From sequence record PP885688.1: a stretch of 64,000 nt of DNA. One strand, written 5' to 3'. A model generated the notes under the pieces. That model was not told where the DNA came from. It did no database searches and saw only the letters and a program-made list of their open reading frames with translations. Positions 1 through 64,000 of this stretch are shown piece by piece. Within the stretch, counting starts at the first letter, position 1, and the number at the start of each line of letters is the position of its first letter. The position numbers and the translations under genes are program-made.

Positions 1-42
1 AACGGGGCGTGCGTGATCTTCGAAACGACGTAGACTCCCTGC

Positions 43-696
43 TTACCTGCCACTTGGAACCTCCAGAAACTTGATGATTGGTGCGTTGTTGATCACGTAC
101 GCCTCGTTCATCGCGGCGCAGTTTACGAACTCTGTGTTGGGGAAGATGGTGGTGCGCTGCTCGCCATAACTTCCGTGGATATGGCCGAAGATGTGGAGCC
201 GAGGCTTGACGCGGTTGATCGCAAGCAGCAGCTCATCGCATCCCAGGTGCTCTCCACCGGGCCGTAGCTGGTCACGGAGGCCGAGAGCAGGCCCATGGGT
301 GATCAGCACGTCGGTGTCGTTGGGAATGCGGTCCCAGAAGCGGCGGATAGGTAGACCACGCGGCACGTTGAAGGCCCAGTTCATGAACTCGGGCTGTTGG
401 GGGGAACCGTAGAACTTGATGCCCTCGATCTCGACGCCGGAGTTCTCCAGATAGATCGCACTGGTGAGGAAGCTGCGGGCGTACGAGTTCTGTCTCTCAA
501 AGAGAATGTCGTGGTTGCCCGCGATGACGATCTTGTGGCGGTGGGGCTGACTGGCAAGCCACTGGTTGAAGTCCCAGATCTCGTCCGCCACTCGACCGGA
601 GAGCATGAAGTCTCCGGCGTGAATGAGAACGTCGCCTTCCGGGATTTGAGTCAGGCGGTGAGACCCGTGTGTGTCGCTGATGCAAACGATGCGCAT
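43..696 (-). CDS. Metallophosphoesterase (calcineurin-like, MPPED/239FB type)
   Basis: Motifs SDTHG, HAGDF, GNHD, LITHGP, FGHIH. Start moved to MRIVCISD at 696, which has a GAGGT RBS. Confidence 0.9.
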   Translation of the reverse strand: MRIVCISDTHGSHRLTQIPEGDVLIHAGDFMLSGRVADEIWDFNQWLASQPHRHKIVIAGNHDILFERQNSYARSFLTSAIYLENSGVEIEGIKFYGSPQQPEFMNWAFNVPRGLPIRRFWDRIPNDTDVLITHGPALGLRDQLRPGGEHLGCDELLLAINRVKPRLHIFGHIHGSYGEQRTTIFPNTEFVNCAAMNEAYVINNAPIIKFLEVPSGR

Positions 697-752
697 GGTG
701 AGACCTCGTGCTGGAGGTCGGCTGCACCAAAACGCATCGGCCTCTCCATGGC

Positions 753-788
753 TAATACCCACGCGAGAGGCCGATCCTGGATTATCGA
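753..788 (-). promoter_or_regulatory. Class I bipartite promoter motif
   Basis: TCGATAATCCAG-N16-GGGTATTA upstream of the phosphoesterase. Confidence 0.75.
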
Positions 789-801
789 AATGCTTTAATT
801 T

Positions 802-1416
802 TTACGAGAGGAAGTTGTCCATCTGTTGTGTAGCGATTCCGGTCAGTTTGACACTCGCCTTCTTGACCGAGGCGACCTGACGCTGGCCTTCGAGGGTGAC
901 TGGCTCCTTCGCTACAGGCTGCGTCGCCGGGACGGGATCGCGCGGGACGATCACATCGGCATCGACTGCGCCGCCACGGAAGCCGTGCTGCTTGAGGAAC
1001 TCATCCAGCCAGCTGTCGCTATCGGACAGAGCCAGGGTATCGAAGTCGTTGATCGTGACGCTGACGCCACCGTTACGCGCGTAGAGCCACTTGGTGCGAG
1101 TGTCATCGTTGCCAGCGCGGTAGGCGAACTCCTCGTTCTTGAGGACGACGCCGGAGCCGGTCAACAGGTCGATGGTCTCTCCACGGAAAGGGATGGCAAG
1201 AGCCACCTCGGTAGCCTTGGGGACAGTCTTGCCATCGGTCTCTTCCTCGTAGTCGCGCTCCAGTTCATCATTCGCCGCAGCGAGAACCGAATCCTTGATC
1301 GTGATGCCATACAGGAAGAAGCTTTCGTTGCTGCTATCTTCGGTCAGACGTTCGACAAGGGCCAGCCCAGGACGGGCAGACTGCAGTTCTTCTTCGGTAA
1401 CGGTAAAGTAGCGCAT
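802..1416 (-). CDS. Hypothetical protein (204 aa)
   Basis: Start MRYFTV at 1416 with GGAGAGG RBS; phage-like codon usage. Confidence 0.7.
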   Translation of the reverse strand: MRYFTVTEEELQSARPGLALVERLTEDSSNESFFLYGITIKDSVLAAANDELERDYEEETDGKTVPKATEVALAIPFRGETIDLLTGSGVVLKNEEFAYRAGNDDTRTKWLYARNGGVSVTINDFDTLALSDSDSWLDEFLKQHGFRGGAVDADVIVPRDPVPATQPVAKEPVTLEGQRQVASVKKASVKLTGIATQQMDNFLS

Positions 1417-1432
1417 GGGTTGAGAACCTCTC

Positions 1433-2077
1433 CTATAAGGAAAGGGATAGTTGTTTGGCATCCCAGAGGTGTTGGAACACCCGGATGGACTGCTGCTTGA
1501 GGAGGTCCAGGTCGCCGTCGGGGATCTGGAGATGAACCTCGAACGGGGCACCATCCAGCTCGGTCTCGGACACGTGGGCCGGTACGCCGGACTCGAAGTT
1601 CAGGCGTTCCACCTTGATCCGTGTGCCCATCAGCTCGCCAATGAGGTGGAACTCGTTCCAGAAGCGCATGTCCCGGAAGAACAGGACATCAGCTCCATCG
1701 CGACGGGCCTCCTCGACCAGAGCCCGGCCCTTGGAGGTCCAGTACTGCGGATCCTGGGCGCGGCGGTACTCGGTACCCCACCACTGGAGCAGGACGCGCT
1801 GCTTGCCCCATGGGTAGGTCTCATCTTCCGGGGCGTTGGGATCGTAGGGCTGGTTGTAGAAGTCGCAGACCAGCTCCAGAGCCCGGTGCCCGTTGAAGAG
1901 TCGATGTGGGTAAGTACGTTCCCAGATTTTGAAGGCCTCATCGGTCACCTCCGCACGAAGCGGATCAGCGAACGAGTGTAGCCGGATGTCTAAAGTTTCA
2001 CCGAAGTGTTCCTTCACTGTGGCCGCGAAGGTGTCCTTCCCGTGTCGTGCTTTGTGACCCAAGCCGATCAAGAGCAT
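1433..2077 (-). CDS. Deoxynucleoside monophosphate kinase (phage dNMP kinase family)
   Basis: IGLGHKARHGKDT P-loop, LLQWWGTEYRR and DMRFWNE motifs; TGATG coupling to the upstream ORF. Confidence 0.85.
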   Translation of the reverse strand: MLLIGLGHKARHGKDTFAATVKEHFGETLDIRLHSFADPLRAEVTDEAFKIWERTYPHRLFNGHRALELVCDFYNQPYDPNAPEDETYPWGKQRVLLQWWGTEYRRAQDPQYWTSKGRALVEEARRDGADVLFFRDMRFWNEFHLIGELMGTRIKVERLNFESGVPAHVSETELDGAPFEVHLQIPDGDLDLLKQQSIRVFQHLWDAKQLSLSL

Positions 2078-2397
2078 CAGAGATTCCTCGGTTCGTAGTA
2101 GGCGATGGTGAGTGTGTCTTCCTCGCGCAACTCGAAGTCTTTGAGCTTGTCGGCCAACGCGAGAACCCCACACTCCTTGAGCGTGTTGAAGGCATCGTCG
2201 TAGGCCGACAGGCGGTTGTAGGCTTCCTCGACCGGCACCAGCACCGAGATCCGCTCGATGTAGGGAGGCTCGAGATTGTGTTCGGTCTTGAGCGCGTGGG
2301 AGTGGATATGTTGGGGATCCCACGTGTTGTAGACCAAGCGAACCTTGACGTAACCCGGGAGTGTCCGGGCCACGTCAAGGGCGATGGGTGTGCTCAT
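2077..2397 (-). CDS. Hypothetical protein (106 aa)
   Basis: ORF coupled to neighbours on both sides. Confidence 0.7.
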   Translation of the reverse strand: MSTPIALDVARTLPGYVKVRLVYNTWDPQHIHSHALKTEHNLEPPYIERISVLVPVEEAYNRLSAYDDAFNTLKECGVLALADKLKDFELREEDTLTIAYYEPRNL

Positions 2398-3917
2398 TTC
2401 TTGTTTTCGAAGGACCAGTTGAGGAACGTGATCAGTCCGCCGAATGAGGCGAGGCCGAGCGTTCGCTGCAGGCTGGAGAACGAGTGCTCGTTGATCAGCA
2501 ACGAAGCGATGTAGAGGATCGCGACGAAGACTGCAACAGCGAGGACCGCGTTGAACACGCTGAAGAACGAGCTGTTGTTCTCGGCAGCGATGATCTCGCT
2601 GGCCGTAACCTCAGCCTGAGTCTTCTCGATCTCAGCCGCTTCCTCTTCGATCTCCGCGCCGGTCAGGTCAAAGCGCAGACCAAGCAGGGCCTCGATCTCA
2701 CTCTTGAGCGCTTCCTGCTCTTCGAGGAGATAGTCGAGCCGCTTGTCCTGAGCCTTCTGGCGTTCGCCGAGGCCGATGATGTGATCGTGCAGCTGGGAAG
2801 CTTCGAGCTCGTGTGCCGGATCCTTCTCAGGAACATCGGACACCGATCCCAGGCCGAACTCCAGCTTGAGGATGTTGAGCGCCAGGGGACGCTGCGTGAT
2901 GCGCTCGGCCAGATCTTCGATCGCATCTTCTGCGTCGTCGATCGCGTTTTCGTTGGCGTCGATGTTGGTGTAGGTACGCTTCTCCAGGTAGGAGAGGTAC
3001 TCCAGACGGGCGGCGCGGGACTTGATGCAGCGGTCGATCATGTAGACCTTGAGCTCAAGCGCACGCTTCTCCGCTTCGGCGTTCGCAGCTTCCTCTTCAG
3101 GAGTGAACGAACGAACGGCGACGGACTCTTCGGCGACCTCAGCAACCGGAGCAACCTCAGGAGCAGGGGCCTGCTCATTGCCAGAGGTCTGCTCGACCGC
3201 TTCGGCTACAGGTGCCTGGGTGAAGTAGGAAGCGATGGTCTCGTCTTCAGAGACCGAGGCAGGACTGATCTCGATGTCTGCCTCAGCGACGGCGACAGCT
3301 TCAACCTCAACCGCAGGCAGAGCCTCGGCGGCTTCGGTGACGACGTCGGTTGTCTCGTCGAGGACGATCGGACCACCGGAAACCTCGGCATCGGGATCTG
3401 GCATGAGCTCATCGACGATGGTCTTGACGTCTTCTTGGCTGGTCAGATCGACCGTGTTGATGTTGAAGGCTTCGCTGATGTCGAGGGAGTCTGCAAGCGC
3501 CTGCTGCGACGCGCGGACGAGCACTGCTGCAAGCTTCGGAGCAGGCCGGTGGGCGCGAACTGGGATGGGTGCGTGCTCGACCGCCGCTTCAGCCGGGTTG
3601 GGGCCGTTGTAAAGCGATGCGTAGGCTTCGTCGCTCGTCTGCTTGTCAGCATCAACCGGCTCTTCCGCCTCAACGTCGCGGATCACTGTCAGGCTGAGGA
3701 AAGAGATCGTCTCTTGCTTCGGTTTCTGACGACCGCGACCACGGGCCGCCACGTCAAGGATTACGCGGCCAGACTTCTTCGCAAGAGCCGAAGCATCTTC
3801 CGGGGTAAGAGCTGCTACGGTGAGGTTGAAAAGTGGAACATCTTTGCCGGACTTCTCGGACTTCTTGTAGTCCGACTCCCGGTAGTAGGTAACTTCGTAG
3901 TTCTTAGTCTTCGGCAT
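2394..3917 (-). CDS. Acidic coiled-coil protein with two C-terminal TM helices (507 aa)
   Basis: Glu/Ala-rich middle, heptad-like region, hydrophobic C-terminus; GGAGG RBS and a class I motif upstream. Confidence 0.75.
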   Translation of the reverse strand: MPKTKNYEVTYYRESDYKKSEKSGKDVPLFNLTVAALTPEDASALAKKSGRVILDVAARGRGRQKPKQETISFLSLTVIRDVEAEEPVDADKQTSDEAYASLYNGPNPAEAAVEHAPIPVRAHRPAPKLAAVLVRASQQALADSLDISEAFNINTVDLTSQEDVKTIVDELMPDPDAEVSGGPIVLDETTDVVTEAAEALPAVEVEAVAVAEADIEISPASVSEDETIASYFTQAPVAEAVEQTSGNEQAPAPEVAPVAEVAEESVAVRSFTPEEEAANAEAEKRALELKVYMIDRCIKSRAARLEYLSYLEKRTYTNIDANENAIDDAEDAIEDLAERITQRPLALNILKLEFGLGSVSDVPEKDPAHELEASQLHDHIIGLGERQKAQDKRLDYLLEEQEALKSEIEALLGLRFDLTGAEIEEEAAEIEKTQAEVTASEIIAAENNSSFFSVFNAVLAVAVFVAILYIASLLINEHSFSSLQRTLGLASFGGLITFLNWSFENKK

Positions 3918-3937
3918 CTGCGAAAACCTCCACAGGT

Positions 3938-3973
3938 CAATACCCTCTGGAGGGGCCGAAACTGAATTATCAA
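3938..3973 (-). promoter_or_regulatory. Class I bipartite promoter motif
   Basis: TTGATAATTCAG-N16-GGGTATTG, back to back with a class II motif. Confidence 0.7.
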
Positions 3974-3996
3974 AATGAAAAAACTTTTCTTATTAC

Positions 3997-4031
3997 AAAT
4001 TCATCTTTGGCTTTTCTTGGTCCGTAGGTTG
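3997..4031 (+). promoter_or_regulatory. Class II bipartite promoter motif
   Basis: AAATTCATCTTTG-N13-CGTAGGTTG, followed by an RBS and the ATG at 4051. Confidence 0.75.
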
Positions 4032-4050
4032 TAATTGAGGGACATTCAAC

Positions 4051-4404
4051 ATGAACGTGATCGAAACTATCCGCACCGCCACCGAGATTGCCCAGAACCT
4101 TATCAACACCTCCACCAGCCGCCAGTCGCCCAAAGACATCCTCGAAGACAACCGCGACTACTTCGAAAATCGCTTCGGTCAGCCCACGACCGACGTCGTA
4201 TTTCGCAAAGTAGCGACTCCCCTGACCCAGGTAACCTTCCTCGACGGCTCCGGCAAAGCCTACGAAACCGACATAGATACGCTTGCCCTGATGCAGCAGC
4301 TGCGTGCCGAAAATAACCTCTCAGGCGTCGAGATGATTCTCGATCTGGGTCTTGCGTTCGGTCGTATCAAAGCAGTAGTCTCTTCAACCAGCCTGTCTAA
4401 CTAA
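4051..4404 (+). CDS. Hypothetical protein (117 aa)
   Basis: GAGG RBS and class II motif upstream. Confidence 0.7.
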   Translation: MNVIETIRTATEIAQNLINTSTSRQSPKDILEDNRDYFENRFGQPTTDVVFRKVATPLTQVTFLDGSGKAYETDIDTLALMQQLRAENNLSGVEMILDLGLAFGRIKAVVSSTSLSN

Positions 4405-4460
4405 CTCTCCCCCATCACGAGCGGCCCGGCGCTATATCCGGCAAAGGAACGGGTGCACGC

Positions 4461-4694
4461 GTGAGAGCACGAGACCTCATAGGACGCAAGATCGTCGCCG
4501 TGGACTTCAGAGTCTTTCAGACCGGCATCGGACAGGGGAAAGCGGTAAACCCCATCCTCACACTCGACAATGGCCGCAAACTTTCCTTCGGTTGCTCGGA
4601 GGCGGTCCACACCCACGGCATCAACATGCAGCTCAGTGAGAAACCGAAGAAGGACAATGACGTTGGCTGCGCAATCGTCAAGAAAACCAAGTAG
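4461..4694 (+). CDS. Hypothetical protein (77 aa)
   Basis: ORF in the plus-strand island, GTG start. Confidence 0.55.
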   Translation: MRARDLIGRKIVAVDFRVFQTGIGQGKAVNPILTLDNGRKLSFGCSEAVHTHGINMQLSEKPKKDNDVGCAIVKKTK

Positions 4695-4695
4695 C

Positions 4696-4730
4696 AAAGT
4701 CATCTTTGGTCGGGTTCGGTCTGTAGGTTG
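4696..4730 (+). promoter_or_regulatory. Class II bipartite promoter motif
   Basis: AAAGTCATCTTTG-N13-TGTAGGTTG. Confidence 0.8.
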
Positions 4731-4747
4731 AGTAAGAGGACACAGCC

Positions 4748-5182
4748 ATGGGCACACGCTGCAAAGCAGAGATCGAGTTCAAACAGAAATACCCCTTCGC
4801 CCACACACGTGGTACTGGGCGCTACATCGCGGGCTACGAGATCGTCCAGGTCTTCTGCGGCGATTACCTTTGCTCCGAGGGCCTCACCGCCGCCCGTGCT
4901 TACAAGGTCGCGCTGGAACTGGAGAGTGAAGGTCTCATCAGCCCTGACCCCGATGAGCAGCGGATTGTTGATGAGTGCCCGGCAGTGTCTACGCCGGTTG
5001 AGGGCCTCTGCTGGAAGGTGAGGACGGTCTTCGATCGCGGCCCCCAGTCTCACTACCGCTATAGCGTGACCGGCGACATCCTCGACACCGACCGCACCCC
5101 TCGGCCCTTCAGCTGGGCCGTCCCCGACATCAGCAACCCGACGTATGATCTGTCGGAGGCACGTTATCTCAACGAAATCTAA
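4748..5182 (+). CDS. Hypothetical protein (144 aa)
   Basis: AGAGGA RBS and class II motif upstream. Confidence 0.7.
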   Translation: MGTRCKAEIEFKQKYPFAHTRGTGRYIAGYEIVQVFCGDYLCSEGLTAARAYKVALELESEGLISPDPDEQRIVDECPAVSTPVEGLCWKVRTVFDRGPQSHYRYSVTGDILDTDRTPRPFSWAVPDISNPTYDLSEARYLNEI

Positions 5183-5193
5183 ACATTCCAAAA

Positions 5194-5871
5194 GTGAAAG
5201 AGAGTCAACACTTGAAGATTGCACTATTTCTCTGCCTTGCCATACCCTGCGCCGCCCAAACAGCGGGCAAGACCGCAACCAAGCCAGCACCTAAAGCAGC
5301 GCCAGGGGGGCCAACCCTGAAATCGCTCACAGGGGTCACGCTGTATGGGTGCCTCTACTACCCGGGGTCGGACAATCCGAGGGCCTCATTCAACCCGCAG
5401 TACTTCAACGCGACAGACGCCGACGATAAGCCAATAAACAATGATCTCGCCACCTATCAGTTCGAGACCGGTGACCAGATCCTGATCCGGGGAGCGCACA
5501 CCGATATGGCAATAGTGCCGGACCGACCTAAGAACCGCCCCACTGTGATGGTCACTCTGGACATCGAGAACAAGACCAACGCCGTGTGGGCCAGCGTCAA
5601 CGTCGAGGTGCCCAGGTCGCAGTTGACCTCAGCTGGAGTCCTGAAGGCCATTGACGACCAAGCGACCTGGTACAGCCGGACGCCGGTCAAAGATCACACG
5701 TGGCCGAGGATCGGGATGACTGAAAGCGATGTCCACTGCCGAATCGGCTATCCGCAGCACACCAACTCGGACGACCTGAGTGGCGACCAACTCGTCTACT
5801 ACGACGGTAGACTGTATGTGTACATCAGCAACCGCACTGGCCGAGTTACAAACGTCCAGAGCTCTGATTAG
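5194..5871 (+). CDS. Exported protein with C-terminal SmpA/BamE-like motif
   Basis: Signal peptide IALFLCLAIPCAAQ; IGMTESDVHCRIGYP...VYY...GRVTNVQS pattern. Confidence 0.6.
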   Translation: MKESQHLKIALFLCLAIPCAAQTAGKTATKPAPKAAPGGPTLKSLTGVTLYGCLYYPGSDNPRASFNPQYFNATDADDKPINNDLATYQFETGDQILIRGAHTDMAIVPDRPKNRPTVMVTLDIENKTNAVWASVNVEVPRSQLTSAGVLKAIDDQATWYSRTPVKDHTWPRIGMTESDVHCRIGYPQHTNSDDLSGDQLVYYDGRLYVYISNRTGRVTNVQSSD

Positions 5872-5882
5872 TAAGAGGACGT

Positions 5883-6179
5883 ATGGCAGAGAACAACGGA
5901 GACCACCACCCGAAGTTTCAGCTTGGTGGAATGACAATCACCCCAGACGCTACTGAGGCGCTGCAGAAGTCGGGGGACAACGTAGCTCTCCTGATTCGCA
6001 GACACATGTCAGGGGACTGGGGAGATCTGGACGACTACGACAAGAGCCAGAATGACGAAGGCGTCGTGCATGGTCTAAGAATCCTGTCGGCTTACACCTT
6101 ATCGTCGGGTGAAAAGCTCTGGGTGATCACCGAAGGCGACCGGTCCTTCACTACGGTGCTGACGCCTGACGAGTACTGA
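5883..6179 (+). CDS. Conserved plasmid/phage small protein (GDWG / WVITE..RS.TTVL.P.EY family)
   Basis: RHMSGDWGDL and KLWVITEGDRSFTTVLTPDEY signature of a widespread mobile-element family of unknown function. Confidence 0.75.
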   Translation: MAENNGDHHPKFQLGGMTITPDATEALQKSGDNVALLIRRHMSGDWGDLDDYDKSQNDEGVVHGLRILSAYTLSSGEKLWVITEGDRSFTTVLTPDEY

Positions 6180-6289
6180 CGAACCGTCTGCAGCTCAGCC
6201 ACATGTTCATCGCCATAGAGAGAAGTCTGCCGGGCATCAAAGCGTGCCTGGTCGAGTAGCTCTTCGGGAGATAACTTGCGCCGTGCCAT
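6092..6289 (-). CDS. Possible small hypothetical protein (65 aa)
   Basis: TAATG coupling to the upstream ORF, but it overlaps the convergent plus-strand gene by 88 nt. Confidence 0.35.
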   Translation of the reverse strand: MARRKLSPEELLDQARFDARQTSLYGDEHVAELQTVRQYSSGVSTVVKDRSPSVITQSFSPDDKV

Positions 6290-6762
6290 TAGATACGTGC
6301 TCCTCGCACCCTGAGGGCCAGCATGACGTCCGCGTCCATCGGAGGATGGTTTCCCAGCACACAATCCACAAGCAGCTTGCGCAGCGGCTTAGGATCGTTC
6401 CCTTCGCGAATAGCATCGGCCACCACGCGCACGGCGATACCACGGGAGACCGTTGGGCCCATCGTCTTCACGAACGCGCCCCACACCCCTCCTATGTCGT
6501 TGTTGATGGCATTCACGCAGTCGTTGATGACTGGCGTCTCCAGCTTGTAAGAGAGACCCAGCGTCGTCGCAGTCCGCTCCATGGAGGAGAGATCCGGAAT
6601 GACCAGGGTGAACTCACGATTCGGATACCGGCGGAGGACGAGACGCTCGACCTTAGTGTTCGTCCAGGAGACGGTGACGGCTTCATTGCTGAGAGGCAGC
6701 AGAGGTTCCATCTCGATGATGCCGGGACCGCCGTAGTTCTTCTGGACCTTGAGAGTGATCAT
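6289..6762 (-). CDS. Hypothetical protein (157 aa)
   Basis: ATGA overlap with the BCS1-like gene. Confidence 0.7.
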   Translation of the reverse strand: MITLKVQKNYGGPGIIEMEPLLPLSNEAVTVSWTNTKVERLVLRRYPNREFTLVIPDLSSMERTATTLGLSYKLETPVINDCVNAINNDIGGVWGAFVKTMGPTVSRGIAVRVVADAIREGNDPKPLRKLLVDCVLGNHPPMDADVMLALRVRGARI

Positions 6763-7988
6763 GCCTTACCCCTGGAAGCCATAGCCTGCGCGTCGGCAAT
6801 CGTTGTCTGCTCGGGCAGGGAAGCGCGGAACTCCTCCCATGACTTCTGCGGGAAGTACTCGGAGACCTTGTCGTAGAACCGGCGGAGCTCTTCTTCGCGG
6901 GCGAAGTCGACCACGAACTTGCGATCGATCCGGCCTGAGCGAACCAGTGCGGCGTCGATCTTCTCGGGCTCGTTCGCCGTCATGAAGATGATCCGGTCCT
7001 CACTGGCACCGAGACCGTCGATCGCATTCAGCAGATCAGACATGGTGATGCGTGCGTCCGATTCGCTCTCACGCGTCTGGGCGGCGGCGATACAGTCGAT
7101 ATCCTCGAAGACGACGATGGATGGCTTGGAGCACTGGTTGAGCAACTGGGACAGGCGCTCTCCATCCATACCCGTCGCCTGTAATGCCACAACGTAGACC
7201 GGCAGTTTCAGATGGGACGCGAGAGCGAGGATCATCGTAGACTTGCCGGTGCCCGGAGGTCCGGAGAGCTGGTAGCCCTTGCGGTACGGGAAGCCAAGCG
7301 CAGCGTACGCGTCCTTGCTCGCGAGGAACTTTTTGATATCGGCAACGATCTCGTCAATCAGCTCCGGCGGATAGAACGTGGTGTCGAGCTTTCGCGGCGA
7401 TATGGGCGAAGGCTCCCAGTTGCCATAGAGGTATCTGTAGAGGTCGACGTGCGGCGGCATGTTGGCGAGATAGTCGGCCTGGGCCTCGGCGAGGATGTCC
7501 ATGATGATCTCCCGGCGACGCGTGAACCATACCTGGATCCGCAGCCAGTGCATCTTCTTCGTCGTACCGGCAGCAGCTCCGGCAGGTGTAGCTTCATCCG
7601 GCCAGTGGTCGATGATCATCGGCAGCTTGTGCTTCCAGCGCATGTAATAGGTGCCATACGCGGGGATCAGACTGTAGCCGGGGCTGGATCCTTTGTGCTT
7701 GCGCTGAGAGGGTGAGTCGTCGTTCCGTTCCTTATTGCGGCGGAGCAGAAGAGCGCTGATACCCCGCGTCTTGAGGTGCTTCTCGACCCAGTGGCTCACC
7801 CATGCGTAAGCCTCGGGGTCGTCGTTGTCTTCCACGGTGATCGTCAGGCTGACTTTGTTGATGGCCCAGCCGATGGTGTGCTTGTAGATGAAGTCCCAGG
7901 CAGATTTGAGGCCGCCCGTCACCACCCCGACGCCAAGAATGGCCCAGGGTGGCACGGACTTCAGGAAGGCGGGTGATGTCAGAGGCAT
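6759..7988 (-). CDS. BCS1-like AAA+ ATPase (N-terminal TM, BCS1_N-like domain, AAA)
   Basis: N-terminal hydrophobic segment; TITVEDNDDPEAYAWV; Y.ALGFPYRKGYQLSGPPGTGKS; VVFEDID; LLNAIDG; FMTAN; DAALVRSGRID. Confidence 0.85.
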   Translation of the reverse strand: MPLTSPAFLKSVPPWAILGVGVVTGGLKSAWDFIYKHTIGWAINKVSLTITVEDNDDPEAYAWVSHWVEKHLKTRGISALLLRRNKERNDDSPSQRKHKGSSPGYSLIPAYGTYYMRWKHKLPMIIDHWPDEATPAGAAAGTTKKMHWLRIQVWFTRRREIIMDILAEAQADYLANMPPHVDLYRYLYGNWEPSPISPRKLDTTFYPPELIDEIVADIKKFLASKDAYAALGFPYRKGYQLSGPPGTGKSTMILALASHLKLPVYVVALQATGMDGERLSQLLNQCSKPSIVVFEDIDCIAAAQTRESESDARITMSDLLNAIDGLGASEDRIIFMTANEPEKIDAALVRSGRIDRKFVVDFAREEELRRFYDKVSEYFPQKSWEEFRASLPEQTTIADAQAMASRGKA

Positions 7989-8004
7989 GGCTCAGCCTTT
8001 CTGG

Positions 8005-9540
8005 TTACAGTTCGTCGTCGTCGAAGTCGAAGTTCAGAGGCTTGCGTGTGGAGACAGGTGCTGCGGCGGCCTTGACCGGCTCAGGCTTCGGAGCCTCAAC
8101 CACCTTGGCGACCTCGACCACAGGAGCGGGGACGATGACCTCTTCCTTGACCGGGGACGCAATGTCTTCCAGCTCATCGTCGAAGTCCACCACCTTGCGC
8201 GTCGGAATGGGCTGCTTGATCGGCTCGGCGGCAAACCCGACTGTGGGATCAACGACCTTCTTCTCCTCGATGATGCTTACCTCGGTGGGCTCGAAGAGAC
8301 GCTCAAGGTTTGCAGCCTCAGCCTGGGCGAGCATCTCGTCTTCCAGATGCTCCAACTCACTGTCGGAGACATCGGTCAGATCCGGTGCGCTGGCCTCGGG
8401 GTCGAGCTCGATGTGGTAGCCAGCGTCGCCCTCTTCGACGACCGACTCTGCTTCCTCGCTCTCGTCTTCGGACTCCTCATCGTCGTAGTCTTCGTTCTCC
8501 TCTTCAGGATCGTGAACTACGGTGACGGGCTGAGGTGTGCCAGTCTTGACGAAGGTGCCCTTGATCTCCGGCGTCTCGGCCACATCTTCTGCAGCTCTCT
8601 CGGCCAGCTCCAGCTCAATCTCCGCCGTGGCGACGGCTTCGGTCCAGTCTTCAGCTTCGACGGCGGGAGCAGCTTCCACAGCAGCCGCCGCGTCCGCGCG
8701 ATCTGCGGCCTGTTCCGCCGCGATCTCAGCATTCGCAATGGCGCGATCTTCGTCCGTCCAGTCATCGAAGTTGGCCTGCTTGATGGTGTCTTCCACGACG
8801 GCTGTGGCGATAGGCTCCACCACACCCTTCACTTCACCAGTCTTGGAGACGTAGGGAACGCTCTCTTCCTCACCCTCATCGTCGTAGCCATTGGAGAGGA
8901 CGCCGAGCTCGGGGCCGGTGCCGCTGATTCCCAGAGCGTTCGGCAGAAGGTTTGCCCAGGACGAGTTCGCTTGTTCGCGACCCAGATCGAAGGTGGTCTT
9001 CGCCATCGTCCGCTTGCTGTCGAGGCGCTTCACTTCGATCTTGAGAGCTTCGACCAGTGCTTCAATCGAAACGTCGGTCCGGTTCATCAGGCGTGAGTAC
9101 TCGCTGGTGGCGAGGTTCTTGATGTTGGTCGCGGGCAGCTTGATCTCTGCGTCCTGTAGGACCGAGAGCGCCGCCAGGTAGTACCACGACTCGAACGCGG
9201 CCCGGAGCTCATCGGAGTCCGACTTGGCTCGCATGAGATCGCCCTGGAAACGAATGACTTTGATCTTCCACTTCTCGATCTGGTCCTGGATGTCGCCGAG
9301 CGCGTTGAGCAGCTCCTGTTCGTATTTGACGGCGATGCCTTTGTTGACTGAGTCGAGCAGCTTGATGCGCTGGATCCCGTCGATGTTGTTCTGCAGGTAG
9401 CTGAAATGGTCCTCGAACGACACGTGCTTGTCGTCGGTCTTATAGTTCAGCGAGGCCTTCAGGTTCTCTACCTGGGTGAGGACGAAGGAGTCGGCGAGCA
9501 GGCTCTCAGCCTTCAGCAGGTTCATGATGTTGTTGCTCAT
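8005..9540 (-). CDS. Helical protein with long acidic low-complexity C-terminus (N-half possibly UvsY-like recombination mediator)
   Basis: N-terminal coiled coils, E/D/A-rich tail. The UvsY resemblance is by eye only. Confidence 0.6.
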   Translation of the reverse strand: MSNNIMNLLKAESLLADSFVLTQVENLKASLNYKTDDKHVSFEDHFSYLQNNIDGIQRIKLLDSVNKGIAVKYEQELLNALGDIQDQIEKWKIKVIRFQGDLMRAKSDSDELRAAFESWYYLAALSVLQDAEIKLPATNIKNLATSEYSRLMNRTDVSIEALVEALKIEVKRLDSKRTMAKTTFDLGREQANSSWANLLPNALGISGTGPELGVLSNGYDDEGEEESVPYVSKTGEVKGVVEPIATAVVEDTIKQANFDDWTDEDRAIANAEIAAEQAADRADAAAAVEAAPAVEAEDWTEAVATAEIELELAERAAEDVAETPEIKGTFVKTGTPQPVTVVHDPEEENEDYDDEESEDESEEAESVVEEGDAGYHIELDPEASAPDLTDVSDSELEHLEDEMLAQAEAANLERLFEPTEVSIIEEKKVVDPTVGFAAEPIKQPIPTRKVVDFDDELEDIASPVKEEVIVPAPVVEVAKVVEAPKPEPVKAAAAPVSTRKPLNFDFDDDEL

Positions 9541-9899
9541 TTTGTTTCGCTTTCCGCCTTCGCAAGGAAGGCTTCCAATTCTTCGGTGGTCTTGCCCTTG
9601 ATCTTTTGGTAGAGCGACTGGATCTTCGCCAAGCGAACGAAGTAGCCAGCGGTCTGCTTCTTGAACTGTTCGGCGTCTATCTCGCCGGTGGCGTATCGGG
9701 TTTGCTGCAGGGTCATCAGAGCGGTGGAGTAGAGATCCAGGCCGTCCTTCATGACGTCATCGGAGTCTTCGAGCGGAATCCCGGCGGACGTCTCGGGGAC
9801 CTTGGACGAGACGGAGAGGAATCTCCCCGTCCCGTTCCCATAGCTCTTGTCGCCAAACTCAAAGCTGACGGTTAGGCCGGTGATGCGTAGCTCGCTCAC
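9537..9899 (-). CDS. Hypothetical protein (120 aa)
   Basis: Coupled on both sides. Confidence 0.7.
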   Translation of the reverse strand: MSELRITGLTVSFEFGDKSYGNGTGRFLSVSSKVPETSAGIPLEDSDDVMKDGLDLYSTALMTLQQTRYATGEIDAEQFKKQTAGYFVRLAKIQSLYQKIKGKTTEELEAFLAKAESETK

Positions 9900-10198
9900 G
9901 AGATTACGTAGATCCCGTCTTCGGTCTCGTCGTCGCGGTCGTCCTGGAACTCGTCGTCGAACTCATCGTCGTCCTCGAAGTCCTCATCGTCCTCGTCGAA
10001 ATCGTCCTCATCTTCGTCGTCATCGTCGAAAATGGGGTCGGTGCCGTCGAAATCGCTATGTTCTTCGTCGTCTTCGTCGAAAAACTCATCGCCGTCCTCA
10101 TCGAGGCAGCTCAACGGGGCGAACGGGTGAAGTGGCGACATTGCCAGTAGGTGGAACGGTAAGTAAGGTGCTATTCCTGCGACGATCACTTCGGTCAC
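9896..10198 (-). CDS. Highly acidic (Asp/Glu-rich) small protein
   Basis: GTG at 10198 with GGAGG RBS; run of D/E/F residues. Confidence 0.6.
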   Translation of the reverse strand: MTEVIVAGIAPYLPFHLLAMSPLHPFAPLSCLDEDGDEFFDEDDEEHSDFDGTDPIFDDDDEDEDDFDEDDEDFEDDDEFDDEFQDDRDDETEDGIYVIS

Positions 10199-10214
10199 GA
10201 GAACCTCCACTCGC

Positions 10215-10250
10215 TAATACTCAAAATGGGGGCGCTTACCCAATTACTGG
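10215..10250 (-). promoter_or_regulatory. Class I bipartite promoter motif (variant)
   Basis: CCAGTAATTGGG-N16-GAGTATTA. Confidence 0.6.
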
Positions 10251-10252
10251 GC

Positions 10253-12256
10253 TCACATTCCCCAACGATTTTGTTGCTCCTCGAAATCCGCATGCAGAGA
10301 CGGCTTGACCTTCTTCGGTTTGGCACCCTCTTCGAAGACCATCTTGCGTTCGTCGTCGGCCTGGGCCTCGGCCAGCTGCGACCCACCGATGAAGGAGTTG
10401 AGGCTGACTGACTTGGTGTGGGCCTTCATCAGGGACAGGAACTCGGAGTCCTTCGCTGACTGCTCCATACCGGAGGCCATGTCGAAGATCTCGCGGTCGT
10501 CGAGCAGACCGGCGGAGTGACTCTCGCCGAGGATCTTCTCGAACAGCCCCTTTTTGCCCTTCAGCGTCTCGATCGCGTACTCATCGACCGTCCCGCGTCC
10601 GACCAGGCAGTGCAACGTGCAGGCGGAGTGCGGGCTGGCCATACGGACCATGCGGCCCACCAGCTGCAGCAGATCGCCCCAGCTCCAGCACATGTCCAGC
10701 TTGATCAGGTGGGCCGCCTGCTGAAGGTTCACGCCCTCGGTGGCCGCCGCGTTGATGAAGATGAGATCGTGGTCGCCATCGGGATCCTGGAAGAGGCGCT
10801 TGGCCTGGCTGCGCTGATCCTCGTTCTCCGCGCCGGTGATGCGCAGGAACTTCCGGTCCGTGAAGTGTCCCTCTTTGGTGAGCCACTCCAGCCGGTCGAT
10901 CCACGACTTCGACTTGGTGTAGACGATGACCTTCTCACCACGGAAGTCGCCGTCGAGCATGTCGAGCAGGGCCTCCTCTTTCGGTGAGAGGGTGCGGGTG
11001 AGGAACTTCTTCTTGTCGTTCACATCCAACAGCGCCGGGTGGTTGGCGACCAGCTGGTAGACCGAGAGCATCGTCATCTCGTTCTCTGGATCACGGTCGC
11101 GCGTGATGATCTCGCCATGCAACTTGATCACCGAAGGCGGCAGTTGGTACTTGCCGGACGGAATGTCCTCAAGCAGTAGTCGAGCCTGCTCCGGGTCGAG
11201 GTCGATCGGATGGATGATGGTGGTGAGGCGGGGTAGCTTCTCTTTGACCTGGCGCTGGGACCTGCCTAGAAAGAAGGGACGCATACCGGCCTTGAAGGTG
11301 GCGACGTTGCGATAGCCCTCAAGGACCTTCTTATGCTTGCCCTTGCCGATGAAGACGTTGCGGAAGATACAGAACCGCTCTTCAAACTCTGCCGGGACAC
11401 CGAACGGCTTGATCCCGATGGCCGAGGCGATCGAATACATCTCGTCGAGGCCGTTCTTGATGATCGTGGCCGTCAGAGCGTGGACGCGGGCGCAGGGCCT
11501 GGCGAGGATCTGTACCATGTTGCGGGTTGCGCCGCCGAGCGTCTTGAACTTCTGGCACTCATCGAGCACCATCAGTACGTCCTGGCCGTAGGGCTTCAGG
11601 ATCTTGATGAACTCCTTCACCTCGGAGGCAACGCGCTCACGCCCGTTGACCGTGGGATTACCATCAGCGTCGAACTTGCCCTCGACCTTCTTGCGTGTCC
11701 CCACCATCGAGGAGTACTTGCAAATCAGAACGTCGTGGTCATCCTTGGCGAGGAAGTCGGAGAGCTGGGCGAAGCGAGCTTCATACGACTTCAGCTTGTT
11801 GTACTTGTCTTTCATCACCGTGGTGCGCAGCGTAGAGAAGCGCTGATATTCGTCAGCCCACTGGCCGGTCGTCGACTTCGTCGTGAAGACGATGATCTTG
11901 AGGCGGGGCAGGCGATCTGTGAGCCAGCAGTGACTGATGATGGACTCGAGAGTCTTGCCTAGGCCTACTGAGTCCCCGTTGATGAAGCGGGGCATGCGGG
12001 ACATCGTCTGCGCCATCTGCAACTGGTACTGCTTGGGCTCCAGGACGACGCCGGTGTCGCGCTCACGGATGATGTCCCAGAGCGTGGTGCGAAGGCGTGT
12101 AGGCCACTTGAATGGGACTGGTCCATCGTCTGGGATCTTCCAGTTGCGAAGCTTGAACAGCTTCACCATGAGATCGTCCGGCAGACCTAGCTCCCGGGTG
12201 AAGGGAGTTATCAGCGGACACAGCTCTTCAACGTCGTCGTAAGTAGAAAGGGTCAC
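10253..12256 (-). CDS. SNF2-family (SF2) helicase/ATPase
   Basis: GDSVGLGKT, LDECQKFK, LTAT, EKVIVYT, TEGVNLQQA, QLVGRMVR. Confidence 0.9.
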   Translation of the reverse strand: MTLSTYDDVEELCPLITPFTRELGLPDDLMVKLFKLRNWKIPDDGPVPFKWPTRLRTTLWDIIRERDTGVVLEPKQYQLQMAQTMSRMPRFINGDSVGLGKTLESIISHCWLTDRLPRLKIIVFTTKSTTGQWADEYQRFSTLRTTVMKDKYNKLKSYEARFAQLSDFLAKDDHDVLICKYSSMVGTRKKVEGKFDADGNPTVNGRERVASEVKEFIKILKPYGQDVLMVLDECQKFKTLGGATRNMVQILARPCARVHALTATIIKNGLDEMYSIASAIGIKPFGVPAEFEERFCIFRNVFIGKGKHKKVLEGYRNVATFKAGMRPFFLGRSQRQVKEKLPRLTTIIHPIDLDPEQARLLLEDIPSGKYQLPPSVIKLHGEIITRDRDPENEMTMLSVYQLVANHPALLDVNDKKKFLTRTLSPKEEALLDMLDGDFRGEKVIVYTKSKSWIDRLEWLTKEGHFTDRKFLRITGAENEDQRSQAKRLFQDPDGDHDLIFINAAATEGVNLQQAAHLIKLDMCWSWGDLLQLVGRMVRMASPHSACTLHCLVGRGTVDEYAIETLKGKKGLFEKILGESHSAGLLDDREIFDMASGMEQSAKDSEFLSLMKAHTKSVSLNSFIGGSQLAEAQADDERKMVFEEGAKPKKVKPSLHADFEEQQNRWGM

Positions 12257-12262
12257 TTGGGC

Positions 12263-12298
12263 TAATACCCAAGCGACCCTCGTTTACCTGATTATTGA
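12263..12298 (-). promoter_or_regulatory. Class I promoter motif, leaderless geometry
   Basis: TCAATAATCAGG-N16-GGGTATTA, 6 nt before the GTG. Confidence 0.8.
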
Positions 12299-12302
12299 AG
12301 CT

Positions 12303-12584
12303 TTAGGAGCGACGAAATACAAAAGCTATCTCTTCGTTGGTCTGCTTGACCTGCCTAAGCTCCGAAGTGGTTGTGGATGCCGGATACGATACTCCTACGT
12401 GTGCGCAGGGATAGCTTGTAACAAGAACCCAGCCCTCCCGGGAAAGGGAATCGAACACAGAAGGAAGATGACCGTCACCGCCGTTGTTCTGAAGCTCGTC
12501 GGGGTATTCGTCGATGCCGTCACCGATCAGACGGAACGAGCCGTCCCTACGTGAGTAAAATCCTATTGCATGCTTTGCAGCCAT
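12303..12584 (-). CDS. Hypothetical protein (93 aa)
   Basis: Start MAAKHA at 12584. Confidence 0.6.
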   Translation of the reverse strand: MAAKHAIGFYSRRDGSFRLIGDGIDEYPDELQNNGGDGHLPSVFDSLSREGWVLVTSYPCAHVGVSYPASTTTSELRQVKQTNEEIAFVFRRS

Positions 12585-12618
12585 GTGTTGCCTTTCGTTG
12601 GTTGTACTTGTTGTGGGG

Positions 12619-13110
12619 TTACCGCTCGTAGCCGCCGTACCCCTCATCGAGGTGCACGATCTTGCTGTCCGAGTCGATGCCGTCGTCGAGGAACTTCGCC
12701 ACCATCCCGACAAAGCTGTCCTCTGTCACCTGTCCGAAGAACAAGGTAAGGATTGTTGTCCGCCTGGAGCGAGGATCGTTGTCCTTTGTGTGGCACAGGC
12801 GAAGCTGGTCGTTCTCATTTGCATGGGGCGACAGGAAGAAGTACTTATCCCCGACGGTGAACTGTGCCTCGAAGCGTCCGTCGAAGTTGAGCTCTCCGGG
12901 GAAAGACGGCATTTCCTTGATCTGGTCGAACTTGATGAAGTAGAACCGGTCTTCGAGGATGTTGCAGAAGCGGTTAAAGGCCCGCTTGCGATCCTCTTTC
13001 CTACGCAGCTCTACCCGCTCTACGATCCGGATGCGCTCGTCCTTGATGGCCTCAACACGCCTGGTGACAAGAGTATCGAAGCTAGTTGTGGGGCGATCTG
13101 AGACGATCAT
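12619..13110 (-). CDS. Hypothetical protein (163 aa)
   Basis: ATGA coupling to the PEP-CTERM gene. Confidence 0.65.
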   Translation of the reverse strand: MIVSDRPTTSFDTLVTRRVEAIKDERIRIVERVELRRKEDRKRAFNRFCNILEDRFYFIKFDQIKEMPSFPGELNFDGRFEAQFTVGDKYFFLSPHANENDQLRLCHTKDNDPRSRRTTILTLFFGQVTEDSFVGMVAKFLDDGIDSDSKIVHLDEGYGGYER

Positions 13111-13703
13111 GCGCGTATCTTTCTCACTGCAAGCTTGATGGTGCCGATCAGGCCAGTGCCGAGAAGCATCCAGGTGGACGGCTCGGGCGTAGGAGCGATC
13201 GGCGTTGTCGGAGGGCGGCTGGGAGTACTTGCGCCACCAATAGCTGTGGCGAAGTTGCTGAAGCCGGTAGAGACGGCCTGTCCACTGGTACTATCCGAGA
13301 CGCCGTACTCAGCTATGTCGGCCACATCAGGGATCCCGTCCGCACTGGTATCTGCAGCAAAGGGGAGGTCCGGGAGCTCAACATCCTCTGACGCGATCAT
13401 GACGTCCGTGTCCGCATCGATGGTGGCGAGCGGAGCGCAGGCCTTGTTGAAGTGGATGAGCGTCTGTTTCCGCGACATCTTTGGTCCCTTGGGAAGCGGC
13501 TTACCTTCGGCGAGCAGCTTCTTGTTGTAAACCGCCCAGGCGAGCAGGGTCGCAGCAGAGTGTTTGACCTTCTGGCTGACAACGGTGTAGCCGACGTGGC
13601 AGGCCTCTTCGGCTTGGCCTTTGAGTGGGTCCATGCTGAGGGCGATGAGGAACATGGAGAGGACGATGAACGGAGCCCGTAACTTGCGCAGGAAGGAAAC
13701 CAT
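13107..13703 (-). CDS. PEP-CTERM sorting-domain exported protein
   Basis: N-terminal signal peptide; C-terminus PTPEPSTWMLLGTGLIGTIKLAVRKIRA (PEP, TM helix, basic tail). Confidence 0.9.
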   Translation of the reverse strand: MVSFLRKLRAPFIVLSMFLIALSMDPLKGQAEEACHVGYTVVSQKVKHSAATLLAWAVYNKKLLAEGKPLPKGPKMSRKQTLIHFNKACAPLATIDADTDVMIASEDVELPDLPFAADTSADGIPDVADIAEYGVSDSTSGQAVSTGFSNFATAIGGASTPSRPPTTPIAPTPEPSTWMLLGTGLIGTIKLAVRKIRA

Positions 13704-13709
13704 GTTTGG

Positions 13710-13745
13710 TAATACCCAAACGGAGGCCGCTTCCTGGATTATTAT
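13710..13745 (-). promoter_or_regulatory. Class I promoter motif, leaderless geometry
   Basis: ATAATAATCCAG-N16-GGGTATTA, 6 nt before the ATG. Confidence 0.8.
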
Positions 13746-14518
13746 TTTTCCTTTTTTGCGATAAGTGTTTCGGACACTCCCGACGGCAACCCGTGTGCAT
13801 TCTCCAGTGCCCTACGCTGCAGGGCTGTCCCACCCCTGAAACCTCTAAGGTGAGGTCCCGATCTAACTTCCATTGGAATGTGAGAGAACAGGTGAGGGTG
13901 CGAATTCAGGGCTTGTCCTAACCCCACTGCATCATTTTTGATGAACCAGCCAATGGTCTTGAGAGAACCACCGTTTGAGTCGGCGATACTTTCTGCGATG
14001 GGTACCCAGTCTGCAGGGCGCTTATATCCTTGCCTCGGAAGATGTTTGAATGCATCTGGGTTTTTGGCAACTATGTGTATCAGCCCGGGGTAACCATTCT
14101 GGGCCAGCCAAGTTGTACTTGGCATGAACCCGGAGTTTTCTGTGGCGAGTTTTTCAGCCTCCACCACCCAGTCAGACACTGATCTGAATCGGCGATCTTG
14201 CACCAAGTGATTGAATAGCTCGGGGCAATTCCTGACAACCACAGCAAGGCCACTGTAACCATTCTGCTTCAGCCATTTTTGATTATGAAGAACGCCGTTG
14301 TTGTCTGCGGCCAAACCGTTGGCAACAGAGACCCATTCTTTAGGGGTGCGTTTCACCCGTCCCCTAGTACGAAGTTTGTGAGGCTCCCAATCGAAGTTCG
14401 GATACCTACCTTCAACCACCGCGATCTGCTCTTTAGTCAGAAGCCCTTCCCGTTTTTGGTACCGCAAACGTGAGAAGTATCCGTTTATCTCTAGCCGTGT
14501 CTTCCGGTCTGTGCTCAC
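13742..14518 (-). CDS. Repeat protein: helicase-associated-like N-motif plus 3 x ~55-aa repeats
   Basis: EGLLTKEQIAVVEGRYPNFDW, then three W..AE.LA..N.G.L...WL..NGY.GL.....P..F.HL units; paralog of the next gene. Confidence 0.75.
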   Translation of the reverse strand: MSTDRKTRLEINGYFSRLRYQKREGLLTKEQIAVVEGRYPNFDWEPHKLRTRGRVKRTPKEWVSVANGLAADNNGVLHNQKWLKQNGYSGLAVVVRNCPELFNHLVQDRRFRSVSDWVVEAEKLATENSGFMPSTTWLAQNGYPGLIHIVAKNPDAFKHLPRQGYKRPADWVPIAESIADSNGGSLKTIGWFIKNDAVGLGQALNSHPHLFSHIPMEVRSGPHLRGFRGGTALQRRALENAHGLPSGVSETLIAKKEK

Positions 14519-15597
14519 GCAGCCTCCGACGCGCCGATTGTCACGCCAAACTTGATCTCCAGAGCACGACGCTGCTCCGGCGTACCGTCACGGAACTTCT
14601 TGATGCCACCGCCGCCCTTATGAGCCACGATCTTGGGGATATGCGCAAAGGTCGCGGGGTCCGTGCTGAGGCGAGACGACAACGCCGCATGTGTTTTCTG
14701 GAGGGTACTGATCATAGGCAACGCTCCACCGTTCGCCTCTGCTAGCTGCTCAGCCATATGGGCGGCCTCTTGCTTGGACATCAACAAAGTCTCACGGTTG
14801 ATGTGTGCGAAGGCCTCGGGGTGTTTGTTGATCTTGGTCGCAAGTGTTCTGTGCCCTAGCGTGGCCAGCTTTGAGAAGGGGGGCAGCTTCCCGTGTTCCT
14901 TGGCCAAGTCCTCAGCCATCTTGACATACTCGGGGAGTGACTTCTGAGCCGACTCCACTCGTTGTAGATGAGCGAAGAGATCTGGATAGGTGTTCATGCA
15001 GGCGATGAGCCCCGCCAGGCCTTTCGCCATGAGTGCTGAGTGGGCTGGGACGACACCGTTGTTCTCCCGTGCCAGCTCCTCGGCGACGGGGACCCACTCG
15101 GCCCGCTTCTTGAAGTGGCCTTGTGGCTTATCCTGCGGGATATGTTTGAAGGCGTCGGGGTGCTTCCGCATCATAGCGGACAGGCCGATGTAGTTGTTGG
15201 TCAGGAGCCACCGGTCAGAGGGTAGGTTGCCACCTTTCTCAGCCGCCAACTTCTCAGCTGAGAGAACGTGATCTTGATAGTTCAGGACCCGGACCCGATC
15301 CTGTTTAATGTGCGCGAACTCTTCTGGAAATTTACACATCCTCGACACCAGTGATGCATAGCCGTTCTTCTGGAGCCAACCGGAACCCTGGAGCAGGCCG
15401 CCGTTCTCTGCTGCCAACTGTTCGGCAACCTTGACCCACTTTTCCGTGGTCCGATTATTAGCCCGTGGAGCCCAGTCCCAATCGGGGTACCTGGTCTCTA
15501 CGACGGCGATCTGCTGCTTCGTGAGGTGGCCCGAATGGTAACGCACACGTAGGTGAGCGAAGTAGCTATGGAGTTGTTCTTTGGTAAGGGTTTCCAT
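14515..15597 (-). CDS. Repeat protein: helicase-associated-like N-motif plus 5 x ~55-aa repeats
   Basis: SGHLTKQQIAVVETRYPDWDW, five repeats, and a C-terminal FRDGTPEQRRALE motif shared with the paralog. Confidence 0.75.
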   Translation of the reverse strand: METLTKEQLHSYFAHLRVRYHSGHLTKQQIAVVETRYPDWDWAPRANNRTTEKWVKVAEQLAAENGGLLQGSGWLQKNGYASLVSRMCKFPEEFAHIKQDRVRVLNYQDHVLSAEKLAAEKGGNLPSDRWLLTNNYIGLSAMMRKHPDAFKHIPQDKPQGHFKKRAEWVPVAEELARENNGVVPAHSALMAKGLAGLIACMNTYPDLFAHLQRVESAQKSLPEYVKMAEDLAKEHGKLPPFSKLATLGHRTLATKINKHPEAFAHINRETLLMSKQEAAHMAEQLAEANGGALPMISTLQKTHAALSSRLSTDPATFAHIPKIVAHKGGGGIKKFRDGTPEQRRALEIKFGVTIGASEAA

Positions 15598-15599
15598 GA

Positions 15600-17525
15600 C
15601 TACGCCTGCACCCGGCTCTTCGCCTTACCCTTGTTGGCCATCTGGTCGCGGAGGTCCGCCTTGGCGAGGAAATCCGCCTGCCATGCCTCGAAGCCCGCGT
15701 CGAATACTTCACGCAGCTTGCGGAGGTCGCGCTCAGCATACTCACCAACGAAGGCGACCGAGCGGTCCGACTCGCTGACAACTTCCATCAGTTTGTCGAA
15801 GGATGCGGAGACGAAAGATACGTCGATACCCTTCATGCGCAGGGTGTCGGCCTGATTGCGGTGACCAGCCAGCCAGCAGCGTCCCAGGAACGTGTTCGCA
15901 GCTATTGCGATCTCACGCTTGAAGTCGCCGACCTCGTGCTCGTCGAGGACACTGGCGATCGCTGCATGGATCAAGTTCGAATCCGTGCGCTTCTCGACCG
16001 GGATGCTCTCGACTTCGGTGATGAGGTCGCGCTTGAAGGCGAGGTACGAGATCCCCTGCTCTTCGAGAGTCGTCTGGAGGGTGCGGGTGGCGGATCCCGA
16101 TGAGCGGGGAGCGCCGGGGAGGGAAGGGAGCAACACAGGGTGGAAGCCCTCGTCGAACTGCATGCACACCAGCAGTGCATTGGTGCGGTTGGCGAGGATG
16201 TCCTTGATGCTGTCATCCTTCGAGGGCTCAGCGAACTCAGGGATGTAGTTGAAGACGCGGACGACTTCCTTGTGAGGAGCGAAGCGGCGGAATGGGCGGC
16301 CCATGGTCTGGACGGCGAGGGTGATGCTGCCCTCGATCGCGAGGTTATGAAGGCGGGAGCAGGGGCACCAGTCCGTACCTTCACGGCCCAGCATGCAGGT
16401 AACGACGACGCGATACGTCGGCTGACCATCGGCAGGCTTCTTCGGCTCCGCCAGCAGCTTAGCCTTGTTCGTATCCTGCGTCGACTTAGTCACCAGATCA
16501 AGGACCTGGGGCTCACCGTTGACCGGCGGGAACATCTTGTTGAGACGGCGGAGCAGCTCCTCGTGCTCGGTGCCGCCGGTACGCCACTTGCGAGTCGTCG
16601 CGGGGATGATTACCATGTGGCGCTCGTTGGGTTCGGACATGATCCGGTTGAAGCAGCTCATGATCGGATTGCCGTCGTACTGGACATACTCCAGGGCGAA
16701 CTCACGGATGCCGAGAGTGACCCAGTGATCGAAGAAGGGGAGATAGTAGACCGTGAACAGCTTTCCGATCTTGCCGGAGAGCATATCCGCCTGGTCGCCA
16801 CGGAAGGGAGTCGCCGTCGTGAGCACCAGCTTGGTGGTCTTCGAGCGGTGAGCGACGATGAAGGCGCAGATACGACCGAGGTTGTTAGCCTCCTCGCGGT
16901 CGTCACGCTCTTCCTGCGAGGTGAGCAGCTCATCCTTCAGGTGGAAGACGTTGCTGATGTGGTGGGCCTCGTCAACGCGCAGAGTGAGGTTCTTGATGGC
17001 AAGCATCCGCTCGTCTTCGGTCATCCGGCTCCATGCAATCGAGAGTGCGGTGTGAGAGGTGACGGCGATCATGCCGGTGATGGTCTTCGTGCCGCTGATG
17101 CCGGGGGCGAGGATGTTGGCCGGGGTGAGCATCCAGTAGATGAGGCGGGCGATGACGTCATTGTCGAAGACGCTGAGGAAGCGCTGGTTGGGGTGTACAT
17201 ACCACTTGTAGGCGCTGCCATCGAGGAACACGGTCTCGTCTACGAAACCGGCGTGAATGTGCGCCTGGGGGACGATCACCAGCTGCTTCTGCTTGAACTT
17301 GCTCTGGACGATGTCATAGGTGCCGAGGGTCAGCTGCAGATACGACTTGCCGCTGCCGCAGAAGGCGACCACGAGAGAGAGCAGCGCGTCCTTGACCTGG
17401 CTGAACGCGTCGGTCTGCCATGCACGCATTCCCCGTTCGATCGCATCGGGGGCCTGCCAGTTAGAGTTGTGACCGTTGACAGAGAAGTTTGAAGTGTTCG
17501 AAATATTCAGGGTAGTGCCAGACAT
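15600..17525 (-). CDS. Superfamily 2 (DExH-box) helicase-like ATPase, ResIII-like
   Basis: AFCGSGKS (I), VDEAHH (II), TATPFRGD (III), MLGREGTDW (V), QTMGRPFR (VI). Confidence 0.85.
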   Translation of the reverse strand: MSGTTLNISNTSNFSVNGHNSNWQAPDAIERGMRAWQTDAFSQVKDALLSLVVAFCGSGKSYLQLTLGTYDIVQSKFKQKQLVIVPQAHIHAGFVDETVFLDGSAYKWYVHPNQRFLSVFDNDVIARLIYWMLTPANILAPGISGTKTITGMIAVTSHTALSIAWSRMTEDERMLAIKNLTLRVDEAHHISNVFHLKDELLTSQEERDDREEANNLGRICAFIVAHRSKTTKLVLTTATPFRGDQADMLSGKIGKLFTVYYLPFFDHWVTLGIREFALEYVQYDGNPIMSCFNRIMSEPNERHMVIIPATTRKWRTGGTEHEELLRRLNKMFPPVNGEPQVLDLVTKSTQDTNKAKLLAEPKKPADGQPTYRVVVTCMLGREGTDWCPCSRLHNLAIEGSITLAVQTMGRPFRRFAPHKEVVRVFNYIPEFAEPSKDDSIKDILANRTNALLVCMQFDEGFHPVLLPSLPGAPRSSGSATRTLQTTLEEQGISYLAFKRDLITEVESIPVEKRTDSNLIHAAIASVLDEHEVGDFKREIAIAANTFLGRCWLAGHRNQADTLRMKGIDVSFVSASFDKLMEVVSESDRSVAFVGEYAERDLRKLREVFDAGFEAWQADFLAKADLRDQMANKGKAKSRVQA

Positions 17526-17574
17526 TTTTTCTTATCCTCGTAAAAGTGCCACTCTTGTGGCGACTGATACTGGT

Positions 17575-17610
17575 TGATACCCAAAAAAGCTTTCCGACCC
17601 TGAATATCAA
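17575..17610 (-). promoter_or_regulatory. Class I promoter motif
   Basis: TTGATATTCAGG-N16-GGGTATCA upstream of the helicase operon. Confidence 0.75.
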
Positions 17611-17656
17611 AATGAAGATATCTGTGGAAAACTTTGTTTCTTGGCTGCTGGATGAG

Positions 17657-17684
17657 AAAGGCCCGCCGAAATACAGGCGGGCTT
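17657..17684 (-). terminator. Intrinsic terminator
   Basis: GCCCGCC/GGCGGGC stem followed by TTTC on the minus strand. Confidence 0.6.
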
Positions 17685-17706
17685 GGGGATGTCGCGGGTA
17701 GGAGTC

Positions 17707-17949
17707 CTAATCCCGATAGGTCTCAAGCATCCCGATGAGGTAGGCGAGGGTGATCGGCTTATAGGACTCGCCGTTCTCCATCAGCTCGATCTTGAACTCG
17801 TCGGTGAGGACCATCGGGCCAAGGAAGTCATCGGGGATCACCACCTCCAGCGGTCCACCAGGGTAGCCGTCTTCGAACTTCATCCGAAGAGTGATGTTTT
17901 CGTATTCTTGACCGTTGACTTTCAGGCTTAGCTTCTCTGCAGTTGGCAT
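17707..17949 (-). CDS. Hypothetical protein (80 aa)
   Basis: Two nt from the upstream stop, followed by a terminator. Confidence 0.65.
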   Translation of the reverse strand: MPTAEKLSLKVNGQEYENITLRMKFEDGYPGGPLEVVIPDDFLGPMVLTDEFKIELMENGESYKPITLAYLIGMLETYRD

Positions 17950-17951
17950 AT

Positions 17952-18575
17952 CTAGAACTCAATCTCCGGGATATCGGTGGTGGCGGAGACTGGCTCCGGG
18001 GAGGGTTTCGTCGCTACCGGCTGAATCTCTTCGTCCGGCGAGTTGAGGAGGATGGCTTCGAGCTTAGTGCAGCGTTGCTCGAACCAGAGGGCACGGGATT
18101 CATCACCCTGGAAGTAGGGAGAGGGGCTCTGGAGTAGGTCCTTCATTGTCTGGAGATACCCGGGCAGAGCCCCTTTCTTGATCGTCTGCTTGTACCGGTC
18201 GATGCGGCCCCGGGCAGATCTCTTGACGGCGTTGTACTTCTTCTCAGCGGCGCGGAGGCGGCTGATCTCGGCCTGCTCGGCAAAGGATGCGGCTACAGCC
18301 TTACTGTGGATCGTGAGGAACTGGAGCCCGGTGCTCAGCTTGATGTAGAGATCCGGATTCCAGCGCTCAAAGTGTGGCAGTGCAGCATCGGAGATGGTCA
18401 TACGGCCCTTGCCCGACTTAGGCTTGATGGTGAAGCAGATCCGGGTCGGCTGCTGAGTAACTACGCAGACTCTTTTGTTCTCTTCACCGGCGTCGTACAC
18501 CTGACCCATGAAGTCCCAGTTCTGAGGATCCTGACCTAGTCGGTTCGTGATTTCCGTACGTGAAAGAACTTCCAT
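17952..18575 (-). CDS. Hypothetical protein (207 aa), probably leaderless
   Basis: ATG 5 nt after a class II motif. Confidence 0.75.
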   Translation of the reverse strand: MEVLSRTEITNRLGQDPQNWDFMGQVYDAGEENKRVCVVTQQPTRICFTIKPKSGKGRMTISDAALPHFERWNPDLYIKLSTGLQFLTIHSKAVAASFAEQAEISRLRAAEKKYNAVKRSARGRIDRYKQTIKKGALPGYLQTMKDLLQSPSPYFQGDESRALWFEQRCTKLEAILLNSPDEEIQPVATKPSPEPVSATTDIPEIEF

Positions 18576-18580
18576 AACTA

Positions 18581-18615
18581 CAACCTACGGAGTGAAACAG
18601 CCCAAAGATGACTTT
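18581..18615 (-). promoter_or_regulatory. Class II promoter motif
   Basis: AAAGTCATCTTTG-N13-CGTAGGTTG. Confidence 0.8.
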
Positions 18616-18626
18616 GGGTGGAAAAT

Positions 18627-18932
18627 TTATGCGGCCTGCGCGGGCGTCCACCGCTCCATGAATCCGGCCAGTACAGAGGCCAGCGGCGTGTAGTCGGTCT
18701 CACGGAGCGAGTGGGCGATCCGCTCAAGCTGTGGCCGAGTGAAGCCCTGCAGTGCAGTCATGACCCGAGTAAACTCGATGATCGTGCCGTAGGACTCGAA
18801 CATGCAGGTACGCCCGCAGATCATCGACACAAAGCACTGTTCAGAGCTTAGGTAGTCGATGGAGTAGTCGTAGACAGCCCTTACGGAAGATTCGGAGTTG
18901 TCTAGTACGTCGCGCAGTTCTGGCGTCATCAT
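18627..18932 (-). CDS. Hypothetical protein (101 aa)
   Basis: GAGGG RBS and its own class II motif. Confidence 0.7.
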   Translation of the reverse strand: MMTPELRDVLDNSESSVRAVYDYSIDYLSSEQCFVSMICGRTCMFESYGTIIEFTRVMTALQGFTRPQLERIAHSLRETDYTPLASVLAGFMERWTPAQAA

Positions 18933-18951
18933 GTCTTTTATCCCTCGACCT

Positions 18952-18986
18952 CAACCTACAGAGTGAAACAACCCAAAGATGACTTT
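18952..18986 (-). promoter_or_regulatory. Class II promoter motif
   Basis: AAAGTCATCTTTG-N13-TGTAGGTTG; the spacer is nearly identical to the 18581 copy. Confidence 0.8.
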
Positions 18987-19013
18987 GGTACAAGGCTATT
19001 TAGCGTCCGAGGG

Positions 19014-19598
19014 TCACTTGACGGCGCAGAGTTGTGCTTCAACTGCCGGGGCTAGCTTGCCAGTACCACACAGGGCATTGCCCACCTTTTCGGTGTTGCT
19101 TCCATCACCCACCGGGTAAGGTGTAAAGTCCCCCAACGTCTCATACTCGTGGTCCTTGCTATCCGGATCCGGGAACCAGAAGGTGCAGCGCACCGTTTCG
19201 TTCGGGTGCTTTTTACCGGGCGCAACACAAGAGGAAGCGAATAGAACTTTTGTGCCCGGCTGCACGTTGTCCAGAAACCATTTGTTGTGGACAACAGGAG
19301 AGGTTCGGGCACTTGGCGGAGTCAGCAGTGCGAGGGCAATCGTATGACCCTTGTTGATAGGGGCCTCGACGCGGAAGTTACCGGCATCAGTGTAGAGCAG
19401 GTGAACTCCCTGTCCACCTTGATCCAACTTGGCACCCGTGGTGGTTTTATCAAGGGTCACGTCGCCGCCGGTGTAGACGCGTACGTTTTGATCGAGTGTC
19501 GCCAGTTGATACTGGCTAACATGCTTATAGGTCTTGTCTTTCTGGGCGAAGACAGACCCAGACAGAAGCAACAGTACAGCGGTCATTCTTAGTTTCAT
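19014..19598 (-). CDS. Exported hypothetical protein
   Basis: Signal peptide MKLRMTAVLLLLSGSVFAQ; four Cys. Confidence 0.75.
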   Translation of the reverse strand: MKLRMTAVLLLLSGSVFAQKDKTYKHVSQYQLATLDQNVRVYTGGDVTLDKTTTGAKLDQGGQGVHLLYTDAGNFRVEAPINKGHTIALALLTPPSARTSPVVHNKWFLDNVQPGTKVLFASSCVAPGKKHPNETVRCTFWFPDPDSKDHEYETLGDFTPYPVGDGSNTEKVGNALCGTGKLAPAVEAQLCAVK

Positions 19599-19695
19599 CA
19601 GACTCTCTTTTCTTGGTACACCACACAATCGCCGCTTGTTTCAAGCCGAGGAGATCACTCCGCAACTTATCGGCTGTTGTGTGTGCCCATAAACT

Positions 19696-19730
19696 CAACC
19701 TACAAACCAAAAACCTCCAAAGATGACTTT
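19696..19730 (-). promoter_or_regulatory. Class II promoter motif
   Basis: AAAGTCATCTTTG-N13-TGTAGGTTG. Confidence 0.8.
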
Positions 19731-20320
19731 CAGGCGACGTTCGACGCCAAATATTCTGCCTGTCCGTCCAGCCACTTCAGCAACTGCTCCGCCCCGGGCT
19801 TCCGGACGTTCAGCTGCTTTCCGGTGAGTGCGTAGAGACCCTCCTCCAGCTCCCAGAAGTAGGGAAGCGGCAGCGTCTTGAGGATCTTCTTCTGGACCAG
19901 CACCAGCGCCCAGAGATAGGCGTAGAATCCATGCGCTGGCTTCGAGTTGATCAACCGGCGGCCTTCCCCGAAGCATGTCGTGTGCTCGAAGACGGCTTCG
20001 TTGGCGACAGCGTCCTGCAGCTCGTGCGCCATGTTGCCGACCGGCGCAGTACCGGCGTCACGGGATGCCATGCTGTGGAGCGTCAGTGACCCGTGGAGCG
20101 ACACTTCGACCTTGCCGATGTCATCACCCTTACCGGCCTGGATCATCTCCTCTGTGGTGCAGGGATTGCCTTCCCGGAATCGTTTGCGGACGAAGAGCTG
20201 CTCCCGCTGTACATGTCCCGGCAGCATCGCGAAGAGCTCCGCGTCGAGGACGGGATCGACAAAGCGTCCGGCCCACGGCAGGTAGTCGAAGGCGCTCTTT
20301 TTTGCTTTGACCTTATCCAT
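19730..20320 (-). CDS. Hypothetical protein (196 aa)
   Basis: Start MDKVKA overlapping the upstream stop. Confidence 0.65.
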   Translation of the reverse strand: MDKVKAKKSAFDYLPWAGRFVDPVLDAELFAMLPGHVQREQLFVRKRFREGNPCTTEEMIQAGKGDDIGKVEVSLHGSLTLHSMASRDAGTAPVGNMAHELQDAVANEAVFEHTTCFGEGRRLINSKPAHGFYAYLWALVLVQKKILKTLPLPYFWELEEGLYALTGKQLNVRKPGAEQLLKWLDGQAEYLASNVA

Positions 20321-20888
20321 CGACTTCAGTGCCCTCGGCCTCGCAGCCTGGCTTGTGGGAACGCATGTAGACAAAGGGTGCGCCGGTGCAGGTGTCGAAC
20401 CGCTCAGCACAACTGAGAGCGCCCTTGATGCGTTCAAGGATCGGCTGATCCGGCGTAGCGAACAGGTAGCCTAGTGCGAAGTCTGCACCAGAACCCGATG
20501 CATAGTAGTCGTCCTTGGCCTCGTAGAGCAGGCCCATGCTATTCCCGCGAAAGATGCGACCCTTGTACGCGACTACTAGACCCAACGCTTCATCTCCGTC
20601 GTTGACAGCCCTCTCAAGGCTCTTCGAGCGGAGACAACGACGGATGGCGACTGGCAGGTGAGAAGAGACGAACTCATCGTCGGGCATGCCCTCAGGGTGC
20701 TCGATGTCGCCGAGGCCGTAGGTGAGGGCATTCATATAGATCATCATGCCGCTCATCCCAATGAGCAGGTCGCCACTCCGCAGGATCTTCGGCTTCTCCA
20801 CGACGGAGGGCCTGGTGCCGGTGGTGAAGCGGCTGTCGGCACCGATCACGACTCCCCATTTGTCTTTGATAGCGGCGATGGTGGTCAC
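20313..20888 (-). CDS. Ntn-hydrolase, HslV/proteasome-beta-like peptidase
   Basis: N-terminal MTTIAA..GVVIGADSR.T, KI, GMSG, ASGSG..FALG. Confidence 0.8.
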   Translation of the reverse strand: MTTIAAIKDKWGVVIGADSRFTTGTRPSVVEKPKILRSGDLLIGMSGMMIYMNALTYGLGDIEHPEGMPDDEFVSSHLPVAIRRCLRSKSLERAVNDGDEALGLVVAYKGRIFRGNSMGLLYEAKDDYYASGSGADFALGYLFATPDQPILERIKGALSCAERFDTCTGAPFVYMRSHKPGCEAEGTEVDG

Positions 20889-21460
20889 GAGGTGGCCTCG
20901 GTGGTGCAGCAGGGTTCGTGCAGCATGTTGCTCTTCATCCCGCAGGCCTTATGCTCACCGTATTCCGGTGTGTGACAGAGGCACGTGCAGGTGGGTGCGG
21001 TCTTCGGGATAAGAGCGAGGATCTCATTACCGCGAACCTCGTAGAGGTGGGCTACGTCGTAGCAGTTGGTCTCGATGACGGTGCGAGCGAGGCGTGCGGC
21101 GCTGAAGCATACCTCGGCGGCGTCCTTGACTCCGGCGTTGTAGTTCGCGACGCGGCGCTCTGCTTCTACCTGGTTCGTCTTGGCACGATGGGCTGCGATC
21201 TCACTCAGAGCTGCACGGATTGCGATGACGTCGAACTGGCTCAGGATGTGTTCGTGGACCCCGGCTGCCATACGTGCGAGCCGTTGGATCTGATCGGCGG
21301 ACGTCGTAGCCCGCATCTTCTCCTCGTACTCTTCTCGCCGCTTCTTCGTTTCCTCTTCGTAGCCAGGTGTGGGAGCGCCGCTCAGAAAGCGGGCTAACCC
21401 TTCGGGCGTCGGGTCTCCCGCGACGTTGATCTCGTGACGTGCGTACTTTGGAATGCGCAT
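20885..21460 (-). CDS. Hypothetical protein (191 aa)
   Basis: TGATG coupling to the ligase C-half. Confidence 0.65.
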   Translation of the reverse strand: MRIPKYARHEINVAGDPTPEGLARFLSGAPTPGYEEETKKRREEYEEKMRATTSADQIQRLARMAAGVHEHILSQFDVIAIRAALSEIAAHRAKTNQVEAERRVANYNAGVKDAAEVCFSAARLARTVIETNCYDVAHLYEVRGNEILALIPKTAPTCTCLCHTPEYGEHKACGMKSNMLHEPCCTTEATS

Positions 21461-22413
21461 CAGTCCGCCCACTCCACATCAAGGCCACCACCGGCGGCCT
21501 TGAGTCCGTACTTCACAAATTGCTCATTGATCCAGTCAGTGTCGAAGTTGGGGATGTTGAGTTCCTTCGCCTTCTTCAACTTCGTCGCGCCGGGCTCGGT
21601 GCCGACGAGGAGGTGTGTTACCTTCTTCGTCACGCCACTCTTCGAGACCGCGCCCAACTTCACGAGCTGGTTGGTGATGTACTCACGGCTGCCGATCTCG
21701 TAGAACTCACCGGTGATGCAGAAGGCAACGCCCGCCAGAGGGGAACCCTCGACGACCGTGGGCTGCTCAATCGGAGTCGGGCGTACGCCTGCAGAGTAGA
21801 GACGCTGACAGATCAGCGAACCCTCGGCGTCGAGCGCGAACTTGTTCAGTTCTGCCCGCTTGTGGAAGCCGATTCCCTCGATCTCCTTGATCTCCTGCAC
21901 CAGTCCAGGCAGATACAGCTTTGCCGGAAGTGTGAGCATGCCCTCAGAGGTGAGCTTGTGTTCCTTGGCGATCACCTTACCGAGAGTGATGCCGATCATC
22001 GGAATACCAAGGGCACCGATCCAGCGATCCCACCCGGCAGTCTTTGCACGCTCAGCGGTCTCGATCATGTTGAGGATCGCGGCGGCGGCGAGACCACGCT
22101 TACGCATGACAGCAGAGAACTTCTCCTCACCGTGTTTCTCCAGGGCAGCCGCGCATTCGTTGAGGAACTCAAAGAGGTCCGCGATGTTGGTGATGTAGCC
22201 AGCCTTCGCGAGCGTCGCAGCCATCTCAGGCCCAAGACCTTCGATCTCCAGCAGCTTGCGGTCGGCGATGTAGGTGAGCATGTCGGCAACGCGGCCAGCA
22301 CAGAGAGTGTTCTCGCACCAGTGAGTGATGATCTGAGACTTGGGCTCGGTGTATTCGACGATGACGGAGCCGCAGTCCGGGCAGAGTGTGGGGGCGTTGA
22401 TAGGGGTTGTCAT
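21460..22413 (-). CDS. ligA: NAD-dependent DNA ligase, C-terminal half (Zn finger, HhH, BRCT)
   Basis: CPDCGS...WCENTLC zinc finger; IEGLGPE, ALGIPMIG and IEGIG HhH motifs; FCITG...SGVTKKVTHLLVG.EPGATKLKKAKELNI BRCT. Confidence 0.9.
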   Translation of the reverse strand: MTTPINAPTLCPDCGSVIVEYTEPKSQIITHWCENTLCAGRVADMLTYIADRKLLEIEGLGPEMAATLAKAGYITNIADLFEFLNECAAALEKHGEEKFSAVMRKRGLAAAAILNMIETAERAKTAGWDRWIGALGIPMIGITLGKVIAKEHKLTSEGMLTLPAKLYLPGLVQEIKEIEGIGFHKRAELNKFALDAEGSLICQRLYSAGVRPTPIEQPTVVEGSPLAGVAFCITGEFYEIGSREYITNQLVKLGAVSKSGVTKKVTHLLVGTEPGATKLKKAKELNIPNFDTDWINEQFVKYGLKAAGGGLDVEWAD

Positions 22414-22415
22414 GG

Positions 22416-22679
22416 TTAGGATATTTCCGTGAAGGAGGGTCCACCCGCGTAGAAGGAGGTGATCTTGACGATGGAGTGCGAAGATAGGGCGACCATGCTG
22501 AAAATCTGATCCGGAGTCTCTTTGACGGTGTGGCGTTCCCCATTTTTCTGCGCCAGGTACGTACCCTTCTCGAATTGCTGAACGGTTGAAATATCGTCAG
22601 CAACAACGTAGACAGGGCTAATCTTGCCGGGTGGGACTATTGCGCTACCTGTGGGTGTCAACTTCAGGATGTTCATCAA
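22416..22679 (-). CDS. FlbD/SwrD-like small protein
   Basis: ILKLT...VYVVADDISTVQQ..T.L..KNGERHTVKETPDQI pattern. Confidence 0.55.
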   Translation of the reverse strand: MMNILKLTPTGSAIVPPGKISPVYVVADDISTVQQFEKGTYLAQKNGERHTVKETPDQIFSMVALSSHSIVKITSFYAGGPSFTEIS

Positions 22680-22710
22680 ATCTCCTCGTCGGGCAAAGCC
22701 AGACTTTCGC

Positions 22711-22746
22711 TAATACCCTCGGAGGAGGTCGTTCCCTGAATATCGA
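22711..22746 (-). promoter_or_regulatory. Class I promoter motif
   Basis: TCGATATTCAGG-N16-GGGTATTA; would drive the FlbD-like gene and the ligase C-half. Confidence 0.8.
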
Positions 22747-22758
22747 GGCAAGTTTTTT

Positions 22759-23370
22759 CTAGTAGTAGTTCTTCTGCCGCAGCTCGGATAGAGCGTTCAG
22801 GTCGAACCGCTGCGCCGGGCTCCCCAGGTTGACCGGCAGCTGGAGATAGTCGACGATCTGGCGGATGTAGTCGAACCCGAGCGTCAGCTCCACAGTCTGC
22901 CCACGTAGATTGCCCTGGATGATTCCGTCCATGACGCTGGCGGCCTCATGGCTGTCTTGGACGCGGCCCTGCTGATGGTAGGCGAAGCTTTTGTCACGCG
23001 GGTGGTAGAAGGTGAGGTTGTTGTAACTATCCCAGTACTCATGAACCGTGTTGCGAAATGCCTGGGTGCCACCCTGCTTCGAGTACACGATACCAAGCAG
23101 CAGCGGGCTGTCCGTGATGACGTAATCAGTAGCGTGACGCAGACGATGCAACCGTCTGTTTTGCTTGGCGAGGATATAGAGCTGATCGGCCAGGATGTTG
23201 GAGCGATCCTCGTAGACCATGTCTTCCGCGTATTCCTGCACGTATTTGACGCGGAGGCCTGCACGCTTCATGAAGTAGCTGAGGCCGAGGGCTGTGCACG
23301 TCTTCCCGGTGTTCGGCCCGCCGATCAGATTGATGATCGTCGCGCCCTTCTGCTGGTCTTGCTGGCTCAC
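22759..23370 (-). CDS. NadR/AAA_28-type P-loop nucleotide kinase
   Basis: INLIGGPNTGKT, VQEYA, VITDSPLL, YHQQGR; GTG start with GGAG RBS. Confidence 0.8.
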   Translation of the reverse strand: MSQQDQQKGATIINLIGGPNTGKTCTALGLSYFMKRAGLRVKYVQEYAEDMVYEDRSNILADQLYILAKQNRRLHRLRHATDYVITDSPLLLGIVYSKQGGTQAFRNTVHEYWDSYNNLTFYHPRDKSFAYHQQGRVQDSHEAASVMDGIIQGNLRGQTVELTLGFDYIRQIVDYLQLPVNLGSPAQRFDLNALSELRQKNYY

Positions 23371-23860
23371 GGGTGTCTCCTGTGGGTTCGTTGGTTTTGA
23401 AGTAGGCCACGATGGCGTGGACAATGGGGAGGGTTAGGCCGACGCTGAACTCGGTCTTGAAGAGGTGGTCCATCAGGTGCGCCATGTCCGAGTCGTCGTC
23501 AAGGATGGCGAAGCTGGTCACGTCTGGGTGCATGTCGATCCAGTCTTGGATTTCAACCCCACGCGGGACACCAAAGGTGGTCGCGCCGGTACGATCGACG
23601 AGCCGGTTACGGTCGATGCCGTTCTCTTCGAGCAGGTCAGCGCACTCCGGGACCGTGAGGCCTGTGCGCCAGCAGCTGCTCAGCACGATCAGGAGGTCAG
23701 GGATCGTTTCGAGGAGGACGCGAAGATTGTTGGTTGCGATCGGGCACCAGGTGCGCCAGCCCTTGTCTGATTCCGCATCGTCCTTATGCAGCCAGCGATG
23801 GTAGCGTGCTGACTGCTCGGTCATCATGACGCCGTCGATGTCGAGGAAGAGGATCTTCAC
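23126..23860 (-). CDS. HAD phosphatase, Swiss-Army-Knife RNA-repair-like type
   Basis: KILFLDIDGV, IVLSSCWR, RGVEIQDWI, FAILDDDSDM, GLT. The frame runs about 245 nt into the kinase gene. Confidence 0.85.
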   Translation of the reverse strand: MKILFLDIDGVMMTEQSARYHRWLHKDDAESDKGWRTWCPIATNNLRVLLETIPDLLIVLSSCWRTGLTVPECADLLEENGIDRNRLVDRTGATTFGVPRGVEIQDWIDMHPDVTSFAILDDDSDMAHLMDHLFKTEFSVGLTLPIVHAIVAYFKTNEPTGDTREPARPAEGRDDHQSDRRAEHREDVHSPRPQLLHEACRPPRQIRAGIRGRHGLRGSLQHPGRSALYPRQAKQTVASSASRY

Positions 23861-24258
23861 GGGACATCCTTCTGTGCATCGACCAGAGCACGGTGGGAGG
23901 CGATGAGGAATCCAACTGGGTCAACACCAGCTCCGATCTGTCCGTTGGTCTTCTCGGTCAGGTACGCGGCGACGCGAGCCTCATCTCCCTCGTAGGTGAA
24001 GTCGGGGGACTTCTCGCGGATAGCGCTGCGGGTCTTGACCCACTCCTCGTTGAGGAAGGTCTCCTCAGTGGGGGACGCCACGTTGACCACTGTCCGGGCA
24101 AGCCGGATGACCGGTGCCCACTCTGGGTGGAGAACGCCCTGGATGGTATGGCGACGTCCGTTGATGTGGCGCTCGTCGATGTCGAGAGAGAAGAGAGGCA
24201 ATCCCTTCTCCTTCGCGGTAGCCTTATCGTCCTTGTCGTAACGGGGCTGGGAGATCAT
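23857..24258 (-). CDS. Hypothetical protein (133 aa)
   Basis: Coupled on both sides. Confidence 0.65.
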   Translation of the reverse strand: MISQPRYDKDDKATAKEKGLPLFSLDIDERHINGRRHTIQGVLHPEWAPVIRLARTVVNVASPTEETFLNEEWVKTRSAIREKSPDFTYEGDEARVAAYLTEKTNGQIGAGVDPVGFLIASHRALVDAQKDVP

Positions 24259-24845
24259 GCCTGGCCCGCCGCTTCCGCCGCAGCGGCCTCTGCCGACTCC
24301 GCAGCCTTCTTCACCGCACGTGCAGCCTTCTCGGCGTCAATGATTGCGTAGTACTCGGAGATCCGCAGCTCGGTGCAGCCAGTGGGGACGTCGGTGCCGC
24401 CGGGGGTGCAGAGAATGGTCTTGTCCCCGTAAACGCCGAAGGTTGCCCAGTACATGCTGTTGCCTTCCCACTTGGTGAAGGTCTGGCCGAGAGCCCGTTC
24501 GAGCATGCCGGTGAAGCCTAAGCTGTCAGGAGCCGAAGGGATCTCGTCGATCATCTTCGCGATGGCCTTACCCGCCTTCGTACGCTTGGCGGGAACGTAG
24601 TAGTCGCCGTCGAAGCGCCAGCCCTCAGGGACCTTACCTTCGGGGAAGCCGCAACCGACAAAGTAGGCGCTACCGTCGCCGCGAATCAGGAGGCGATCTG
24701 CACCTTGCTCTTTTTCAAAGGCTTCTAAGATTCCGACTCGGATTTCGGTCTTGGCGGTGGCCTCGTTGATGACGGCAAGTGCCGGTGCATCGGGTCCAAC
24801 CAGATAGTAGATGTGATCGCTCATTCGGTATTGCTCCTCGGCCAC
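24255..24845 (-). CDS. Hypothetical protein (~190 aa; start may be 24824)
   Basis: Class I motif upstream. Confidence 0.7.
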   Translation of the reverse strand: MAEEQYRMSDHIYYLVGPDAPALAVINEATAKTEIRVGILEAFEKEQGADRLLIRGDGSAYFVGCGFPEGKVPEGWRFDGDYYVPAKRTKAGKAIAKMIDEIPSAPDSLGFTGMLERALGQTFTKWEGNSMYWATFGVYGDKTILCTPGGTDVPTGCTELRISEYYAIIDAEKAARAVKKAAESAEAAAAEAAGQA

Positions 24846-24862
24846 ATAAGCGGCTCAAGGGG

Positions 24863-24898
24863 TAATACCGTTCGGGGTGGCCTGACCCTGATTATTGG
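24863..24898 (-). promoter_or_regulatory. Class I promoter motif
   Basis: CCAATAATCAGG-N16-CGGTATTA. Confidence 0.75.
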
Positions 24899-24914
24899 GT
24901 CAGCTTTTTATTGC

Positions 24915-25145
24915 TCACCCGGCCACGTCGACCAGGTTCAGCGAGGGCGAAGGACCGATCCCCTTCGCCTGGCGGGTCGCCTCATCATTCTGCCAATAGA
25001 AGTAATGGTGACTGATCTCCAGCACCTCTGTGAAGACGGTTGCCTTCTCGGTCTGGAACGCGATCTTCTCCCCGACGCGTGGCAGGACCTCGACCACGAT
25101 CGTGGCTAGTATGTCGTCCGCTTTATTAGCTATTGTCAGGAGCAT
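24915..25145 (-). CDS. Hypothetical protein (76 aa)
   Basis: GAGGAGG RBS before MLLTIAN. Confidence 0.6.
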   Translation of the reverse strand: MLLTIANKADDILATIVVEVLPRVGEKIAFQTEKATVFTEVLEISHHYFYWQNDEATRQAKGIGPSPSLNLVDVAG

Positions 25146-25374
25146 CGGAATCCTCCTCATCGTCGACATGCGGACACTCGTCCACGTTGAATGTCTTCGT
25201 GCAGGTCGTGCAGTGACCGGCGATGTCACAGTTGCGGTACGGCGTGATCAGCTCGGTGCGGCATATAGGACAGAGGAACCCTTTGTCTCTTCCGTCTACG
25301 TCAGCAGTCTTGCCGGTGCAGTCACCGCAGTGGAAGGGCTCTGGGAGAGGGTTGGGCGTGATGATTTCGTGCAT
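25126..25374 (-). CDS. Cys-rich putative zinc-binding protein
   Basis: CGDC, CPIC, C..GHC..C motifs; TAATG coupling. Confidence 0.65.
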   Translation of the reverse strand: MHEIITPNPLPEPFHCGDCTGKTADVDGRDKGFLCPICRTELITPYRNCDIAGHCTTCTKTFNVDECPHVDDEEDSDAPDNS

Positions 25375-25631
25375 TAGCGACCCCACAATTCGCGGTTCTT
25401 ACCGTACAACCGCTTGTAATAGCGCCGACGCGCGTAGGCCTGGCGCAGGGCGGACTCAACAGCATTCCGCCGAGGATCCTCCGCCTTCAGAGATCCGAGC
25501 GCCGTCCGAAATTGTGTCACCCGATAGTTCAGTTGATGGCGAAGTGACAGGCCGATTGAATAGGCATAGGTGTTGGGCCAGGGTATGTGCGTGATGATCC
25601 ACGTGGGTAGGTACTCCAGACTATTCTCCAT
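25374..25631 (-). CDS. Hypothetical basic protein (85 aa)
   Basis: Overlaps the stop of the ligase N-half. Confidence 0.6.
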   Translation of the reverse strand: MENSLEYLPTWIITHIPWPNTYAYSIGLSLRHQLNYRVTQFRTALGSLKAEDPRRNAVESALRQAYARRRYYKRLYGKNRELWGR

Positions 25632-26763
25632 CGAGCACCGCTGTGATCTGCGGGATCACATCCCCGCTGCGCACGACCTCGACACGGCTTCCGATCTCGA
25701 GTTTCATTGCACGGATCCACGAGAGGTTGTTCAGCGTCACACGCTCGATGCTGGCACCGGCGAGAATCACCGGCTCGATCACACCGACCGGCGTCAGCTT
25801 GCCCTGGCGGCCTACCTGCCAGATGACGTCGAGCAGGACACTCTCGCTCTTCGCGTTCTGTGTCTTGAACGCGACCTGGAAGTTGGCGAACTTCGAACCT
25901 AGGCCTAGCTCGCGACGGCGGGCACAGCTGTCGATCTTGATGACGATACCGTCGCGACCGATCTCCTCATCCTTGTTGTCGAGCAGCTTGACGAACTTAG
26001 CCAGCTGAGCCAGCAGCTCCGTCGCATTGGCGACTGCGACATCGTCCGGTGCGTCGAAGCCAAACAGAATCAAGTCACTAAGGCGAGTGGAGGCGGAGTC
26101 ACCTGATTCGATGGATGAGTCGAGTAGGGGAGCGATGACCTCCCACGGCTTGAACTGAATGTCGCGCTTCTTGACCTCTTGGAGATCCTTCAGCTTCATG
26201 GTTCCGGCGACAAGGTTGCGCGTCGACATGTACGGCTTGCCTCCTGCCGCCACGATCTCCGCGTTCAGCTTGGCAAGGGTTGACTGCTTCATCACCAGCT
26301 CGCCACGGATCTCGAGGTCGATGCCGTAGCCGATTTCGTTGGGGATGGCGAAGATCACCTGGACTTGGGGGAGAATCGACTCACCGGCGTCGCCGTCACC
26401 GCGTGTGACTGCCTTGACCAGTTTGCCCTTCTCATAAGTGAGTGAGCAGCTGACGCCGTCATACTTCGAGCTGAGAGTCACAGTCTGACCTACGTGCCTC
26501 TTGTACCAGGTAAGGAGGTCGTCCACGCTGTAGACGTTCTCGATCGAGCGCATCGGATGAGCGTGGGGGATACGGCCACCGGCGTCGGTGCCTACGGTCG
26601 TGAGTACGGTGGCTCCGGAGGCTTGGGATGGGTTCAGCTTGACCAGTGTCGCGAGTTCAATCTCAGCCGCGTCATACTCGGCGTCGGACATGATGGGTTG
26701 ACCGGCGTAATAACTTTCTCTTGCAGCTGTCAGCTTTTGATTCAGACTTTCCACTGTTTGCAT
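25621..26763 (-). CDS. ligA: NAD-dependent DNA ligase, N-terminal half (Ia, adenylation, OB)
   Basis: YYAGQPIMSDAEYD, SSKYDG (active-site Lys), TRGDG, EIRGE, TRNLVAG, DGIVIK, WQVGRQGKLTPV, VRSGDVIP, then a stop. Confidence 0.92.
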   Translation of the reverse strand: MQTVESLNQKLTAARESYYAGQPIMSDAEYDAAEIELATLVKLNPSQASGATVLTTVGTDAGGRIPHAHPMRSIENVYSVDDLLTWYKRHVGQTVTLSSKYDGVSCSLTYEKGKLVKAVTRGDGDAGESILPQVQVIFAIPNEIGYGIDLEIRGELVMKQSTLAKLNAEIVAAGGKPYMSTRNLVAGTMKLKDLQEVKKRDIQFKPWEVIAPLLDSSIESGDSASTRLSDLILFGFDAPDDVAVANATELLAQLAKFVKLLDNKDEEIGRDGIVIKIDSCARRRELGLGSKFANFQVAFKTQNAKSESVLLDVIWQVGRQGKLTPVGVIEPVILAGASIERVTLNNLSWIRAMKLEIGSRVEVVRSGDVIPQITAVLDGE

Positions 26764-27139
26764 GGGACTCCTCGGTTGCGTTGCCATTGATGTGATTCCA
26801 GATCGCTGCTATCTGGGGCGTGAGGCGGACCCTCTTAGCATCCTGATGCGACTGCCACGCGGCGTTGAAGAGGTTGTGTTCGACGTGCATGATGGCAGCT
26901 ACGCTCAGCCCACCGATTTCAGCTTGTCGTGATGTGCCGCCACGGAAGTGGCTAGTAGACACAAGCACGTTGCCCACAGTGCACTCGTATCGCATCACAT
27001 GGAGACCTATTTGCCTGGGCTGCCATACGAGCTCGCCCGCCCGGGTCTTGTTGGTTAGTGCAATTAGGATCTGTTCCTCTGGCGTGTACGGGTTTTCTTT
27101 AGCTGAGGCGGCGTCCTTATTACGTCTCCAAAATGGCAT
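26672..27139 (-). CDS. Hypothetical protein (155 aa)
   Basis: Class I motif upstream; the tail overlaps the ligase start. Confidence 0.55.
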   Translation of the reverse strand: MPFWRRNKDAASAKENPYTPEEQILIALTNKTRAGELVWQPRQIGLHVMRYECTVGNVLVSTSHFRGGTSRQAEIGGLSVAAIMHVEHNLFNAAWQSHQDAKRVRLTPQIAAIWNHINGNATEESHANSGKSESKADSCKRKLLRRSTHHVRRRV

Positions 27140-27182
27140 GTCTGGGTCCCTTTCACGGCGAAAAAAGCCCGCCGTCTTTGAC

Positions 27183-27218
27183 TAATACCCATTCGCGGGG
27201 CCGGAAAGGGATTATCGC
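27183..27218 (-). promoter_or_regulatory. Class I promoter motif
   Basis: GCGATAATCCCT-N16-GGGTATTA. Confidence 0.7.
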
Positions 27219-27219
27219 G

Positions 27220-27609
27220 TCAGCTTATTTTCTGACTCTCGTGAGCGGGATCCTCAGCAGCTCTGCCCGTGCCCTGGCATGCAGCGCAACCCATAAACTG
27301 CTTGTAGATGCCCATGAAGTTCTTCTCGCCCATCGGGATCTCTCCCTTACCCTCACACAGGGTGCAGATGAGCAGCAGGCGGCGTAGTTTCCGGTCGTAG
27401 ATCCCACGCGATGTAGCGTGGCCGACCACCAGCATCGCTTCGTTGTACTGCTGCAGCTTCAGAATGAGCTGAGACCACTTCATGCTGGTCCAAGCGTGAT
27501 GCTCCGGTGGGAAGCATTCCTTCGCCAGCAGCCAGTACGCTTTGTGGATGACGTCCTGATCGTCGCCAGGGCGGACGCCAAGTGTGTCATAGTGCGTGTG
27601 CGTGCTCAC
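27220..27609 (-). CDS. DnaJ-like protein (J-domain lacking HPD, plus DnaJ-type CxxCxGxG repeats)
   Basis: THYDTLGV...IHKAYWLLAKECFPP; YNEA..V.G....RGIYD; CTLCEGKG and CAACQGTG. Confidence 0.7.
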   Translation of the reverse strand: MSTHTHYDTLGVRPGDDQDVIHKAYWLLAKECFPPEHHAWTSMKWSQLILKLQQYNEAMLVVGHATSRGIYDRKLRRLLLICTLCEGKGEIPMGEKNFMGIYKQFMGCAACQGTGRAAEDPAHESQKIS

Positions 27610-28031
27610 AGCCTCAGGCCTCCCTCGGCTTCAATAATGGCGGCGATCTCTGTGTTGGTGGGAAGGTGCCGCGCGTCGGAGTCGAACACGTAGCCCTGGA
27701 GGGAGAGCTCGTTACCGAGCGTGGTCCCGTCTTCGCGGACCGAGATAGCTTTGGCGGACCAGCGGGAGAACTTCGGACCGTCGATCTTGACGTCAACGTT
27801 GATCGACCCCAGGATGCGGAACTGTAGGCCGTAGCCGCGACCGCGCATCACCATGGCGCGATGCGCCGGACCGGGCTTCGCCGTGTCGACGATGGTCCCG
27901 ACGGGTAGCTGGGCTTCGAGCGATGCCTTGAAGCGGGCTGCCAGCTCATTCTTGAGCTCACGGGCGGCGCTGTAGTGGATGTGCAGACTGTTCATTAGCT
28001 GCAGGACAGTTGACTCTGTGGCTAGGCTCAT
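27606..28031 (-). CDS. Hypothetical protein (141 aa)
   Basis: Coupled ORF. Confidence 0.65.
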   Translation of the reverse strand: MSLATESTVLQLMNSLHIHYSAARELKNELAARFKASLEAQLPVGTIVDTAKPGPAHRAMVMRGRGYGLQFRILGSINVDVKIDGPKFSRWSAKAISVREDGTTLGNELSLQGYVFDSDARHLPTNTEIAAIIEAEGGLRL

Positions 28032-28648
28032 ATGATGCTCTCGATTCCGTTGTCCACGATGCGTGAGAGGGTTTCCGTGTCGAGCTTGCCGCGCTTGTCG
28101 AGCAGGCCGACGCGACGCAGTTCGAGGCGTGCGTTGAGGTAGATCTGGATCTCTTCGGCCAGGGCGATCTTCTCTTCGATCGTGATATTCGCGGCCCCGT
28201 TGACTTGGAGGTAGATGCGGTTCTCCTGAAGCGACTCACCCTTGCGGTAGCGACCCGTGTCCTGCAGGGAGTAGACGAGCGGTCCTTCTGTCTTGTAGTC
28301 ATGCTCCGGCTCAGGGTTGGTGGGTCTCGGCCATGGCCAGATACCGTCGACTAACGCGTAGCCCTTTTCTGGTGCTGCCTTTGCGATGGCGCGTTTGAAG
28401 ATGTCGAGCGCCTCTGGGCCATCACCATTCATCGGCCAGTGGTGGCCGGGACCGAGAATCTCGTCGACGATGAACTGGATCAAGAGCTCGCGGTCCGCTG
28501 TATCCATCCGGCCATCAAAGGCGACGTTCCGACCGTCCGAATAGTAGGCAAGTTCCTTATCCGACTTGGCGGCTTTCGTTGCCTGCGCCTCGGTCAGGTC
28601 GATACCGAAGCAGTCGTGCGCGACAATTCGTAGTGTGGTGTATGGCAT
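28028..28648 (-). CDS. Hypothetical protein (206 aa)
   Basis: Start MPYTTL with TAATG coupling. Confidence 0.65.
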   Translation of the reverse strand: MPYTTLRIVAHDCFGIDLTEAQATKAAKSDKELAYYSDGRNVAFDGRMDTADRELLIQFIVDEILGPGHHWPMNGDGPEALDIFKRAIAKAAPEKGYALVDGIWPWPRPTNPEPEHDYKTEGPLVYSLQDTGRYRKGESLQENRIYLQVNGAANITIEEKIALAEEIQIYLNARLELRRVGLLDKRGKLDTETLSRIVDNGIESII

Positions 28649-28815
28649 TACTTTTCCTTGCTCCTCAGCTGCTGCTCTACTTGGGCTTTCATCTTGTCCT
28701 GGATCATCTTCAGTCTCGCCCGGGACGCTCGCATCGCACACTTCCTTAGATAGGTCGCGTGACCATCGATCTCACCACCGCGCATCACCACGCCGTACAG
28801 GATCGTCCTCTTCAT
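28648..28815 (-). CDS. Small basic hypothetical protein (55 aa, MKRTILYGVV...)
   Basis: Not in the ORF track; fills the gap with TAATG coupling at both ends. Confidence 0.65.
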   Translation of the reverse strand: MKRTILYGVVMRGGEIDGHATYLRKCAMRASRARLKMIQDKMKAQVEQQLRSKEK

Positions 28816-29279
28816 TACTCGTCGATCTCCTCTGGAAGGTGGTCACCGAAGATGCCCTCGGCGGTGTAGGGGACATGGACTGCGTCACCCTGCTCATTCT
28901 CGGTGTAGTAGCCGCGAGCATTGGTGATTCTGCAGTAAGGGCTCATCAGCTCTTTGCGCCGGGGCTGTGGATCGCCGAACTCAACCTCGACCCAGTCGAG
29001 ATAGGCGGTGAACTCGTGAAGGATCCCATCGATCTGTTTGCGTAGGTCGTCGCCGAGGTCCGATTGCGGCCAGCCTTCCTTGGACCCGTCTGGGGCGATC
29101 ATGAAGCTGACCTGGCGAACGCCGACCTGTTGCTGATTAGTGAGGGGTGTGATCGCAAAGACTGGGCCCAGGTGGTCGGGATTAGCCTCGACCAGTTCAC
29201 AGCACCGTTTGTGTGCCTCTGCGATCACCGCCGCGTGGCGCGATGTAACAACTATTGCGTGGTGCAGATACGTACTCAT
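28815..29279 (-). CDS. Hypothetical protein (154 aa)
   Basis: GAGGAG RBS, class II motif; FMIAPDGSKEGW motif. Confidence 0.7.
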   Translation of the reverse strand: MSTYLHHAIVVTSRHAAVIAEAHKRCCELVEANPDHLGPVFAITPLTNQQQVGVRQVSFMIAPDGSKEGWPQSDLGDDLRKQIDGILHEFTAYLDWVEVEFGDPQPRRKELMSPYCRITNARGYYTENEQGDAVHVPYTAEGIFGDHLPEEIDE

Positions 29280-29294
29280 CGTTCTCCTCTTCCT

Positions 29295-29329
29295 CAACCT
29301 ACAAAGCCGCTCGGTTCAAAGCTGACTTT
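29295..29329 (-). promoter_or_regulatory. Class II promoter motif
   Basis: AAAGTCAGCTTTG-N13-TGTAGGTTG. Confidence 0.75.
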
Positions 29330-29337
29330 TCGCGAAA

Positions 29338-29988
29338 TTACTTGGGACCTTCCCACTGGGTGCAGGCATGCTCCTGGAGCCGTCCGCCGGTGAACGAGCG
29401 CTGCTTGCGTGTACCGAAACACTTGGGGCAGTTGCTGTGGTCTGGGCGTGGCGGCTGGCCGTCTGAGGTGAGCTCGTGACGACGGTTCTGGATCGCACCG
29501 AAGACGTTCTGCCCGTGAGAGGAGAGCTCTTTCGGCTTCTCCGGGACCGGTAGCGCGAAGCGTTGCTTGATCTGCTCCTCCGTCAGCCGGACGCAGATCA
29601 TGCAGTGACCGTCGCCGTCGGTGTCGATACCAACTGGGCATCGTGGGCAGCCACGCGGGACGGGGGTCACCGGCGCGGCGATGAAGTGGATCAGCTGCTC
29701 GATCGTCATGGTGTCGACCTTGGCCTTGGCGAGTTGAGCCGTGTGATAAAGCTTCTTCGCGGCATCGGAGACCTGGATACCATCCTCGCGTCTGCCGGTT
29801 CCTCTGGGTTTGTCTTCCACGATATGTTTCCTCAAGTCAATTGGTGCTTGGAAGCGGCCACCGACTCGACCGCAACCTTCGCATGGTTTGCTGATATGGC
29901 TGAGACAGCCGGGGTGTTGACCGCACGCAACGCCGTCACGCAGGCGTGGTCGGGCAGGGTGCTCGGAAAGGCTATCGAACCGGCTCAT
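29338..29988 (-). CDS. Cys/His-rich hypothetical protein (216 aa)
   Basis: CGQHPGC..H...CEGC, CPRC...C..C and CPKC clusters. Confidence 0.6.
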   Translation of the reverse strand: MSRFDSLSEHPARPRLRDGVACGQHPGCLSHISKPCEGCGRVGGRFQAPIDLRKHIVEDKPRGTGRREDGIQVSDAAKKLYHTAQLAKAKVDTMTIEQLIHFIAAPVTPVPRGCPRCPVGIDTDGDGHCMICVRLTEEQIKQRFALPVPEKPKELSSHGQNVFGAIQNRRHELTSDGQPPRPDHSNCPKCFGTRKQRSFTGGRLQEHACTQWEGPK

Positions 29989-30182
29989 CGAGATACCGAA
30001 TCCAGCATGCCTGCGAGGAAAGCGAGGGCGAGTCCGAGGAACATGTACACCTCGTAGCCGTTGGGAAGCTTGGTAGCTGCTGGAATGGTGGAGGCCAAAA
30101 GGCAGCTGATCGCAATGTAGTAGATGGCGAAGATCAGTCCCCGGATAACCGGATCTGGAGTCTTGTGTGCAGAGTTAGGCAT
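29985..30182 (-). CDS. Small two-TM membrane protein
   Basis: Two hydrophobic helices. Confidence 0.6.
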   Translation of the reverse strand: MPNSAHKTPDPVIRGLIFAIYYIAISCLLASTIPAATKLPNGYEVYMFLGLALAFLAGMLDSVSR

Positions 30183-30191
30183 GGGATCTCT

Positions 30192-31121
30192 CTAAACGAC
30201 ATTTTCGTGACGCAGGTGAGCGAAGCTGAGGACCGCGAGGACCACACTCCAGATTGTGATTCTTCCGAACACCAGCACCGTCTCCCGGTCAGAGTGGGCG
30301 AGGTCACTTATCCCGGTGAAGAGGATGACCAGCCAGAAGATTGCCCACAAGAGGAAGAGGTAGCTTAGGGCGTCAACGACGAACCAGAGGAACCCGCGCC
30401 TTTCCTTAACCGGCGCAACCTCATGCTTGGCCTTGCGATCGAGCGGGTTCGCCCAGTCGGCGAGGCTGAGGATTCCGATGTCGCCGGGCAGGCCCCAGGT
30501 GCCGGGCTGCGTGATGTAGGTGATGAGCTTCGGGATGGCGTTGCCTGTGTACTCGCTGGTAGCCGGGTCCCACTCGTGGAGGTAAAGGATGTCGCCGATG
30601 CGGTAGTCACGGTCGAACTTGCGGACTTCGTGACGCTTGATGCCATTAGCCACGGCGGCGTAGGGCTCCGGGTGAGTCTTGAGATTGTGATACATCGCGT
30701 CGCGCAGAAGAGACGGTTTCCTGCTCTGCTCGATGGTGATCGTGACGAAGCCAGGCTTCTGCTGGTCACGCAGCAGCTCGATGACCCGCACCCGCAGCTG
30801 TCTCCCTACGACGGGATGCCGCTCCTGGAGGTAAATCTCGTCACCTGCCTCAACCCCTTCCAGGTAGACGTAGAGCTGGGCACGAGATCCGTTGAAGATC
30901 TTGTCGCCTTTGGCCTCGAACCAGTCGGTGGTGAGCTGCAGGGTGTGCTTCGGTAGGAGCGGTGCCCGTTGCGCCTGTTCCCGGCGGGCCTTGTCGGCTG
31001 CCACGTTCACTCGCAGGTTCTCCTGCATCTCTGCAGCGAACAATGCCGCTAATTCATCGGCTGTTTTCTCGTGGATCTGTTCTTGGGGGATGCTGCCTAC
31101 ACTGCCATCGTGGATCTTCAT
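30192..31121 (-). CDS. ASCH/DUF3850 (PUA-like) domain protein with C-terminal TM helices
   Basis: HNLKTHPEPY.AV..GIKRHEVRKFDRDYRIGDILYLHEWD...YTG; a degenerate copy precedes it; two TM helices. Confidence 0.75.
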   Translation of the reverse strand: MKIHDGSVGSIPQEQIHEKTADELAALFAAEMQENLRVNVAADKARREQAQRAPLLPKHTLQLTTDWFEAKGDKIFNGSRAQLYVYLEGVEAGDEIYLQERHPVVGRQLRVRVIELLRDQQKPGFVTITIEQSRKPSLLRDAMYHNLKTHPEPYAAVANGIKRHEVRKFDRDYRIGDILYLHEWDPATSEYTGNAIPKLITYITQPGTWGLPGDIGILSLADWANPLDRKAKHEVAPVKERRGFLWFVVDALSYLFLLWAIFWLVILFTGISDLAHSDRETVLVFGRITIWSVVLAVLSFAHLRHENVV

Positions 31122-31138
31122 ATCGCCCTCTCACTTGC

Positions 31139-31174
31139 TAATACCCAAGAGGAGGGTCGGTCCCTAAATATCAA
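31139..31174 (-). promoter_or_regulatory. Class I promoter motif
   Basis: TTGATATTTAGG-N16-GGGTATTA. Confidence 0.8.
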
Positions 31175-31207
31175 AAATAAATATTTTCGGGACCGAATAA
31201 GCCTTTG

Positions 31208-31648
31208 TTAGGCGACCTTGGCGACGGGTGTGGCGTGGCTGAGCAGGTGCTCCCGAATTGCGATCATCTCGGGCATACGCCACATGCTCTCGACGTAGAC
31301 GTGGAGCCGGTCGTAGTCGTAGTGCTTCCGCTTGATGAAGTCGTTGGCCGCGTCCAGGGTGAAGGCGCAGGTTACGAACTCGTCCCGCTTGATGTAGTAG
31401 CGCTTGGCCCACCCCTCGGGTTCGCTGCCGAAGTAGTTCTCGTAGCGTTCAAGAGCCTTGACCTTGCGGGCGTCGGCTTTGATGTAGTCGCCGCTGGTCT
31501 GATCGATCCAATCGAAGTCCTCGCTGAACTCCTCGTCCATGCCGTAGAGCTTCTTCTCGTTGTAGACGACGAACAGTGGCTGGTTGGTGCACGCGTTGTC
31601 CTGGGTGCGCATCTTGTCGGCTAAAGCTGTCAGTGCTTCAGGGGTCAT
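31208..31648 (-). CDS. Conserved phage hypothetical protein (146 aa)
   Basis: RTQDNACT..PLF.V, FVTCAFT...A..FI, YVES.WR.PEM..IRE pattern; GGAGG RBS. Confidence 0.7.
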   Translation of the reverse strand: MTPEALTALADKMRTQDNACTNQPLFVVYNEKKLYGMDEEFSEDFDWIDQTSGDYIKADARKVKALERYENYFGSEPEGWAKRYYIKRDEFVTCAFTLDAANDFIKRKHYDYDRLHVYVESMWRMPEMIAIREHLLSHATPVAKVA

Positions 31649-31664
31649 TACTACCTCCACTCTC

Positions 31665-31700
31665 TAATACCCAGTGGAGGACCCCGACCCTGATTACTAA
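31665..31700 (-). promoter_or_regulatory. Class I promoter motif
   Basis: TTAGTAATCAGG-N16-GGGTATTA. Confidence 0.75.
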
Positions 31701-31966
31701 AACGCTTCTTCGTTCTCGTAGATCAATTCGTAGATCCGATAGCGCTGTTCGGGGGATTTGTCCTTGGAGTCAGCCAGGTATTTCAGGTAGCGTTCAAAGC
31801 GCTCCAGCTCGACGCGGTCGCCTACCGAGATCTCTTTACCCGGTGCAGGCCGCATGTGCATTCCTGGGAAGGCGGTGAGCAGTACGCCGCAACCGGGGCA
31901 GTCCCCGTTGGGCTTGACGTACTGCATCAGCGTGCAGCGTTCGCAAAAGACGGGATTACTTGCCAT
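31697..31966 (-). CDS. Small zinc-ribbon hypothetical protein
   Basis: CERC...CPGC. Confidence 0.6.
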   Translation of the reverse strand: MASNPVFCERCTLMQYVKPNGDCPGCGVLLTAFPGMHMRPAPGKEISVGDRVELERFERYLKYLADSKDKSPEQRYRIYELIYENEEAF

Positions 31967-34900
31967 CGATCTCCTCCGGTACCTTGATCCAGTAACGCTC
32001 GATGTCGGGAGACAACGGCGGGAAGGAGCCCTCTTCCGTGCTCTGCTCTACCTCGTAGCCCTCCTGGATGTACTCGCGAGCGTCCTCGATCGTGTAGAAC
32101 TTACCCTTGCTGTGCGACGAGATACCCTTTTTGATGTTCGAGTCCCTCAGTAGCTCCCAGTCAGAATCGCTGCCGATCTTCTGCCCCTCGCTGTCGAGCG
32201 GGAAGATGGTGAGGCACTGCTCGAAGCGCTTCTTTGGTGCGAAGCTGTCACCCATACTGGCCCACTCGACCGCGAACTTCCGGTCCCGCCGGTCGACTCC
32301 GAGGAAGAGGTCGAAGTTGATCGACATCTCCGGCGTGGTGCGACCCAGCACGTGATAGGTCGACGGGTCATCTGATTTTTCCTTGGCCCATTCACCAATG
32401 CATCGATCCAGATACGTCTCCAGCGAGTTGTTGAAGTCCTGCATGGAGACCGGCAGCCATCCTTGGCGATGCAGATGGTTGAGCAGGTAGCCCTTCTTGA
32501 AGGCATCAGCCTTCGCGGTCGAGAGATACCAGCCGTTGTTGGTCTTGACGAGGGCCTTGTTGAACTCACTCAGTGCGTGACCCTTGTTCGCGTAGCGTCC
32601 CACAACTGTGTCGCGGATGGTCTTGCGTAAGGTCTCATCCTCCGTCACGTTGTGCAGCAGAGCGTGGGAGTAGTCATGGCAGATGGTGATGAAGTGGTAC
32701 TCGCCGCCACGCTTGCTGCGCAACACGCCGATAGGGAAGACTAGCGAGGGCTGACGCACATACCCGCCGGTCGAGAGCTCGCGGGTCCGAGCCGCCCACT
32801 TAGCGAGCGAGAGACTCGGATTGTCGAGGAAGGTCCGGTAGCTCTCCTCGAACCCAGCGACGGTGTCGAACATCTTCTGCTTCTCGTAGAACGTGATCTT
32901 GCTGCCGAGTCCAGCCCACTCTTTGGCGATCTCCCACTCATGCAGGGTCGTCTCAGAAGCTGATAGCTCGGGGAGAAGAGTCCACCGGCGAGTCGTCTCT
33001 TTGAGGCCGGTCTTGGTCCGCATGAGGCCGATGGCGTTGACCCAGACATGTGCGGCCAGACGATCGTCGCGCTCCTCAGCGGTTGGGGCCACGTAAAGGA
33101 TCATCGACGACTTACCGGTGACCACGAGACGGAGCGGCGTGCGCTCGATCGACTTCGCGTACTGTTCAGCCGCAGCCTTATGCGATCCGGCGTTGAGTTG
33201 AACGTGCATCTGGTTGAGCAAGGTAGTGAACTTTGCCTGATCAAGCTCTCCGAGGATGTTGCGGAAAGGTAGGTGATCTCCGCGATTAGCGGCCCGCCAC
33301 GCGATCACTGTCTGCTGGATGACGTCCTCAGCCTGCTGACCCGTAGCGAGCCCGCCTTCGGCCAATGCCTGACGAAGCATCGCGCGTGGCTCCTTCTCGT
33401 AGACCTCTTCCTCGCGAAGGTGCTTCACGGCCAGCTTGAAGAACTTCATGTAGGAGAGGTGATTGAGGCGAACCTCGCGGCTGTGGATGTAGAACTCCAT
33501 CTGCTCGGCAGTGACGGCATCGAGCACGAGGAACGAAAGGCGATCCTTGGCGAGGGACAGGTTGACGCGGGCCTCGAACTTTTTGTCTTTGGCTCCGTAG
33601 GACCGGCGGGTAACCGGGCAGGAGACGATGATGTCTTTCCCTTCGCGGCGGGCGATGGCGACCGAGATCTTCTCATCCGGATCCGCGACACGGTAGGAAT
33701 CGCGGCGGGAGCTGTAGCTGTCGTTCTTGATGACGCCCGGTGCGGTTGCCAGAGTCATGACATCGTTCCAGTCGCAGAGCACACGGGCACCGGAGCGCAG
33801 GTACGAGTTCTTCTCGTCGATCCACGCATGGAGCGGCTGCTTGTCCGGCAGCGGCAGCATGAACTCACCATCATCATCATGAACGAAGCGGAAGTACTTC
33901 TCCTGAAACTCGGGGCTGATGAAATCCATCGTCTTCTCTTCGTTGTAGAAGGTGCCGAAGAGGTTCAGGCGGTGATCGAGGCCTGCGAGGAGGATGAGGA
34001 AGCGCTTGTAGTGGAGTGAGAAGGCCTCGTGAGCCTCCAGGCGATCCGTGTACTCCACGTCCATGAAGTTGATGTTGTGGTCGTCCAGCTTGAACGAAGA
34101 GTACGCTCCACGGTACTTCAGGAAGATGTTGTCGAGTTCGACCTTGCCCGGGAACAGATTGTGAGCCTTGATGTGGCTGTCGATCGGGGAGTTGACCTGC
34201 CACAGATTCTCACCATCACGGACGAGGAAGCCAACCCGGCGATTCTCGCGGTTACGGTGCATGTTCGTCCACACGTCTCCGTAGTTTTTCTCACGGCGAA
34301 GTGCGGCGAAGGCTACGATACAACGGGGCGAGGCGAAGAGCTGGTCAACAAGCTTCGGATGATCGGCCAAGGCCTTGAGGAAGCGGGGCACACCGAGGTG
34401 GTCGAAGTCTTCATCAACGTCGAGGAACACTGAGAGCTCTTCGTCGGCGAACAGCTTGCCCTGCATGATGGTCAGCGGCACATCGGCAGGGGCGGACGCG
34501 CCCTTCTTCAGCTGGATGACGTCAACGTTGGTGCCGACGTATAAATCGAGGGACTGAATGCTCTTCTGCAGCTTGTCGACAAACCGGAAGACGTCCTCAG
34601 TGCGCGACAGAGCGGCGGCGGCCTTCTCCTGGAAGAAAGGAACCATCGAGTTGACGGTTTCACTAATCTTCTCGACCTTTTGCTTGATCCAGTTGGCCTT
34701 TAGCGTAGCGATCTCGTGCTTGTATTCGGCGGACAACTTCATGTCGTCGATGTCTTTGGGTGTGATGGCGGGGGTGAGCGCCACCATCTGGGTGGATGCG
34801 ATCGTTGCGGAGGATCCGGCCTCCAGCTTGCGCTTCTCCTCCCACTTACGAGTGCCGTCGGCGAGGTGCAGCTTCATGTCGAGCGAACCGGCATCACCTG

Positions 34901-35258
34901 CGGCGACCTCAGCCTGCAGATCCCCTATGCGCTTCTGGATCTTCTCGACTTCGAGGCGGCGAACCTCCTCGTGATTGGGCTCCTCTGTGAACAGCCTGAG
35001 GAAGTCCTGAACGAGGAAGCGATGTTCCTTGTAGCGGGCCGTCGTTCGGCCACCATTTTCCATTGGCACCCAGATGGACCTGTCGTAAATCGCAGGGTGT
35101 GCGCGGAGCACGATCGTGTGGGCCTGCTTGTCGACGTCACGGATCGACTCCAGCAACAGGACGTCACCTTTGATGATCGGGGTCTGAGGAATCGTCTCAA
35201 GAGCACGCCAGTACTCGCCCTGCTTCAGCTCTACGAAATCGTCTTTCTCTGTGCGCAC
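31956..35258 (-). CDS. Large uncharacterised protein (1100 aa)
   Basis: Long ORF with strong codon bias, N-terminal coiled coil, and its own class II motif; no catalytic motif recognised. Confidence 0.85.
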   Translation of the reverse strand: MRTEKDDFVELKQGEYWRALETIPQTPIIKGDVLLLESIRDVDKQAHTIVLRAHPAIYDRSIWVPMENGGRTTARYKEHRFLVQDFLRLFTEEPNHEEVRRLEVEKIQKRIGDLQAEVAAGDAGSLDMKLHLADGTRKWEEKRKLEAGSSATIASTQMVALTPAITPKDIDDMKLSAEYKHEIATLKANWIKQKVEKISETVNSMVPFFQEKAAAALSRTEDVFRFVDKLQKSIQSLDLYVGTNVDVIQLKKGASAPADVPLTIMQGKLFADEELSVFLDVDEDFDHLGVPRFLKALADHPKLVDQLFASPRCIVAFAALRREKNYGDVWTNMHRNRENRRVGFLVRDGENLWQVNSPIDSHIKAHNLFPGKVELDNIFLKYRGAYSSFKLDDHNINFMDVEYTDRLEAHEAFSLHYKRFLILLAGLDHRLNLFGTFYNEEKTMDFISPEFQEKYFRFVHDDDGEFMLPLPDKQPLHAWIDEKNSYLRSGARVLCDWNDVMTLATAPGVIKNDSYSSRRDSYRVADPDEKISVAIARREGKDIIVSCPVTRRSYGAKDKKFEARVNLSLAKDRLSFLVLDAVTAEQMEFYIHSREVRLNHLSYMKFFKLAVKHLREEEVYEKEPRAMLRQALAEGGLATGQQAEDVIQQTVIAWRAANRGDHLPFRNILGELDQAKFTTLLNQMHVQLNAGSHKAAAEQYAKSIERTPLRLVVTGKSSMILYVAPTAEERDDRLAAHVWVNAIGLMRTKTGLKETTRRWTLLPELSASETTLHEWEIAKEWAGLGSKITFYEKQKMFDTVAGFEESYRTFLDNPSLSLAKWAARTRELSTGGYVRQPSLVFPIGVLRSKRGGEYHFITICHDYSHALLHNVTEDETLRKTIRDTVVGRYANKGHALSEFNKALVKTNNGWYLSTAKADAFKKGYLLNHLHRQGWLPVSMQDFNNSLETYLDRCIGEWAKEKSDDPSTYHVLGRTTPEMSINFDLFLGVDRRDRKFAVEWASMGDSFAPKKRFEQCLTIFPLDSEGQKIGSDSDWELLRDSNIKKGISSHSKGKFYTIEDAREYIQEGYEVEQSTEEGSFPPLSPDIERYWIKVPEEIDGK

Positions 35259-35338
35259 TCGTGATTCCTTTTCCGGTTCGATGATATGGGATCAGTGCCC
35301 CGGACTGCCGTGTTGGCCAGTCCGAGACCCTACTAACT

Positions 35339-35373
35339 CAACCTACAGACCAGAAGGGCCTAGGGATGAATTT
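35339..35373 (-). promoter_or_regulatory. Class II promoter motif (variant)
   Basis: AAATTCATCCCTA-N13-TGTAGGTTG. Confidence 0.65.
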
Positions 35374-36091
35374 GGATCCAAGTTTCTTGACCTTCGTCGT
35401 CAACCGGGGCCGTATTCTTGCAGGTGATGGTCACCGAGCGTGTTGGGCCGTTCTCACCCTCTGCGCCAAGCTTGGTGATCTGCGTCGCGTCGCACTCCCA
35501 TCCGGGCTGGTGTGTGATCAGCAGGTAGACCTCCTCGACCTTGTTCTGGTCGGTGAAGCCCTGAACCTCCACGGTACCCTGCGAGGACTTGAGGAAGGTG
35601 ACGTCGGGCTGCGTGATGTCCGCAGTGGGCCCGCCAAACCGGTCGAGAACAGCGTAGTGACTTGGGTTCGGGACTACCTCGCCAATGAGAGACATCTTCG
35701 GCCACGACATCTCGGACGATGGTGACTCGGTGATGTTGGCGGCACCGAACAGGTCGAAATTGAACTCCGTCTCATCGCACTCGTCATATTCCCGGGGGCA
35801 ATTGTGAACAGAGAAGTCAGGGTCCTTCTTCTTGAGGCCGGGCAGCTTCTTGGTGAGCGAAGCAGTCTCGAAGGTAAGCGAGTTGCTGAAGGGACCTGTG
35901 TATTCGAGGGCTTGGGGTGAAGGTGCTGTCGGTGGCGGAAGTACGAACTTCGTGGCGGAGTCTGCACTGATATGGACTTCGTTGCGGTGGTGAGGATGGG
36001 TGTTGCTGTAGGCCAGCCCAGCGGTCAACACGAAAGCGATCGCGCAGACAGAGAGCAGCCGGAAGTCGAGCTTGCCGGACGTAAATGACAT
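35360..36091 (-). CDS. Exported hypothetical protein
   Basis: Signal peptide LLSVCAIAFVLTAGLAYS followed by HPHHR and a Pro-rich linker. Confidence 0.7.
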   Translation of the reverse strand: MSFTSGKLDFRLLSVCAIAFVLTAGLAYSNTHPHHRNEVHISADSATKFVLPPPTAPSPQALEYTGPFSNSLTFETASLTKKLPGLKKKDPDFSVHNCPREYDECDETEFNFDLFGAANITESPSSEMSWPKMSLIGEVVPNPSHYAVLDRFGGPTADITQPDVTFLKSSQGTVEVQGFTDQNKVEEVYLLITHQPGWECDATQITKLGAEGENGPTRSVTITCKNTAPVDDEGQETWIQIHP

Positions 36092-36126
36092 CGTAAATCT
36101 CCTGTAGAGCAATCAGGTGGTTGTCC

Positions 36127-36330
36127 TTATATCTCCTCCTCGTGAATGCTCTCGTAGATGTTGCGGCCCTCGATAATGTCGATCGTCATCTTGAGCGCGG
36201 CGTCCAGGTACCACTTGGCTGGGAAGCGCCAGCCGGTGAGCGCCTGGGAGGCGATCGCTGTGACCAGCGCCGCGAGCAGGGCGATCGGGTACATGATGGG
36301 GAAGAGGATCCACTGCAGTTTGCGCATCAC
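36127..36330 (-). CDS. Small membrane protein (67 aa)
   Basis: Hydrophobic N-terminal helix. Confidence 0.6.
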   Translation of the reverse strand: MMRKLQWILFPIMYPIALLAALVTAIASQALTGWRFPAKWYLDAALKMTIDIIEGRNIYESIHEEEI

Positions 36331-37025
36331 TCACCATCCTTCGGGTTGCCCGCAGGCAGCAGGGCAATGTTGCTCAGGTTCGTCAGAGTCTGCAGGATGG
36401 TCTCAGGGCGAAGCAGGTCGGAAAGCTTCTCCCGGAGAGTGTCGATGCGGTCACCGAACTCCTTGAGAGCTGCCCGATTCGTGTCAGTGGCTGGAATGCA
36501 TGCAATGACGCGACCGTCCTTACTCTTGAACTCACCGGGCCACGGCTCGATCTTCCATCCGCGACCATAGCGAGGAAGACTGCGCATGAGCAAGGTTCCG
36601 TCCCACGCGACGCCACGCTCGACGCGACTGTGACCGAAGGCAAGGCCTGTACCCACACCTTCCCACGGGGCGCGATGCTCGATCTCGACGAGGAAGTAAT
36701 CTTCCCACTTTACTTCGTACTTCTTATCGAGGAGTCCCCATAGGTCCAGCCGAAGGGCCTCTATGTCATTGCCATGGATCTCCAGGTTGGCCTCTGCGCA
36801 GACGAGACGGAAGTGAACTCCCTTGGTGGCGAGCGGCGGTTTGTCGGAGTCATCGAACTTCTTGATGAGGCGCAGCTCGACCGCAACCTTGGTGCCCTCC
36901 ACCGTCTGAGTGGGTGGGTGATCAAGATCAGGATCGCCATGCTCGACGATGCCCTCGTACTCGTAGTACCAGGTGTCGAGGAGCTTGCCGCCGGAGCCGC
37001 TATTGTCTGACTTATTCTTCGCCAT
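36327..37025 (-). CDS. Hypothetical protein (232 aa)
   Basis: Coupled ORF with RBS. Confidence 0.7.
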   Translation of the reverse strand: MAKNKSDNSGSGGKLLDTWYYEYEGIVEHGDPDLDHPPTQTVEGTKVAVELRLIKKFDDSDKPPLATKGVHFRLVCAEANLEIHGNDIEALRLDLWGLLDKKYEVKWEDYFLVEIEHRAPWEGVGTGLAFGHSRVERGVAWDGTLLMRSLPRYGRGWKIEPWPGEFKSKDGRVIACIPATDTNRAALKEFGDRIDTLREKLSDLLRPETILQTLTNLSNIALLPAGNPKDGE

Positions 37026-37028
37026 CTC

Positions 37029-37436
37029 TTACCTTTTCCGTGGGGCTAGGGCGCTCAATATAGCGCGGTTGATCCGCTTGGACTGGGCCTCGCTGTTTGG
37101 GGTGCGTATGAACGAATGGATCGATCCATCTTCCTCCACCACCATGCCAACGTGTCCATTACCATCCTCGTCGACCCCTAGAATGCCGTTGACGATACCT
37201 AAGACACCGACAGTACTCTCTAGTTCACCTGGCTCGTTCTCCGGAGTCCTTACCTGGACGGTAGGATGGTCGGTGAGGGCCTCGTTGCAGCGAACGCGAT
37301 GAGCGAATAGCTTCTTCATCGCTTCTGGGTCTGCAGCGAGTGCTGAGTTCAAGACCTCGACGGCCTTGATGACTGACCCATTGAGGACAGCTTGGGTACC
37401 GATGGCTCCCATCGTGTCTGTGACGGATGTTTCCAT
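37029..37436 (-). CDS. Conserved phage hypothetical protein (135 aa)
   Basis: LNSALAADPEAM..L...RV.CN..L.DHPTVQV...VGVLGIVNGILG pattern. Confidence 0.7.
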   Translation of the reverse strand: METSVTDTMGAIGTQAVLNGSVIKAVEVLNSALAADPEAMKKLFAHRVRCNEALTDHPTVQVRTPENEPGELESTVGVLGIVNGILGVDEDGNGHVGMVVEEDGSIHSFIRTPNSEAQSKRINRAILSALAPRKR

Positions 37437-37438
37437 AA

Positions 37439-37747
37439 TTACTCCTCCTCCGTAAACTTCACGGTCCTGCTTCCCGGTTTAGCGGTAGGATCATGCCTTA
37501 CGTCCAGCCAGAAAATAGTTACCCGGCCATCCCACTTCTCCCAGCGATACTTCCTGCCTTCGAGGTCCTTCAGATGAATCTCTTTGAACTTGCCGTAGCG
37601 CGTGCGGCCATCGACTCCGAGCATGGACTGCCCAATGAAGGCGCTACCCTTCTGGTGCCAGTACCTGCCGCACAGCCGAGTGAACTCCTGTGCCAGCAGG
37701 TCCTGCTGTTCAGCGAAGGCCTTTGCGATCGCTACTTCATCGTTCAC
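37439..37747 (-). CDS. Hypothetical protein (102 aa)
   Basis: GTGA overlap with the RNA ligase. Confidence 0.65.
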   Translation of the reverse strand: MNDEVAIAKAFAEQQDLLAQEFTRLCGRYWHQKGSAFIGQSMLGVDGRTRYGKFKEIHLKDLEGRKYRWEKWDGRVTIFWLDVRHDPTAKPGSRTVKFTEEE

Positions 37748-38844
37748 GAGAAGTCCTCGTCGCTACCCTTGAACTTCGAGTTGATGACCTTCGTGTACAG
37801 AGGGAAGCCTTCGCTCGCACGACGTGGTGTCACCGGGGAAAGTACGCCGCCTTCGCTTACATGCAGGCTCTTGCCGGAGACGCGTTCCTTGCCCTTCACC
37901 TTCTCGAAGAGCTCTTCCGCGTTCTCAGGGTAGGCACCGGACCAGATCAGCGGCACCCAGTTGTCGCGGAACCAGCCGAACCCGCGAATGTGCGCGATTG
38001 TGTCGTAGGGTGTCTCTACGCCATCGATCAGCAGGCGGAAGACACGCAGCGTTGGCTCAGTCGCGCCATAGGTGAAGCCACCCTTCTGGCACGGGAAGAC
38101 CTCAGCGAATACCTGGACCTCAGCGCCTTTGAAAGGTTCGAGCGCCTTCAGCAGTCCGACGTTGAATACGGCCTTCCAGTAGAGAACCGACTCGCTCGGG
38201 TTGTTACCGTTCGCGACGTAGCAGTGGCCATCCTCGGTCGAAGACTTCGAGCTGACAACCGCTTCACCCTCGGAGGTGGCGTAGATCGAAACCTGGCTGC
38301 CGTGAACCTTCTCGAACAGGTTGACCTGCTCGCCAACGACAAACTCGCGTTGGTAGATGCGGAACTGCTCGACATCATGCTTCTTGGCGAAGCGCATGAA
38401 AGGGGCCTCGGTCAGTGTGCCGAGCAAACACTCCGGGATCGGTGCCTTGTACTTGGTGATGCCGAGGTGCTTCGACATGTCCCAGTTGTAGGGGAGATCG
38501 TCGGGATCGAGGAGCACGCCGCTATCTACCAGCTTCGCAAGAGCCCAGCTCAAGGGGATCGTCACACCTTCTGACAGCTCGCCACGCAGGCGCACGGACT
38601 TGACGCGATCGTGATTCTCACCGGCGAGGTAGCTGACGCCGGTCATGCTGTTCACGTAGTGAGGGCGGAGATCTTCGGGGAGAACAGAGCGCTCCGGCGC
38701 GAAGACGACGACGTCACCGTTCTTGTATCCGTTTTCCTTGGAGACGACGACCTGGAATGGGCCTACCTTACCGACTTCAAGCTTGTCGGTGGTTGGGTGA
38801 GGGAAGAGCTCGATCGGTGCTGCGACTACCTGCCACTGTGCCAT
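37744..38844 (-). CDS. RNA ligase, DRB0094/Rnl5 family (N-terminal OB domain plus nucleotidyltransferase)
   Basis: HPTTDKLEVG.V....VVV, V...RLRGELSEG, GITKY..PIP, FEKVHGS (motif I), FAEVF, FRL, SEGGV, KVIN. Confidence 0.85.
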   Translation of the reverse strand: MAQWQVVAAPIELFPHPTTDKLEVGKVGPFQVVVSKENGYKNGDVVVFAPERSVLPEDLRPHYVNSMTGVSYLAGENHDRVKSVRLRGELSEGVTIPLSWALAKLVDSGVLLDPDDLPYNWDMSKHLGITKYKAPIPECLLGTLTEAPFMRFAKKHDVEQFRIYQREFVVGEQVNLFEKVHGSQVSIYATSEGEAVVSSKSSTEDGHCYVANGNNPSESVLYWKAVFNVGLLKALEPFKGAEVQVFAEVFPCQKGGFTYGATEPTLRVFRLLIDGVETPYDTIAHIRGFGWFRDNWVPLIWSGAYPENAEELFEKVKGKERVSGKSLHVSEGGVLSPVTPRRASEGFPLYTKVINSKFKGSDEDFS

Positions 38845-38900
38845 GACTATCTCTCTTTGAAGTGGTTACAAAATGTAACGGGTTGAAATTTTATGTTGAG

Positions 38901-39155
38901 CTACCGGCCCGGCGAGCCAGCTATGTAGAAGCCTTCCTCTACGTTCTCTGCGTGGAACTCCTGCTCATCCACGCCGATGTGAATGGGCCGAAGTTCTCCG
39001 TGCTCAAGCCAGTACTTGATGAACTGGCTCATCGGTTTTTCTGCGTGATGGTCAAAGGACATCCGGGAAACGAGCAGTCCTTTGGAGTTGAGGAGGGACA
39101 GCTCGAAACGTTCCCTGACGTAGGCGACGGTGCAGGTGCCGGGGGTCCTTACCAT
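38901..39155 (-). CDS. Hypothetical protein (84 aa)
   Basis: Overlaps the upstream stop, GGGAGG RBS. Confidence 0.55.
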   Translation of the reverse strand: MVRTPGTCTVAYVRERFELSLLNSKGLLVSRMSFDHHAEKPMSQFIKYWLEHGELRPIHIGVDEQEFHAENVEEGFYIAGSPGR

Positions 39156-39925
39156 TTGCCCCTCCCGCGTTTCGTGACCCAGCTCGGTGGCTGGTAGCCT
39201 TTCGGCTTCGTTGGTTCAGTCCTGCGGCGTGGTTCGACGTAGGGAATGCTGTCGACCACCAGGTGCTCAGCGAGAGCGGCCTCGGCCTGGGCCTTCGTGA
39301 AAGCCTCTGCGATCTGCGCGTGCAGGTCCTTCTTACCGCCATTTAGGGCGAGCAGCTTCTCGCAGAGCGGCGAGGTGCAGCCGACTCTTACTTCGTGGGT
39401 CTCGGTATCCAGGCCTTCGCGCTTTGAGCCCTCGACGTAGTGCATGAACTGGCCGTAGTGAAAGTCAGGAGTGCCGATGACGAGGACCTTGATGTTGCCG
39501 CCTTTGCCGGTGAGCGGAGTAGCAACTACCTTCGTCTTCTCCTCAACCTGATCGACCTCGAAGATGTCTGGCAGAGGCTTGGCAAACGTGACGCCCATCG
39601 CCTCCGCTTTTGCCTTCGTGATATCCGGCGTGTTCTCGAAGTCGAAGTAGACGATCGGCGGCTGGTGCTCGCGGTTCAAGCGGCTCAGCGCCTGAAGGTG
39701 GATCATCGGTGTCCAGCGGTGAGTTCCGTACACTTCGTAGGTGTCTCCGACTTCGAATCCACCATGCGGTGGCAGATCGCTGATGCTGTCTGCTCCCGTC
39801 TTCAGAAAGTCCTTGCCGACCAAGCGAGGTGCCGCGTCGCGCATCATGTCCCACAGCGAGCGCATCGGCTTCTCTTCCTCTAGGATCTCGTGCTCGTTTG
39901 CAGAAATTTGGTTCAGTTCAGACAC
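39149..39925 (-). CDS. Hypothetical protein (258 aa)
   Basis: Codon-biased ORF in an operon. Confidence 0.65.
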   Translation of the reverse strand: MSELNQISANEHEILEEEKPMRSLWDMMRDAAPRLVGKDFLKTGADSISDLPPHGGFEVGDTYEVYGTHRWTPMIHLQALSRLNREHQPPIVYFDFENTPDITKAKAEAMGVTFAKPLPDIFEVDQVEEKTKVVATPLTGKGGNIKVLVIGTPDFHYGQFMHYVEGSKREGLDTETHEVRVGCTSPLCEKLLALNGGKKDLHAQIAEAFTKAQAEAALAEHLVVDSIPYVEPRRRTEPTKPKGYQPPSWVTKRGRGKW

Positions 39926-40205
39926 TTGCGTTCTCCGTGGTGGGTTGTGCAGCGTGGGTGTATGGGCTCCAGCCGAGGGGCATGGGAGCGTGAGTCAGTC
40001 CCTTGTCCTTGCGGGCCTCGAAGAACTTGGTGAGGCAGGGCATGCAGGTGCAGTAAGGGAAGCGGATGCCCTTGTAGCGCTTGAAAGATCCGCAGGGTTT
40101 CTCGTTGCGGAAGTCAGTGCGTATGAGGTACGCGGCCACCTTCTTGCTCTTACCCTTGGGCTCAGCGACGACGACATACTGCGGTTGATCAGGCATGCGC
40201 GACAC
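39918..40205 (-). CDS. Hypothetical basic Cys-containing protein
   Basis: CTCMPC motif; overlaps neighbours. Confidence 0.55.
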   Translation of the reverse strand: MSRMPDQPQYVVVAEPKGKSKKVAAYLIRTDFRNEKPCGSFKRYKGIRFPYCTCMPCLTKFFEARKDKGLTHAPMPLGWSPYTHAAQPTTENASV

Positions 40206-40488
40206 CTCGCTGTAGCGTTATGGTGGACTTGAGGATGTGGCCGAGGCGTGACATCTCGCCGCCGCGTCCGCCGATGAAGAGCTCCCCTTCGCCAAGGTGG
40301 AGTGTTGAGGGAGCGTGGCTCGGGTAGTTCTCCAGCAGACGCTGCTCAGCCTCCGAGTAGTCCTGGCTGATGATGTTCAGCTTGGCCTTGATGTTGTAGG
40401 GACCATTTGATAAGAACGTCTGGAGAGCGTGTGCCTGCCGTCTCCGTCTGTAGCTTCGTTGTGTCCGTACCTTGAATTGGTGCGACAT
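40189..40488 (-). CDS. Hypothetical basic protein (99 aa)
   Basis: GAGAGG RBS after a class II-like motif. Confidence 0.6.
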   Translation of the reverse strand: MSHQFKVRTQRSYRRRRQAHALQTFLSNGPYNIKAKLNIISQDYSEAEQRLLENYPSHAPSTLHLGEGELFIGGRGGEMSRLGHILKSTITLQRGVAHA

Positions 40489-40508
40489 GCGAATTGCGTC
40501 CTCTCTTG

Positions 40509-40543
40509 CAACCTACAAACCTGATCGGGCCTGAGATCTCTCC
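40509..40543 (-). promoter_or_regulatory. Class II promoter motif (degenerate upstream box)
   Basis: GGAGAGATCTCAG-N13-TGTAGGTTG. Confidence 0.45.
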
Positions 40544-40556
40544 CAGGCCCCTGGGG

Positions 40557-41123
40557 TTATTTCGCGGGTGGTGTGGTTGGTGCTGGTGTCGCCGCAGCTG
40601 GTGTGGCTGCAGGAGTCGCCGCCGGTGTCGCAGCGGGAGCTGTGACCGCAGCTGCTGTCGGCGCTACACCGCCAGCGGGAACCGGCGTGGGTGTGGCTGC
40701 AGGAGTCGCAGGCTTCAACGCGCTTGCAGGGATCCTGACGAACCCAAGTGAGTCGTTGTCGAAGATCACATCCGGTCCCCACTTGTGGGCAAGCTTGACG
40801 AGATCAACCTTGTGCATGAAGGCCGCACGCCACTCGGCGCGTTCCTTTTCAAGACCGTCGATCTGACCCTGTAGAGGATCGATCTTGCCTTGAATGACCT
40901 GCTCCTGAAGCAGGATGATGTGGCCGTCCTTGTAGAACGAGCTCAGGTCTTTGATCTCATCGTCAGACATGGGGATCGGTGTGGAGCCCGGAGGAATCAC
41001 CTGCTGCTGTGGCTGCTGCTGACGCTGCGGCTGACGGGCGCGGGGGTTTTGTGGGGCTTGGGCGAACGTCGACGCGGTCGCGAAGACGATGAGGAGGGCG
41101 AGGAAGGTCGTGAATCTCTTCAA
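40557..41123 (-). CDS. Exported protein with Gln-rich linker and Pro/Ala/Thr-rich tail
   Basis: TTG start with AAGGAG RBS; signal peptide FTTFLALLIVFATASTFAQ; (PAAT)n tail. Confidence 0.75.
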   Translation of the reverse strand: MKRFTTFLALLIVFATASTFAQAPQNPRARQPQRQQQPQQQVIPPGSTPIPMSDDEIKDLSSFYKDGHIILLQEQVIQGKIDPLQGQIDGLEKERAEWRAAFMHKVDLVKLAHKWGPDVIFDNDSLGFVRIPASALKPATPAATPTPVPAGGVAPTAAAVTAPAATPAATPAATPAAATPAPTTPPAK

Positions 41124-41209
41124 GTGATGCTCCTTTGAACGGTTCCTGGTTGAGGGCATCCGGTTGGCTCGGCCAAGCAGGTCCCAACGCAATAGCGCGT
41201 ACAAAGGGG

Positions 41210-41245
41210 TAATACCCACCCACCGGGCGGCAGGGGGATTATTGA
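41210..41245 (-). promoter_or_regulatory. Class I promoter motif
   Basis: TCAATAATCCCC-N16-GGGTATTA. Confidence 0.7.
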
Positions 41246-41269
41246 AGAGAGAATATTTTTGTGGAAATC

Positions 41270-41611
41270 CTAGAAGCTGGGGATCTTGAAGAAGCTGGTG
41301 GCCGCCGAGACCTGAAGGATGTCGGTTAGTGCCGTCTTTACGCAGTCCTCACTCGACAGGATCGCGGCGACCCGGCGCTGCAGATGCTTGATGCCGGGGA
41401 TCACGTCCTGAGACAAAGTGCGGGCGGCGGCGGCGAACTCCTCGGTGCGGGTCTCCAGCTCATCCTGATTCATCTGGGTCGCCAGGTCATCGAGGTTCTC
41501 GGCCAGCGCGATCAGCTCGTCCTTGAGGGCATCGTTGGTGGTGTCGTAGTAGGCGGTCGATACGCTCTGGGCTGCTCTCTCGATAACTTCGCGTGCGTCT
41601 AACTGGGTCAT
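41270..41611 (-). CDS. Small helical hypothetical protein (113 aa)
   Basis: ATGA coupling to the lipoprotein gene. Confidence 0.7.
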   Translation of the reverse strand: MTQLDAREVIERAAQSVSTAYYDTTNDALKDELIALAENLDDLATQMNQDELETRTEEFAAAARTLSQDVIPGIKHLQRRVAAILSSEDCVKTALTDILQVSAATSFFKIPSF

Positions 41612-42402
41612 TTCTTATCTCCTGTTGCGAGCCGGTGGTGGGTCTCGGCTAGTTGCTGGATCGCTTCCTGTGCGGCGGCGAGATCGCTGTCGGCCTTCTT
41701 CGCGTCGACCTCGATCTGGGTGAGCTTCAAGATCTCGTTGCGCTTCTCGACCGGGCCGAACTTGTCGTGGTTCACCTTGATGAACTGGCTTTGCTCGATC
41801 AGCAGCACGCGGTAGTCGCCGGTGGTCTGTTGGCGCAGCGTGTGGAAGTCTGCAGAGAGCAGGGAACAGATGGTCTGCACCGAAGGATCGGCGGCCTTGA
41901 GCATCGGGGTCAGATCGCGGCGGACCTTGTGATTGATGTAGGGCTTGACGGCGGCATCGAGCGCGGTGAACGCCAGATTGAGCTGCTGCGTCGTGAGGGT
42001 GTGCGCGGTAGTCTTGGCCGCAGTCTTTGCCTGAGCAGTGACCGCAGGCGTCGTCATGGTGGATTTGGCGGGGGAAGGCTTGCCGGTGGCGAGCTCGTTG
42101 ACCAGGCTCGAATACTCGCGCAGGGAACTGATCGCGGCGTCGCGCGTCTTCAGTTCTTCAGGCGACATGAAGGGGACGATGTAGCCGGGCTTGTATCCCT
42201 TCGTCTCGTAGTTGGTGACCAGCTGGGCCTGCTCTTCGAGAGTGTGGACGTCATTGGTGGTCGTATAGGCCGAAGAGATTCTGTCGAGAGAGGGGGCGGC
42301 ACCGGCGGAGAACGCGGTGACACTCTTCACCCACGGGCCGGTCGAACATCCGGCGATGGGGTATAGGCATAGCAGAAGGAAGTAGCGCAGCAGACGACGC
42401 AT
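41608..42402 (-). CDS. Putative helical lipoprotein
   Basis: MRRLLRYFLLLCLYPIAG-C lipobox; GAGG RBS. Confidence 0.75.
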   Translation of the reverse strand: MRRLLRYFLLLCLYPIAGCSTGPWVKSVTAFSAGAAPSLDRISSAYTTTNDVHTLEEQAQLVTNYETKGYKPGYIVPFMSPEELKTRDAAISSLREYSSLVNELATGKPSPAKSTMTTPAVTAQAKTAAKTTAHTLTTQQLNLAFTALDAAVKPYINHKVRRDLTPMLKAADPSVQTICSLLSADFHTLRQQTTGDYRVLLIEQSQFIKVNHDKFGPVEKRNEILKLTQIEVDAKKADSDLAAAQEAIQQLAETHHRLATGDKK

Positions 42403-42455
42403 GAGGACCTCTCACCAAGGGTGAGAAAGTCAGCTGACGGATCTACACTGGTGCC

Positions 42456-42647
42456 ATGGCACAAGACAAGTGGACTCCCGAAGCCGTCTCTCGCATACTC
42501 ATCAATCCGCACTACGTCCTCACCACTCCGCCGGTGGTGACCGAGGAGCGGTGGATCGAAGCCAACGTGAAACTGTTGCGTGACATGGGGGCAGAGACCT
42601 ACCTGGCGACGCTGCTGTCGGTACTGAGAGCCGACTTGGGTAACTAG
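42456..42647 (+). CDS. Hypothetical protein (63 aa), probably leaderless
   Basis: TACACT 6 nt before the ATG. Confidence 0.6.
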   Translation: MAQDKWTPEAVSRILINPHYVLTTPPVVTEERWIEANVKLLRDMGAETYLATLLSVLRADLGN

Positions 42648-42685
42648 TGAGTCAATAAACCCAGTAACTCTCTCCCAGAGCAACC

Positions 42686-42716
42686 AAAAAGGCCTCCTTG
42701 ACGGGAGGCCTTCTCG
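42686..42716. terminator. Stem-loop terminator
   Basis: AAAAAGGCCTCC-TTGACG-GGAGGCCTTCTC. Confidence 0.6.
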
Positions 42717-42762
42717 CTATACACTCATTGGACTCAAGTCTTTAGCGAATTAGGAGAACGGA

Positions 42763-43257
42763 ATGAACACTGTGTTGAAACTTGCTCCCTGCCTTGTTTT
42801 CTGGTGTACCTTGGCGCTCGGCCAAACTGTATCTACGAACCCCAGCATAGTGTCGACCACGACGATCGAACTGTTCCAGAAATACGTGCAGTCTTTGGGT
42901 TTCGAGTGTCAGCGTGCCAAGGACGAAAAGGGGAAGGACGACACCTTCTTCACGTTCCGCGCCGAGGGCTACAAAATAGCTGCATTTGTGCCAGCACCAA
43001 CTCGAATCGAGCTTGATGTGGTCTTTACTGACATTCATCTCAGTCTGGCTGATCTGAATGAGTGGAACAAAGCCAACAGCCTCTCACGTGCCTATATGGA
43101 CAGCGCGGGAGAGCCCATCTTACAAAACGAGATTGACCTCACGGGGGGCGTGACACAGGAGAACCTCACCTGGTTCATTCGAAACTTCCGAGAGTCAGCT
43201 GTTAAATGGGCCCGCTTTGGTTTAGACAAAGACAGCAGCACCGCTGGAAAGAAGTAA
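42763..43257 (+). CDS. Exported YbjN-like (T3SS-chaperone fold) protein
   Basis: Signal peptide; LNEWNKANSLSRAYMD..G.PILQNEIDL.GGVT.ENL..FI..F pattern. Confidence 0.7.
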   Translation: MNTVLKLAPCLVFWCTLALGQTVSTNPSIVSTTTIELFQKYVQSLGFECQRAKDEKGKDDTFFTFRAEGYKIAAFVPAPTRIELDVVFTDIHLSLADLNEWNKANSLSRAYMDSAGEPILQNEIDLTGGVTQENLTWFIRNFRESAVKWARFGLDKDSSTAGKK

Positions 43258-43262
43258 GCCCA

Positions 43263-43379
43263 ATGCTAGTCTTCACCATCTTCACCTTGGCCGGGATCGG
43301 ACTGTTCATCACTAAACATAAGGGATGGGGAAGCCTGTGCTTCCTGATCGCTCTCGTCGCGATCATCATGATGCTCTAG
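43263..43379 (+). CDS. 38-aa two-helix membrane peptide
   Basis: MLVFTIFTLAGIGLFITKHKGWGSLCFLIALVAIIMML; not in the ORF track. Confidence 0.5.
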   Translation: MLVFTIFTLAGIGLFITKHKGWGSLCFLIALVAIIMML

Positions 43380-43416
43380 ATCCTTCGTGCATCACACCTA
43401 GCACCAAGGAGTACTT

Positions 43417-43447
43417 GGCCAGGGGAGTTGATCCCCTGGCCGTTTTT
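43417..43447 (+). terminator. Intrinsic terminator
   Basis: GGCCAGGGGA-GTTGA-TCCCCTGGCC followed by GTTTTT. Confidence 0.7.
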
Positions 43448-43520
43448 ACGCTCCACTATACGTAATCACCGTTATCAGACGTTCTATCAATAACTTACAG
43501 GAAATACTTAAAGTAGCATA

Positions 43521-43718
43521 TCACGTATCCTTGTCCTGTAGGTGCTCATCTTGGTTCAGTCGGTCCAGTACCTTCCTACGAAGCCGTCGCAGGGTTCGAT
43601 AGCTGCTTGCAGTCCATTCTTGATAGTCTCCTTCGCCTTGCTCACCAGCTCCAGCGATCGCGGCCATGTCGGCGATCAGGTTCAGCTCGTTCTTCGTGAA
43701 GCGCACTCTCTTCATCAC
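43521..43718 (-). CDS. Hypothetical protein (65 aa)
   Basis: GAGGTG RBS. Confidence 0.6.
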   Translation of the reverse strand: MMKRVRFTKNELNLIADMAAIAGAGEQGEGDYQEWTASSYRTLRRLRRKVLDRLNQDEHLQDKDT

Positions 43719-43789
43719 TCACCTCTACTAGTGAATGTCCACGAAACGGTGAAATGTGCGGTTGGCTCAGGATTTATTTTCGGGCCGGT

Positions 43790-44254
43790 TCAGATCTGCG
43801 TCTTGCAGTCGTAGCACTCGGTGTATGGCATGCCGATCGTCGTACGCTCGACCTTGATCGGATGCTTACACTCACGCAGCTCGTAGCCGGTTCCGTCACA
43901 CTTCGGACAATCCTTCGCGGACTCGCCGGGCGTTCCATCCAGCTTCCCGGGCGTTCCCGGGATCAACCCGGCGGAGCAGCCATGCACACATGGCCGCGAG
44001 TAGTCACGCTGAGATTCGTTACGGAGAACACCAAAGGCCTCAACGCCCGGCTGGATCGTTAGATTCTTGGCAACCTCACGGCCTTGTTCCTCGGTAAGTA
44101 CGCCATACACCATGGATCCCCCAAACTCATTGGTGAGGGTGATCGTGATCTTTGGACCCACCACATCCGAGAGGGCCTGGACGGCGGTCAATAGGGCGGT
44201 GTGGTACGCGGCGTCATAGTTCGTCGAGGTAGGGTTCCAGGTATCAAGTGGCAT
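43790..44254 (-). CDS. Hypothetical protein with C-terminal Cys clusters, leaderless
   Basis: CVHGC, CPKCDGTG, C.H and C..C motifs; ATG 6 nt after a class I motif. Confidence 0.7.
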   Translation of the reverse strand: MPLDTWNPTSTNYDAAYHTALLTAVQALSDVVGPKITITLTNEFGGSMVYGVLTEEQGREVAKNLTIQPGVEAFGVLRNESQRDYSRPCVHGCSAGLIPGTPGKLDGTPGESAKDCPKCDGTGYELRECKHPIKVERTTIGMPYTECYDCKTQI

Positions 44255-44260
44255 GGTGGC

Positions 44261-44296
44261 TAATACCGCCGTACAGTTCGGTTCAGCGGTTATCGA
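44261..44296 (-). promoter_or_regulatory. Class I promoter motif, leaderless geometry
   Basis: TCGATAACCGCT-N16-CGGTATTA. Confidence 0.7.
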
Positions 44297-44493
44297 TTGG
44301 AATTATTTTCGACGCGCTCCAGCTTCGCGATCGGATACTTGAACCACTCCAGGTTGGTGTCTTTCAGATTGATGCTGGCTGTACCGGCCTCGTGGTCGAT
44401 CGCCGTGATGATGCAGATCGCGCGAGTATCTGAGTCGGTGCGGTAGACCTTCTCTCCTACCTTGAGTGGCGGCGGTGTCTTCTTCGTGGCCAT
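44290..44493 (-). CDS. Small SH3/KOW-like hypothetical protein
   Basis: LKVGEKVY......ITAID....ASI pattern. Confidence 0.55.
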   Translation of the reverse strand: MATKKTPPPLKVGEKVYRTDSDTRAICIITAIDHEAGTASINLKDTNLEWFKYPIAKLERVENNSNR

Positions 44494-44494
44494 G

Positions 44495-44767
44495 TTAGTG
44501 CTCGATCTCTTTGATCTGAGCCTCAATGATATCGAGCTGCAGAAACGTTCTCGTTTGAGAGCAGATGGCATGCATGATGACGCGGAGGCTGTGAGCGGTG
44601 CGGCCCTGCTTCCCTACTACCTTCCCCACATCGGACGGATGGACTTCCAGCAGGAGGACGTCGCCGCGTGCTGTCCCTACGATCGAGACCGCAACACAGT
44701 CAGGTCGGTCTACGAGCAAACGTACGATAGCCGCGAAGCTATCCACTATCTGTTGTTCTCGCTCCAT
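44495..44767 (-). CDS. khpA: KhpA (UPF0109) KH-domain RNA-binding protein
   Basis: IVRLLVDRPDCV, LEVHPSDVGKVVGKQGRTAHSLR, LDI. Confidence 0.85.
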   Translation of the reverse strand: MEREQQIVDSFAAIVRLLVDRPDCVAVSIVGTARGDVLLLEVHPSDVGKVVGKQGRTAHSLRVIMHAICSQTRTFLQLDIIEAQIKEIEH

Positions 44768-44815
44768 TGGAGCTTAAACATTATCAGAAGTCACTTTGCG
44801 GCCTGTTTGGTGTGG

Positions 44816-45115
44816 CTACAACCTTGAAGCAATAATCTTTCCGATTAGCCCACATACGGTCGTGCCAAAGACGAGCGCGGCTGCCTTGTCGTGGCCGTTC
44901 ATCACCAGATAGGCGAAGATTCCCAGCGAGGTCATGAGAGCCGCCGTCCCGGCTACAAGCGCCCGCGTCGCATATCGGTTGGCCCGCATCCCCTCGTTGT
45001 CTATGAGCTGGAAGAGGGCCTTCACCTTCTCATCCGACAGGGCCGCGAGGTCCTTCGCTGTGTATGGTAGAAGTGGCTTTTTGGGTTTGGCCTTCGCCAG
45101 CGTAACGTCAGGCAT
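44816..45115 (-). CDS. Small two-TM membrane protein
   Basis: Two C-terminal hydrophobic helices. Confidence 0.6.
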   Translation of the reverse strand: MPDVTLAKAKPKKPLLPYTAKDLAALSDEKVKALFQLIDNEGMRANRYATRALVAGTAALMTSLGIFAYLVMNGHDKAAALVFGTTVCGLIGKIIASRL

Positions 45116-45623
45116 GGGAGTCTTGCGACAGCCTCGCTTTGAGCTGTTTTACTAAATACTCGGCCTGCGCCGTTGTGCGTTCAGACGCGGTAGCGGACAG
45201 TTTGCCGTTGATGATCAGAAGCTCGCCCGCTAGCTTATCGAGCATCACAGTTGTGGGCTCCTTAGGCGCGGAGCGTCTCCCGATCACTGCTGCAAGGTCG
45301 ACCGTTCGGTCATCGTCGACATCTTCAGCGTCGTCCTCGGTGTAGCCCTCGATGTGTGGTGTGCGTTGGCCACCAACTCGGAAAAAACCCTTCGGTGGCA
45401 TCATGGCTTCCGACGGTTCCTGGCGAGACAATACCACGGCTCCCTCTGTAGTCATGGCAGCCTCAGTCTGGACACGTTCACGCTGAACGACGAGGGCCTC
45501 TACTTCGACCTCTTCCGGGTCGTCTGCAAATACTTGGGTAGCGGCTCCTGGTTGGCGGGCTTCGTAAAACAACGCCCCTCCACTGAATCCATCCAGGAAC
45601 GCTTCAAAGGTCGGATTTAGCAT
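45108..45623 (-). CDS. Hypothetical protein (171 aa)
   Basis: TATACT box and GGGAG RBS upstream. Confidence 0.55.
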   Translation of the reverse strand: MLNPTFEAFLDGFSGGALFYEARQPGAATQVFADDPEEVEVEALVVQRERVQTEAAMTTEGAVVLSRQEPSEAMMPPKGFFRVGGQRTPHIEGYTEDDAEDVDDDRTVDLAAVIGRRSAPKEPTTVMLDKLAGELLIINGKLSATASERTTAQAEYLVKQLKARLSQDSHA

Positions 45624-45731
45624 CGCGTAACTCCCTTCCCTTAGTCTAAGTATAGACGCTCAGGCCTGGTCTCGGGATTCATCCGAGTGGGGGCCAGTGT
45701 ACCACTAAGTGATTAGCTGGTAAGGCATTTC

Positions 45732-46145
45732 TTACTCTTGCGCATCGGCCCAGCCACGCTGCCAAGCCTTGCTCTTGTTGGGGTTGTTCTCCCCACCGGC
45801 GAGCCCGACCTCGAAACCGATGTCGTGGTCGGCCAGTTCTTCTTCGGTACGCTCGCGAGCGTCGAAGGGTTCGATGTCGATGTCCTCAGGGAGATCATGT
45901 CCGAGCTTGATATGCTCCAGGCCTCCCTGCCCCTCCATCTCCATGGTCCAACCATGGATCCATGCGGCGTGGGCGTCTTTGAGCTGCTTCTCGCCACGCA
46001 CTGCAGCTTCGTGGCCGAGGCGCTCGTAGTACTCGTGGATCTGGCCATCGGTCATCCCCTCAAGCTCCGGCGGACACCACTTGCTCTTGACCGTCCTGCC
46101 GACAGACGTCACTTCTGAATCGCTGACCTTCACTACCTTTGTCAT
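45732..46145 (-). CDS. Protein with two ribosome-modulation-factor-like motifs
   Basis: GHEAAVRGE...AWIHGW and GFEVGLAGGE...AWQRGW. Confidence 0.55.
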   Translation of the reverse strand: MTKVVKVSDSEVTSVGRTVKSKWCPPELEGMTDGQIHEYYERLGHEAAVRGEKQLKDAHAAWIHGWTMEMEGQGGLEHIKLGHDLPEDIDIEPFDARERTEEELADHDIGFEVGLAGGENNPNKSKAWQRGWADAQE

Positions 46146-46146
46146 C

Positions 46147-46362
46147 TCACACCTCGTTGCAGTTTTCGCACTCGATCCCGTGATTGATCAGAGCATCGTA
46201 GGTAGCCTGGAGTTGTGTCATGCGATCGGCAGGCTCTTCGGTACCGAGTTTATCGACGGCCTCACCGGCGCATACTAGAAAAGCTTGCGCGTATTTCATC
46301 CCCAGGTCGCACGCGGGGATCTCGTCCAGCTTCCAGAGTGCGAGCAGTGCTTTATGGTCCAT
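46147..46362 (-). CDS. Small putative Zn-binding protein, paralog 1
   Basis: EIPACDLG...FLVC...AVDKL...YDALINHGIECENC. Confidence 0.7.
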   Translation of the reverse strand: MDHKALLALWKLDEIPACDLGMKYAQAFLVCAGEAVDKLGTEEPADRMTQLQATYDALINHGIECENCNEV

Positions 46363-46368
46363 GGAGCC

Positions 46369-46638
46369 TCACTTTACCATCGGAGGGCGATTGAGCCGCG
46401 CCTTGAGCGCCTTGTACTGATGGTCATTCAGCCGCAACTCCACCGATCCAGGTCTGCGCTGTTGGATGGCATACTCCACGATCTGGTGGTCCTCGACGGA
46501 GTTGTGGGCCCTACGCAACATCTCGAAGATCGGCTCCTCGGAGTTGAACCTCATGTGACCCAGACCGCGATTGCCCTCCATGAAAGTCACATGGTAGGTA
46601 CACATCATCTCCGAGTAAAACATCCGGATGATCGGCAT
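46369..46638 (-). CDS. Hypothetical protein (89 aa), probably leaderless
   Basis: TAACAT 6 nt before the ATG. Confidence 0.65.
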   Translation of the reverse strand: MPIIRMFYSEMMCTYHVTFMEGNRGLGHMRFNSEEPIFEMLRRAHNSVEDHQIVEYAIQQRRPGSVELRLNDHQYKALKARLNRPPMVK

Positions 46639-46948
46639 GCGCCAATGTTAGCTCAAAAGCGTAAGAAAGGCGAAAATCTGAGGACCTAGTCCGACACTCT
46701 CGCCGGAACTTCTTGACCAATTCCGCCGGTGGGCAGGCGTAACAGATCTGCCGGTGCCGGACGAGCTCCTCGTAAGCCAGAATGACTGCACCGGCCAGCG
46801 CGGCAGCATTGGCTGGGCCGTCATGTAGTTTATCTACTGCAGCGTACGAGCATTTCAGAAAGTTTTGGGTAAGGGTGTTTCCCTTCGTACAGACCGGGAT
46901 CTCATCAAAGTTGCTCGGCGGGGCTAAGACTTCTTCAAGTAATTGCAT
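46511..46948 (-). CDS. Small putative Zn-binding protein, paralog 2 (frame extends into the next gene)
   Basis: EIPVCTKG...FLKC...AVDKL...YEELVRHRQICYAC. Confidence 0.6.
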   Translation of the reverse strand: MQLLEEVLAPPSNFDEIPVCTKGNTLTQNFLKCSYAAVDKLHDGPANAAALAGAVILAYEELVRHRQICYACPPAELVKKFRRECRTRSSDFRLSYAFELTLAHADHPDVLLGDDVYLPCDFHGGQSRSGSHEVQLRGADLRDVA

Positions 46949-46951
46949 GGC

Positions 46952-47158
46952 CTATCTGAGCGCCTTACAGTCTTCGCAGAACGCGTGATGTTCGACGAGA
47001 ATAGAGTAGCGCCATGAGAACTCCCGGAGCCGATCGGACGCGTCGGAACCAGCAAGCTCGTTGGCGGCGCGTTCAGTACTGTCGAGAAAGTCTCTGACCA
47101 AGGGCTGACCACTCGCGCAGACCGAAACCGGCGCAAGGGTGGTAAGTAAAGCAGACAT
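46952..47158 (-). CDS. Small putative Zn-binding protein, paralog 3
   Basis: VCASG...FL...YSILVEHHAFCEDC. Confidence 0.6.
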   Translation of the reverse strand: MSALLTTLAPVSVCASGQPLVRDFLDSTERAANELAGSDASDRLREFSWRYSILVEHHAFCEDCKALR

Positions 47159-47926
47159 TACGTGGGCTCCTAGACTGATGCGGCTTCGTCGCCGCTGAAC
47201 AACACGACAAAAAGGCGAACGATCAAAAGCAATCGAATCAAGGAGATCAGGGGGTCGCGTGAACCCGATAGTTGCATGATCGAATCTTGTAAAAAGCGGC
47301 CCCTCACTCGGGAGGGGCCAATCTGCCTTGGATCTCTCCGGTTAGGAGAGGCTTCTGCAGTGTGCGTTCTAAGCCGCTTCACTGCAAACTGATAAGCGCG
47401 AACGCTAATGTGTGAGGTAAAGGAATCTGGCTCGGGAACTGGGACCAGCGAGCGCATGGGACCTGGAGGCGGATCAACCATGTGCTCGAAGGTTATGTCC
47501 CAGCCCTCGGGCGGTCTGCCGGTCCAGCCGGGCACAGCAAAGCTGCGGGGATCGACTGCTTCCCTGCCTGATTGCTTACGGCTTGCCTGGGGAGGACGTA
47601 CGGAAGACACCGAGAATTGCTGGCCCAAATCTTCTTGCATGTGCAACTTTCTAAAGGGACTATCCACCGTGGTTGCTGGGGGACAAGTAAAAAGTTATGC
47701 CAGATTTGTGGGTCGCGTCAAAGTAATATCCGTGACAAATATGTGATATCTCGGCGGAAAACTGCTCATTTGTAAAAGTTTAGTCTTGTGGAAACTTTTT
47801 TGAGAGCTGCCACGGACTCGTCCGCTAATCGTTCATGATCCGAACTAACTTCCAACTAAAGTTGTAGGCAGGTAAATCCGGATTGGCCGATCCCCTGCTC
47901 CGGATCAGTCGATCTCCAGCGGGGGC

Positions 47927-48292
47927 TTACAGTTCCCCGCCCCCGGCGAGGAGTTTGGACATACCTTCCATTAGCTCCGCGAGCTTCTGCCGCTGGGTCG
48001 GATCGGCCAGGACCTTCTCCGCTGGCGACGCACGTTGGGCCAGAATCACCGGCAGAGCCACCTCCAGCAGCCCGTTGACGATGTCGGACATAGCAACGGG
48101 CTTCAGCTTCTTGGCCGCCTCCTGAAGGTCGCTGTGGAGCTGCTTCTCACAGCGGAACGACCAGGCCACGAGAACGGGTCGTCGGGTACGTCGAGAGTTT
48201 GCCGAATCGGTGATCTTGCGTATCAGCTCCTCGCCTTGAACCAGATCAGCGAGTGCTGGGCCGGGTTTCGTGAGTTCGAATGGCTTGTCCAT
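47927..48292 (-). CDS. Ribbon-helix-helix (CopG/ParG-like) regulator
   Basis: VAWSFRCEKQLHSDLQEAA...AMSDIVNGLL; TACACT 6 nt before the ATG. Confidence 0.65.
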   Translation of the reverse strand: MDKPFELTKPGPALADLVQGEELIRKITDSANSRRTRRPVLVAWSFRCEKQLHSDLQEAAKKLKPVAMSDIVNGLLEVALPVILAQRASPAEKVLADPTQRQKLAELMEGMSKLLAGGGEL

Positions 48293-48655
48293 GCGGGCAG
48301 TGTACCACCTAGTGCGATGTATGTCGCGCTGTATAGCGGCAGAGGGTTCCACCACCATCGTACACAAATCGAAACGCTAAACCCCTTTCGGGGAGGAGTG
48401 GGCGGCTTGGCGCTATACATCGCGCTATACGTCTGTATTTCATAGGCCCGACTACGACAGAAGTGGTCTAGTGGTATGGAAGTGGTCTTCGCTTTTTAGA
48501 ATGTATAAAATTTGATGGCATCAAACGGCTTATTTGTGGAAAGCCTGTGGGAGGGATGTGGACGCTGTGAATCGCGCCCAGGTTGCCCTCGGTGCGACCG
48601 ATGGCCACCTCAAGTATGTGGTCCTATTTCATTGATAATAGGTGAGTTCGGAAAC

Positions 48656-48862
48656 GGTGCACTTCTGCGTATGAACGCCTAGGCAGGCAGGAGTTTCCAT
48701 CGATCCGGGCTCAATGGATAGAACACGGTGCACTTCCACGTAGAACGGTGCACTTCTGCGTATGAAGCCAAAAGCGCTTTGGTGCACTTCTGCGTATGGA
48801 TCCGTGCACCTCTGCGTAGGCTATATATAGAAGCAGTATTAACATTAGTTTTTTAAACCACT
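48656..48862. repeat. Iteron-type replication origin: 5 direct repeats GTGCACTTCTGCGTA plus AT-rich tract
   Basis: Copies at 48656, 48727, 48747, 48781 and 48803, then CTATATATAG...TTTTTTAAAC, directly downstream of repA. Confidence 0.85.
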
Positions 48863-48887
48863 ATGTGGAGCAGTAGTGGGTGTCGCT

Positions 48888-49913
48888 TCACTCCACCGAC
48901 GAAGACGGTAGGAATTTTCTTTTTGGATGACCAGCGACAAACTCGGTGCCCACTGGGAACGGAACAATCGTAATTCCCTTCCCTGTAACGGTGACATCCA
49001 GCAGACTGAAGGGATGTGGCATCAGCTTGATGATCCGTACTACTTTACGGAAGTTCGCTACCCAGCGATGCGGGTTTTTGTCCTGATCGTCGAACTGCCG
49101 TTTGATCTGTTCCCAGGTGATGAGGGTGTCCGTCTGACCGACGAAGCTGCGGTAGTAGAGGAACAGGGCATAGTCCAGCAGCTGGGGTTGGTCGGCAAAC
49201 TGATCTATGAGGTCGAACGGCACCGGCACCGATTTCTTTGGAGCCAAAAACTGGGCGAAGAACGTGGTACCCAAGCGAGCCATCTCGGCGATCGCGAACA
49301 TCTTCTTCGGTGTGTCCTTGACGACCCACTTCCCTGTTTTCTCGTCGACCGCACCGTTGATCGCCGCCGCCTCCAACAGAGGAGCTTTGATGGTGTGAGT
49401 CACCTCTCTGTCGCCGTCCTTCTTCACGTAGGTGATCGAGATGTTCATGTACGCTAGCCGGATGAACCGGGCCTGGGCGATCTTGTGATTTTTTCCCGAA
49501 CGTTCCCATTTCCCGAAGAGCGCCAGGTACTCATTGACGTCCTTCCAGTCGAGCAGGGTTGACTGGGCCCGCACCCCTTTGTTCGTGATGAAGTGCGCCA
49601 TGTTCCGGTCCTTCCCATACGGGAGGGGGATGTTCTCATCGGTCACAGAGAAGGTGACGGTGACCTTCTCGTTCTTGCCGGTGCGAGCAGTGCGGGTGAC
49701 CGGCTTGGAATCCTTGCGCGGCTTCAGCGGCAGGCCGCAGAGGATGAGGATCTTCGCGAGGTACAGCGCTTCCCCGCTCAGACCCTTGTTCCAGGTAGCC
49801 ATGAGCGTTTCAACCTTCTTCGCGTTGGCCGCTTCCTGCTCTTTGCGCCAGTCGCGATGGCCCGGAAGGATGGCCTGCACATCCTCCGGACTGATCTTGC
49901 TCAGCTCACCCAT
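48888..49913 (-). CDS. repA: Plasmid replication initiator, RepA_C (IncW-like) family
   Basis: LCGLP, IPLPYG..R, VPVPFD, LDYALFLYYRSF, I.WEQIKRQF; adjacent iterons. Confidence 0.8.
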   Translation of the reverse strand: MGELSKISPEDVQAILPGHRDWRKEQEAANAKKVETLMATWNKGLSGEALYLAKILILCGLPLKPRKDSKPVTRTARTGKNEKVTVTFSVTDENIPLPYGKDRNMAHFITNKGVRAQSTLLDWKDVNEYLALFGKWERSGKNHKIAQARFIRLAYMNISITYVKKDGDREVTHTIKAPLLEAAAINGAVDEKTGKWVVKDTPKKMFAIAEMARLGTTFFAQFLAPKKSVPVPFDLIDQFADQPQLLDYALFLYYRSFVGQTDTLITWEQIKRQFDDQDKNPHRWVANFRKVVRIIKLMPHPFSLLDVTVTGKGITIVPFPVGTEFVAGHPKRKFLPSSSVE

Positions 49914-50122
49914 CGGTCAACTTTACTCCACGCATAGAGGTACCTTGCGGACTTTTCAGTCCGTTGCTGGGTGCCAACTTAGGTACTACCTTTAACGGTT
50001 CCTACTTACCCTTGTGCCTGGTCGACACATGGAACGACATCCAGCGCCAGCGATTCCAGGGTTTGATGTGTGACGGCGGACGGTCCTCACAGTGCGGGCA
50101 GACACAGGGGATGCCCAGGTGA

Positions 50123-50716
50123 TTACCGTATCGACGAGCGGTATATAAGCTCCGCGAGGCGGCGGGCAAATTGCCTTGGAGGTAGATCGTATTCAACCGC
50201 AAAAGCCGTTGAAAACTGCTGGAATCTGCCGACGGCAAGGGCAAGGGTTGTTTCGGGGATACCATCTCCAGGAGATTGGAGTTCGGGTTCTTGCGCTTGG
50301 CGAGGGCGGGAAACGCTGCCGTTACTCTTCGGTTTTTGATGGGTGAGGGCTTTAGACTCCGGAGCGCTGACTGCTGACGTGCCATTGATCTGTTCTCTCT
50401 GTTTCCGATAGGCCACGGACGCGGCGGACGTACCCACCACTCCATGCGCTGTCCTGCGATGAATGCCAAGACCTGTCGGGCGATCGAACGTGCGAGGACA
50501 ATCAGGGCATTTATAGGTTGCGGGTTTCGGCGTTGGTGAAGCGAGTGGTGCAGGGGTTGGAGCAGTGCTGCCAGCGGCCAGTTTCTCCGCCTCTTTATTC
50601 TTCAACGCCACAGCTGTGCTGCCGGTGGCCTTGTGAACTTTCCTACGGTGCTTGCCCAGGAGACCTAAGGACTTGAATCCGCCCTTATCACACTCCGGAC
50701 ATTGGAGAGTATTCAC
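50123..50716 (-). CDS. Protein with two classical C2H2 zinc fingers
   Basis: CPECDKGGFKSLGLLGKHRRKVH and YKCPDCPRTFDRPTGLGIHRRTAH. The GTG start at 50716 is uncertain. Confidence 0.7.
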   Translation of the reverse strand: MNTLQCPECDKGGFKSLGLLGKHRRKVHKATGSTAVALKNKEAEKLAAGSTAPTPAPLASPTPKPATYKCPDCPRTFDRPTGLGIHRRTAHGVVGTSAASVAYRKQREQINGTSAVSAPESKALTHQKPKSNGSVSRPRQAQEPELQSPGDGIPETTLALAVGRFQQFSTAFAVEYDLPPRQFARRLAELIYRSSIR

Positions 50717-50779
50717 TATGTAGATCCAGCTTCGTACTAGAAATTCACTTCCAGTTGGAATATTACAACGCTTCAAGTG

Positions 50780-50788
50780 TTATCCACA
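50780..50788 (+). promoter_or_regulatory. Consensus DnaA box TTATCCACA
   Basis: Exact 9-mer in the divergent intergenic region within the replicon block. Confidence 0.45.
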
Positions 50789-50837
50789 AAGGCACGTGGG
50801 TGACTAGCTCGTCAATATCGAGCCTTACACTGGATCT

Positions 50838-51446
50838 ATGGCACCACCACGCACCTGGCTAAGTCGCGCAGAGGAGATACTTGAGGTCCTTCGAAAGATG
50901 AAGTCCTCACAGATCGACCGGCCCGCTATCGAAGAACTTTTTCAGCTGCAGCGCCGAGCCGCAATCACTCTGATGAAGCAGGTCGGTGCTCTCGCCGGTC
51001 GCGGTGAGGAGTTTCTGGTTGGCCGCCGCGAGTTGATCGCGTGGGTCGAGCACACCTTCAAAGCCGAGTCCGCGATCCTTGAGAGAAAGAAGTCGACCGG
51101 CGAAGAACTCTCTCGCAGTCTTCAAGAGGTGCAAGCGGTTCGAGCTGCGCTTCAGCAACAAGGTCGACCGCCGGTGCACTTCCCTCTCGTCGATGACGTG
51201 CTGCGTGCGACGTTCACTTCCCTTCCCTCTTCAGTTCGCGTTGAGCCAGGTCGGATCACAGTCGACTTCCCTGCCGACGAGCCCGAGGCGGCGCTCCCAC
51301 TTCTCTATGAACTGTCGATGGCGATTGCGAACGACTTCAGTGGGTTGCGCGAAATCTGCAACGTGACTCTCTCCACCGATGAGCTTCTCTCCGACCTTCA
51401 ACACGGCAAAGAGTCTGCTCTGAATTCCCTCTCATCAACTTTCTAG
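50838..51446 (+). CDS. Hypothetical protein (202 aa), possible N-terminal HTH, leaderless
   Basis: TACACT 6 nt before the ATG. Confidence 0.7.
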   Translation: MAPPRTWLSRAEEILEVLRKMKSSQIDRPAIEELFQLQRRAAITLMKQVGALAGRGEEFLVGRRELIAWVEHTFKAESAILERKKSTGEELSRSLQEVQAVRAALQQQGRPPVHFPLVDDVLRATFTSLPSSVRVEPGRITVDFPADEPEAALPLLYELSMAIANDFSGLREICNVTLSTDELLSDLQHGKESALNSLSSTF

Positions 51447-51481
51447 AAAAAAGTCTAGAAATCTAGATTATTTTCTAGAAA
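51441..51481. repeat. Cluster of four TCTAGA palindromes upstream of parA (putative centromere/operator)
   Basis: TCTAGA at 51442, 51454, 51462 and 51474 in an AT-rich tract. Confidence 0.65.
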
Positions 51482-51540
51482 ACAGTGGGTACCTCCTGAG
51501 CCACTTACGGGCGTAAGGCGGATCACCTAGTCTTGCGATC

Positions 51541-52206
51541 ATGGCAACCGTTATATGCGTCGCAACACAGAAGGGTGGCACGGGGAAATCCTCTACGGCC
51601 ATCAATGTAGCGTGCGCTCTGGAAGTCGCTGGATACCGCGTGATTGTTATTGATACGGATCCACAGGCGACCTTCTCGAAGTGGCACAAGAAACGTAAAA
51701 AGATAGGCCTAAACGGGTTCAAAGTTCTTGCGATCCCTAAGGGTCTACTGGATGACGAAATTCAGATCCTCCGGGATGATGAGAAGATCGACATCGTCCT
51801 TGTCGACTGTCCGGGCAACATCGAAGACATCACATCGACTGCCGTGAAGCTCTCCGATGCAGTGTTATCGCCGCTCAGGCCGTCTTCTATGGACATGTCG
51901 CACTCAGCGGACACCGTGCGGTTCATCAAGGAGATGCGCAGCTCCTATCCAGAGCTGCGATTCTTCCTCTTCCTGAACGCATCCATGCCGCGTTGGAACA
52001 TCTCACGCGACATGATTCCTGCAGTGCGTGACATGGTCAAAAACGAGCCTAAAACCGTGGTTTTGGACGCTAAGATCCCCCACGCCGTCGCTGTCGCTGA
52101 GTTCTTCGGCTCAGGTCAGTCGATCTTTGAGTACGCACCGAAGTCGGCTGCAGCATCCGCTTACAAAAAACTTACCAAGGAGATGATTCAATGCCTCCAA
52201 AACTAG
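51541..52206 (+). CDS. parA: ParA partition ATPase (type Ib)
   Basis: VATQKGGTGKSSTAIN, IDTDPQ, LVDCPG, SDAVLSP; no N-terminal HTH. Confidence 0.92.
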   Translation: MATVICVATQKGGTGKSSTAINVACALEVAGYRVIVIDTDPQATFSKWHKKRKKIGLNGFKVLAIPKGLLDDEIQILRDDEKIDIVLVDCPGNIEDITSTAVKLSDAVLSPLRPSSMDMSHSADTVRFIKEMRSSYPELRFFLFLNASMPRWNISRDMIPAVRDMVKNEPKTVVLDAKIPHAVAVAEFFGSGQSIFEYAPKSAAASAYKKLTKEMIQCLQN

Positions 52207-52586
52207 ATATTCGCGAGCAGGGAAGGGAAGAGGCGGAGGAACTGGATATCCCCGTGGTCCGTAACCTCGTCGGTAGCAACCGATCGTCAACACCAGCACC
52301 AGTAACGGCTTCGGCGGCTGCACCCGTAGAGGCATCAGCAGCTGTGGGTCCGCAGGCCGTCACGGAGGCGGTAAGGCCGCGCAACACCAAGAGGCCGGTC
52401 GACAAGCTGGCCAAGTTCGGGGTGGACTTTGAGGAGTACGAGCCGCTCAACGTACGTCTCCATAAGTGGGTCCATCGCGCATTGAACGAACGCATTTTGG
52501 AGATGAAGAAGACCAGAAAGATCAAGAAAGAGGAGATCGTCGAGCAGGCAATCATCCAACTTCTCGATCTGGTACCGCCAGAGTAG
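52191..52586 (+). CDS. ParG-like RHH centromere-binding partner
   Basis: Overlaps the parA stop; disordered N-terminus, then PLNVRLHKWVHRAL...KKEEIVEQAIIQLL. Confidence 0.7.
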   Translation: MPPKLDIREQGREEAEELDIPVVRNLVGSNRSSTPAPVTASAAAPVEASAAVGPQAVTEAVRPRNTKRPVDKLAKFGVDFEEYEPLNVRLHKWVHRALNERILEMKKTRKIKKEEIVEQAIIQLLDLVPPE

Positions 52587-52659
52587 GTGTGCGGTATGTG
52601 TGCGGTATCCCGGCCACGCTAACCAACGACTGGATTAGCCCGAAGTACCTGAGCCACAA

Positions 52660-52700
52660 AGAGAACCGCCCCATGAGAAGTCTCATGAGGCGGTTTCCTA
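52660..52700. terminator. Long hairpin between convergent genes
   Basis: GAACCGCCCCATGAGA-AG-TCTCATGAGGCGGTTTC. Confidence 0.6.
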
Positions 52701-52776
52701 TTGGATGGCCGACGCTGGTAGCTCCCAGCCATTTGACCGCCATTTTTTAGTCAGGGGCGGCACCATCCAAAGCTTG

Positions 52777-54639
52777 TTACTGGACCGTCTCCTCGATCCG
52801 GTTCTCCTCGTCGAGCGTGCCTTCAAACTGCGCCGTCTTCGGCTTCGGAATCGGATCGATCTCCTCCACCTTGGCGAACAGTTCGAGACAGCTTTCTTCG
52901 GTCAGTTCAAATTCGAGCTCAGTGAACGCAGGCGCAAGAATCGCAATCGCCTTGGCCAACGGCTCCATCGCTCTCAGCTGATCGAGCACACTCTCGTGTG
53001 TATCGGGGCCGATGACCAATGAGTCCGCGTCCGTGGGATTGAGCCAGTTCTCGGCCAGATCGAAGTACTCACTGAACTTCGGATTCTCGGCCTTGATCTC
53101 GTCGAGCAGGGAAGTGGGCGATGTCAACAGACGGACCAGCTGTTCCTCTTCGAGCTGACAGTATGGCGTCAGCAGCCGCGCCTTATGCGCGGTGAGGCGC
53201 TCTTCGAGGTTGGCGTAGCGCATGTAGAGGTGAGCGAACAGCGGGTTGCCCAGGATCTTCTCCATGATCTTCTCGCCGACATCGACCGAGGTCTCAGCCT
53301 CACCATCCGTCTCGCGGGTGATCGGGAGAATCTCCCCACTCTTGAGACCGGCGACATACTTCTGTGCCGAGATCGATGCATCCGTCAGCTGCTTGAACCG
53401 GCGCTCTTCGAGGCTGAGGCCTGAGAAGCGGATCTGGTTCATGTAGCCGAGGACCTTCATGATCATGTCGGTCTTCTCGATCGGCCACTGCGAGTTGTAG
53501 ATGATCTTGAGGATCTGATCACGCTCGAAGTCGGTGACGTCGATCGCCTTGTCCGCGATGCCGAGGGACTTGAGAATCTTGACTGCGGTGACGCGGAGCT
53601 CAGCCCGGTAGGTGAGCGCACGTTCCAACAGATCCACTTCCATGGCGACGCGCGGTGCATCTTCGCCGTGCCGGTCAGGGTCGTAGAGGGTGTTGGGATC
53701 GTCGAGCAGGACTGTCTCCTGCACGTTGGCCTCTTCCGCGAAGTCTGCGACGAGACCGAGCAGGCCGCCCTTGAGGATGGCAAAGAGAGTCTTCGCGTCC
53801 TGGTTCGGCACACCCTTGCGGTTGAAGTAGTTCGGGTATTCCAGACGGATCAGACCCCAGATGCGATCCTCCGACCAGTTCTCGACCGCGTGTGGTTTGT
53901 ACTGCGGGTAGGTCGAGATCTTCTCGCGAACCTGGTCCTCTTCGACCGGCGACAAGTATCCGTTCCAGTAAAAGAACTTGGGCTCAACCAGCTCGGCCAC
54001 CGTCCACTGCTGTGTGCAGCTCAGATGGTTTACGAACTCGGCAGCAGTCTCGTCCGGCCCGGCGACAGGGACCGTGGCTGACGTGCCCCATCCCAGTGCT
54101 TCCGTGATGGTGTCGATCGGGAGTTCCTTGACCGCACGTGCGGCAGCCTTTTTCAGACCGTTGTGAACGTCTTCCGGATAGTTTTCGAGGAGCTTCAGTG
54201 CGCCGAGGGAATCCTTGCCGCTGACACGCAGCCTGCGATTCGGGAAGAGCTCGTCGAGAGCTTCGATGATCGCAAACGCGCGAAGGACCTTGATCAGGTA
54301 GCGGCCTTCACCCAACATTTCGGCGTACTGCTGGAGACCTGCGAAGGATCCGGTGAAGGTACCGTCTGCGGTCTGAACCTGAACGCCCTGGCGAGCGTCG
54401 CCGCCGAACATGCTCTTCTTCTGGATGACGAAGAGGTTTTCAATCTTCTCAAAGCGGGGGTCGTGAACGATCTCCCACGTGGGTCCCAGTGTGTCGACTA
54501 GGCCTTTGGGCCCGAACAGGATCTGGTTGAGCACCTGGCAGTACTCGAAGTGGTCGGCATCGACTTCGCCGTCCGCCTGCTGATAGACGCGCTTACCGCC
54601 GTCCAGCAGACCCATAAGACTCTTCATTTTATCTTCCAT
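52777..54639 (-). CDS. Hypothetical protein (620 aa)
   Basis: Codon-biased ORF with GAGGA RBS and a class I motif; no motif recognised. Confidence 0.8.
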   Translation of the reverse strand: MEDKMKSLMGLLDGGKRVYQQADGEVDADHFEYCQVLNQILFGPKGLVDTLGPTWEIVHDPRFEKIENLFVIQKKSMFGGDARQGVQVQTADGTFTGSFAGLQQYAEMLGEGRYLIKVLRAFAIIEALDELFPNRRLRVSGKDSLGALKLLENYPEDVHNGLKKAAARAVKELPIDTITEALGWGTSATVPVAGPDETAAEFVNHLSCTQQWTVAELVEPKFFYWNGYLSPVEEDQVREKISTYPQYKPHAVENWSEDRIWGLIRLEYPNYFNRKGVPNQDAKTLFAILKGGLLGLVADFAEEANVQETVLLDDPNTLYDPDRHGEDAPRVAMEVDLLERALTYRAELRVTAVKILKSLGIADKAIDVTDFERDQILKIIYNSQWPIEKTDMIMKVLGYMNQIRFSGLSLEERRFKQLTDASISAQKYVAGLKSGEILPITRETDGEAETSVDVGEKIMEKILGNPLFAHLYMRYANLEERLTAHKARLLTPYCQLEEEQLVRLLTSPTSLLDEIKAENPKFSEYFDLAENWLNPTDADSLVIGPDTHESVLDQLRAMEPLAKAIAILAPAFTELEFELTEESCLELFAKVEEIDPIPKPKTAQFEGTLDEENRIEETVQ

Positions 54640-54680
54640 GTTTCCTCATCAGGCCTCTAACTAAAACGACCAATGAGGGG

Positions 54681-54716
54681 TAATACCCAAGCGAGGTGCC
54701 CGGCAGTGAATATCTC
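54681..54716 (-). promoter_or_regulatory. Class I promoter motif
   Basis: GAGATATTCACT-N16-GGGTATTA. Confidence 0.75.
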
Positions 54717-54738
54717 CGAAAAATAAGTTCCAGACGCA

Positions 54739-54766
54739 AGAAACCCGACCATCTCAGGTCGGGCGC
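54739..54766 (-). terminator. Intrinsic terminator
   Basis: CCCGACC/GGTCGGG stem followed by TTTCTT on the minus strand. Confidence 0.6.
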
Positions 54767-54949
54767 TTGCAGATTTTGATCACACTCCCTTCTAGCGGTT
54801 TGCAGTCCCTTGGATACACATACCGGCGATCGGATACTCGCGGGTTAGGGTGGGGGCGAGGGTGGACGACTTGGTCATCAGCAACTACCTCCTAGGAGTG
54901 GAACTGGCTCGGGGTGACCGGCCTTACAAAAGGGTGGCGAAGTCGGATC

Positions 54950-55117
54950 TCACTCGGACTTCAATCGCTCCGAGTAGGGGAGGTTCTTGCACCCGCAGGC
55001 GGCGCAGGCACCGAAGCTCGGTTGGTGTGAGCACGTGAGGCAAAAGCAGACCTTCACACCTTCGAAGACTTCTTTGAGCAGCTTGTTGAACGCCTCGCGC
55101 TCTTCCGGGGTCCTCAT
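54950..55117 (-). CDS. Small zinc-ribbon protein (55 aa)
   Basis: CLTC...CAAC; ATGA coupling. Confidence 0.6.
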   Translation of the reverse strand: MRTPEEREAFNKLLKEVFEGVKVCFCLTCSHQPSFGACAACGCKNLPYSERLKSE

Positions 55118-55689
55118 GGAGCGAGCACCACTTCGTGGCTCCACTCCTCCCGTTCGATGTCGGCGCTGTAGCGTGTGGGCTGACCCTCAAAGGTGACGTC
55201 CAGCTGATAGTGGGGGCACACATCAGCCATCGTCTGGCCGGGGTGATCGGTGTACACAGGCACTCCGTTCTGGCCGATATAGTCGTGCGTCGAGCCGAAC
55301 GAGGATACCTCGCATTCAGCGTCCACCATCCACAGATGGACCATGGGCCTCTTGATGCAGGCGCGATTGGGCATTCCGTTGACGCGCATGTGTTCACAGT
55401 CTAGACAGGACTTATGTTCAGCGGTTCCATTGAGGATTAGAAACCCGTTCTCTAGAAGCTCCGACTGCTGTCGCTTCCTGTTCCGGCCCCAAGGTTTCGG
55501 CCAAGTCGCCAGGTCTGCCAGCCAGGCGGCATTCACGCTGGCCTCCACCACTGTTTCCTCCACAAGGGCTGGGGGAGTCAAAGGCACGGGCGTGGCTTCC
55601 GTGCTGACAGCTGCCGCAGTGAGCAGCTTCGGAGAGAGAGCATGTGCTGTGAGCGCTGCGACACCCGCGATGAGCTTCCGACGATTCAT
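55114..55689 (-). CDS. Tat-signal protein with Cys/His cluster
   Basis: MNRRKLIAGVAAL twin-arginine motif; CLDCEH..C and CPHY. Confidence 0.65.
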   Translation of the reverse strand: MNRRKLIAGVAALTAHALSPKLLTAAAVSTEATPVPLTPPALVEETVVEASVNAAWLADLATWPKPWGRNRKRQQSELLENGFLILNGTAEHKSCLDCEHMRVNGMPNRACIKRPMVHLWMVDAECEVSSFGSTHDYIGQNGVPVYTDHPGQTMADVCPHYQLDVTFEGQPTRYSADIEREEWSHEVVLAP

Positions 55690-56111
55690 ACTGTGACTTC
55701 TTTCTGTGGAGCTAATACAGTGACGTCGTGGCGGACCAGCTCCACGTCGCGAATATGTTTCCGGGTGAGGTAGTCGTTGTACATGGTACGGGCGATCTCT
55801 TCGACGAGGAAGGGTTGACTACTGCCTGGCTTGCCTTCCATGAGTCCTTGCGACCAGACCCAGCGGACGATCCAGCGGGTCTTCTCCAGCTTGCCTAGAC
55901 GCGCGTGGCATAGAGCCCAGATACATCCCAGGGCAAACGTCTGCACGTCACTCGACAGAGGGTCAGCAGTGTAGCCTGCGTTGATGTAGATCCCGTCGGG
56001 GAAACCAGGGTCTGCGACGACCGAATACTTGTCACATTCAAAGTACATCGCGAGCGCTTTGTTGGTGGCGGCGATCATCTCCGCGTCCATCCTCACGTCT
56101 TCTACTTTCAT
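55686..56111 (-). CDS. Hypothetical protein (141 aa)
   Basis: ATGA coupling at both ends. Confidence 0.65.
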   Translation of the reverse strand: MKVEDVRMDAEMIAATNKALAMYFECDKYSVVADPGFPDGIYINAGYTADPLSSDVQTFALGCIWALCHARLGKLEKTRWIVRWVWSQGLMEGKPGSSQPFLVEEIARTMYNDYLTRKHIRDVELVRHDVTVLAPQKEVTV

Positions 56112-56416
56112 GTCGTGCTCGCTTTCTTCTGGATCGAAAACTTCAACGTCGTCAGGTCGTAGCCCCGCTTGACCAGCTCCTGTATGAAGCTGTCCTCGTA
56201 CACGCTCCACATGTAACGAGGGGATCCCAGTGGTGCATCGTAGTTCGTCCGGGCACGGGGAGCGGAGAAGGCCCAGTGCATGAGGTGACCGTCCGCGATG
56301 TTGATGCCCTCGCCCCACGCGTAGCAGAGATCTGGATTGTTGTGCTCGTCAGGCTTGGCCCAGGCAGCGCGAAGCTGGCCGGGCTTAGCCCTAAGCCGCC
56401 GGTAACGCTTTGGCAC
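56108..56416 (-). CDS. Conserved phage hypothetical protein (102 aa)
   Basis: SFIQELVKRGYDLTTLKFSI motif. Confidence 0.7.
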   Translation of the reverse strand: MPKRYRRLRAKPGQLRAAWAKPDEHNNPDLCYAWGEGINIADGHLMHWAFSAPRARTNYDAPLGSPRYMWSVYEDSFIQELVKRGYDLTTLKFSIQKKASTT

Positions 56417-57368
56417 TGCGCACCCCCGTGTGGAGTTCGATGTCGGGGTGGAGTAGAGCCCGTAGCTTCTCGAGAGTCTCCTGGATGTGTCCTGGGCTGG
56501 CAGAGGTCAACGCCAGCACCGAGTTCATGCGGGGGACCAATTGTGTCAGCTCTTTCTTGTCGGTCACCAACAAGCTGAAGAGACGCGCGGTCACCTTGCG
56601 AGCGAAGAGAGAGTCGTTGAGGATGCTGCCGCCGGACTTCGACGTGAACACATAAGGGACTGTGTCGACAGCGAACTTGCCGTCACCGTAGCCCTCCTTG
56701 AGGAGCAACGGAGCCGCGTCCCAGGTGAAGTAGTAAGCGGTCCGGAAGAGCGGGAGGTGAAGGAACTTATCTCCGCCGACGCCGAGCATCGACAAGTTGC
56801 CGCTATCGACCAGCGTCGGTGTGGATCCGATTGGGCTGACACGGTAACTCATCGCGGAGAAGGGAGTCGTCTTCGTGATGATGTTGAGCGCCTTCAGCGT
56901 CGAGAGGTCGTGGTTATACTCCTGCTGCTCTACGGTCGCGGCGGTCTTGAACATCTTCGGCTTGGCATCGAACGGGCTCGGCGTCTTACCTTCCCACTTC
57001 GCCTGCAGCTCGTTGGAGACATTGTTCGCAGCGGCGGAGGAGTAGCTGAGGGAGTGTATTGGCTGGACGTTTAGGTAGACCTGGGTGAATAGGTTGAAGT
57101 CGAGCTCGTGATACAGGTGCCCTAGGATCGATAGTATGTCGTGTGGTGTAGCCAGGGCCTTTACTTCGAGGCCATGCTCACGCCAGACGATACGCAGCTC
57201 CTTGCGGAGGATGTGGTGCCAGCGATCGGTGCGGTCGAATTCGATGCCGGGGAAGTAGGTCTCGTGCAGGGCCTTGAGAGTCTCTTCACTCTGAAAGTGC
57301 TTCTGGATGACGGTAGCGAACTGCTTGGCTACGCGGGCGTAGATGAGGTCGACGTCTAGATCTGACAT
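56391..57368 (-). CDS. Hypothetical protein (325 aa)
   Basis: AAGGT RBS, codon bias. Confidence 0.7.
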   Translation of the reverse strand: MSDLDVDLIYARVAKQFATVIQKHFQSEETLKALHETYFPGIEFDRTDRWHHILRKELRIVWREHGLEVKALATPHDILSILGHLYHELDFNLFTQVYLNVQPIHSLSYSSAAANNVSNELQAKWEGKTPSPFDAKPKMFKTAATVEQQEYNHDLSTLKALNIITKTTPFSAMSYRVSPIGSTPTLVDSGNLSMLGVGGDKFLHLPLFRTAYYFTWDAAPLLLKEGYGDGKFAVDTVPYVFTSKSGGSILNDSLFARKVTARLFSLLVTDKKELTQLVPRMNSVLALTSASPGHIQETLEKLRALLHPDIELHTGVRSAKALPAA

Positions 57369-57386
57369 GGTGATACCTTTCGGGCG

Positions 57387-57731
57387 CTAGTAGCCGCGCT
57401 CAGCCTGAACCTTGAGTGGGGGAAGGGACTTGGACTTGATGTCAGCAAGGCGGCCCTTCGCGTAGGCGGTGAACAGTTCAAGATCCTCGATGTGGTGCTT
57501 GAGGGTCTGGAAGGTTGCGGTGTCATAGTCCTGCGGGTTGTCGAGAACGTACTTCATCTCGGAGATCAGCCGGTCGGTCTCGCCGATCAACTTGATCTCG
57601 CATGGCTTCACGACGGGTGGTGCGTCCACGTCTTTGCGCCTGTGGCAATCTCGCCCGAAGTCCTCCCGGCAGTGAGGAAACCGGCATTCGTTTTCGTCGT
57701 AAGGGCACGGGATGTTGGTGAAGCTGCTCAT
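57387..57731 (-). CDS. Hypothetical protein with N-terminal Cys cluster
   Basis: CPY...C..PHC....C. Confidence 0.65.
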   Translation of the reverse strand: MSSFTNIPCPYDENECRFPHCREDFGRDCHRRKDVDAPPVVKPCEIKLIGETDRLISEMKYVLDNPQDYDTATFQTLKHHIEDLELFTAYAKGRLADIKSKSLPPLKVQAERGY

Positions 57732-58090
57732 GCTGTGACTTCTTTCTGTTTGGGTTGCCAGTTCTTGCGGCCTAGCTTTGCTACTGGCTGCTGTTCGCCA
57801 CCGCAGACGATTGCGTCAGCGACTGAGCACCAGTTCGTTGGCCACGGCCTCGCTATGTCGAGGACGGAGATGACGACCCGGGCTCCCGCCTGGATGAGGA
57901 TCATGTTGTAAGGCGCGAGCAGCGGGTTCGCCTGCTCCACGCTGATGGTTGCGCCGCAGTCGTCGTCGATCTCTTTCACGGAGTCATAGACCTGGAAGGG
58001 GACACCATACTTCTCCAGCCAGTGCGGGGACATCTTCTCCCATTTCTTTGCCGCGTTGAACGATCGCTCCGCTGCCTGTTCGTAGCTCAT
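57728..58090 (-). CDS. Hypothetical protein (120 aa)
   Basis: ATGA coupling. Confidence 0.65.
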   Translation of the reverse strand: MSYEQAAERSFNAAKKWEKMSPHWLEKYGVPFQVYDSVKEIDDDCGATISVEQANPLLAPYNMILIQAGARVVISVLDIARPWPTNWCSVADAIVCGGEQQPVAKLGRKNWQPKQKEVTA

Positions 58091-58737
58091 GCTGTGACCT
58101 CGAACGGGATGCGTGGTGTGGTGTAGGCCAGCATCAGCGGGTGGTAGGGCGTGCCGTTCTTGCTCATACCGAGGCAGGAGATCGGTAGCTCGGGACGGAC
58201 GCGACGGATCATGTCGATGACCTGAGCCGGACGTTCCCGAAGGCTCTTATCCTCGACTTTCTTGCGCAGCGTGCTCTCACACCCCCATGCAGCAACCACA
58301 TGAGTCGAGTCCGCGATGACGCCGGTGAGGATGGCGTCATTGTCAGGACCGATCGGATCCCAAGGTTCATCGTTCTCCTCGGTGTCCAGCGACCCGCACT
58401 TCTCGCAAGGCCTGGGCCCTGTGTATTCACCATCCAGCTGCACCCATTCGTGGAGGCAGGTGCCACACATGACGCTGATGAAGTTCTCGAACAAGTCGAG
58501 TGGATCGCGTGAGCGTAGTGCAAAGAGATTGACTACACGGATCCGGCCAAAGCCCCAGGTCTTCGCGAAGCCGACACACTTGCGGATCGTGGCGTCGTCG
58601 ATGGTGGCGTCGGCGGTCGACGGGTTCATCATGATGAAGGTGACGATCGGTAGCAAGTCGTCCCAGTCGCGGCTGAGCCAGTAGCGGTAGTTCCTGCAGG
58701 GTGACAGCAGTGCATTCTTAGCTGTTGAGTTATCCAC
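58087..58737 (-). CDS. DUF1643 family protein with inserted zinc ribbon
   Basis: ALLSPCRNYRYWL.R.W, FIMMNPSTADA..DDATIRKC, VVNLFALRS, VVAAWG, HPL. Confidence 0.85.
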   Translation of the reverse strand: MDNSTAKNALLSPCRNYRYWLSRDWDDLLPIVTFIMMNPSTADATIDDATIRKCVGFAKTWGFGRIRVVNLFALRSRDPLDLFENFISVMCGTCLHEWVQLDGEYTGPRPCEKCGSLDTEENDEPWDPIGPDNDAILTGVIADSTHVVAAWGCESTLRKKVEDKSLRERPAQVIDMIRRVRPELPISCLGMSKNGTPYHPLMLAYTTPRIPFEVTA

Positions 58738-59089
58738 GCTTGCGACCTACCTTCTGCTTGATCCAGTCGAACTTCCGGCGCTTGGTGCGGAGGTTCGAGT
58801 CAGAGCCACAGTGGCGGCAGAGGTTGTGCTTCTTGGCGCAGCTCATGCAGACTGTGTCGGAGTTCGTGTTGTGGTGGACCAGCTCGTCGCCGCAGAGCCC
58901 GCAGGGGCGATAGCAGAACGCGTTGCCTGCGATCGAGCCCCGCAAGAAGTAGAAGCAATGCGGGCAGAGTGCCTGTTGGTCACGCGCCTTACGGTCAACG
59001 TCGCTGGCGATACGCTCGGCAGTCTCGAGATAGTCATCGAGGGCCTTGCGCTTCGCTGCCGTGCGGAACGCGACCGACTCGGCGCTCAT
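58730..59089 (-). CDS. Multi-CxxC zinc-binding phage protein
   Basis: CPHC, CGLC, CMSC and CRHC. Confidence 0.7.
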   Translation of the reverse strand: MSAESVAFRTAAKRKALDDYLETAERIASDVDRKARDQQALCPHCFYFLRGSIAGNAFCYRPCGLCGDELVHHNTNSDTVCMSCAKKHNLCRHCGSDSNLRTKRRKFDWIKQKVGRKRG

Positions 59090-59129
59090 GCTGATGGCGG
59101 ACTGTCTCACAGGACCGCCGCCGGGATGT

Positions 59130-60128
59130 TCACCACTCCGTCCCGCTTGGGGTTTTGAGAGCGATCCCGATGAGACGGTCGGTGCCAGCTTGGTACATCG
59201 GCGTACCCTCAGGAATCTCGCGCGTCTCAGGCTTCTTCGCCGGGATGTAGATGTCCGTTGCGAACATGCCGCAGGCGGAGGCGATGTCAGCGCCGGGGCT
59301 GTCATACCACTCGGTGGGGATGCCCAACTCTTCGAGCATCGAGCGGAAGTACTTCGTCCACTCCTCGTCAGGGGAGAGGTGGGGATCACCAGGGGCTGGG
59401 TTGTACTTGAGGAACTTGACTGGAATCTTCGACTCGACGAGGAGGCTGCGGAGAGTCCATCCATCGCGGACCGTGTCATTGACGCCGTCGATCAATGTGT
59501 AGTGGATCTCTACAGGGTTGCCGGTGAGCCTGCGGTAGTCGCTGAGCATGTAGAGCGCTTGCGCGATCGAGGTCGCTGTGGGCATCCACTCCAGACGCTT
59601 GGCATTGTTTGTATAGTGCAGCGACAGATGTACCTTTACCGGCAGCCGGAGACCGGCGATCGTGTTGATGAAGTTCTGGAAGTCCGCTACGTGCTTGAAA
59701 GGCATCATCGTGGCAAGACCGAAGCGCACGTTGAGGTTGATGAGCGCTCCCCAGCCACGAAGGCGGATCATTGCGTGAATCAGTTCAGCGGTGTTCGCCA
59801 TCGGCTCGCCTACGCCCATGAAGGAGACCAGCAGGTCGCCTTCGGTTTCGGCGAAGCCAGCGTCAACGAAGGCCTCGCGGGCGATACTCTCGATCTCGAA
59901 ACGGGTGAGGTTGGTGACCGCTACCTTACCGGCGAGACCAGTCGTGTGACAGAACTTGCAGGCCTGAGCGCAGTTGGTTTGGGTGGGGAGGCAGAGGATG
60001 ACCTTGCCGTCCTGCTTATCAATGGCACTCACCTCGATGGTGGTGTCACCGCTTGGCCGGGCGAGCGTATAGATCAGCTTTTGCGTCCGGTCCTTCTGAG
60101 AGTGGATCCTGTCCTGCAAGGTAAGCAT
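59130..60128 (-). CDS. RlmN/Cfr-family radical SAM RNA methyltransferase
   Basis: ILCLPTQTNCAQACKFCHT (CxxxCxxC plus the upstream Cys), SFMGVGEP, LSLH, YTLIDGVND, GADIASACG. Confidence 0.88.
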   Translation of the reverse strand: MLTLQDRIHSQKDRTQKLIYTLARPSGDTTIEVSAIDKQDGKVILCLPTQTNCAQACKFCHTTGLAGKVAVTNLTRFEIESIAREAFVDAGFAETEGDLLVSFMGVGEPMANTAELIHAMIRLRGWGALINLNVRFGLATMMPFKHVADFQNFINTIAGLRLPVKVHLSLHYTNNAKRLEWMPTATSIAQALYMLSDYRRLTGNPVEIHYTLIDGVNDTVRDGWTLRSLLVESKIPVKFLKYNPAPGDPHLSPDEEWTKYFRSMLEELGIPTEWYDSPGADIASACGMFATDIYIPAKKPETREIPEGTPMYQAGTDRLIGIALKTPSGTEW

Positions 60129-60134
60129 GAGGGC

Positions 60135-60170
60135 TAATACTCAAAAACTGAGCCTCGCCCTCAATTCGAA
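60135..60170 (-). promoter_or_regulatory. Class I promoter motif, leaderless geometry
   Basis: TTCGAATTGAGG-N16-GAGTATTA, 6 nt before the ATG. Confidence 0.7.
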
Positions 60171-60176
60171 AAGAAT

Positions 60177-60437
60177 TTATTTCTTCGGTCCCTGGATACA
60201 GACTTCGATGTCACCGGCCTTGAAGGTCAGGGCCTTACCCTCACCAAGTTTGGCGAGTGTCTCGCGGTTGAGTCCGACACGAACTTTGCGTACGGGCTGC
60301 TCCTCGGTGTGTTCACCGAAGACCTTTGCGAATAGGCTGTTGGGTCCCTCGAACGTGCGACCGAACAGACTATCGGGTCCGTCGAAAGTCTCCTCAAAGA
60401 TGGAGCGTGGCTTGGGGGTGGGTGCTTTCTTAGACAT
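60177..60437 (-). CDS. Hypothetical protein (86 aa)
   Basis: Coupled ORF. Confidence 0.65.
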   Translation of the reverse strand: MSKKAPTPKPRSIFEETFDGPDSLFGRTFEGPNSLFAKVFGEHTEEQPVRKVRVGLNRETLAKLGEGKALTFKAGDIEVCIQGPKK

Positions 60438-60723
60438 ACTTTCCTTTCACCTCAAACCGGCGACGCTTGATATCCGCGATCGAGATCATGGGCATCGATG
60501 CGATCTCGAAAGTAGGAACAGTGACGCGCCTGGGCACGGGCTGGATTGCTACAGGGTTGAAGACCATGGACGGCATGATCTCTTTCATCGACTCACCGAT
60601 CGCACGAAGATCTGGCTTCGGTGCCGGGGCAGGGAAGAGCTGCATCATCCACTTTGGCGCTAGCGCGAACGCCAGGGCGACAAGGGGAAAGCGGAAGAAC
60701 TGGCGACGTGTCATGGTCTGCAT
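60430..60723 (-). CDS. Small Tat-signal protein
   Basis: MTRRQFFRFPLVALAFALA. Confidence 0.6.
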   Translation of the reverse strand: MQTMTRRQFFRFPLVALAFALAPKWMMQLFPAPAPKPDLRAIGESMKEIMPSMVFNPVAIQPVPRRVTVPTFEIASMPMISIADIKRRRFEVKGKYV

Positions 60724-60725
60724 CG

Positions 60726-60839
60726 TTAGACCTTCGTTCGGATCCGCTTGACGAACGAGCGGAGGTAGGCGAGCAGACGTGCACGCCGGGTTGGCTTCGG
60801 CTTCACGTAGTACATCGGTAGCGGTTTATAGAGGCCCAT
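60726..60839 (-). CDS. 37-aa basic peptide (MGLYKPLPMYY...)
   Basis: GGAG RBS after a class I motif; not in the ORF track. Confidence 0.5.
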   Translation of the reverse strand: MGLYKPLPMYYVKPKPTRRARLLAYLRSFVKRIRTKV

Positions 60840-60869
60840 GAATGATCTCCGTTGGGAGGTACTCTTCTC

Positions 60870-60905
60870 TAATACCCACGCGGAGGGCTCGATCTTGAAT
60901 ATCGA
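60870..60905 (-). promoter_or_regulatory. Class I promoter motif
   Basis: TCGATATTCAAG-N16-GGGTATTA. Confidence 0.8.
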
Positions 60906-60910
60906 GCACG

Positions 60911-60940
60911 AAAAAGAGGACCCCCGGTCGAGGTCCTCTT
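60911..60940 (-). terminator. Intrinsic terminator
   Basis: AAGAGGACC/GGTCCTCTT stem followed by TTT on the minus strand. Confidence 0.7.
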
Positions 60941-60957
60941 ATGTGCCATGAAGCTGG

Positions 60958-61716
60958 TTATACGGTGGCTGGCCGATACTCTACGATCTGCGGAGGGAAC
61001 GTGAAGTCGGATATGACGCCAGAGGTCAGTCCGAACAGCATGTCAACCTGCACATCGCGGATGCGAACCGGGTGAGGGTTTTCGCTACAGCGGTACTTCA
61101 ACAGGATCATGCTAACGATCGTGCTGTGGAACTCGCGAAGGTCGTCCCTGACGCTGAGGCCAATGGTGGTATCGGCGAGCCTGTGTATTTCGCTGTAGGG
61201 CAGGTCGTCAATTTCGAGACCCTCTGGGCGGAGGCGGGAGGCGGCGACACGGATGGTTGCAACGATCGTCACGCCGTACACGACACAGACCTTGCGGAGG
61301 GCCTCCAGCTGCCCTGCTGCTGCCCTGTGATCGCGCGGGAGATACTCCTGTAGATCGTCGATCAAGATGATGTTTGGCCTGGAGGTGACCGGCAGCAGGA
61401 TCAGGTGCACATTGAGGAGAGACGACAGATTCAGCGAGAGGTGCGGATTCTTCACGCTTGAGACTACCGTTTCGAGATCGATCTTTGTGCCGTTTGCCAT
61501 TCTGGGATCCGACGCCATCCGAAAGATGATGGTGGCCTCGGTGTCCGCCAGGGACTCGGTCGTGAAGTGAGTGACCCGAAGCTTCGAGAGGAGGGCCGCT
61601 GCCGTGATGTTCCGCAGCATGGTCGTCTTGTAGTGACCCATGCCACCGGCGATCACAACGAACTGACCATGACGGACCGGGACATCATTGAAGAGTGAGA
61701 GGTGGGACTTGAACAT
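60958..61716 (-). CDS. Divergent DnaB-like RecA-fold ATPase (C-terminal domain only)
   Basis: VIAGGMGHYKTT, VTHFTTE, ILIDDLQ, LRKVC..YGVTIVAT, RP..DDL, ADTTIGL. Confidence 0.65.
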   Translation of the reverse strand: MFKSHLSLFNDVPVRHGQFVVIAGGMGHYKTTMLRNITAAALLSKLRVTHFTTESLADTEATIIFRMASDPRMANGTKIDLETVVSSVKNPHLSLNLSSLLNVHLILLPVTSRPNIILIDDLQEYLPRDHRAAAGQLEALRKVCVVYGVTIVATIRVAASRLRPEGLEIDDLPYSEIHRLADTTIGLSVRDDLREFHSTIVSMILLKYRCSENPHPVRIRDVQVDMLFGLTSGVISDFTFPPQIVEYRPATV

Positions 61717-61729
61717 GTGAGTCTCTTTC

Positions 61730-61969
61730 TTAGGCTGAGAAACGGTCGATGAGGTAGTAGCCCGAGACGCCGGTGAAGAACGCGACTGGGTCACCTGAGT
61801 CGGAGACGTAGGCCTCATGGCGCACGGTCGTGTCGACGGTGTCCCCTGAGTCCTTGCGGAGCTTACCGGCGGTCCCCACGGGGTAGCGGCGGTTGAACTC
61901 CACGACGTCGCTGGCGGCTGCGGCCTTCGTTGCTGCGCGGTCGGATGTTGTGCGTCGTGCCACGGTCAC
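61730..61969 (-). CDS. Hypothetical protein (79 aa)
   Basis: FNRRYPVGT...TVRHEAY pattern, GTGA coupling. Confidence 0.65.
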   Translation of the reverse strand: MTVARRTTSDRAATKAAAASDVVEFNRRYPVGTAGKLRKDSGDTVDTTVRHEAYVSDSGDPVAFFTGVSGYYLIDRFSA

Positions 61970-62397
61970 TCCCCTGGGGCGCGGTAGCGCTCAAGGTGTC
62001 CAATGGCATCCTCGACCCATGACTTATAGACCGGGACCGTGCAGATAGCTGTACGTACCGTGGAGGGAGTTCCATAAAACTTGGGGTTGCTGTCGCAGAA
62101 TACTACGACCTCGTGATCCTCCTCCAACTCGCGCATCACCTTGGTCAGCTCAGCACTGTTCCTCACCGATAGGTTGATGGTGGTGATTGGATCCGTACCG
62201 TACTCGTCGATGTTCTCCATCCGCATCTTGGAGACGACGTGCTCGCCCTGGGCCATGAGACGTCCGGCTTCCATGATGATCGTCGTTGTGCTTTTGGATG
62301 CCCGGCCCATGGTCGGTACCTGCACGCTGAGTGGCAGGATCACGTAGATCCGCTTCTCATCCGGTTTCGTCTTCGCCTTGCTCAACTTCTTTGCCAT
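61966..62397 (-). CDS. Peptidyl-tRNA hydrolase 2 (PTH2)-fold protein
   Basis: IYVIL, GRLMAQGEH, TINLSV.NSAEL, VFCD..P.F, RTAICTVP. Confidence 0.55.
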   Translation of the reverse strand: MAKKLSKAKTKPDEKRIYVILPLSVQVPTMGRASKSTTTIIMEAGRLMAQGEHVVSKMRMENIDEYGTDPITTINLSVRNSAELTKVMRELEEDHEVVVFCDSNPKFYGTPSTVRTAICTVPVYKSWVEDAIGHLERYRAPGE

Positions 62398-62405
62398 CAC
62401 TTCTC

Positions 62406-63410
62406 CTATAGACCGCACAGCTCGGCGGCCAGGTCGTACAGCTTGGGTTCGTTGGCCGGGCACAACTCCCGGAGGACGTCGCGCTCGTCGGTCGACTCGA
62501 TGCCGGTGACAGCCGTGTCCATCTCTTTGAAGAACTGGATGACCTCATCCGACTGCCGGACCCGCTCGACTTCGTTGTTGGCTGCTGTGAAGGCGATCTC
62601 CAACGGTTTGACTGGGACGAGAACTTCCTTGAATCCAATCTTATTAGGCTTGAACGAAATCACCGCTGCAGCCACTGGCCGGTCGACTTCATCCATCGCC
62701 AGGGACGCGCGAGAGAGTGAGCCCAGGCGGACATGGGTGCAGTTGCCGACTGTGACTGTCTCGGTGCGTGAGTGATCGTGGCCCCAGAGCGCCATGTCGT
62801 AGTCGCAGGCGGCCATCGTATCGAAGCCGATGATCGGCGTACCGAACATGGTGGGGTTCGACTCAGGGCTGCCGTACTGGTGCATAAGCACGATGCGGTA
62901 GGTGACTCCCTCTACGCGAGGCGGCGCATTGAGCACGCGATCGAGAGTGACCAAGTCATCGGCGTAGGGGTAGGCGTCGACCTGGACCCGTACGGAGCCG
63001 TCAGCATTCTCGAAGATGATGGACTCGGTGGAGATGTCGGTGTAAGCGCCGGAAGCGATCAGAGCGCCAATAGGCTGGCTCGGGATGCTGTCGGTGCGGT
63101 CCATGTAGATGTCGTGATTCCCGTGTGTCCCGAACTGCGTGCCGAGAGGATTGCGGCGTAGCGCGTATTCGAGAGCGGTGAGCAGAGAGAAGGTGTTGCC
63201 CCTCGCGGATGGGCTCTTCGAATGGAAGACGTCGCCACCGCAGAGGTGTACACCGTTGACCTGATGCGCGAGATCGGCACAGAAGTTGACCTTGGCCATG
63301 ATCTGATCGCGGTAATCACCGGTCCGGCGACCTGGCGGGTTGTCGGTGAGATGCCAATCAGTGGAAAATACAAAATTTACTGACGTGTGATCGAGCCTGA
63401 TGATGCGCAT
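62406..63410 (-). CDS. Mre11/SbcD/gp47-like metallophosphoesterase nuclease
   Basis: TDWH, GGDVFH, HGNHD, LMHQ, WGHDH, GSLSR. Confidence 0.85.
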   Translation of the reverse strand: MRIIRLDHTSVNFVFSTDWHLTDNPPGRRTGDYRDQIMAKVNFCADLAHQVNGVHLCGGDVFHSKSPSARGNTFSLLTALEYALRRNPLGTQFGTHGNHDIYMDRTDSIPSQPIGALIASGAYTDISTESIIFENADGSVRVQVDAYPYADDLVTLDRVLNAPPRVEGVTYRIVLMHQYGSPESNPTMFGTPIIGFDTMAACDYDMALWGHDHSRTETVTVGNCTHVRLGSLSRASLAMDEVDRPVAAAVISFKPNKIGFKEVLVPVKPLEIAFTAANNEVERVRQSDEVIQFFKEMDTAVTGIESTDERDVLRELCPANEPKLYDLAAELCGL

Positions 63411-63414
63411 AGAC

Positions 63415-63816
63415 CTACGCTTTCTCCACGTACACCGCACCGGCAGCCTCTGCGACTAAGATATCGCGCAGTAGGTTATCCCAATGAGGAATCATCTCTT
63501 CATTGCAACCAGCAATGCAGCACGGCCCTCCCTCAGCAACCCACGAGGATCCTTCCACGCGGACTGAGCCCGACTGACCCGCACCGCACCATTGGGGCCG
63601 GGGAACTGCCTCGCGTAATAAGTATGACCAGGCAGCGTCGACAGCCTCGATCGGGCTTGGAGCCAGCGGCCCTAAGAACTTACCTTCCATATCCACGGAC
63701 TGAACAAACCACAAGAGATTTTTGTCCCACATCTTGATCACTGCGTTGCCTATGACCAAATTGATCAGCAAGAATTTGTGGCGATAGTCGCGTACTTTTT
63801 TCACATCGTTATTCAT
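63415..63816 (-). CDS. Hypothetical protein (133 aa)
   Basis: Start MNNDVK at 63816, downstream of a terminator. Confidence 0.5.
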   Translation of the reverse strand: MNNDVKKVRDYRHKFLLINLVIGNAVIKMWDKNLLWFVQSVDMEGKFLGPLAPSPIEAVDAAWSYLLREAVPRPQWCGAGQSGSVRVEGSSWVAEGGPCCIAGCNEEMIPHWDNLLRDILVAEAAGAVYVEKA

Positions 63817-63853
63817 ATTGATGACAAACTCCAGATTTATGTCGTTGCGGATG

Positions 63854-63873
63854 AAGCCCCCTTGCGGGGGCTT
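63854..63873 (-). terminator. Stem-loop after the PEP-CTERM gene
   Basis: AAGCCCCC-TTGC-GGGGGCTT. Confidence 0.6.
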
Positions 63874-63877
63874 GTGG

Positions 63878-64000
63878 TTAGTTGCTGGAGGTGAGGGTCT
63901 TGGCGCGGCGGTACGCCATGCCAGCGGCACCGAAGAGACCGGTTCCGAGCAGGACCAGTGAGCCGGGTTCAGGGGTAGGTGCGACCGGCACGCTCTGGCT
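63878..64000 (-). CDS. PEP-CTERM protein, C-terminal 40 aa (gene continues beyond the window)
   Basis: Reverse complement reads SQSVPVAPTPEPGSLVLLGTGLFGAAGMAYRRAKTLTSSN*; missed by the ORF track. Confidence 0.85.
   Translation of the reverse strand, partial: SQSVPVAPTPEPGSLVLLGTGLFGAAGMAYRRAKTLTSSN

Follow-up and report, generated by a model that had tools for sequence, protein, structure and literature searches.

Small phage proteins that bear a host-type sorting signal and end up in the envelope of the infected cell are familiar from T5 (Llp), phi80 and N15 (the Cor lipoproteins) and T4 (Imm and Sp); there they alter the surface or entry properties of that cell. The protein described here, gp97 of the jumbo phage Tunturi_5, resembles them in being a small phage protein with a host-type sorting signal. 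It differs in the signal itself: Llp, Cor, Imm and Sp use lipoprotein or plain membrane signals, whereas gp97 carries a PEP-CTERM signal, the C-terminal tail by which bacteria deliver proteins to exosortase. The handling of substrates by exosortases is poorly understood, and the Acidobacteria are genetically hard to study; to our knowledge, exosortases have no structure, no defined product and no simple assay.

On the cellular side, a published analogue is PepA, a small, sigma-54-dependent PEP-CTERM protein with which bound exopolysaccharide goes up and soluble exopolysaccharide down; proteins of its type belong to the floc-forming Betaproteobacteria Aquincola tertiaricarbonis and Zoogloea (PMC9850573). 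The likeness to the gp97 family is one of general character, that of small, secreted PEP-CTERM proteins tied to sigma-54 and to an exopolysaccharide/exosortase system; PepA differs in coming from another phylum, in being chromosomal and in having no described phage copy. By this analogy, PepA would offer the firmest experimental guide to the role of the family. The literature searched held no study of a phage-encoded exosortase (PEP-CTERM) substrate, and the phage literature searched no discussion of PEP-CTERM genes on phages. New here are the unnamed family to which gp97 belongs, its phage and cellular clades, its linkage to sigma-54 and exosortase genes, the docking of its tail, and the PEP-CTERM tails found in IMG/VR.

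Tunturi_5 (Tunturiibacter phage; PP885688.1, a record of 308,711 bp) is a giant soil phage infecting Acidobacteria, with Tunturiibacter psychrotolerans as host. The window, that is, the whole stretch of DNA analysed, comprises 64,000 nucleotides; its base 1 is base 62001 of the record. The reading frame singled out by the original prediction is present and identical to GenBank gp97 (XOB77540.1), annotated ‘hypothetical protein’; Table 1 gives its parts and surroundings. The original prediction would have failed had the region been host chromosome, and the record settles the point: this is an isolated jumbo phage, neither host chromosome nor an integrated element. A DNA search of window positions 1-20000 against 151 Acidobacteriaceae genomes gave gene-level matches only (65-72%); one genome, G147, has a single 31-nt match to the same positions at 97% identity, outside any CRISPR array. 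Among 50,697 isolated-phage records, Tunturi_5 is the sole carrier of a homologue. Replication genes surround gp97 in the GenBank annotation, and the gene does lie behind the helicase-repeat operon, as had been proposed: the order is gp100-gp99-gp98, a 38-nt gap, then gp97. Its stop codon overlaps the start of gp96, and the two are likely to be translationally coupled through this ATGA.

Table 1. Features of gp97 and its surroundings in the window (positions in window coordinates)
Feature	Position	Strand	Basis
gp97 CDS, 198 aa + stop	13107..13703	minus	ATG start, TGA stop; ORF list, translation, GenBank CDS
Promoter-like element: CCTCC, 7 nt, TATTAC	13704..13726	minus	sequence; recurrent motif
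Predicted signal peptide, residues 1-31	13611..13703	minus	hydropathy and charge; layout shared with homologues P0001, P0005, P0006
Conserved basic domain (net +7), residues 32-93	13425..13610	minus	alignments A3, A4; AF2; hhalign
Acidic linker (net -12), residues 94-165	13209..13424	minus	composition script, AF2, alignment A3
PEP-CTERM sorting tail, residues 166-198	13110..13208	minus	PF07589, TIGR02595, six-frame match, modelled XrtA interface
ATGA overlap, gp97 stop / gp96 start	13107..13110	minus	sequence and annotation
gp179 3' end	63878..64000	minus	PF07589 above cut-off, translation

The claim that gp97 ends in a PEP-CTERM tail stands on two models: with PF07589 of Pfam it reaches 26.4 bits (cut-off 20.7; aa 171-194), and with TIGR02595 18.4 bits (cut-off 16). 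A six-frame search with PF07589 finds the same tail at record positions 75122-75193 (30.3 bits); in none of 14 control genomes does this model rise above its cut-off. Residues 173-175 are P-E-P, 176-192 form a hydrophobic helix and 194-197 are a basic R-K-I-R, with the stop after 198; the motif sits at the extreme C-terminus, as the class demands. The PEPxxWA-CTERM variant, NF035944, stays below its cut-off of 35 at 17.6 bits. Named PEP-CTERM families (NF038129, NF038119 and others) were rejected, the best reaching 20.5 bits against 65 and covering the tail only. At the other end of the protein, the first ten residues have a net charge of +3 by script, a hydrophobic core follows at 11-23 and G-Q-A occupies 29-31; the predicted signal peptide would probably be cleaved after A31. 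The homologues P0001, P0005 and P0006 have the same layout and an A-x-A-like site. The signal peptide of the original prediction is upheld, as one that looks to be of Sec type, by inspection, charge and hydropathy, and its layout is conserved across the family.

For the body between these signals, a PDB profile search, Pfam and PHROGs returned nothing, and a search of the ESM Atlas returned PEP-CTERM clusters only, commonest in Acidobacteriota. Alignments A3 and A4 mark out a basic domain of ~60 aa between the invariant C35 and C89, within which W56 and P71 are also invariant; the presence of a second invariant cysteine besides C35 suggests a disulfide bond. AF2 gives a pLDDT of 42 with 3 sequences and a mean of 60 with 11, with two confident helices only (residues 50-65 and 78-89; block-mean pLDDT about 66-91), and the basic domain is accordingly predicted to be helical. 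The linker that follows is rich in Ser, Thr, Ala, Pro and Gly, its length is hypervariable among relatives (A3), and it is predicted to be disordered (pLDDT <50 over residues 94-163).

The sequence in front of gp97 had been read as a class I promoter from which the gene is transcribed without a leader, and the motif behind that reading is real and recurrent. Against 0.9 copies of GGTATTAS expected, the window holds 12, all of them on the coding strand (minus); at least 13 genes have the motif upstream, and in four of these 5 nt separate its end from the start codon. At gp97 the core, GGTATTAC, occupies 13709-13716, with 5 nt between its end and the ATG; the sequence between motif and ATG holds no Shine-Dalgarno. 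The element is placed in a small hairpin (GTTTGG / CCAAAC). This exact 17-nt hairpin is unique in the window, the recurrent unit being the shorter GGGTATTAS core, and a scan for the sigma-70 consensus found no match at gp97. A leaderless transcript from a putative class I promoter is plausible from this arrangement.

A perspective on what gp97 does comes from its cellular relatives. On sequence comparison, gp97 is a member of a previously unnamed protein family with a phage clade, found on Tunturi_5-like contigs, and a cellular clade; in the tree, the cellular side (support 82/74) stands apart from a deeply split, diversified phage side. Homology extends across body and tail: hhalign places a cellular homologue from genome G001 in the gp97 family profile with 98.8% probability (E 4e-17), and this homologue and gp97 have in common the unusual tail start PEPSTWMLL. 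The cellular proteins (for example L005:4545-5162, in the MAG CAVZPQ01, and L133:3968-4573) have the same four-part architecture as gp97, with a Cys-bracketed domain of ~55-60 aa (invariant C, W, P, C), a low-complexity spacer and a tail beginning PEPS(T/S)WMLL. They differ in a spacer that is Pro-rich where that of gp97 is acidic, and in an H-H / A-H-P-N-W-H-P motif that gp97 is without. The same His-rich signature (H-H ... A-H-P-N-Y/W-H-P) is kept by most members of the family; in gp97 and its close phage relative P0002, K-H and A-E-G-K-P-L-P stand in its place, and the activity of these two may therefore differ.

The cellular clade is confined largely to one genus of Acidobacteriaceae, which may differ from Tunturiibacter: within that genus, a profile of the N-domain matched in 22 of 61 genomes, against 2 of 151 in the family sample. 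The tail flavour PTPEPxxxxLLGTGL is distributed likewise (20/61 versus 4/151 family-wide), and exosortase is present in 57 of the 61. None of 107 cellular relatives has an informative source name (‘hypothetical protein’ or no label, one ‘PEP-CTERM motif’), which suggests that they come from uncultured genomes. In all 13 loci, the cellular gene lies directly behind a receiver-less sigma-54 activator; upstream of the L005 homologue, no sigma-54 promoter consensus was found. In genome G163, where the locus is annotated, the gene sits inside an XrtA/PEP-CTERM exopolysaccharide locus: around it lie genes for a PrsR-like regulator, a tyrosine kinase, a chain-length determinant, the TIGR03013 XrtA-system glycosyltransferase and XrtA itself (TIGR03109, 210.7 bits; cut-off 208). 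The distance from the gene to an exosortase gene is 8-13 kb in at least eight genomes, G163 and seven further ones. The phage copies, gp97 among them, have neither a sigma-54 activator directly upstream nor an XrtA locus; where the cellular genes follow the activator, gp97 follows helicase-region genes and stands under the phage motif. As gp97 is a diverged copy of a protein of the exosortase/exopolysaccharide cluster of related bacteria, the phage probably feeds it into host surface sorting.

The family profile found only 12 relatives among 1.84 billion representative proteins. Where the surrounding genes are informative, they point to phage: L003 and L004 share synteny with Tunturi_5, L018 carries a ligase, a gp95 homologue and NAD-salvage genes of phage type, and L012 a gp100-like helicase. 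On at least four clearly phage-like contigs, the reading frame, the signal peptide and the invariant Cys, Trp and Pro are intact. A PEP-type tail is kept in 9 of the 11 aligned members; P0002, on L004, retains the body and is entirely without the tail. A family pattern derived from the profile found no members in IMG/VR, and two single-sequence matches there were discarded (L011, a spurious acyltransferase match; L010, tail only). For the tail itself, a single narrow pattern matched 91 stretches of IMG/VR, and 80 of the 83 inspected were true tails; PEP-CTERM genes are thus common among viral contigs from metagenomes.

The original prediction noted that the window holds no exosortase and proposed that gp97 borrows the host sorting pathway. 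The first point extends to the whole phage, in which PF09721 has no match at E<=10. The second gains real, though indirect, support from the homology to proteins encoded in or near the XrtA locus, from the retention of the tail in most phage relatives and from docking; its remaining element, an exosortase in the true host, T. psychrotolerans X4BP1, is something we infer, because only 88 of 151 sampled Acidobacteriaceae genomes (58%) carry one. In the complex model, G163 XrtA with gp97 residues 150-198 scored 0.68 and the best control 0.00; of 78 solved complexes 51 attain that mark, and of 108 mismatched pairs 2. Three runs had at least 91% of contacts in common, with a partner pLDDT of at least 62, and the modelled interface, which puts the tail in the active-site region of XrtA, takes in C206 and H272 of XrtA and residues 166-195 of gp97. 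The tail is thus predicted to dock on the XrtA of G163, as distinct from the host's own enzyme, and the pass denotes likeness to true complexes, as distinct from binding in the cell. Receptor masking, exclusion and biofilm formation, the roles offered for gp97 in the original prediction, are speculation.

The account we favour, and hold somewhat likelier to be right than wrong, is that gp97 is a phage-encoded substrate of the host exosortase pathway. That is, during infection gp97 would be transcribed from the phage-specific GGGTATTAC element, outside host sigma-54 control; the product would be exported by Sec; its tail helix would hold it in the inner membrane until a host XrtA-type exosortase took it up; the exosortase would cut at P-E-P and hand the body to the envelope or the exopolysaccharide layer; there, the body would mimic or displace the host's own family member; finally, the holding of the polysaccharide coat would be altered, such that, for example, superinfection was blocked or progeny were not trapped. 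Of these steps, the last is the least secure. A larger claim, that a lineage of jumbo soil phages took over a substrate of the XrtA locus and, by expressing it from its own promoter, reprograms how the coat is held, is put forward tentatively and may well be wrong.

A second perspective, to which we give a minor share of belief, supposes that the C-terminal helix is an inner-membrane anchor only and that gp97 is never processed by an exosortase: a disulfide-bonded domain would be held in the periplasm on a long spacer and act, for instance, against the DNA entry of competing phages, on cell-wall enzymes or in lysis. Membrane-tethered periplasmic phage proteins (u-spanins, T4 Imm and Sp) have an N-terminal signal, a long spacer and a C-terminal helix, a topology that gp97 matches; the incomplete spread of exosortase in the sampled family (58%) also speaks for an anchor, as does P0002, which must work, if at all, without the tail. 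However, a generic helix would not be expected to pass two PEP-CTERM models, nor to begin with the same PEPSTWMLL as cellular homologues whose gene lies in the XrtA locus of G163. The tail persists in 9 of 11 relatives although the spacer varies freely, and in the model it docks on XrtA against null controls. The most specific form of this alternative, a unimolecular spanin, which combines a lipoprotein signal with a C-terminal helix, was rejected because no lipobox precedes C35: the cysteine follows E-E-A and lies 12 residues past the hydrophobic core.

A third perspective accepts the exosortase and reverses the roles: the tail would be a decoy that occupies or jams the host enzyme, so that host PEP-CTERM proteins go unsorted and the exopolysaccharide coat loosens during infection. 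Loss of the His-rich motif in gp97 and P0002 would be expected if the body mattered less; the tail is modelled with high confidence in the active-site region of XrtA; and the putative phage promoter motif would permit high expression free of sigma-54 control. Such a decoy is nevertheless improbable, as four invariant residues and clear conservation of the body run through the phage clade, and P0002 retains the body and not the tail, the opposite of what a decoy predicts. That gp97 is a functionless passenger, a host gene acquired by chance and drifting in the phage, we regard as very improbable: one relative is truncated (P0002) and the position of the gene varies among related phages (L003 has it flanked by thymidylate kinase and ligase, Tunturi_5 behind the helicase block), but the phage copies make up a diversified clade that a deep split separates from the cellular copies, with intact frames and invariant residues on at least four phage-like contigs, and gp97 has its own promoter-like element and likely coupling to gp96.

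If gp97 is a substrate of the host exosortase pathway, as we favour, it makes it possible to ask whether phages use this route to manipulate the exopolysaccharide coat, and it is a first functional handle on an unnamed family from the XrtA locus of Acidobacteriaceae abundant in soil. Plaque-forming Tunturi_5 and its cultured host would serve as a natural expression system in which to follow the cleavage and destination of a PEP-CTERM protein. Should the larger claim hold, Tunturi_5 and Tunturiibacter would be the first culturable pair for exosortase substrate handling, and exosortase sorting would be a general, overlooked target of phage surface manipulation, a view in keeping with the 91 IMG/VR stretches that the tail pattern already matches.

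gp97 was described at the outset as the first of two such proteins. A six-frame PF07589 scan of the whole record finds exactly two matches above cut-off, gp97 and gp179; the latter occupies record positions 125878-126516 and runs on beyond the window edge. Like gp97, gp179 has a signal peptide and a PEP-CTERM tail, with the A-P-T-P-E-P ... L-L-G-T-G-L flavour common to both. It differs in a body unrelated to that of gp97 and in its upstream sequence, which has AAAGTCATCTTTGG ... TGTAGGTTG and a GGAG ribosome site. Relatives of gp179 are found on the viral contigs L041, L051 and L094.

The 8 kb surrounding gp97, the PEP-CTERM protein under study, match Tunturiibacter phage Tunturi_5 at 100% identity (PP885688.1; 308,711 bp, window base 1 being record base 62001); its host is Tunturiibacter psychrotolerans X4BP1, from Finnish tundra soil. 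Tunturi_5, a myovirus-like jumbo phage available as an isolate, carries 350 ORFs and 43 tRNAs (PMC11924767); the window is therefore phage DNA, neither host chromosome nor an integrated element, which settles the doubt, raised in the original prediction, that the region might be chromosomal. GenBank calls gp97 a 'hypothetical protein', and the published annotation table lists the second such gene, gp179, as 'No_PHROG, unknown function' (PMC11924767); that paper's main text and the accessible text of three supplementary files mention neither PEP-CTERM nor exosortase.

The signal peptide and PEP-CTERM tail claimed for gp97 are borne out: residues 171-194 match Pfam PF07589 (26.4 bits, cut-off 20.7), the tail scores 18.4 bits against TIGR02595 (cut-off 16), and the N-terminus is Sec-like. 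The AF2 model, with 11 relatives, has confident helices at 50-65 and 78-89, disorder at 94-163 and a terminal helix. The protein was also said to be the first of two, in a window devoid of exosortase; six-frame scans extend both statements to the whole phage record, in which PF07589 matches above cut-off exactly twice (gp97 and gp179, the latter starting at window 63878 and running past the window end) and the exosortase model PF09721 has no match at E<=10.

Features of gp97, of the exosortase locus in genome G163 and of the recurrent upstream elements (window coordinates unless marked)
Feature	Position	Strand	Remark
gp97 ORF	13107-13703	minus	198 residues
gp97 signal region	residues 1-10; 11-23; 29-31		+3; hydrophobic core; G-Q-A; typical Sec signal
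gp97 basic domain	residues 32-93		net +7
gp97 acidic stretch	residues 94-165		net -12; Ser, Thr, Ala, Pro, Gly abundant
gp97 tail	P-E-P at 173-175		then hydrophobic helix, then R-K-I-R
G163 XrtA locus			PrsR-like response regulator
G163 XrtA locus			nucleotide-sugar dehydrogenase and second PEP-CTERM protein
G163 XrtA locus			TIGR03013 XrtA/PEP-CTERM-system glycosyltransferase, 446.9 bits (cut-off 393)
G163 XrtA locus			tyrosine autokinase and chain-length determinant
G163 XrtA locus			XrtA, TIGR03109, 210.7 bits (cut-off 208)
GGTATTAS cores 1-6	752-759, 12262-12269, 13709-13716, 22710-22717, 24862-24869, 27182-27189	minus
GGTATTAS cores 7-12	31138-31145, 31664-31671, 41209-41216, 44260-44267, 54680-54687, 60869-60876	minus
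AAAGTCATCTTTGG...TGTAGGTTG	upstream of genes ending 18575, 18932, 29279, 40488	minus
AAAGTCATCTTTGG...TGTAGGTTG	upstream of genes starting 4051, 4748	plus
AAAGTCATCTTTGG...TGTAGGTTG	L002:6540-6640		upstream of gp179

A genome scan found a tail match in a metagenome-assembled Acidobacteriaceae genome (contig L005, 1.22 Mb), in an ORF of 205 aa with the plan of gp97 and the identical tail start PEPSTWMLL; the gp97-family profile matches its N-terminal domain at 98.8% probability (E 4e-17). Genes of an ordinary chromosomal kind surround it, encoding an epimerase, two sigma-54 activators, FeoB and an oxidoreductase. A profile of the conserved Cys-bracketed domain alone finds one copy in 22/61 genomes of that assembly's genus, and in only 2/151 sampled across the family; the cellular gene lies directly behind an orthologous, receiver-less sigma-54 activator at all 13 of 13 loci. 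In G163 this pair sits inside a textbook XrtA locus, and in eight genomes (G152, G158, G160, G163, G179, G183, G184, G205) the family gene shares a contig with an exosortase gene at a distance of 8-13 kb. Exosortase is present in 57/61 genomes of the genus versus 88/151 across Acidobacteriaceae, and the PTPEPxxxxLLGTGL tail flavour, common to gp97 and gp179, in 20/61 versus 4/151. The genus sample includes one unpublished genome, G208, exosortase-positive (one of the 57) and negative in the other two counts; beyond these three genus counts no claim depends on it. In metagenomes the cellular clade comprises more than 100 clusters, unnamed or 'hypothetical protein', one being labelled 'PEP-CTERM motif'. 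Its genus may not be that of the phage host and, since 42% of the sampled Acidobacteriaceae genomes are without exosortase, we infer the enzyme's presence in the Tunturi_5 host from the two conserved phage tails.

Two relatives of gp97 were found by word search and 12 by profile search of 1.84 billion representatives; 10 of the 12 align with it on a common plan of signal peptide, domain and hypervariable spacer, with C35, W56, P71 and C89 invariant in the domain, and most carry a PEP-type tail. Among 50,697 records of isolated phages, none but Tunturi_5 has a homologue. Contig L003 and window 25.4-10.8 kb are colinear (37-74% protein identity); L003 has its family gene between thymidylate kinase and ligase, where Tunturi_5 instead has gp97 after a helicase block. 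On L004 the family gene adjoins a homologue 88% identical to Tunturi_5 gp94; its product, P0002 (57% identity, tblastn), ends after the conserved domain without a PEP-CTERM tail, and another protein with a signal peptide, 275 aa long, follows in place of the tail, gp96 and gp95 (whole arrangement, L004:3089-4271). P0002 shows that the family body can persist without sorting. Elsewhere, a gp100-like helicase is present on L012 and a HAD_SAK_2 neighbour on L016; the context says nothing for L017 and four short contigs. L018, a distantly related phage contig with 48% GC, carries NAD-salvage genes of phage type, a ligase and a thymidylate-synthase-like gene; at L018:9716-10627 a homologue of gp95 (window 12303-12584; 40% identity) directly adjoins the family gene. 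gp95 has no Pfam match; the arrangement hints at gp95 and gp97 moving as a pair.

A domain tree, weakly resolved on its 65 columns, has a branch (support 82/74) that parts all ten cellular sequences from the phage copies, on whose side three sequences of unknown origin also fall; gp97 and P0002 are sisters (97/93). Acquisition of the gene by Tunturi_5 was therefore not recent, and a phage clade has been kept up and has diversified. Both sisters lack the His-rich motif present in most family members; their activity may therefore not be the one that the cellular protein has.

A complex was modelled from gp97 residues 150-198 and the XrtA of G163, not that of the host. It scored 0.68 (median of three runs), against 0.00 for the best of three controls; that mark is reached by 51/78 solved complexes and 2/108 mismatched pairs. 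The runs share at least 91% of contacts, with partner pLDDT of at least 62. The predicted interface involves gp97 residues 166-195 and, on XrtA, two stretches (198-226, 255-288) that contain H272 and the C-S-G-I-R cysteine C206; in this family that is the catalytic region. A pass in this test is a sign of likeness and does not demonstrate cellular binding.

A protein of this anatomy, encoded by a phage with no sortase, homologous to locus-encoded cellular PEP-CTERM proteins and held in a conserved phage clade, would presumably be exported by Sec; its tail would be captured by a host exosortase of XrtA type, and body and spacer released into the envelope or exopolysaccharide layer. Expressed outside sigma-54 control, the phage copy could imitate the host protein or take its place, altering the coat of the infected cell; one may guess at exclusion of other phages and protection of progeny as the purpose. 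The best experimental analogue is PepA, a small PEP-CTERM protein under sigma-54 control, which increases the bound and decreases the soluble fraction of exopolysaccharide (PMC9850573).

gp97 lies 38 nt after a block made up of gp100, which matches ResIII/helicase weakly, and two genes for repeat proteins, gp99 and gp98; at its other end the gp97 stop codon and the start codon of gp96 overlap in ATGA. The 38-nt gap holds CCTCC, 7 nt and TATTAC, the motif ending 5 nt before the ATG with no ribosome-binding site between them. The GGTATTAS core occurs 12 times in the window (0.9 expected), in every case on the coding strand, often in a fuller form (CCTCC, 6-7 nt, (GGG)TATTAG/C) upstream of genes, and the motif precedes at least 13 genes. 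Because of this excess and placement, the promoter class of the original prediction stands as a real recurrent element, and it may act as promoter for a phage-directed polymerase. In four genes (gp94, gp97 and those starting at 44254 and 60128) the motif stops 5 nt short of the start codon; this is suggestive of leaderless mRNAs, a plausible reading for gp97. A second recurrent element consists of AAAGTCATCTTTGG, about 12-15 nt, TGTAGGTTG and then a normal ribosome site; gp179 is preceded by this different motif and a GGAG ribosome site, so that the two PEP-CTERM genes have different motif classes upstream.

PEP-CTERM/exosortase sorting is already known, as are phage genes that modify the envelope; our search of the literature joining PEP-CTERM or exosortase with phage found no work on a substrate that a phage encodes, the sole relevant mention found being a brief remark in a preprint about elements of Dehalococcoides. 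The pattern PEPxxxxLLGTGL matched 91 IMG/VR stretches, with true C-terminal tails in 80 of 83 inspected, on viral contigs (L020-L099) of up to 231 kb, some of which may include host flanks; phage PEP-CTERM genes are thus not rare. Three of these contigs (L041, L051, L094) carry homologues of gp179 and gp90 together. The phage-host pair of gp97 is culturable. An unrelated low-GC viral contig (IMGVR_UViG_3300033562_002048, 31% GC; L010:6643-8093) has two adjacent PEP-CTERM genes, one gp179-like and the other with the tail PEPSTWMLL. Window 19762-19792 matches an Acidobacteriaceae genome over 31 nt at 97% identity (L135, G147:C2:2314743-2314773); a CRISPR spacer in an array was ruled out, there being no direct repeats around the site.

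The annotations of gp90 and gp91 (6759-9540) look doubtful: the 'major head protein' gp90 matches ATPase/clamp-loader-type families (phrog_7485, 10401, 168), and the 'tape measure' gp91 is a very acidic protein amid replication genes. gp98 and gp99 (13742-15597), annotated 'DNA helicase', have no helicase domain match in Pfam or PHROGs and are internally repetitive, with a recurring N-G-G-x-L ... W-L ... N-G-Y ... H-I unit. The unannotated 486-nt gap between gp110 and gp111 (about 23372-23860, minus strand) encodes a homologue of the L003 HAD_SAK_2 gene (66% identity over 198 aa; L016 also matches), a gene probably missing from the PP885688.1 record.

Follow-up and report, generated by a model that had tools for sequence, protein, structure and literature searches.

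Organization of the gp100-gp99-gp98 locus

The DNA analyzed here (the window, 64,000 nucleotides of sequence record PP885688.1) comes from Tunturiibacter phage Tunturi_5, a soil phage and jumbo myovirus of 309 kb. Its minus strand carries a module of three co-directional genes in the order gp100, gp99 and gp98, as an earlier note on this sequence had described, and the surroundings of the trio are DNA-metabolism genes. The features of the locus, in the direction of transcription, are:

17661..17682 (-), terminator-like GC hairpin directly after the gp101 stop codon, with 7 G-C pairs and an 8-nt loop
17575..17608 (-), putative promoter formed by a recurring two-part motif, ~50 nt before the gp100 start codon (ATG)
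15600..17525 (-), gp100, predicted SF2 ATPase/helicase (DEAHH) of 641 aa with a helical C-terminal region
16236..17438 (-), gp100 helicase core, residues ~30-430, with motifs Q, I, II, III and VI
14515..15597 (-), gp99, 360 aa, pI 9.5, with an HA-like N-terminal half-domain, five repeats and a cap
15466..15597 (-), N-terminal motif of gp99, two helices, residues 1-44, resembling the C-terminal half of HA
14632..15444 (-), gp99 repeat array, residues 52-322, five units (leave-out HMM domain E = 8e-26 to 1.4e-13)
14548..14595 (-), gp99 C-terminal cap, residues 335-350, common to gp98 and the fused relative P0063
13742..14518 (-), gp98, 258 aa, pI 10.0, GTG start, three repeats and the same layout as gp99, GC3 0.53
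13862..14344 (-), gp98 repeat array, residues 59-219, three units (leave-out HMM domain E = 1.7e-23 to 8.7e-19)
13793..13840 (-), gp98 C-terminal cap, residues 227-242

The 2-nt gap between gp100 and gp99 was as previously noted; the gp99/gp98 overlap is GTGA, with the GTG start of gp98 lying over the gp99 stop, and not ATGA. This tight spacing suggests coupled translation. The "class I promoter" assigned upstream of gp100 corresponds to a genuine recurring bipartite motif, in which an upstream element beginning at 17608 is followed about 14 nt downstream by a GGGTATTAGC-like element. Five such pairs are found in the window, the others being upstream of the genes at 22744, 24896, 31172 and 60903, and the downstream element is present in 14 copies with no more than one mismatch, every one of them minus-strand, where 1.19 would be expected by chance in the window. 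A generic sigma-70 scan gave no call at this putative promoter upstream of gp100. The hairpin after gp101 could mark the upstream boundary of the gp100 transcription unit, a role that is suggestive only because terminator-like hairpins in the region show no enrichment over shuffles.

The repeat genes had also been described as A/T-rich at third positions and, for this reason, as recently acquired. In relation to a regional mean GC3 of 0.73 (sd 0.065), this applies to gp98, which is GC3-poor (0.53), but gp99 is normal (0.70) and gp100 is high (0.82), and of the argument for recent acquisition only the part on gp98 stands.

Gp100 is a predicted SF2 helicase

According to its sequence motifs and its structural model, gp100 is a member of the SF2 helicase/ATPase superfamily with intact ATPase motifs. 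These comprise the Q-motif (Q37), motif I (57-61), motif II (DEAHH, 185-189), motif III (237-239) and motif VI (406-413), and residues Q37, G57/G59/K60, D185/E186/H188, T237-T239 and Q406/R410/R413 are invariant in 34 family sequences. The AF2 model (mean pLDDT 77) shows two RecA-like lobes and a helical C-terminus, and a Foldseek search with it gave generic matches to many SF2 helicases (E around 1e-8). Neither a nuclease nor a methylase domain was found in gp100, in agreement with the earlier reading. The protein has more than 150 homologs, many of them on contigs of 200-640 kb.

When a profile of the gp100 family was compared with PDB sequences, the best match was T4 UvsW (2OCA; E = 4e-5 over ~70 residues), with XPB/Rad25 close behind. 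The likeness to UvsW is weak and local: UvsW was absent from the top 50 Foldseek matches of gp100, and a single-sequence search with gp100 found nothing. Gp100 is the only UvsW/XPB-like candidate among the Tunturi_5 helicases, and the phage also has T4-style partners: a UvsX-like recombinase, a DnaB-like helicase, a clamp, a clamp loader and sigma factors.

Repeat architecture of gp99 and gp98

Gp99 and gp98 are paralogous (43% identity, E = 8e-56), with five and three units, respectively, a period of 54-58 aa, and a common N-terminal motif and C-terminal cap, all as proposed beforehand. Their self-similarity is far beyond chance (z = 25 and 22, respectively, in 200 shuffles), and all eight units were recovered with E values of 1e-13 to 8e-26 by leave-out HMMs built solely from units of other proteins. 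Unit-to-unit identity is only 25-46%, and no tandem repeat was found when the two genes were searched at the DNA level.

The AF2 model of gp99 (mean pLDDT 82) shows four short helices per unit. It gave no significant match against PDB structures and weak matches against BFVD (best E = 0.012), the top ones being giant-virus proteins named "Superfamily II helicase" and "Helicase-associated domain". The GenBank label "DNA helicase" of gp98 and gp99 came from Phold (Foldseek) via PHROG 16; ATPase motifs are absent from both proteins. The most variable repeat columns form two clusters, one of three residues directly behind the turn and one of three residues within helix 3, and this clustering fits the pattern expected of a binding surface.

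The N-terminal motif had been likened to the helicase-associated (HA) domain, PF03457. At the gathering score of 28.4 bits, neither the whole gp98 and gp99 proteins nor their N-terminal pieces match this family; the proteins at the same position in loci L009 and L010 reach 18.6-21.3 bits over profile positions 29-63 (E = 3.5e-4 to 2e-3), below threshold. Alignment with hhalign of the N-terminal motif against the L009/L010 N-termini and the HA domains of L023 gave a probability of 95.8% (E = 8e-9, 38 columns), a score inflated by the pre-selection of the segments by their shared pattern. The motif may be related to the C-terminal half of HA, through intermediates only; it gave no direct Pfam match. 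For the repeat itself (Tunturi-type repeat), the hhalign probability against HA units was 1.9%, and homology of the repeat families with each other, with HA or with HNH_repeat is not demonstrable.

Linkage and fusion of the repeats to the helicase

The helicase-repeat co-occurrence and the variation in repeat number that the earlier note had put forward as checks were both found among relatives. Tandem repeats of 55-75 aa are present at 21 of the 24 distinct phage-type loci bearing a gp100-family helicase, either fused to the helicase C-terminus or encoded in one to five neighbouring genes on either side of it. The repeats at this helicase-adjacent position are exchanged among at least five families, and both the number of repeats and the family differ among relatives. 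Among the helicase relatives with known context, the closest (L008, 49% identity) is likewise followed by two Tunturi-type repeat genes.

Besides P0063 (877 aa), 22 other fused helicase-repeat forms were found. Residues 43-612 of P0063 align with gp100 (38.5% identity), and residues 643-873 are collinear with the whole of gp98 (32.5% identity, E = 9e-34), so that a gp100-type helicase, the N-terminal motif, three repeats and the same cap as gp98 lie in a single chain; no separate repeat gene follows P0063. Tunturi-type repeat proteins comprise 768 cluster representatives, and an N-terminal gp100-family helicase is present in 22 of the 26 longest (at least 600 aa) representatives with these repeats. 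Furthermore, at no fewer than 14 related loci a partner protein of ~200 aa is encoded beside the helicase or beside the repeat genes; it has no homolog in Tunturi_5, so the module is not the same at all loci. The module was found in no curated family and in no paper, which bears out its description as undescribed.

Since relatives fuse the same units to the helicase, the trio is most likely one divided machine and not a defence system. We consider it probable, though well short of assured, that the trio is a split helicase with accessory arrays, predicted to bind nucleic acid, that serves phage DNA metabolism.

Comparison with known systems

The nearest precedent of the trio, by analogy, would be T4 UvsW together with UvsW.1. 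UvsW.1 is a small helical protein of a single 76-residue unit, encoded directly after UvsW and once taken for the helicase C-terminus (PMC1524935), and is a potential DNA-binding partner of UvsW (PMC7824862). Both systems have an SF2 helicase gene with a helical-protein gene directly downstream, and the equivalent of the latter is fused in some relatives of the trio; unlike UvsW.1, the trio has two such proteins, with five and three tandem units and an extra N-terminal motif and cap. A profile of gp98, gp99 and relatives matched no solved chain among PDB sequences at E values up to 10, neither UvsW.1 nor another phage helicase partner.

HA-bearing helicases are alike in having short helical modules, often in several copies, after an SF2 helicase; however, the Tunturi-type unit does not match PF03457, and the modules of the trio are in separate paralogous genes. 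We know of no established role for the HA domain. L023, a fused member of the gp100 family, shows a true HA domain after its repeats (PF03457, 64 bits) that matches PDB 2KTA; according to the title under which PMC12191111 cites the 2KTA paper, the domain binds DNA.

The third comparison is with restriction enzymes. P0150 contains an Mrr nuclease and an SF2 ATPase followed by eight Tunturi-type repeats, and its first 600 aa, the nuclease-plus-motor part, match the PADLOC models of type IIG and type I restriction enzymes (REase_MTase_IIG, REase_MTase_I; E = 1.6e-104). In such enzymes, the region beyond the nuclease-motor part contains the methyltransferase and target-recognition domains. The P0150 repeats occupy the model region past the matched part, and this placement suggests a DNA-recognition role for the repeats. 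In contrast to these Mrr enzymes, the Tunturi_5 trio has neither nuclease nor methyltransferase, and its helicase is of another family.

Proposed role and alternative explanations

In the proposed split helicase, gp100 would be the SF2 ATP-driven motor, and gp99 and gp98 would be its detached C-terminal accessory regions, chains of small basic helical modules that most likely bind nucleic acid and would keep the motor on its DNA substrate or direct it there. The two paralogs could provide two substrate preferences, used alternatively or in combination, and the three proteins would associate physically. The pathway probably belongs to the phage's own DNA metabolism, be it recombination, repair or the processing of forks or branches.

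The arrays could instead be protein-protein adaptors that dock the helicase to SSB, recombinase or polymerase of the phage or the host. Helical repeat arrays often mediate protein binding, variable surface positions suit any ligand, and additional protein components do exist, as seen from the ~200-aa partner conserved among relatives. We regard this as rather unlikely, because a high positive charge is uniform over unrelated repeat families: about 50 tabulated repeat proteins of families T, A, B and D are basic throughout (pI 9.2-11.4), in contrast to gp100 (pI 6.7). The exclusive association of the repeats with DNA enzymes (helicases, the Mrr nuclease, HNH_repeat, and a resolvase HTH, which accompanies one Tunturi-type repeat in P0015) also favours nucleic acid, as do weak sub-threshold Pfam matches to recombinase-associated families, namely INT_rpt (PF14882) in one type-B fusion and, faintly, Tyr_recomb_halo_N (PF26683) in Tunturi-type proteins.

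The earlier note had put the trio forward as a candidate system for defence, anti-defence or superinfection exclusion. In such a conflict system, the variable arrays would recognize a host factor or DNA that is foreign or modified, and the helicase would act on what they recognize. Repeat turnover at the helicase position is fast (at least five families, one to five paralogs and variable unit counts), P0150 joins the repeats to a restriction-like nuclease-helicase, gp98 has an aberrant GC3, and further conflict genes are present in Tunturi_5, among them one for a DarB-like protein and one matched by DefenseFinder. With PADLOC-DB 2.0, however, gp98 and gp99 matched nothing, and gp100 gave a weak, generic Cas3-helicase match (E = 3.9e-4) and two Cmr8 matches (E = 0.043). 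The fused relatives gave nothing or weak helicase models (PbeA, type IV DinG, Cas3; E = 3.7e-5 to 5.9e-4), and restriction-enzyme models were matched solely by P0150, an unrelated Mrr-helicase. The trio and most related loci have no nuclease, toxin or methylase. The family is rare in cellular genomes, with 7 loci among the species genomes scanned, and helicases from many large contigs (to ~640 kb), often accompanied by the conserved partner gene, retain 30-50% identity, which looks like an inherited housekeeping module. With generic PADLOC matches, no effector domain and DNA-metabolism genes as neighbours, the defence reading is not supported, and we judge a conflict role unlikely.

Gp98 and gp99 might also be free-standing DNA-binding proteins, nucleoid-coating or regulatory, that are neighbours of the helicase and independent of it. 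Unlinked paralogs exist: gp48, a third Tunturi_5 paralog, lies between dUTPase and dCMP deaminase, a position conserved in L044 and L007, and L005 has a lone repeat copy away from the helicase. Gp48 lacks the N-terminal motif and cap common to gp98, gp99 and P0063, though, and the frequent helicase fusions and the adjacency conserved in either gene order make this explanation quite improbable.

A last alternative, that the repeat genes are homing-endonuclease remnants stripped of their nuclease part, draws on HNH_repeat (PF18780) units in the same chain as Tunturi-type repeats (P0215 and P0195, the latter with four HNH_repeat units followed by six Tunturi-type repeats) or in the same operon (L045), but is highly improbable given the absence of a nuclease remnant, the intact reading frames and many cluster representatives, the conserved helicase synteny and a non-significant profile comparison (hhalign E = 0.029, 1.7% probability, first 23 columns only). 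Gp98 and gp99 show no Pfam match to HNH_repeat, and of the likeness proposed earlier only the shared chain stands, which is an association and not family membership; homology is not demonstrable (hhalign below 5%). HNH_repeat and INT_rpt resemble the trio in having tandem ~55-60-aa units joined to DNA enzymes, the weak INT_rpt match being by a repeat at the same helicase position, but the trio has neither nuclease nor integrase.

A more far-reaching but unlikely idea is that the Tunturi-type units and their sister families form a modular nucleic-acid reader, each unit contacting a short stretch of DNA with specificity set by the hypervariable positions. The repeats of TALE-like arrays are nearly identical and differ at a few specificity positions, a feature that the Tunturi_5 units (25-46% identity) do not show. 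In the relative L002, the units resemble each other far more closely, with differences clustered where the family as a whole varies most. If this idea were true, arrays of varied length and composition would direct a single motor to different sequences or DNA structures, and the module would provide the phage with an exchangeable means of targeting a helicase.

Gene organization and composition of the trio

Over the whole window, identity to Tunturiibacter phage Tunturi_5 (PP885688.1) is 100%. Tunturi_5 is a jumbo myovirus of 308,711 bp, isolated with a host among the Acidobacteriota of Arctic tundra soil (PMC11924767). Window coordinates correspond to PP885688.1 record coordinates minus 62,000. 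The three-gene module proposed in the earlier note is present at the place described, with all three genes on the minus strand:

15600-17525, minus strand: gp100, SF2 helicase, 641 aa
14515-15597, minus strand: gp99, repeat protein, 360 aa
13742-14518, minus strand: gp98, repeat protein, 258 aa

The TAG stop codon of gp100 is followed by two bases and then by the ATG of gp99, in agreement with the 2-nt gap read before; however, gp99 and gp98 overlap by GTGA instead of the claimed ATGA, formed by the gp99 stop codon and the gp98 GTG start codon, and GGAGG is located immediately 5' of this GTG. The region upstream of gp100 and the rest of the window show the following elements:

Start of the 181-nt gap upstream of gp100, minus strand: GC-rich hairpin after gp101
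17608-17575, minus strand: two-part motif in the 181-nt gap 5' of gp100, which recurs before the genes at 22744, 24896, 31172 and 60903
751-760, 12261-12270, 13708-13717, 22709-22718, 31137-31146, 60868-60877 and eight more positions, minus strand: 10-nt second element, GGGTATTAGC

The "class I promoter" previously assigned to gp100 is probably this recurring two-part motif, which is considered here a putative promoter; a sigma-70 consensus scan upstream of gp100 called no promoter. With at most one mismatch, GGGTATTAGC shows 14 copies in the window, all on the minus strand, versus 1.2 expected. At gp97 and gp94 the element ends 4 nt before the start codon, and if it is a -10 element, the transcripts of both genes would be nearly leaderless.

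The GC3 is 0.82 in gp100, 0.70 in gp99 and 0.53 in gp98, with a regional mean of 0.73, which places gp98 three standard deviations under the mean. A/T-rich third positions, attributed before to both repeat genes, were therefore found in gp98 but not in gp99, and the composition argument is valid for gp98 alone.

Around the trio, genes of DNA and nucleotide metabolism form an extended block on the minus strand, with some structural genes interspersed; the block includes gp94 (SNF2-type helicase), an HslV-like peptidase, a thymidylate kinase and two NAD-ligase ORFs. The NAD-dependent DNA ligase is annotated twice, about 3 kb apart, and the two ORFs may represent a split or duplicated ligase:

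21460-22413, minus strand: NAD-dependent DNA ligase, 317 aa
25621-26691, minus strand: NAD-dependent DNA ligase, 356 aa
13107-13703, minus strand: gp97, directly downstream of the trio

The N-terminus of the gp97 protein is hydrophobic and its C-terminus carries a PEP-CTERM sorting motif (26.4 bits against PF07589, cutoff 20.7), which is unusual for a phage gene. Other helicases of Tunturi_5 are UvrD/PcrA-like (gp207), XPD-like (gp192), SNF2-like (gp268 and gp94) and DnaB-like (gp191), and the genome also encodes a UvsX-like recombinase, a RuvC-like resolvase, SSB, clamp and clamp loader, and sigma factors. This complement corresponds to the T4-style set known from group 2 jumbo phages (PMC7824862). 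Searches of 50,697 GenBank phage records with gp99 and gp100 by tblastn matched Tunturi_5 alone.

Sequence and structural analysis of gp99, gp98 and gp100

The paralogy of gp99 and gp98 was confirmed by an alignment of the N-terminal motif and units one to three, with 43% identity (E = 8e-56); a second alignment comprises the last three units of each protein and the C-terminal cap that they have in common. Best self-alignment scores were 124 for gp99 and 112 for gp98 (z = 25 and z = 22, respectively), versus shuffle means of 26-28 and maxima of 39-40. As the first reading had counted, five units in gp99 (residues 52-322) and three in gp98 (residues 59-219) were found by an HMM trained on 94 units from other proteins, with E-values of 8e-26 to 1.4e-13. 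The eight units show seven invariant columns and a pairwise identity of 25-46%, and no tandem repeat was found at the DNA level in the repeat genes, therefore the duplications are old. The pI is 9.5 for gp99, 10.0 for gp98 and 6.7 for gp100, and basic charge is found throughout the tabulated repeat proteins (about 50, from every family), with pI of 9.2-11.4.

In the AF2 model of gp99 (mean pLDDT 82, pTM 0.44), two helices at the N-terminus precede the five units, each of which consists of four short helices. Foldseek of the full model found no match in PDB at E ≤ 0.001 and only weak matches in BFVD (E about 0.012), the best being giant-virus proteins named "Superfamily II helicase" and "Helicase-associated domain-containing protein". 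Matches of the repeat profile to PDB sequences were spurious. Conservation among 102 units is lowest in the three residues that directly follow the turn and at three positions of helix 3, and the nearly identical units of the related locus L002 differ at those positions. This pattern is compatible with a surface that contacts a ligand of whatever kind.

In gp100, the SF2 motifs are complete and invariant across 34 aligned family members, with DEAHH as motif II. Domain scans detected no nuclease or methylase, as expected from the first reading. Its AF2 model (mean pLDDT 77) has two RecA-like lobes and a helical C-terminal region, and Foldseek matched many SF2 helicases at about E = 1e-8, with no standout subfamily. 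Among PDB sequences, the gp100-family profile showed T4 UvsW (2OCA) as best match (E = 4e-5, about 70 residues), followed by XPB/Rad25; the similarity to UvsW is weak and local, and gp100 is a putative member of the UvsW family. Scans of the trio proteins against Pfam, PHROG, NCBIfam and PADLOC gave weak generic helicase matches and nothing else.

Linkage of helicase and repeats across relatives

Homologs of gp100 number more than 150, and many of them are located on contigs of 200-640 kb. Linkage was analyzed in 24 distinct phage-type loci with a gp100-family helicase, using a self-similarity scan and repeat HMMs. Helicase and repeats are linked: tandem repeats of 55-75 aa are found in 21 of the 24 loci, which upholds the co-occurrence proposed for Tunturi_5. 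According to the position of the repeats, these loci are:

Repeat genes downstream of the helicase: L002, L008, L009, L010, L014, L017, L019, L022, L024, L045 and Tunturi_5
Repeat genes upstream of the helicase: L013, L016 and L036
Repeats fused to the helicase C-terminus: L011, L015, L023, L025, L026, L027 and L029

Neither the scan nor the HMMs detected repeats in L012, L018 and L020. Among relatives with genomic context, L008 is the closest; its helicase is 49% identical to gp100 and, in the order seen in Tunturi_5, is followed by two repeat genes of the gp99/gp98 family (Tunturi type). In L029, gp100 and the entire gp98 both align with one fused protein, P0063 (877 aa), the former over residues 43-612 (38.5% identity) and the latter over residues 643-873 (E = 9e-34). 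The gp98 alignment covers the N-terminal motif, three repeats and the cap, which is the same in both proteins, and the contig has no separate repeat gene after P0063.

With the gp98/gp99 family profile, a full HMMER search matched 768 cluster representatives, of which 302 reached E ≤ 1e-30; a word-indexed search with the same aim gave only 15. Among the best 150 of the 768, 26 have at least 600 aa, and 22 of these 26 start with a gp100-family helicase. The rest of the 26 includes P0150, P0195 and P0215. P0150 (1091 aa) contains Mrr nuclease, ResIII and Helicase_C domains followed by eight Tunturi-type repeats, and over its first 600 residues it matches the type IIG/type I restriction-enzyme models of PADLOC (E = 1.6e-104). 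P0195 and P0215 show four and one HNH_repeat units, respectively, each followed by six Tunturi-type units. P0015, a match of the word-indexed search, has a single Tunturi-type unit and a resolvase HTH.

For standalone Tunturi-type repeat proteins, a helicase neighbour is not universal, and L005 shows a lone repeat copy. Tunturi_5 itself encodes a third paralog outside the window (L030):

PP885688.1 44490-45368, plus strand: gp48, 292 aa, five units, pI 9.5

This gene, labelled "DNA helicase", is flanked by dUTPase and dCMP deaminase genes and lacks the N-terminal motif and the cap; its position is kept in L044 and roughly in L007. A single repeat-protein query against IMG/VR gave no match. In L002-L004, a short repeat ORF of 123 aa and, after it, a repeat fragment in another frame are located between repeat genes of 432 and 223 aa, and may be one repeat gene with a single break.

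In at least 14 related loci, a protein of about 200 aa, without Pfam, PHROG or NCBIfam match, is encoded beside the helicase or beside its repeat genes:

L009 5393-5992, L010 5288-6004, L002 8669-9244, L045 3574-4206, L036 2251-2850 and others: partner protein of about 200 aa

No homolog of this partner was found anywhere in Tunturi_5, and gp101, gp102, gp103, gp96 and gp97 are unrelated to it.

A pattern-limited scan of 185,579 species genomes found only seven helicase-family loci, five of them in Planctomycetota (L028, L037, L038, L040 and L042). The latter encode helicases of about 750 aa with two C-terminal 63-aa repeats of another type, and are a chromosomal subclass of the gp100 family. 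The L028 helicase borders a block of unannotated genes.

Repeat families and N-terminal motif

At least five repeat families occur in the slot beside the helicase: Tunturi type (T), A, B, D and HNH_repeat. Type A is widespread, and one type B member weakly matches Pfam INT_rpt. Mixed loci combine A and B (L022), B and T (L024), or HNH_repeat, T and B (L045), and L023 carries true helicase-associated (HA) domains. Comparison of T, A, B, D, HA and HNH_repeat with one another by hhalign gave no significant pair, therefore we claim no homology or common ancestry among the families; the likeness of the Tunturi-type repeat to HNH_repeat, suggested in the earlier note, was among the non-significant pairs. 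No model of the Tunturi-type family was found in the versions of Pfam, PHROG and NCBIfam searched, its sole Pfam trace being a faint precomputed match to PF26683. In the literature, no functional studies of HA, HNH_repeat, INT_rpt or repeat-bearing jumbo-phage helicases were found, nor any curated family or paper describing the helicase-linked repeat arrays.

The N-terminal motif had been compared to the HA domain (PF03457). gp98 and gp99 show no Pfam match. Their positional counterparts in L009 and L010 reach the C-terminal half of PF03457 with E-values of 3.5e-4 to 2e-3, under the gathering score. By hhalign, Tunturi-lineage motifs matched the L009/L010 segments and the true HA domains of L023 with 95.8% probability, an upper bound since the segments were chosen with a common pattern. 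The L023 HA domain matches PDB 2KTA, whose paper, by its title as cited in PMC12191111, reports that the HA domain binds DNA.

Annotation of the repeat proteins

In GenBank, gp98, gp99 and gp100 all have the product name "DNA helicase", a label that came from Phold (Foldseek), which assigned the three to PHROG 16 (supplement of PMC11924767). No ATPase motifs were found in gp98, gp99 and gp48. Since fused helicase-repeat proteins exist, gp98 and gp99 probably matched the repeat-bearing tail of one of them, and the label on both is an over-annotation. The small ORF gp43, also labelled "DNA helicase", was checked and is no repeat protein. The name of gp98, gp99 and gp48 is thus a database error, corrected here.

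Interpretation

The preferred reading of the trio is a split helicase, in which gp100 would be the SF2 motor and gp99 and gp98 its detached accessory arrays, built of basic helical modules. The three proteins would form a complex; binding of nucleic acid is the most likely activity of the arrays, in the service of DNA transactions of the phage itself. The nearest functional precedent is T4 UvsW and UvsW.1, a helicase followed by a small helical protein. UvsW.1 was originally read as the UvsW C-terminus (PMC1524935) and is regarded as a potential DNA-binding partner of UvsW (PMC7824862). The defence role proposed before found no positive support, PADLOC having given weak generic helicase matches only.

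The Tunturi_5 trio is uncharacterised. Its helicase is a member of a family often found on phage-like contigs of very large size (100-640 kb) and nearly always accompanied by small basic helical repeat arrays. The presence of at least five repeat families in one genomic slot represents a natural experiment in the retargeting of a motor protein by accessory modules. A less probable reading is that the arrays are modular DNA readers, and if they read DNA in this way, they would be of interest to phage biologists and protein engineers.

Follow-up and report, generated by a model that had tools for sequence, protein, structure and literature searches.

An NAD-dependent DNA ligase specified by two genes 3.2 kb apart in the jumbo phage Tunturi_5

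The NAD-dependent DNA ligase (LigA) of the jumbo phage Tunturi_5 (Tunturiibacter phage, PP885688) is specified by two intact minus-strand genes that are located 3.2 kb apart. The locus was analyzed within a window of 64,000 nucleotides from the phage record, which is a complete isolate genome in which each LigA half is present as a single copy. As judged from sequence alignments, the two products jointly are one complete LigA, with nothing gained or lost at the break. The N-terminal half (gp116), the equivalent of subunit A, and the C-terminal half (gp108), the equivalent of subunit B, probably constitute a non-covalent heterodimeric LigA of the type found in phages T5 and PR1. The Tunturi_5 ligase is a dispersed-gene version of a known arrangement and is not a new kind of enzyme.

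Table 1. Features of the split ligase locus of Tunturi_5 (window coordinates).
Feature	Coordinates	Strand	Description
Promoter-like bipartite motif (A-tract, GATAAT box, ~20 nt, tgGGTATTA)	27183..27231	-	Upstream of N-half unit
LigA N-half	25621..26763	-	380 aa; domain Ia, nucleotidyltransferase with K108-x-D-G, OB fold; GenBank gp116
Intervening ORF 1	25374..25631	-	85 aa, no assigned function; 11-nt overlap with N-half stop; homologs in same place in L023, L026
Intervening ORF 2	25126..25386	-	86 aa, Cys-rich, zinc-ribbon-like; 90% identical in L030
Intervening ORF 3	24915..25229	-	104 aa ORF, GenBank gp113 shorter; 88% identical in L030
Promoter-like motif in gap	24863..24911	-	Upstream of 196-aa ORF
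Intervening ORF 4	24255..24845	-	196 aa; conserved cassette member, in L023 and L025
Intervening ORF 5	23857..24258	-	133 aa; conserved cassette member, in L023, L025, L026, L029
Intervening ORF 6	23126..23860	-	HAD_SAK_2-type phosphatase-like, phrog_1818, E 8.5e-24
Intervening ORF 7	22759..23424	-	AAA_28 P-loop kinase; 'thymidylate kinase' gp110 in GenBank, where it starts at 23370
Promoter-like motif in gap	22711..22759	-	Upstream of 87-aa ORF directly preceding C-half
Intervening ORF 8	22416..22679	-	87 aa, phrog_8458
LigA C-half	21460..22413	-	317 aa; C4 Zn finger (C11, C14, C33, C38), HhH domain, BRCT; GenBank gp108

The spacer between the halves is 3,207 nt in length and contains eight ORFs, all on the same strand as the halves. 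Both the separation of the two genes and the eight intervening ORFs had been described in a first-pass annotation of the sequence and were recovered here. In the NCBIfam profile NF005932, positions 2-385 were matched by the N-half (E 7.5e-82), and positions 394-661 by the C-half (E 4.6e-39). The scores of 275.9 and 134.5, respectively, each fall below the cut-off of 369 when considered alone and exceed it when summed. In alignments with E. coli LigA (PDB 2owo), the N-half corresponds to residues 25-391 and the C-half begins from residue 402. As the NF005932 and 2owo alignments end and start there, the break was placed in the linker between the OB fold and the Zn finger, in agreement with the boundary and the complementarity of the halves proposed at first pass. 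The N-half ends ~9 residues past the GDVIP motif and the C-half starts ~10 residues ahead of the first Zn cysteine. The full-length PHROGs family phrog_3869 matched the halves at 7e-92 and 7e-36, whereas the T5-type families phrog_3359 and phrog_3498 matched less well (2.4e-59 and 6.6e-20). A junction alignment showed that the fused relative L004 continues straight across the Tunturi_5 stop/start point without extra sequence. The LigA domains thus are distributed over two ORFs instead of residing in one polypeptide.

The reading frame of the N-half is open up to an ATG at 26787 (25621..26787). The ATG at 26763 is the probable true start because the Shine-Dalgarno sequence GAGGAG is positioned 5 nt upstream and the homolog P0001, which is 88% identical to the N-half, begins at the equivalent position. 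The GenBank start of gp116 at 26691 removes part of domain Ia. With the 26763 start, but not with the GenBank start, the aromatic and acidic NMN-binding residues of domain Ia (Y25-Y26, D35 and D39) align with the Ia region of the E. coli protein, and none of them varies among 31 members of the clade. The nucleotidyltransferase motifs (K108-Y-D-G, RGE, DG-V-K and fK) also are invariant in the 31 free-standing N-halves, as are the conserved OB residues WQvGR-G and RSGdvIP which align with the E. coli enzyme up to residue 391. The domains recorded for N-half homologs are PF01653 (nucleotidyltransferase) and PF03120 (OB). Comparison of the N-half with its counterpart in L030 produced a dN/dS value of 0.117 (dS 0.64), which is a clear indication of purifying selection.

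The four Zn cysteines, the HhH loops and the BRCT core of the C-half are invariant in 29 free-standing C-halves. An AlphaFold model of this half (pLDDT 90.5) matched the Zn-HhH region of 2owo with an rmsd of 3.5 Å over 211 columns, and also matched BRCT domains and 9hu3_B. Values of pN were 0.26-0.40 compared to pS values of 0.55-0.78; the dN/dS ratios for the C-half are unreliable because synonymous sites were saturated in the compared pairs. Relaxed selection, which the first-pass annotation had raised as an objection to pairing the halves, therefore is not evident for the N-half, and the C-half is conserved at the sequence level, but dN/dS is uninformative for the latter.

Among the intervening genes, ORF 6 is without annotation in GenBank and extends ~245 nt into the next gene. 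The model of the ORF 7 kinase (pLDDT 90.9) yielded TM values of 0.62-0.67 to thymidylate kinases and 0.61 to the NadR kinase domain, and the predicted fold is thymidylate-kinase-like. A connection to NAD salvage via a NadR-like kinase was rejected as the similarity is weak and non-specific. A 'heal-and-seal' role, in which the cassette kinase and the HAD gene would provide a polynucleotide kinase-phosphatase partner for the ligase, is unsupported since the kinase folds like thymidylate kinases. PADLOC returned no matches that would signify a defence or anti-defence role for the cassette. The C-half ATG follows the stop codon of ORF 8 by 2 nt, an arrangement suggestive of translational coupling between the two genes.

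The heptamer GGTATTA is present in 12 copies in the window compared to 1.15 expected, all on the minus strand, and the copies carry a conserved A-tract and a GATAAT box upstream. No sigma-70 promoters were found on the coding strand, and RNAalifold detected no consensus structure indicative of a conserved hairpin at the motif. The two 'class I promoters' previously assigned between the halves correspond to real motif copies at 24863 and 22711, but the motif is phage-specific and not of the sigma-70 type. Downstream of the copy that precedes the N-half is an unannotated 155-aa ORF (26672..27139) followed by the N-half itself. Each half is one ORF downstream of a motif copy, and the two are placed on putative separate transcription units.

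As to split pairs in related phages, a check advocated at first pass, each of the nine related contigs whose flanking sequence reaches far enough was found to carry both halves. For each half, more than 30 intact copies that stand alone were recovered with 45-88% identity, and the catalytic residues are invariant throughout. The Tunturi_5 clade comprises huge phages from soil whose ligase halves always are separate, at distances of 3.2-9.9 kb, with a conserved cassette in the gap that includes the HAD_SAK_2 phosphatase-like and thymidylate-kinase-like genes. Relatives display every intermediate, with halves that are fused, 77 bp apart or one gene apart; L004 and L033 are fused phage relatives, and the nearest fused relatives of Tunturi_5 are 46-50% identical. 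The halves are on opposite strands in L006. In the basal, distant relative L036, the C-half is without a Zn finger, and this is the only relative with an adjoining homing endonuclease gene (GIY-YIG/NUMOD3). The divergence of the halves is discordant on one contig, from JGI 3300067032, at 65% for one and 87% for the C-half, which together with the separate putative transcription units implies that the halves are not tightly co-evolving. A metagenome scan with the C-half produced five loci only. A candidate overlapping split in L038 was discarded because the gene is fused and carries a frameshift in its HhH region, and the jumbo phages RSL2 and BONAISHI were discarded as instances of separated halves since the ligase is fused in both.

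The tree requires about 10 transitions between fused and split forms. As, moreover, the end points of 48 of 50 N-only proteins differ by no more than a few residues, all falling 7-14 residues past GDVIP, the OB/Zn-finger linker is, on the sequences compared, a recurrent natural fission point. A fused phage LigA appears to have broken at this linker, after which the intergenic gap would have taken in genes, extending from 77 bp to ~10 kb in relatives.

The identical layout and cassette recur in contigs that were assembled independently and stem from different samples, and the Tunturi_5 record is a complete isolate genome; misassembly, for which a check had been recommended at first pass, is excluded on these grounds, no evidence supports an assembly artefact, and its likelihood is negligible. 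Covalent joining of the halves by a split intein, a trans-splicing intron or ribosomal bypass, or their union through removal of the 3.2 kb insert from the DNA, likewise found no supporting evidence and is extremely improbable. The termini that face the break exceed the aligned LigA sequence by only ~2-5 residues, with no intein-sized extra sequence at either, and therefore leave no room for intein halves. No intron or ribozyme was matched in Rfam at E<=1 in the region 20500-27800, and none of the eight ORFs matches a homing endonuclease family in PHROGs or NCBIfam. These searches and the junction alignment bear out the initial view that inteins, introns and homing endonucleases are absent. 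Excision by site-specific recombination was rejected as neither direct repeats flanking the gap nor a recombinase within it were found. Furthermore, the gap in relatives can be as short as 77 bp or as long as 9.9 kb, and its contents are ordinary conserved genes. Acidobacterial hosts, like bacteria generally, are expected to possess their own LigA, and the halves conceivably could be decaying remains of an insertion-disrupted ligase in a phage that relies on the host enzyme. This very improbable scenario effectively is refuted by the conservation data, namely the N-half dN/dS of 0.12, the intact free-standing copies with invariant catalytic residues, and the uniform end point of N-only proteins.

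The halves alternatively may perform separate jobs, the N-half as a lone minimal adenylating/ligating enzyme and the C-half as an independent DNA-binding or BRCT scaffold. Although this proposal fits with the separate promoter-like motifs, the reshuffling of the halves by recombination, the fingerless C-half of L036 and the opposite orientations in L006, LigA-type enzymes truncated after the OB domain adenylate without ligating (PMC1684257). It also is at odds with the invariance of all DNA-contact elements of the canonical LigA C-terminus, with the strict co-occurrence of the halves (9/9 contigs) and with the solved heterodimer that has the same break (PDB 9hu3), and is considered unlikely. 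A more speculative proposal, which we regard as decidedly improbable, is that the free C-half is a stand-alone nick-binding/scaffold subunit with its own promoter and interchangeable catalytic partners. The cassette, consisting of the HAD phosphatase-like gene, the P-loop kinase and three unassigned genes, would be tied to the C-half as a modular nick-processing unit, and the contig with 65%/87% divergence would reflect partner swapping.

The non-covalent heterodimer is the preferred reading. The N-half dN/dS value, the retention of motifs in both halves and their co-occurrence support the assembly in trans suggested at first pass, with physical association, ligase activity and co-regulation of the halves as its expected properties. 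Subunits A and B would pair non-covalently, probably on nicked duplex, with subunit B (Zn finger-HhH-BRCT) supplying the DNA-clamping surface; by analogy with the heterodimeric LigA of T5-like phages, the pair would seal nicks. Neither half possesses an added dimerisation element at its termini, and affinity therefore must be provided by the native contacts between domains or by DNA. The split LigA of Tunturi_5 reveals no new enzymatic principle. Instead, the sequence comparisons suggest that the intergenic gap of a split gene can grow from 77 bp to ~10 kb with both halves staying functional. Annotations should treat gp116 and gp108 as a pair and correct the start of gp116. The locus also is of use for split-ligase design, and the solved T5/PR1-type heterodimer can usefully be compared with it.

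The split LigA of phage T5 has been described since 2005 and its ligA/ligB subunits are named (PMC3632103), many T5-like genomes annotate the ligase as 'subunit A/B', PHROGs contains distinct N-only and C-only LigA families, and PDB entries 9hu3 and 9i5i show the 'PR1 phage heterodimeric DNA ligase' on a nicked DNA substrate. The assertion in the first-pass annotation that no two-subunit LigA had been described thus was wrong. Tunturi_5 and the T5/PR1 type have an identical partition, Ia-NTase-OB in one subunit and Zn-HhH-BRCT in the other, without an intein. The break is in the same linker, at 381/388 in Shivani and 382/387 in Tunturi_5 on phrog_3869, which is within 1-2 residues. The presumed mechanism of non-covalent assembly on a nick also is alike. 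Only the gene layout is new, in that the halves are dispersed and not adjacent: T5-type genes are separated by gaps of ~80-200 bp, whereas 3.2 kb, eight ORFs and two promoter-like motifs intervene in Tunturi_5. The N-halves of the two types are only ~28% identical, and the C-halves only 22-24%. The T5-type proteins form a separate clade in the best tree, with Tunturi_5 outside the phrog_3359/phrog_3498 lineage. On this sequence evidence, the Tunturi_5 clade probably is a second two-subunit LigA lineage independent of T5, although the AU test did not reject a common origin with the T5-type and the difference is not significant (p 0.22).

Single-chain LigA proteins (E. coli 2owo and the fused L004 and L033) have the same six domains and all of the catalytic and structural motifs, which in Tunturi_5 lie in two polypeptides. 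Phage 'genes in pieces' have been reviewed (PMC2988022) and include Aeh1 nrdA, which is split by mobE, the 43A/43B gene pair in Aeromonas phages 25 and 44RR, and the T4 topoisomerase gp39/gp60. There, too, an essential replication enzyme is divided between two ORFs whose products must reassemble, and function is retained in the cases studied (PMC2988022). Those splits usually go together with a gene for a homing endonuclease or with a short spacer that is not translated (PMC2988022), whereas the gap in Tunturi_5 is occupied by a conserved multi-gene cassette without a homing endonuclease.

The window matches the genome of Tunturiibacter phage Tunturi_5 (PP885688.1) at 100% identity, and subtracting 62,000 from a record coordinate gives the window coordinate. 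This 308.7 kb jumbo myovirus infects an acidobacterium from Arctic soil. Two ORFs, each present once in this genome, together cover LigA. The N-half (gp116) matches profile positions 2-385 of the NCBIfam LigA model NF005932 (E 7.5e-82) and aligns with residues 25-391 of E. coli LigA. The C-half (gp108) matches positions 394-661 (E 4.6e-39) and its alignment with the E. coli protein begins at residue 402. Therefore, the break is situated in the OB/Zn-finger linker, and the ORF calls and alignments bear out the first-pass annotation, which had described a LigA split at this boundary. The closest fused relative, on a 455 kb IMG/VR contig (L004; 46% identity to the N-half and 50% to the C-half), runs continuously across the Tunturi_5 stop and, 3.2 kb further on, the start with zero residues lost or gained, so that split-intein halves could not be accommodated. 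An Rfam search revealed no intron or ribozyme at the ligase locus, none of the eight intervening ORFs matched a homing endonuclease or recombinase family, and no flanking repeats that would suggest excision were found around the gap. The earlier view that intein, intron and homing endonuclease are all lacking thus holds.

Features of the window and ligase loci of related contigs
Feature	Position	Strand	Details
N-half ORF (gp116)	25621..26787	-	388 aa; annotated 'NAD-dependent DNA ligase'
C-half ORF (gp108)	21460..22413	-	317 aa; annotated 'NAD-dependent DNA ligase'
155-aa ORF	26672-27139	-	unannotated; 50%-identical homolog in L030; promoter-like motif upstream
HAD_SAK_2 phosphatase-like ORF	23126-23860	-	phrog_1818, E 8.5e-24; unannotated in GenBank; homologs in L025, L026, L029
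Bipartite intergenic motif, 12 copies	753, 12263, 13710, 22711, 24863, 27183, 31139, 31665, 41210, 44261, 54681, 60870	all -	
L023			N-to-C gap 3.5 kb; halves on same strand; HAD_SAK_2 and AAA_28 between
L026			N-to-C gap 3.5 kb; halves on same strand; HAD_SAK_2 and AAA_28 between
JGI 3300067032 contig (9,040 bp)			N-to-C gap 3.7 kb; halves on same strand; HAD_SAK_2 and AAA_28 between
L029			N-to-C gap 8.3 kb; halves on same strand; HAD_SAK_2 and AAA_28 between
L025			N-to-C gap 9.9 kb; halves on same strand; HAD_SAK_2 and AAA_28 between
L037			outside core clade; halves adjacent, 77 bp apart
L028	11307-11966 (sole ORF between halves)		outside core clade; single unrelated gene separates halves
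L036	9385-12953		outside core clade; single unrelated gene separates halves
L004, L033			outside core clade; fused ligase
L038	10001-12456		outside core clade; 438 kb contig; fused ligase; frameshift inside HhH domain
L006 (308 kb IMG/VR contig)	C-half 8626-9453; N-half 10001-11104	C-half -; N-half +	C-half upstream, divergent orientation
CTP_transf_like + NUDIX gene (NadM/NatV-like)	L026:20939-21152; L027:17026-17239		~5 kb downstream of relative's split ligase locus

The N-half likely starts at ATG 26763, the coordinate proposed originally, as a GAGGAG Shine-Dalgarno sequence is positioned 5 nt upstream and a homolog with 88% identity begins at the matching position. The GenBank start of gp116 at 26691 (-) forfeits conserved domain Ia residues (Y25, Y26). 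The 155-aa ORF overlaps the N-half start by ~92 nt; the GenBank record instead has gp117 at this site, a 56-aa ORF running the other way.

A generic scan detected no sigma-70 promoters on the coding strand. The GGTATTA sequence occurs 12 times in the window compared to 1.15 expected, always on the minus (coding) strand, and is embedded in a conserved bipartite element (A-tract, GATAAT box, ~20 nt, tgGGTATTA) that is co-oriented with the genes at every copy and probably constitutes a phage promoter class. The motif has no consensus structure, though some copies sit in hairpins. The copy at 27183 precedes the 155-aa ORF and then the N-half, the copy at 22711 precedes an 87-aa ORF whose stop is followed 2 nt later by the C-half ATG, and a third copy at the ligase locus, 24863, is within the gap. 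Thus, judged by motif placement, each half appears to sit in a unit of its own, with both units under one promoter class. Promoters between the halves had been claimed previously: the motif copies at 24863 and 22711 are present, sigma-70 matches are not, and separate transcription is what the layout suggests.

The nearest N-half homologs (45-88% identity) are all N-only proteins of ~370-410 aa, many encoded on 180-440 kb contigs, and full-length proteins appear first at ~45% identity. For the C-half there is a matching series of free-standing homologs of 296-320 aa. More distant huge-phage contigs, L006 among them, yielded further layout variants in a profile search, and the RSL2 and BONAISHI ligases are both fused. 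The L038 frameshift points either to a misassembly or to a pseudogene. In the basal relative L036, an unknown 263-aa ORF lies between the N-half and a C-half that begins in the HhH domain without the Zn finger, and a GIY-YIG/NUMOD3 homing endonuclease is directly upstream on the other strand. The intervening L028 ORF belongs to phrog_4652 and has a weak match (E 1.6e-6) to 'SUSP1 Vipr protein', chain D of PDB 36pp.

All-against-all comparison identified five cassette genes common to the clade with dispersed halves, and no homologs of these at the L004, L033 (fused) or L028 loci compared. The HAD_SAK_2 ORF is 244 aa compared to 160-174 aa in relatives and extends ~245 nt into the AAA_28 gene; loss of a stop codon or an error in the sequence may account for this. 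AAA_28 is a member of a large family and its predicted fold (pLDDT 90.9) resembles thymidylate kinases (TM 0.62-0.67), with the NadR kinase domain scoring 0.61; no specific tie to polynucleotide end-healing or NAD salvage emerged. PADLOC produced no matches in the cassette, which looks like ordinary nucleotide-metabolism cargo settled in the gap. The CTP_transf_like and NUDIX gene possibly functions in NAD salvage.

Residue conservation across the aligned homologs is taken as the decisive evidence on selection. Across 31 N-halves there is no variation in the domain Ia residues, K108xDG, motifs III/IV/V or the OB residues, and across 29 C-halves there is none in the four Zn cysteines, HhH loops and BRCT core. 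Relaxed selection on one half, raised in the first-pass annotation as an argument against a functional pair, is contradicted for the N-half by a dN/dS of 0.117 at dS 0.64 (versus L030); for the C-half, pN was 0.26-0.40 versus pS 0.55-0.78 in available comparisons that are all saturated. The C-half is predicted confidently to adopt a Zn-HhH-BRCT fold (pLDDT 90.5). On the JGI contig (P0002 and P0121), the N-half is 65% and the C-half 87% identical to its Tunturi_5 counterpart, and the L030 N-half is 88% identical; therefore, the halves have been exchanged by recombination as separate modules.

In a tree of the N-half region (94 rows), Tunturi_5 is placed within a 29-row clade (SH-aLRT 99) made up of 27 split rows and two left unlabelled owing to length. 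Fused and split genes both occur in its sister group, and T5-type ligases form a separate clade. As 48 of 50 N-only proteins end 7-14 residues past the GDVIP proline, these are real stops at the same linker. Parsimony requires ~10 changes between fused and split states. The Tunturi-type split likely arose independently of the T5-type because the Tunturi_5 N-half is 28% identical to the T5-type versus 46% to the nearest fused gene; a single origin is not rejected by the AU test (delta lnL 12.7, p 0.22) and so independence is not proven.

Most probably, the N-half and C-half would act together as a non-covalent two-subunit LigA. A LigA-type enzyme truncated after the OB fold is capable of self-adenylation, but not ligation (PMC1684257). 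The earlier statement that no two-subunit LigA had been described fails: a split enzyme has been on record for phage T5 since 2005, its subunits are named ligA/ligB (PMC3632103), PHROGs has families dedicated to N-only (phrog_3359) and C-only (phrog_3498) proteins, and a solved example is available as PDB 9hu3/9i5i. The latter, entitled 'PR1 phage heterodimeric DNA ligase in complex with 21-mer nicked DNA', comprise a chain A of 339 residues and a 'DNA ligase subunit B' of 248 residues with strong homology to T5-type subunits (E 3e-106 and 4e-79). In tblastn searches the N-half matched 1,233 phage records, with 'subunit A' annotated on many T5-like records among the matches listed; in Salmonella phage Shivani, the subunit A and B genes are ~200 bp apart. 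On the full-length profile phrog_3869 the break is at 381|388 in the T5-type versus 382|387 in Tunturi_5. Thus, two-subunit LigA is a kind already known from T5/PR1-type phages, and what is new is that a clade of huge soil phages conserves a layout with the halves dispersed, alongside a natural series of intermediates.
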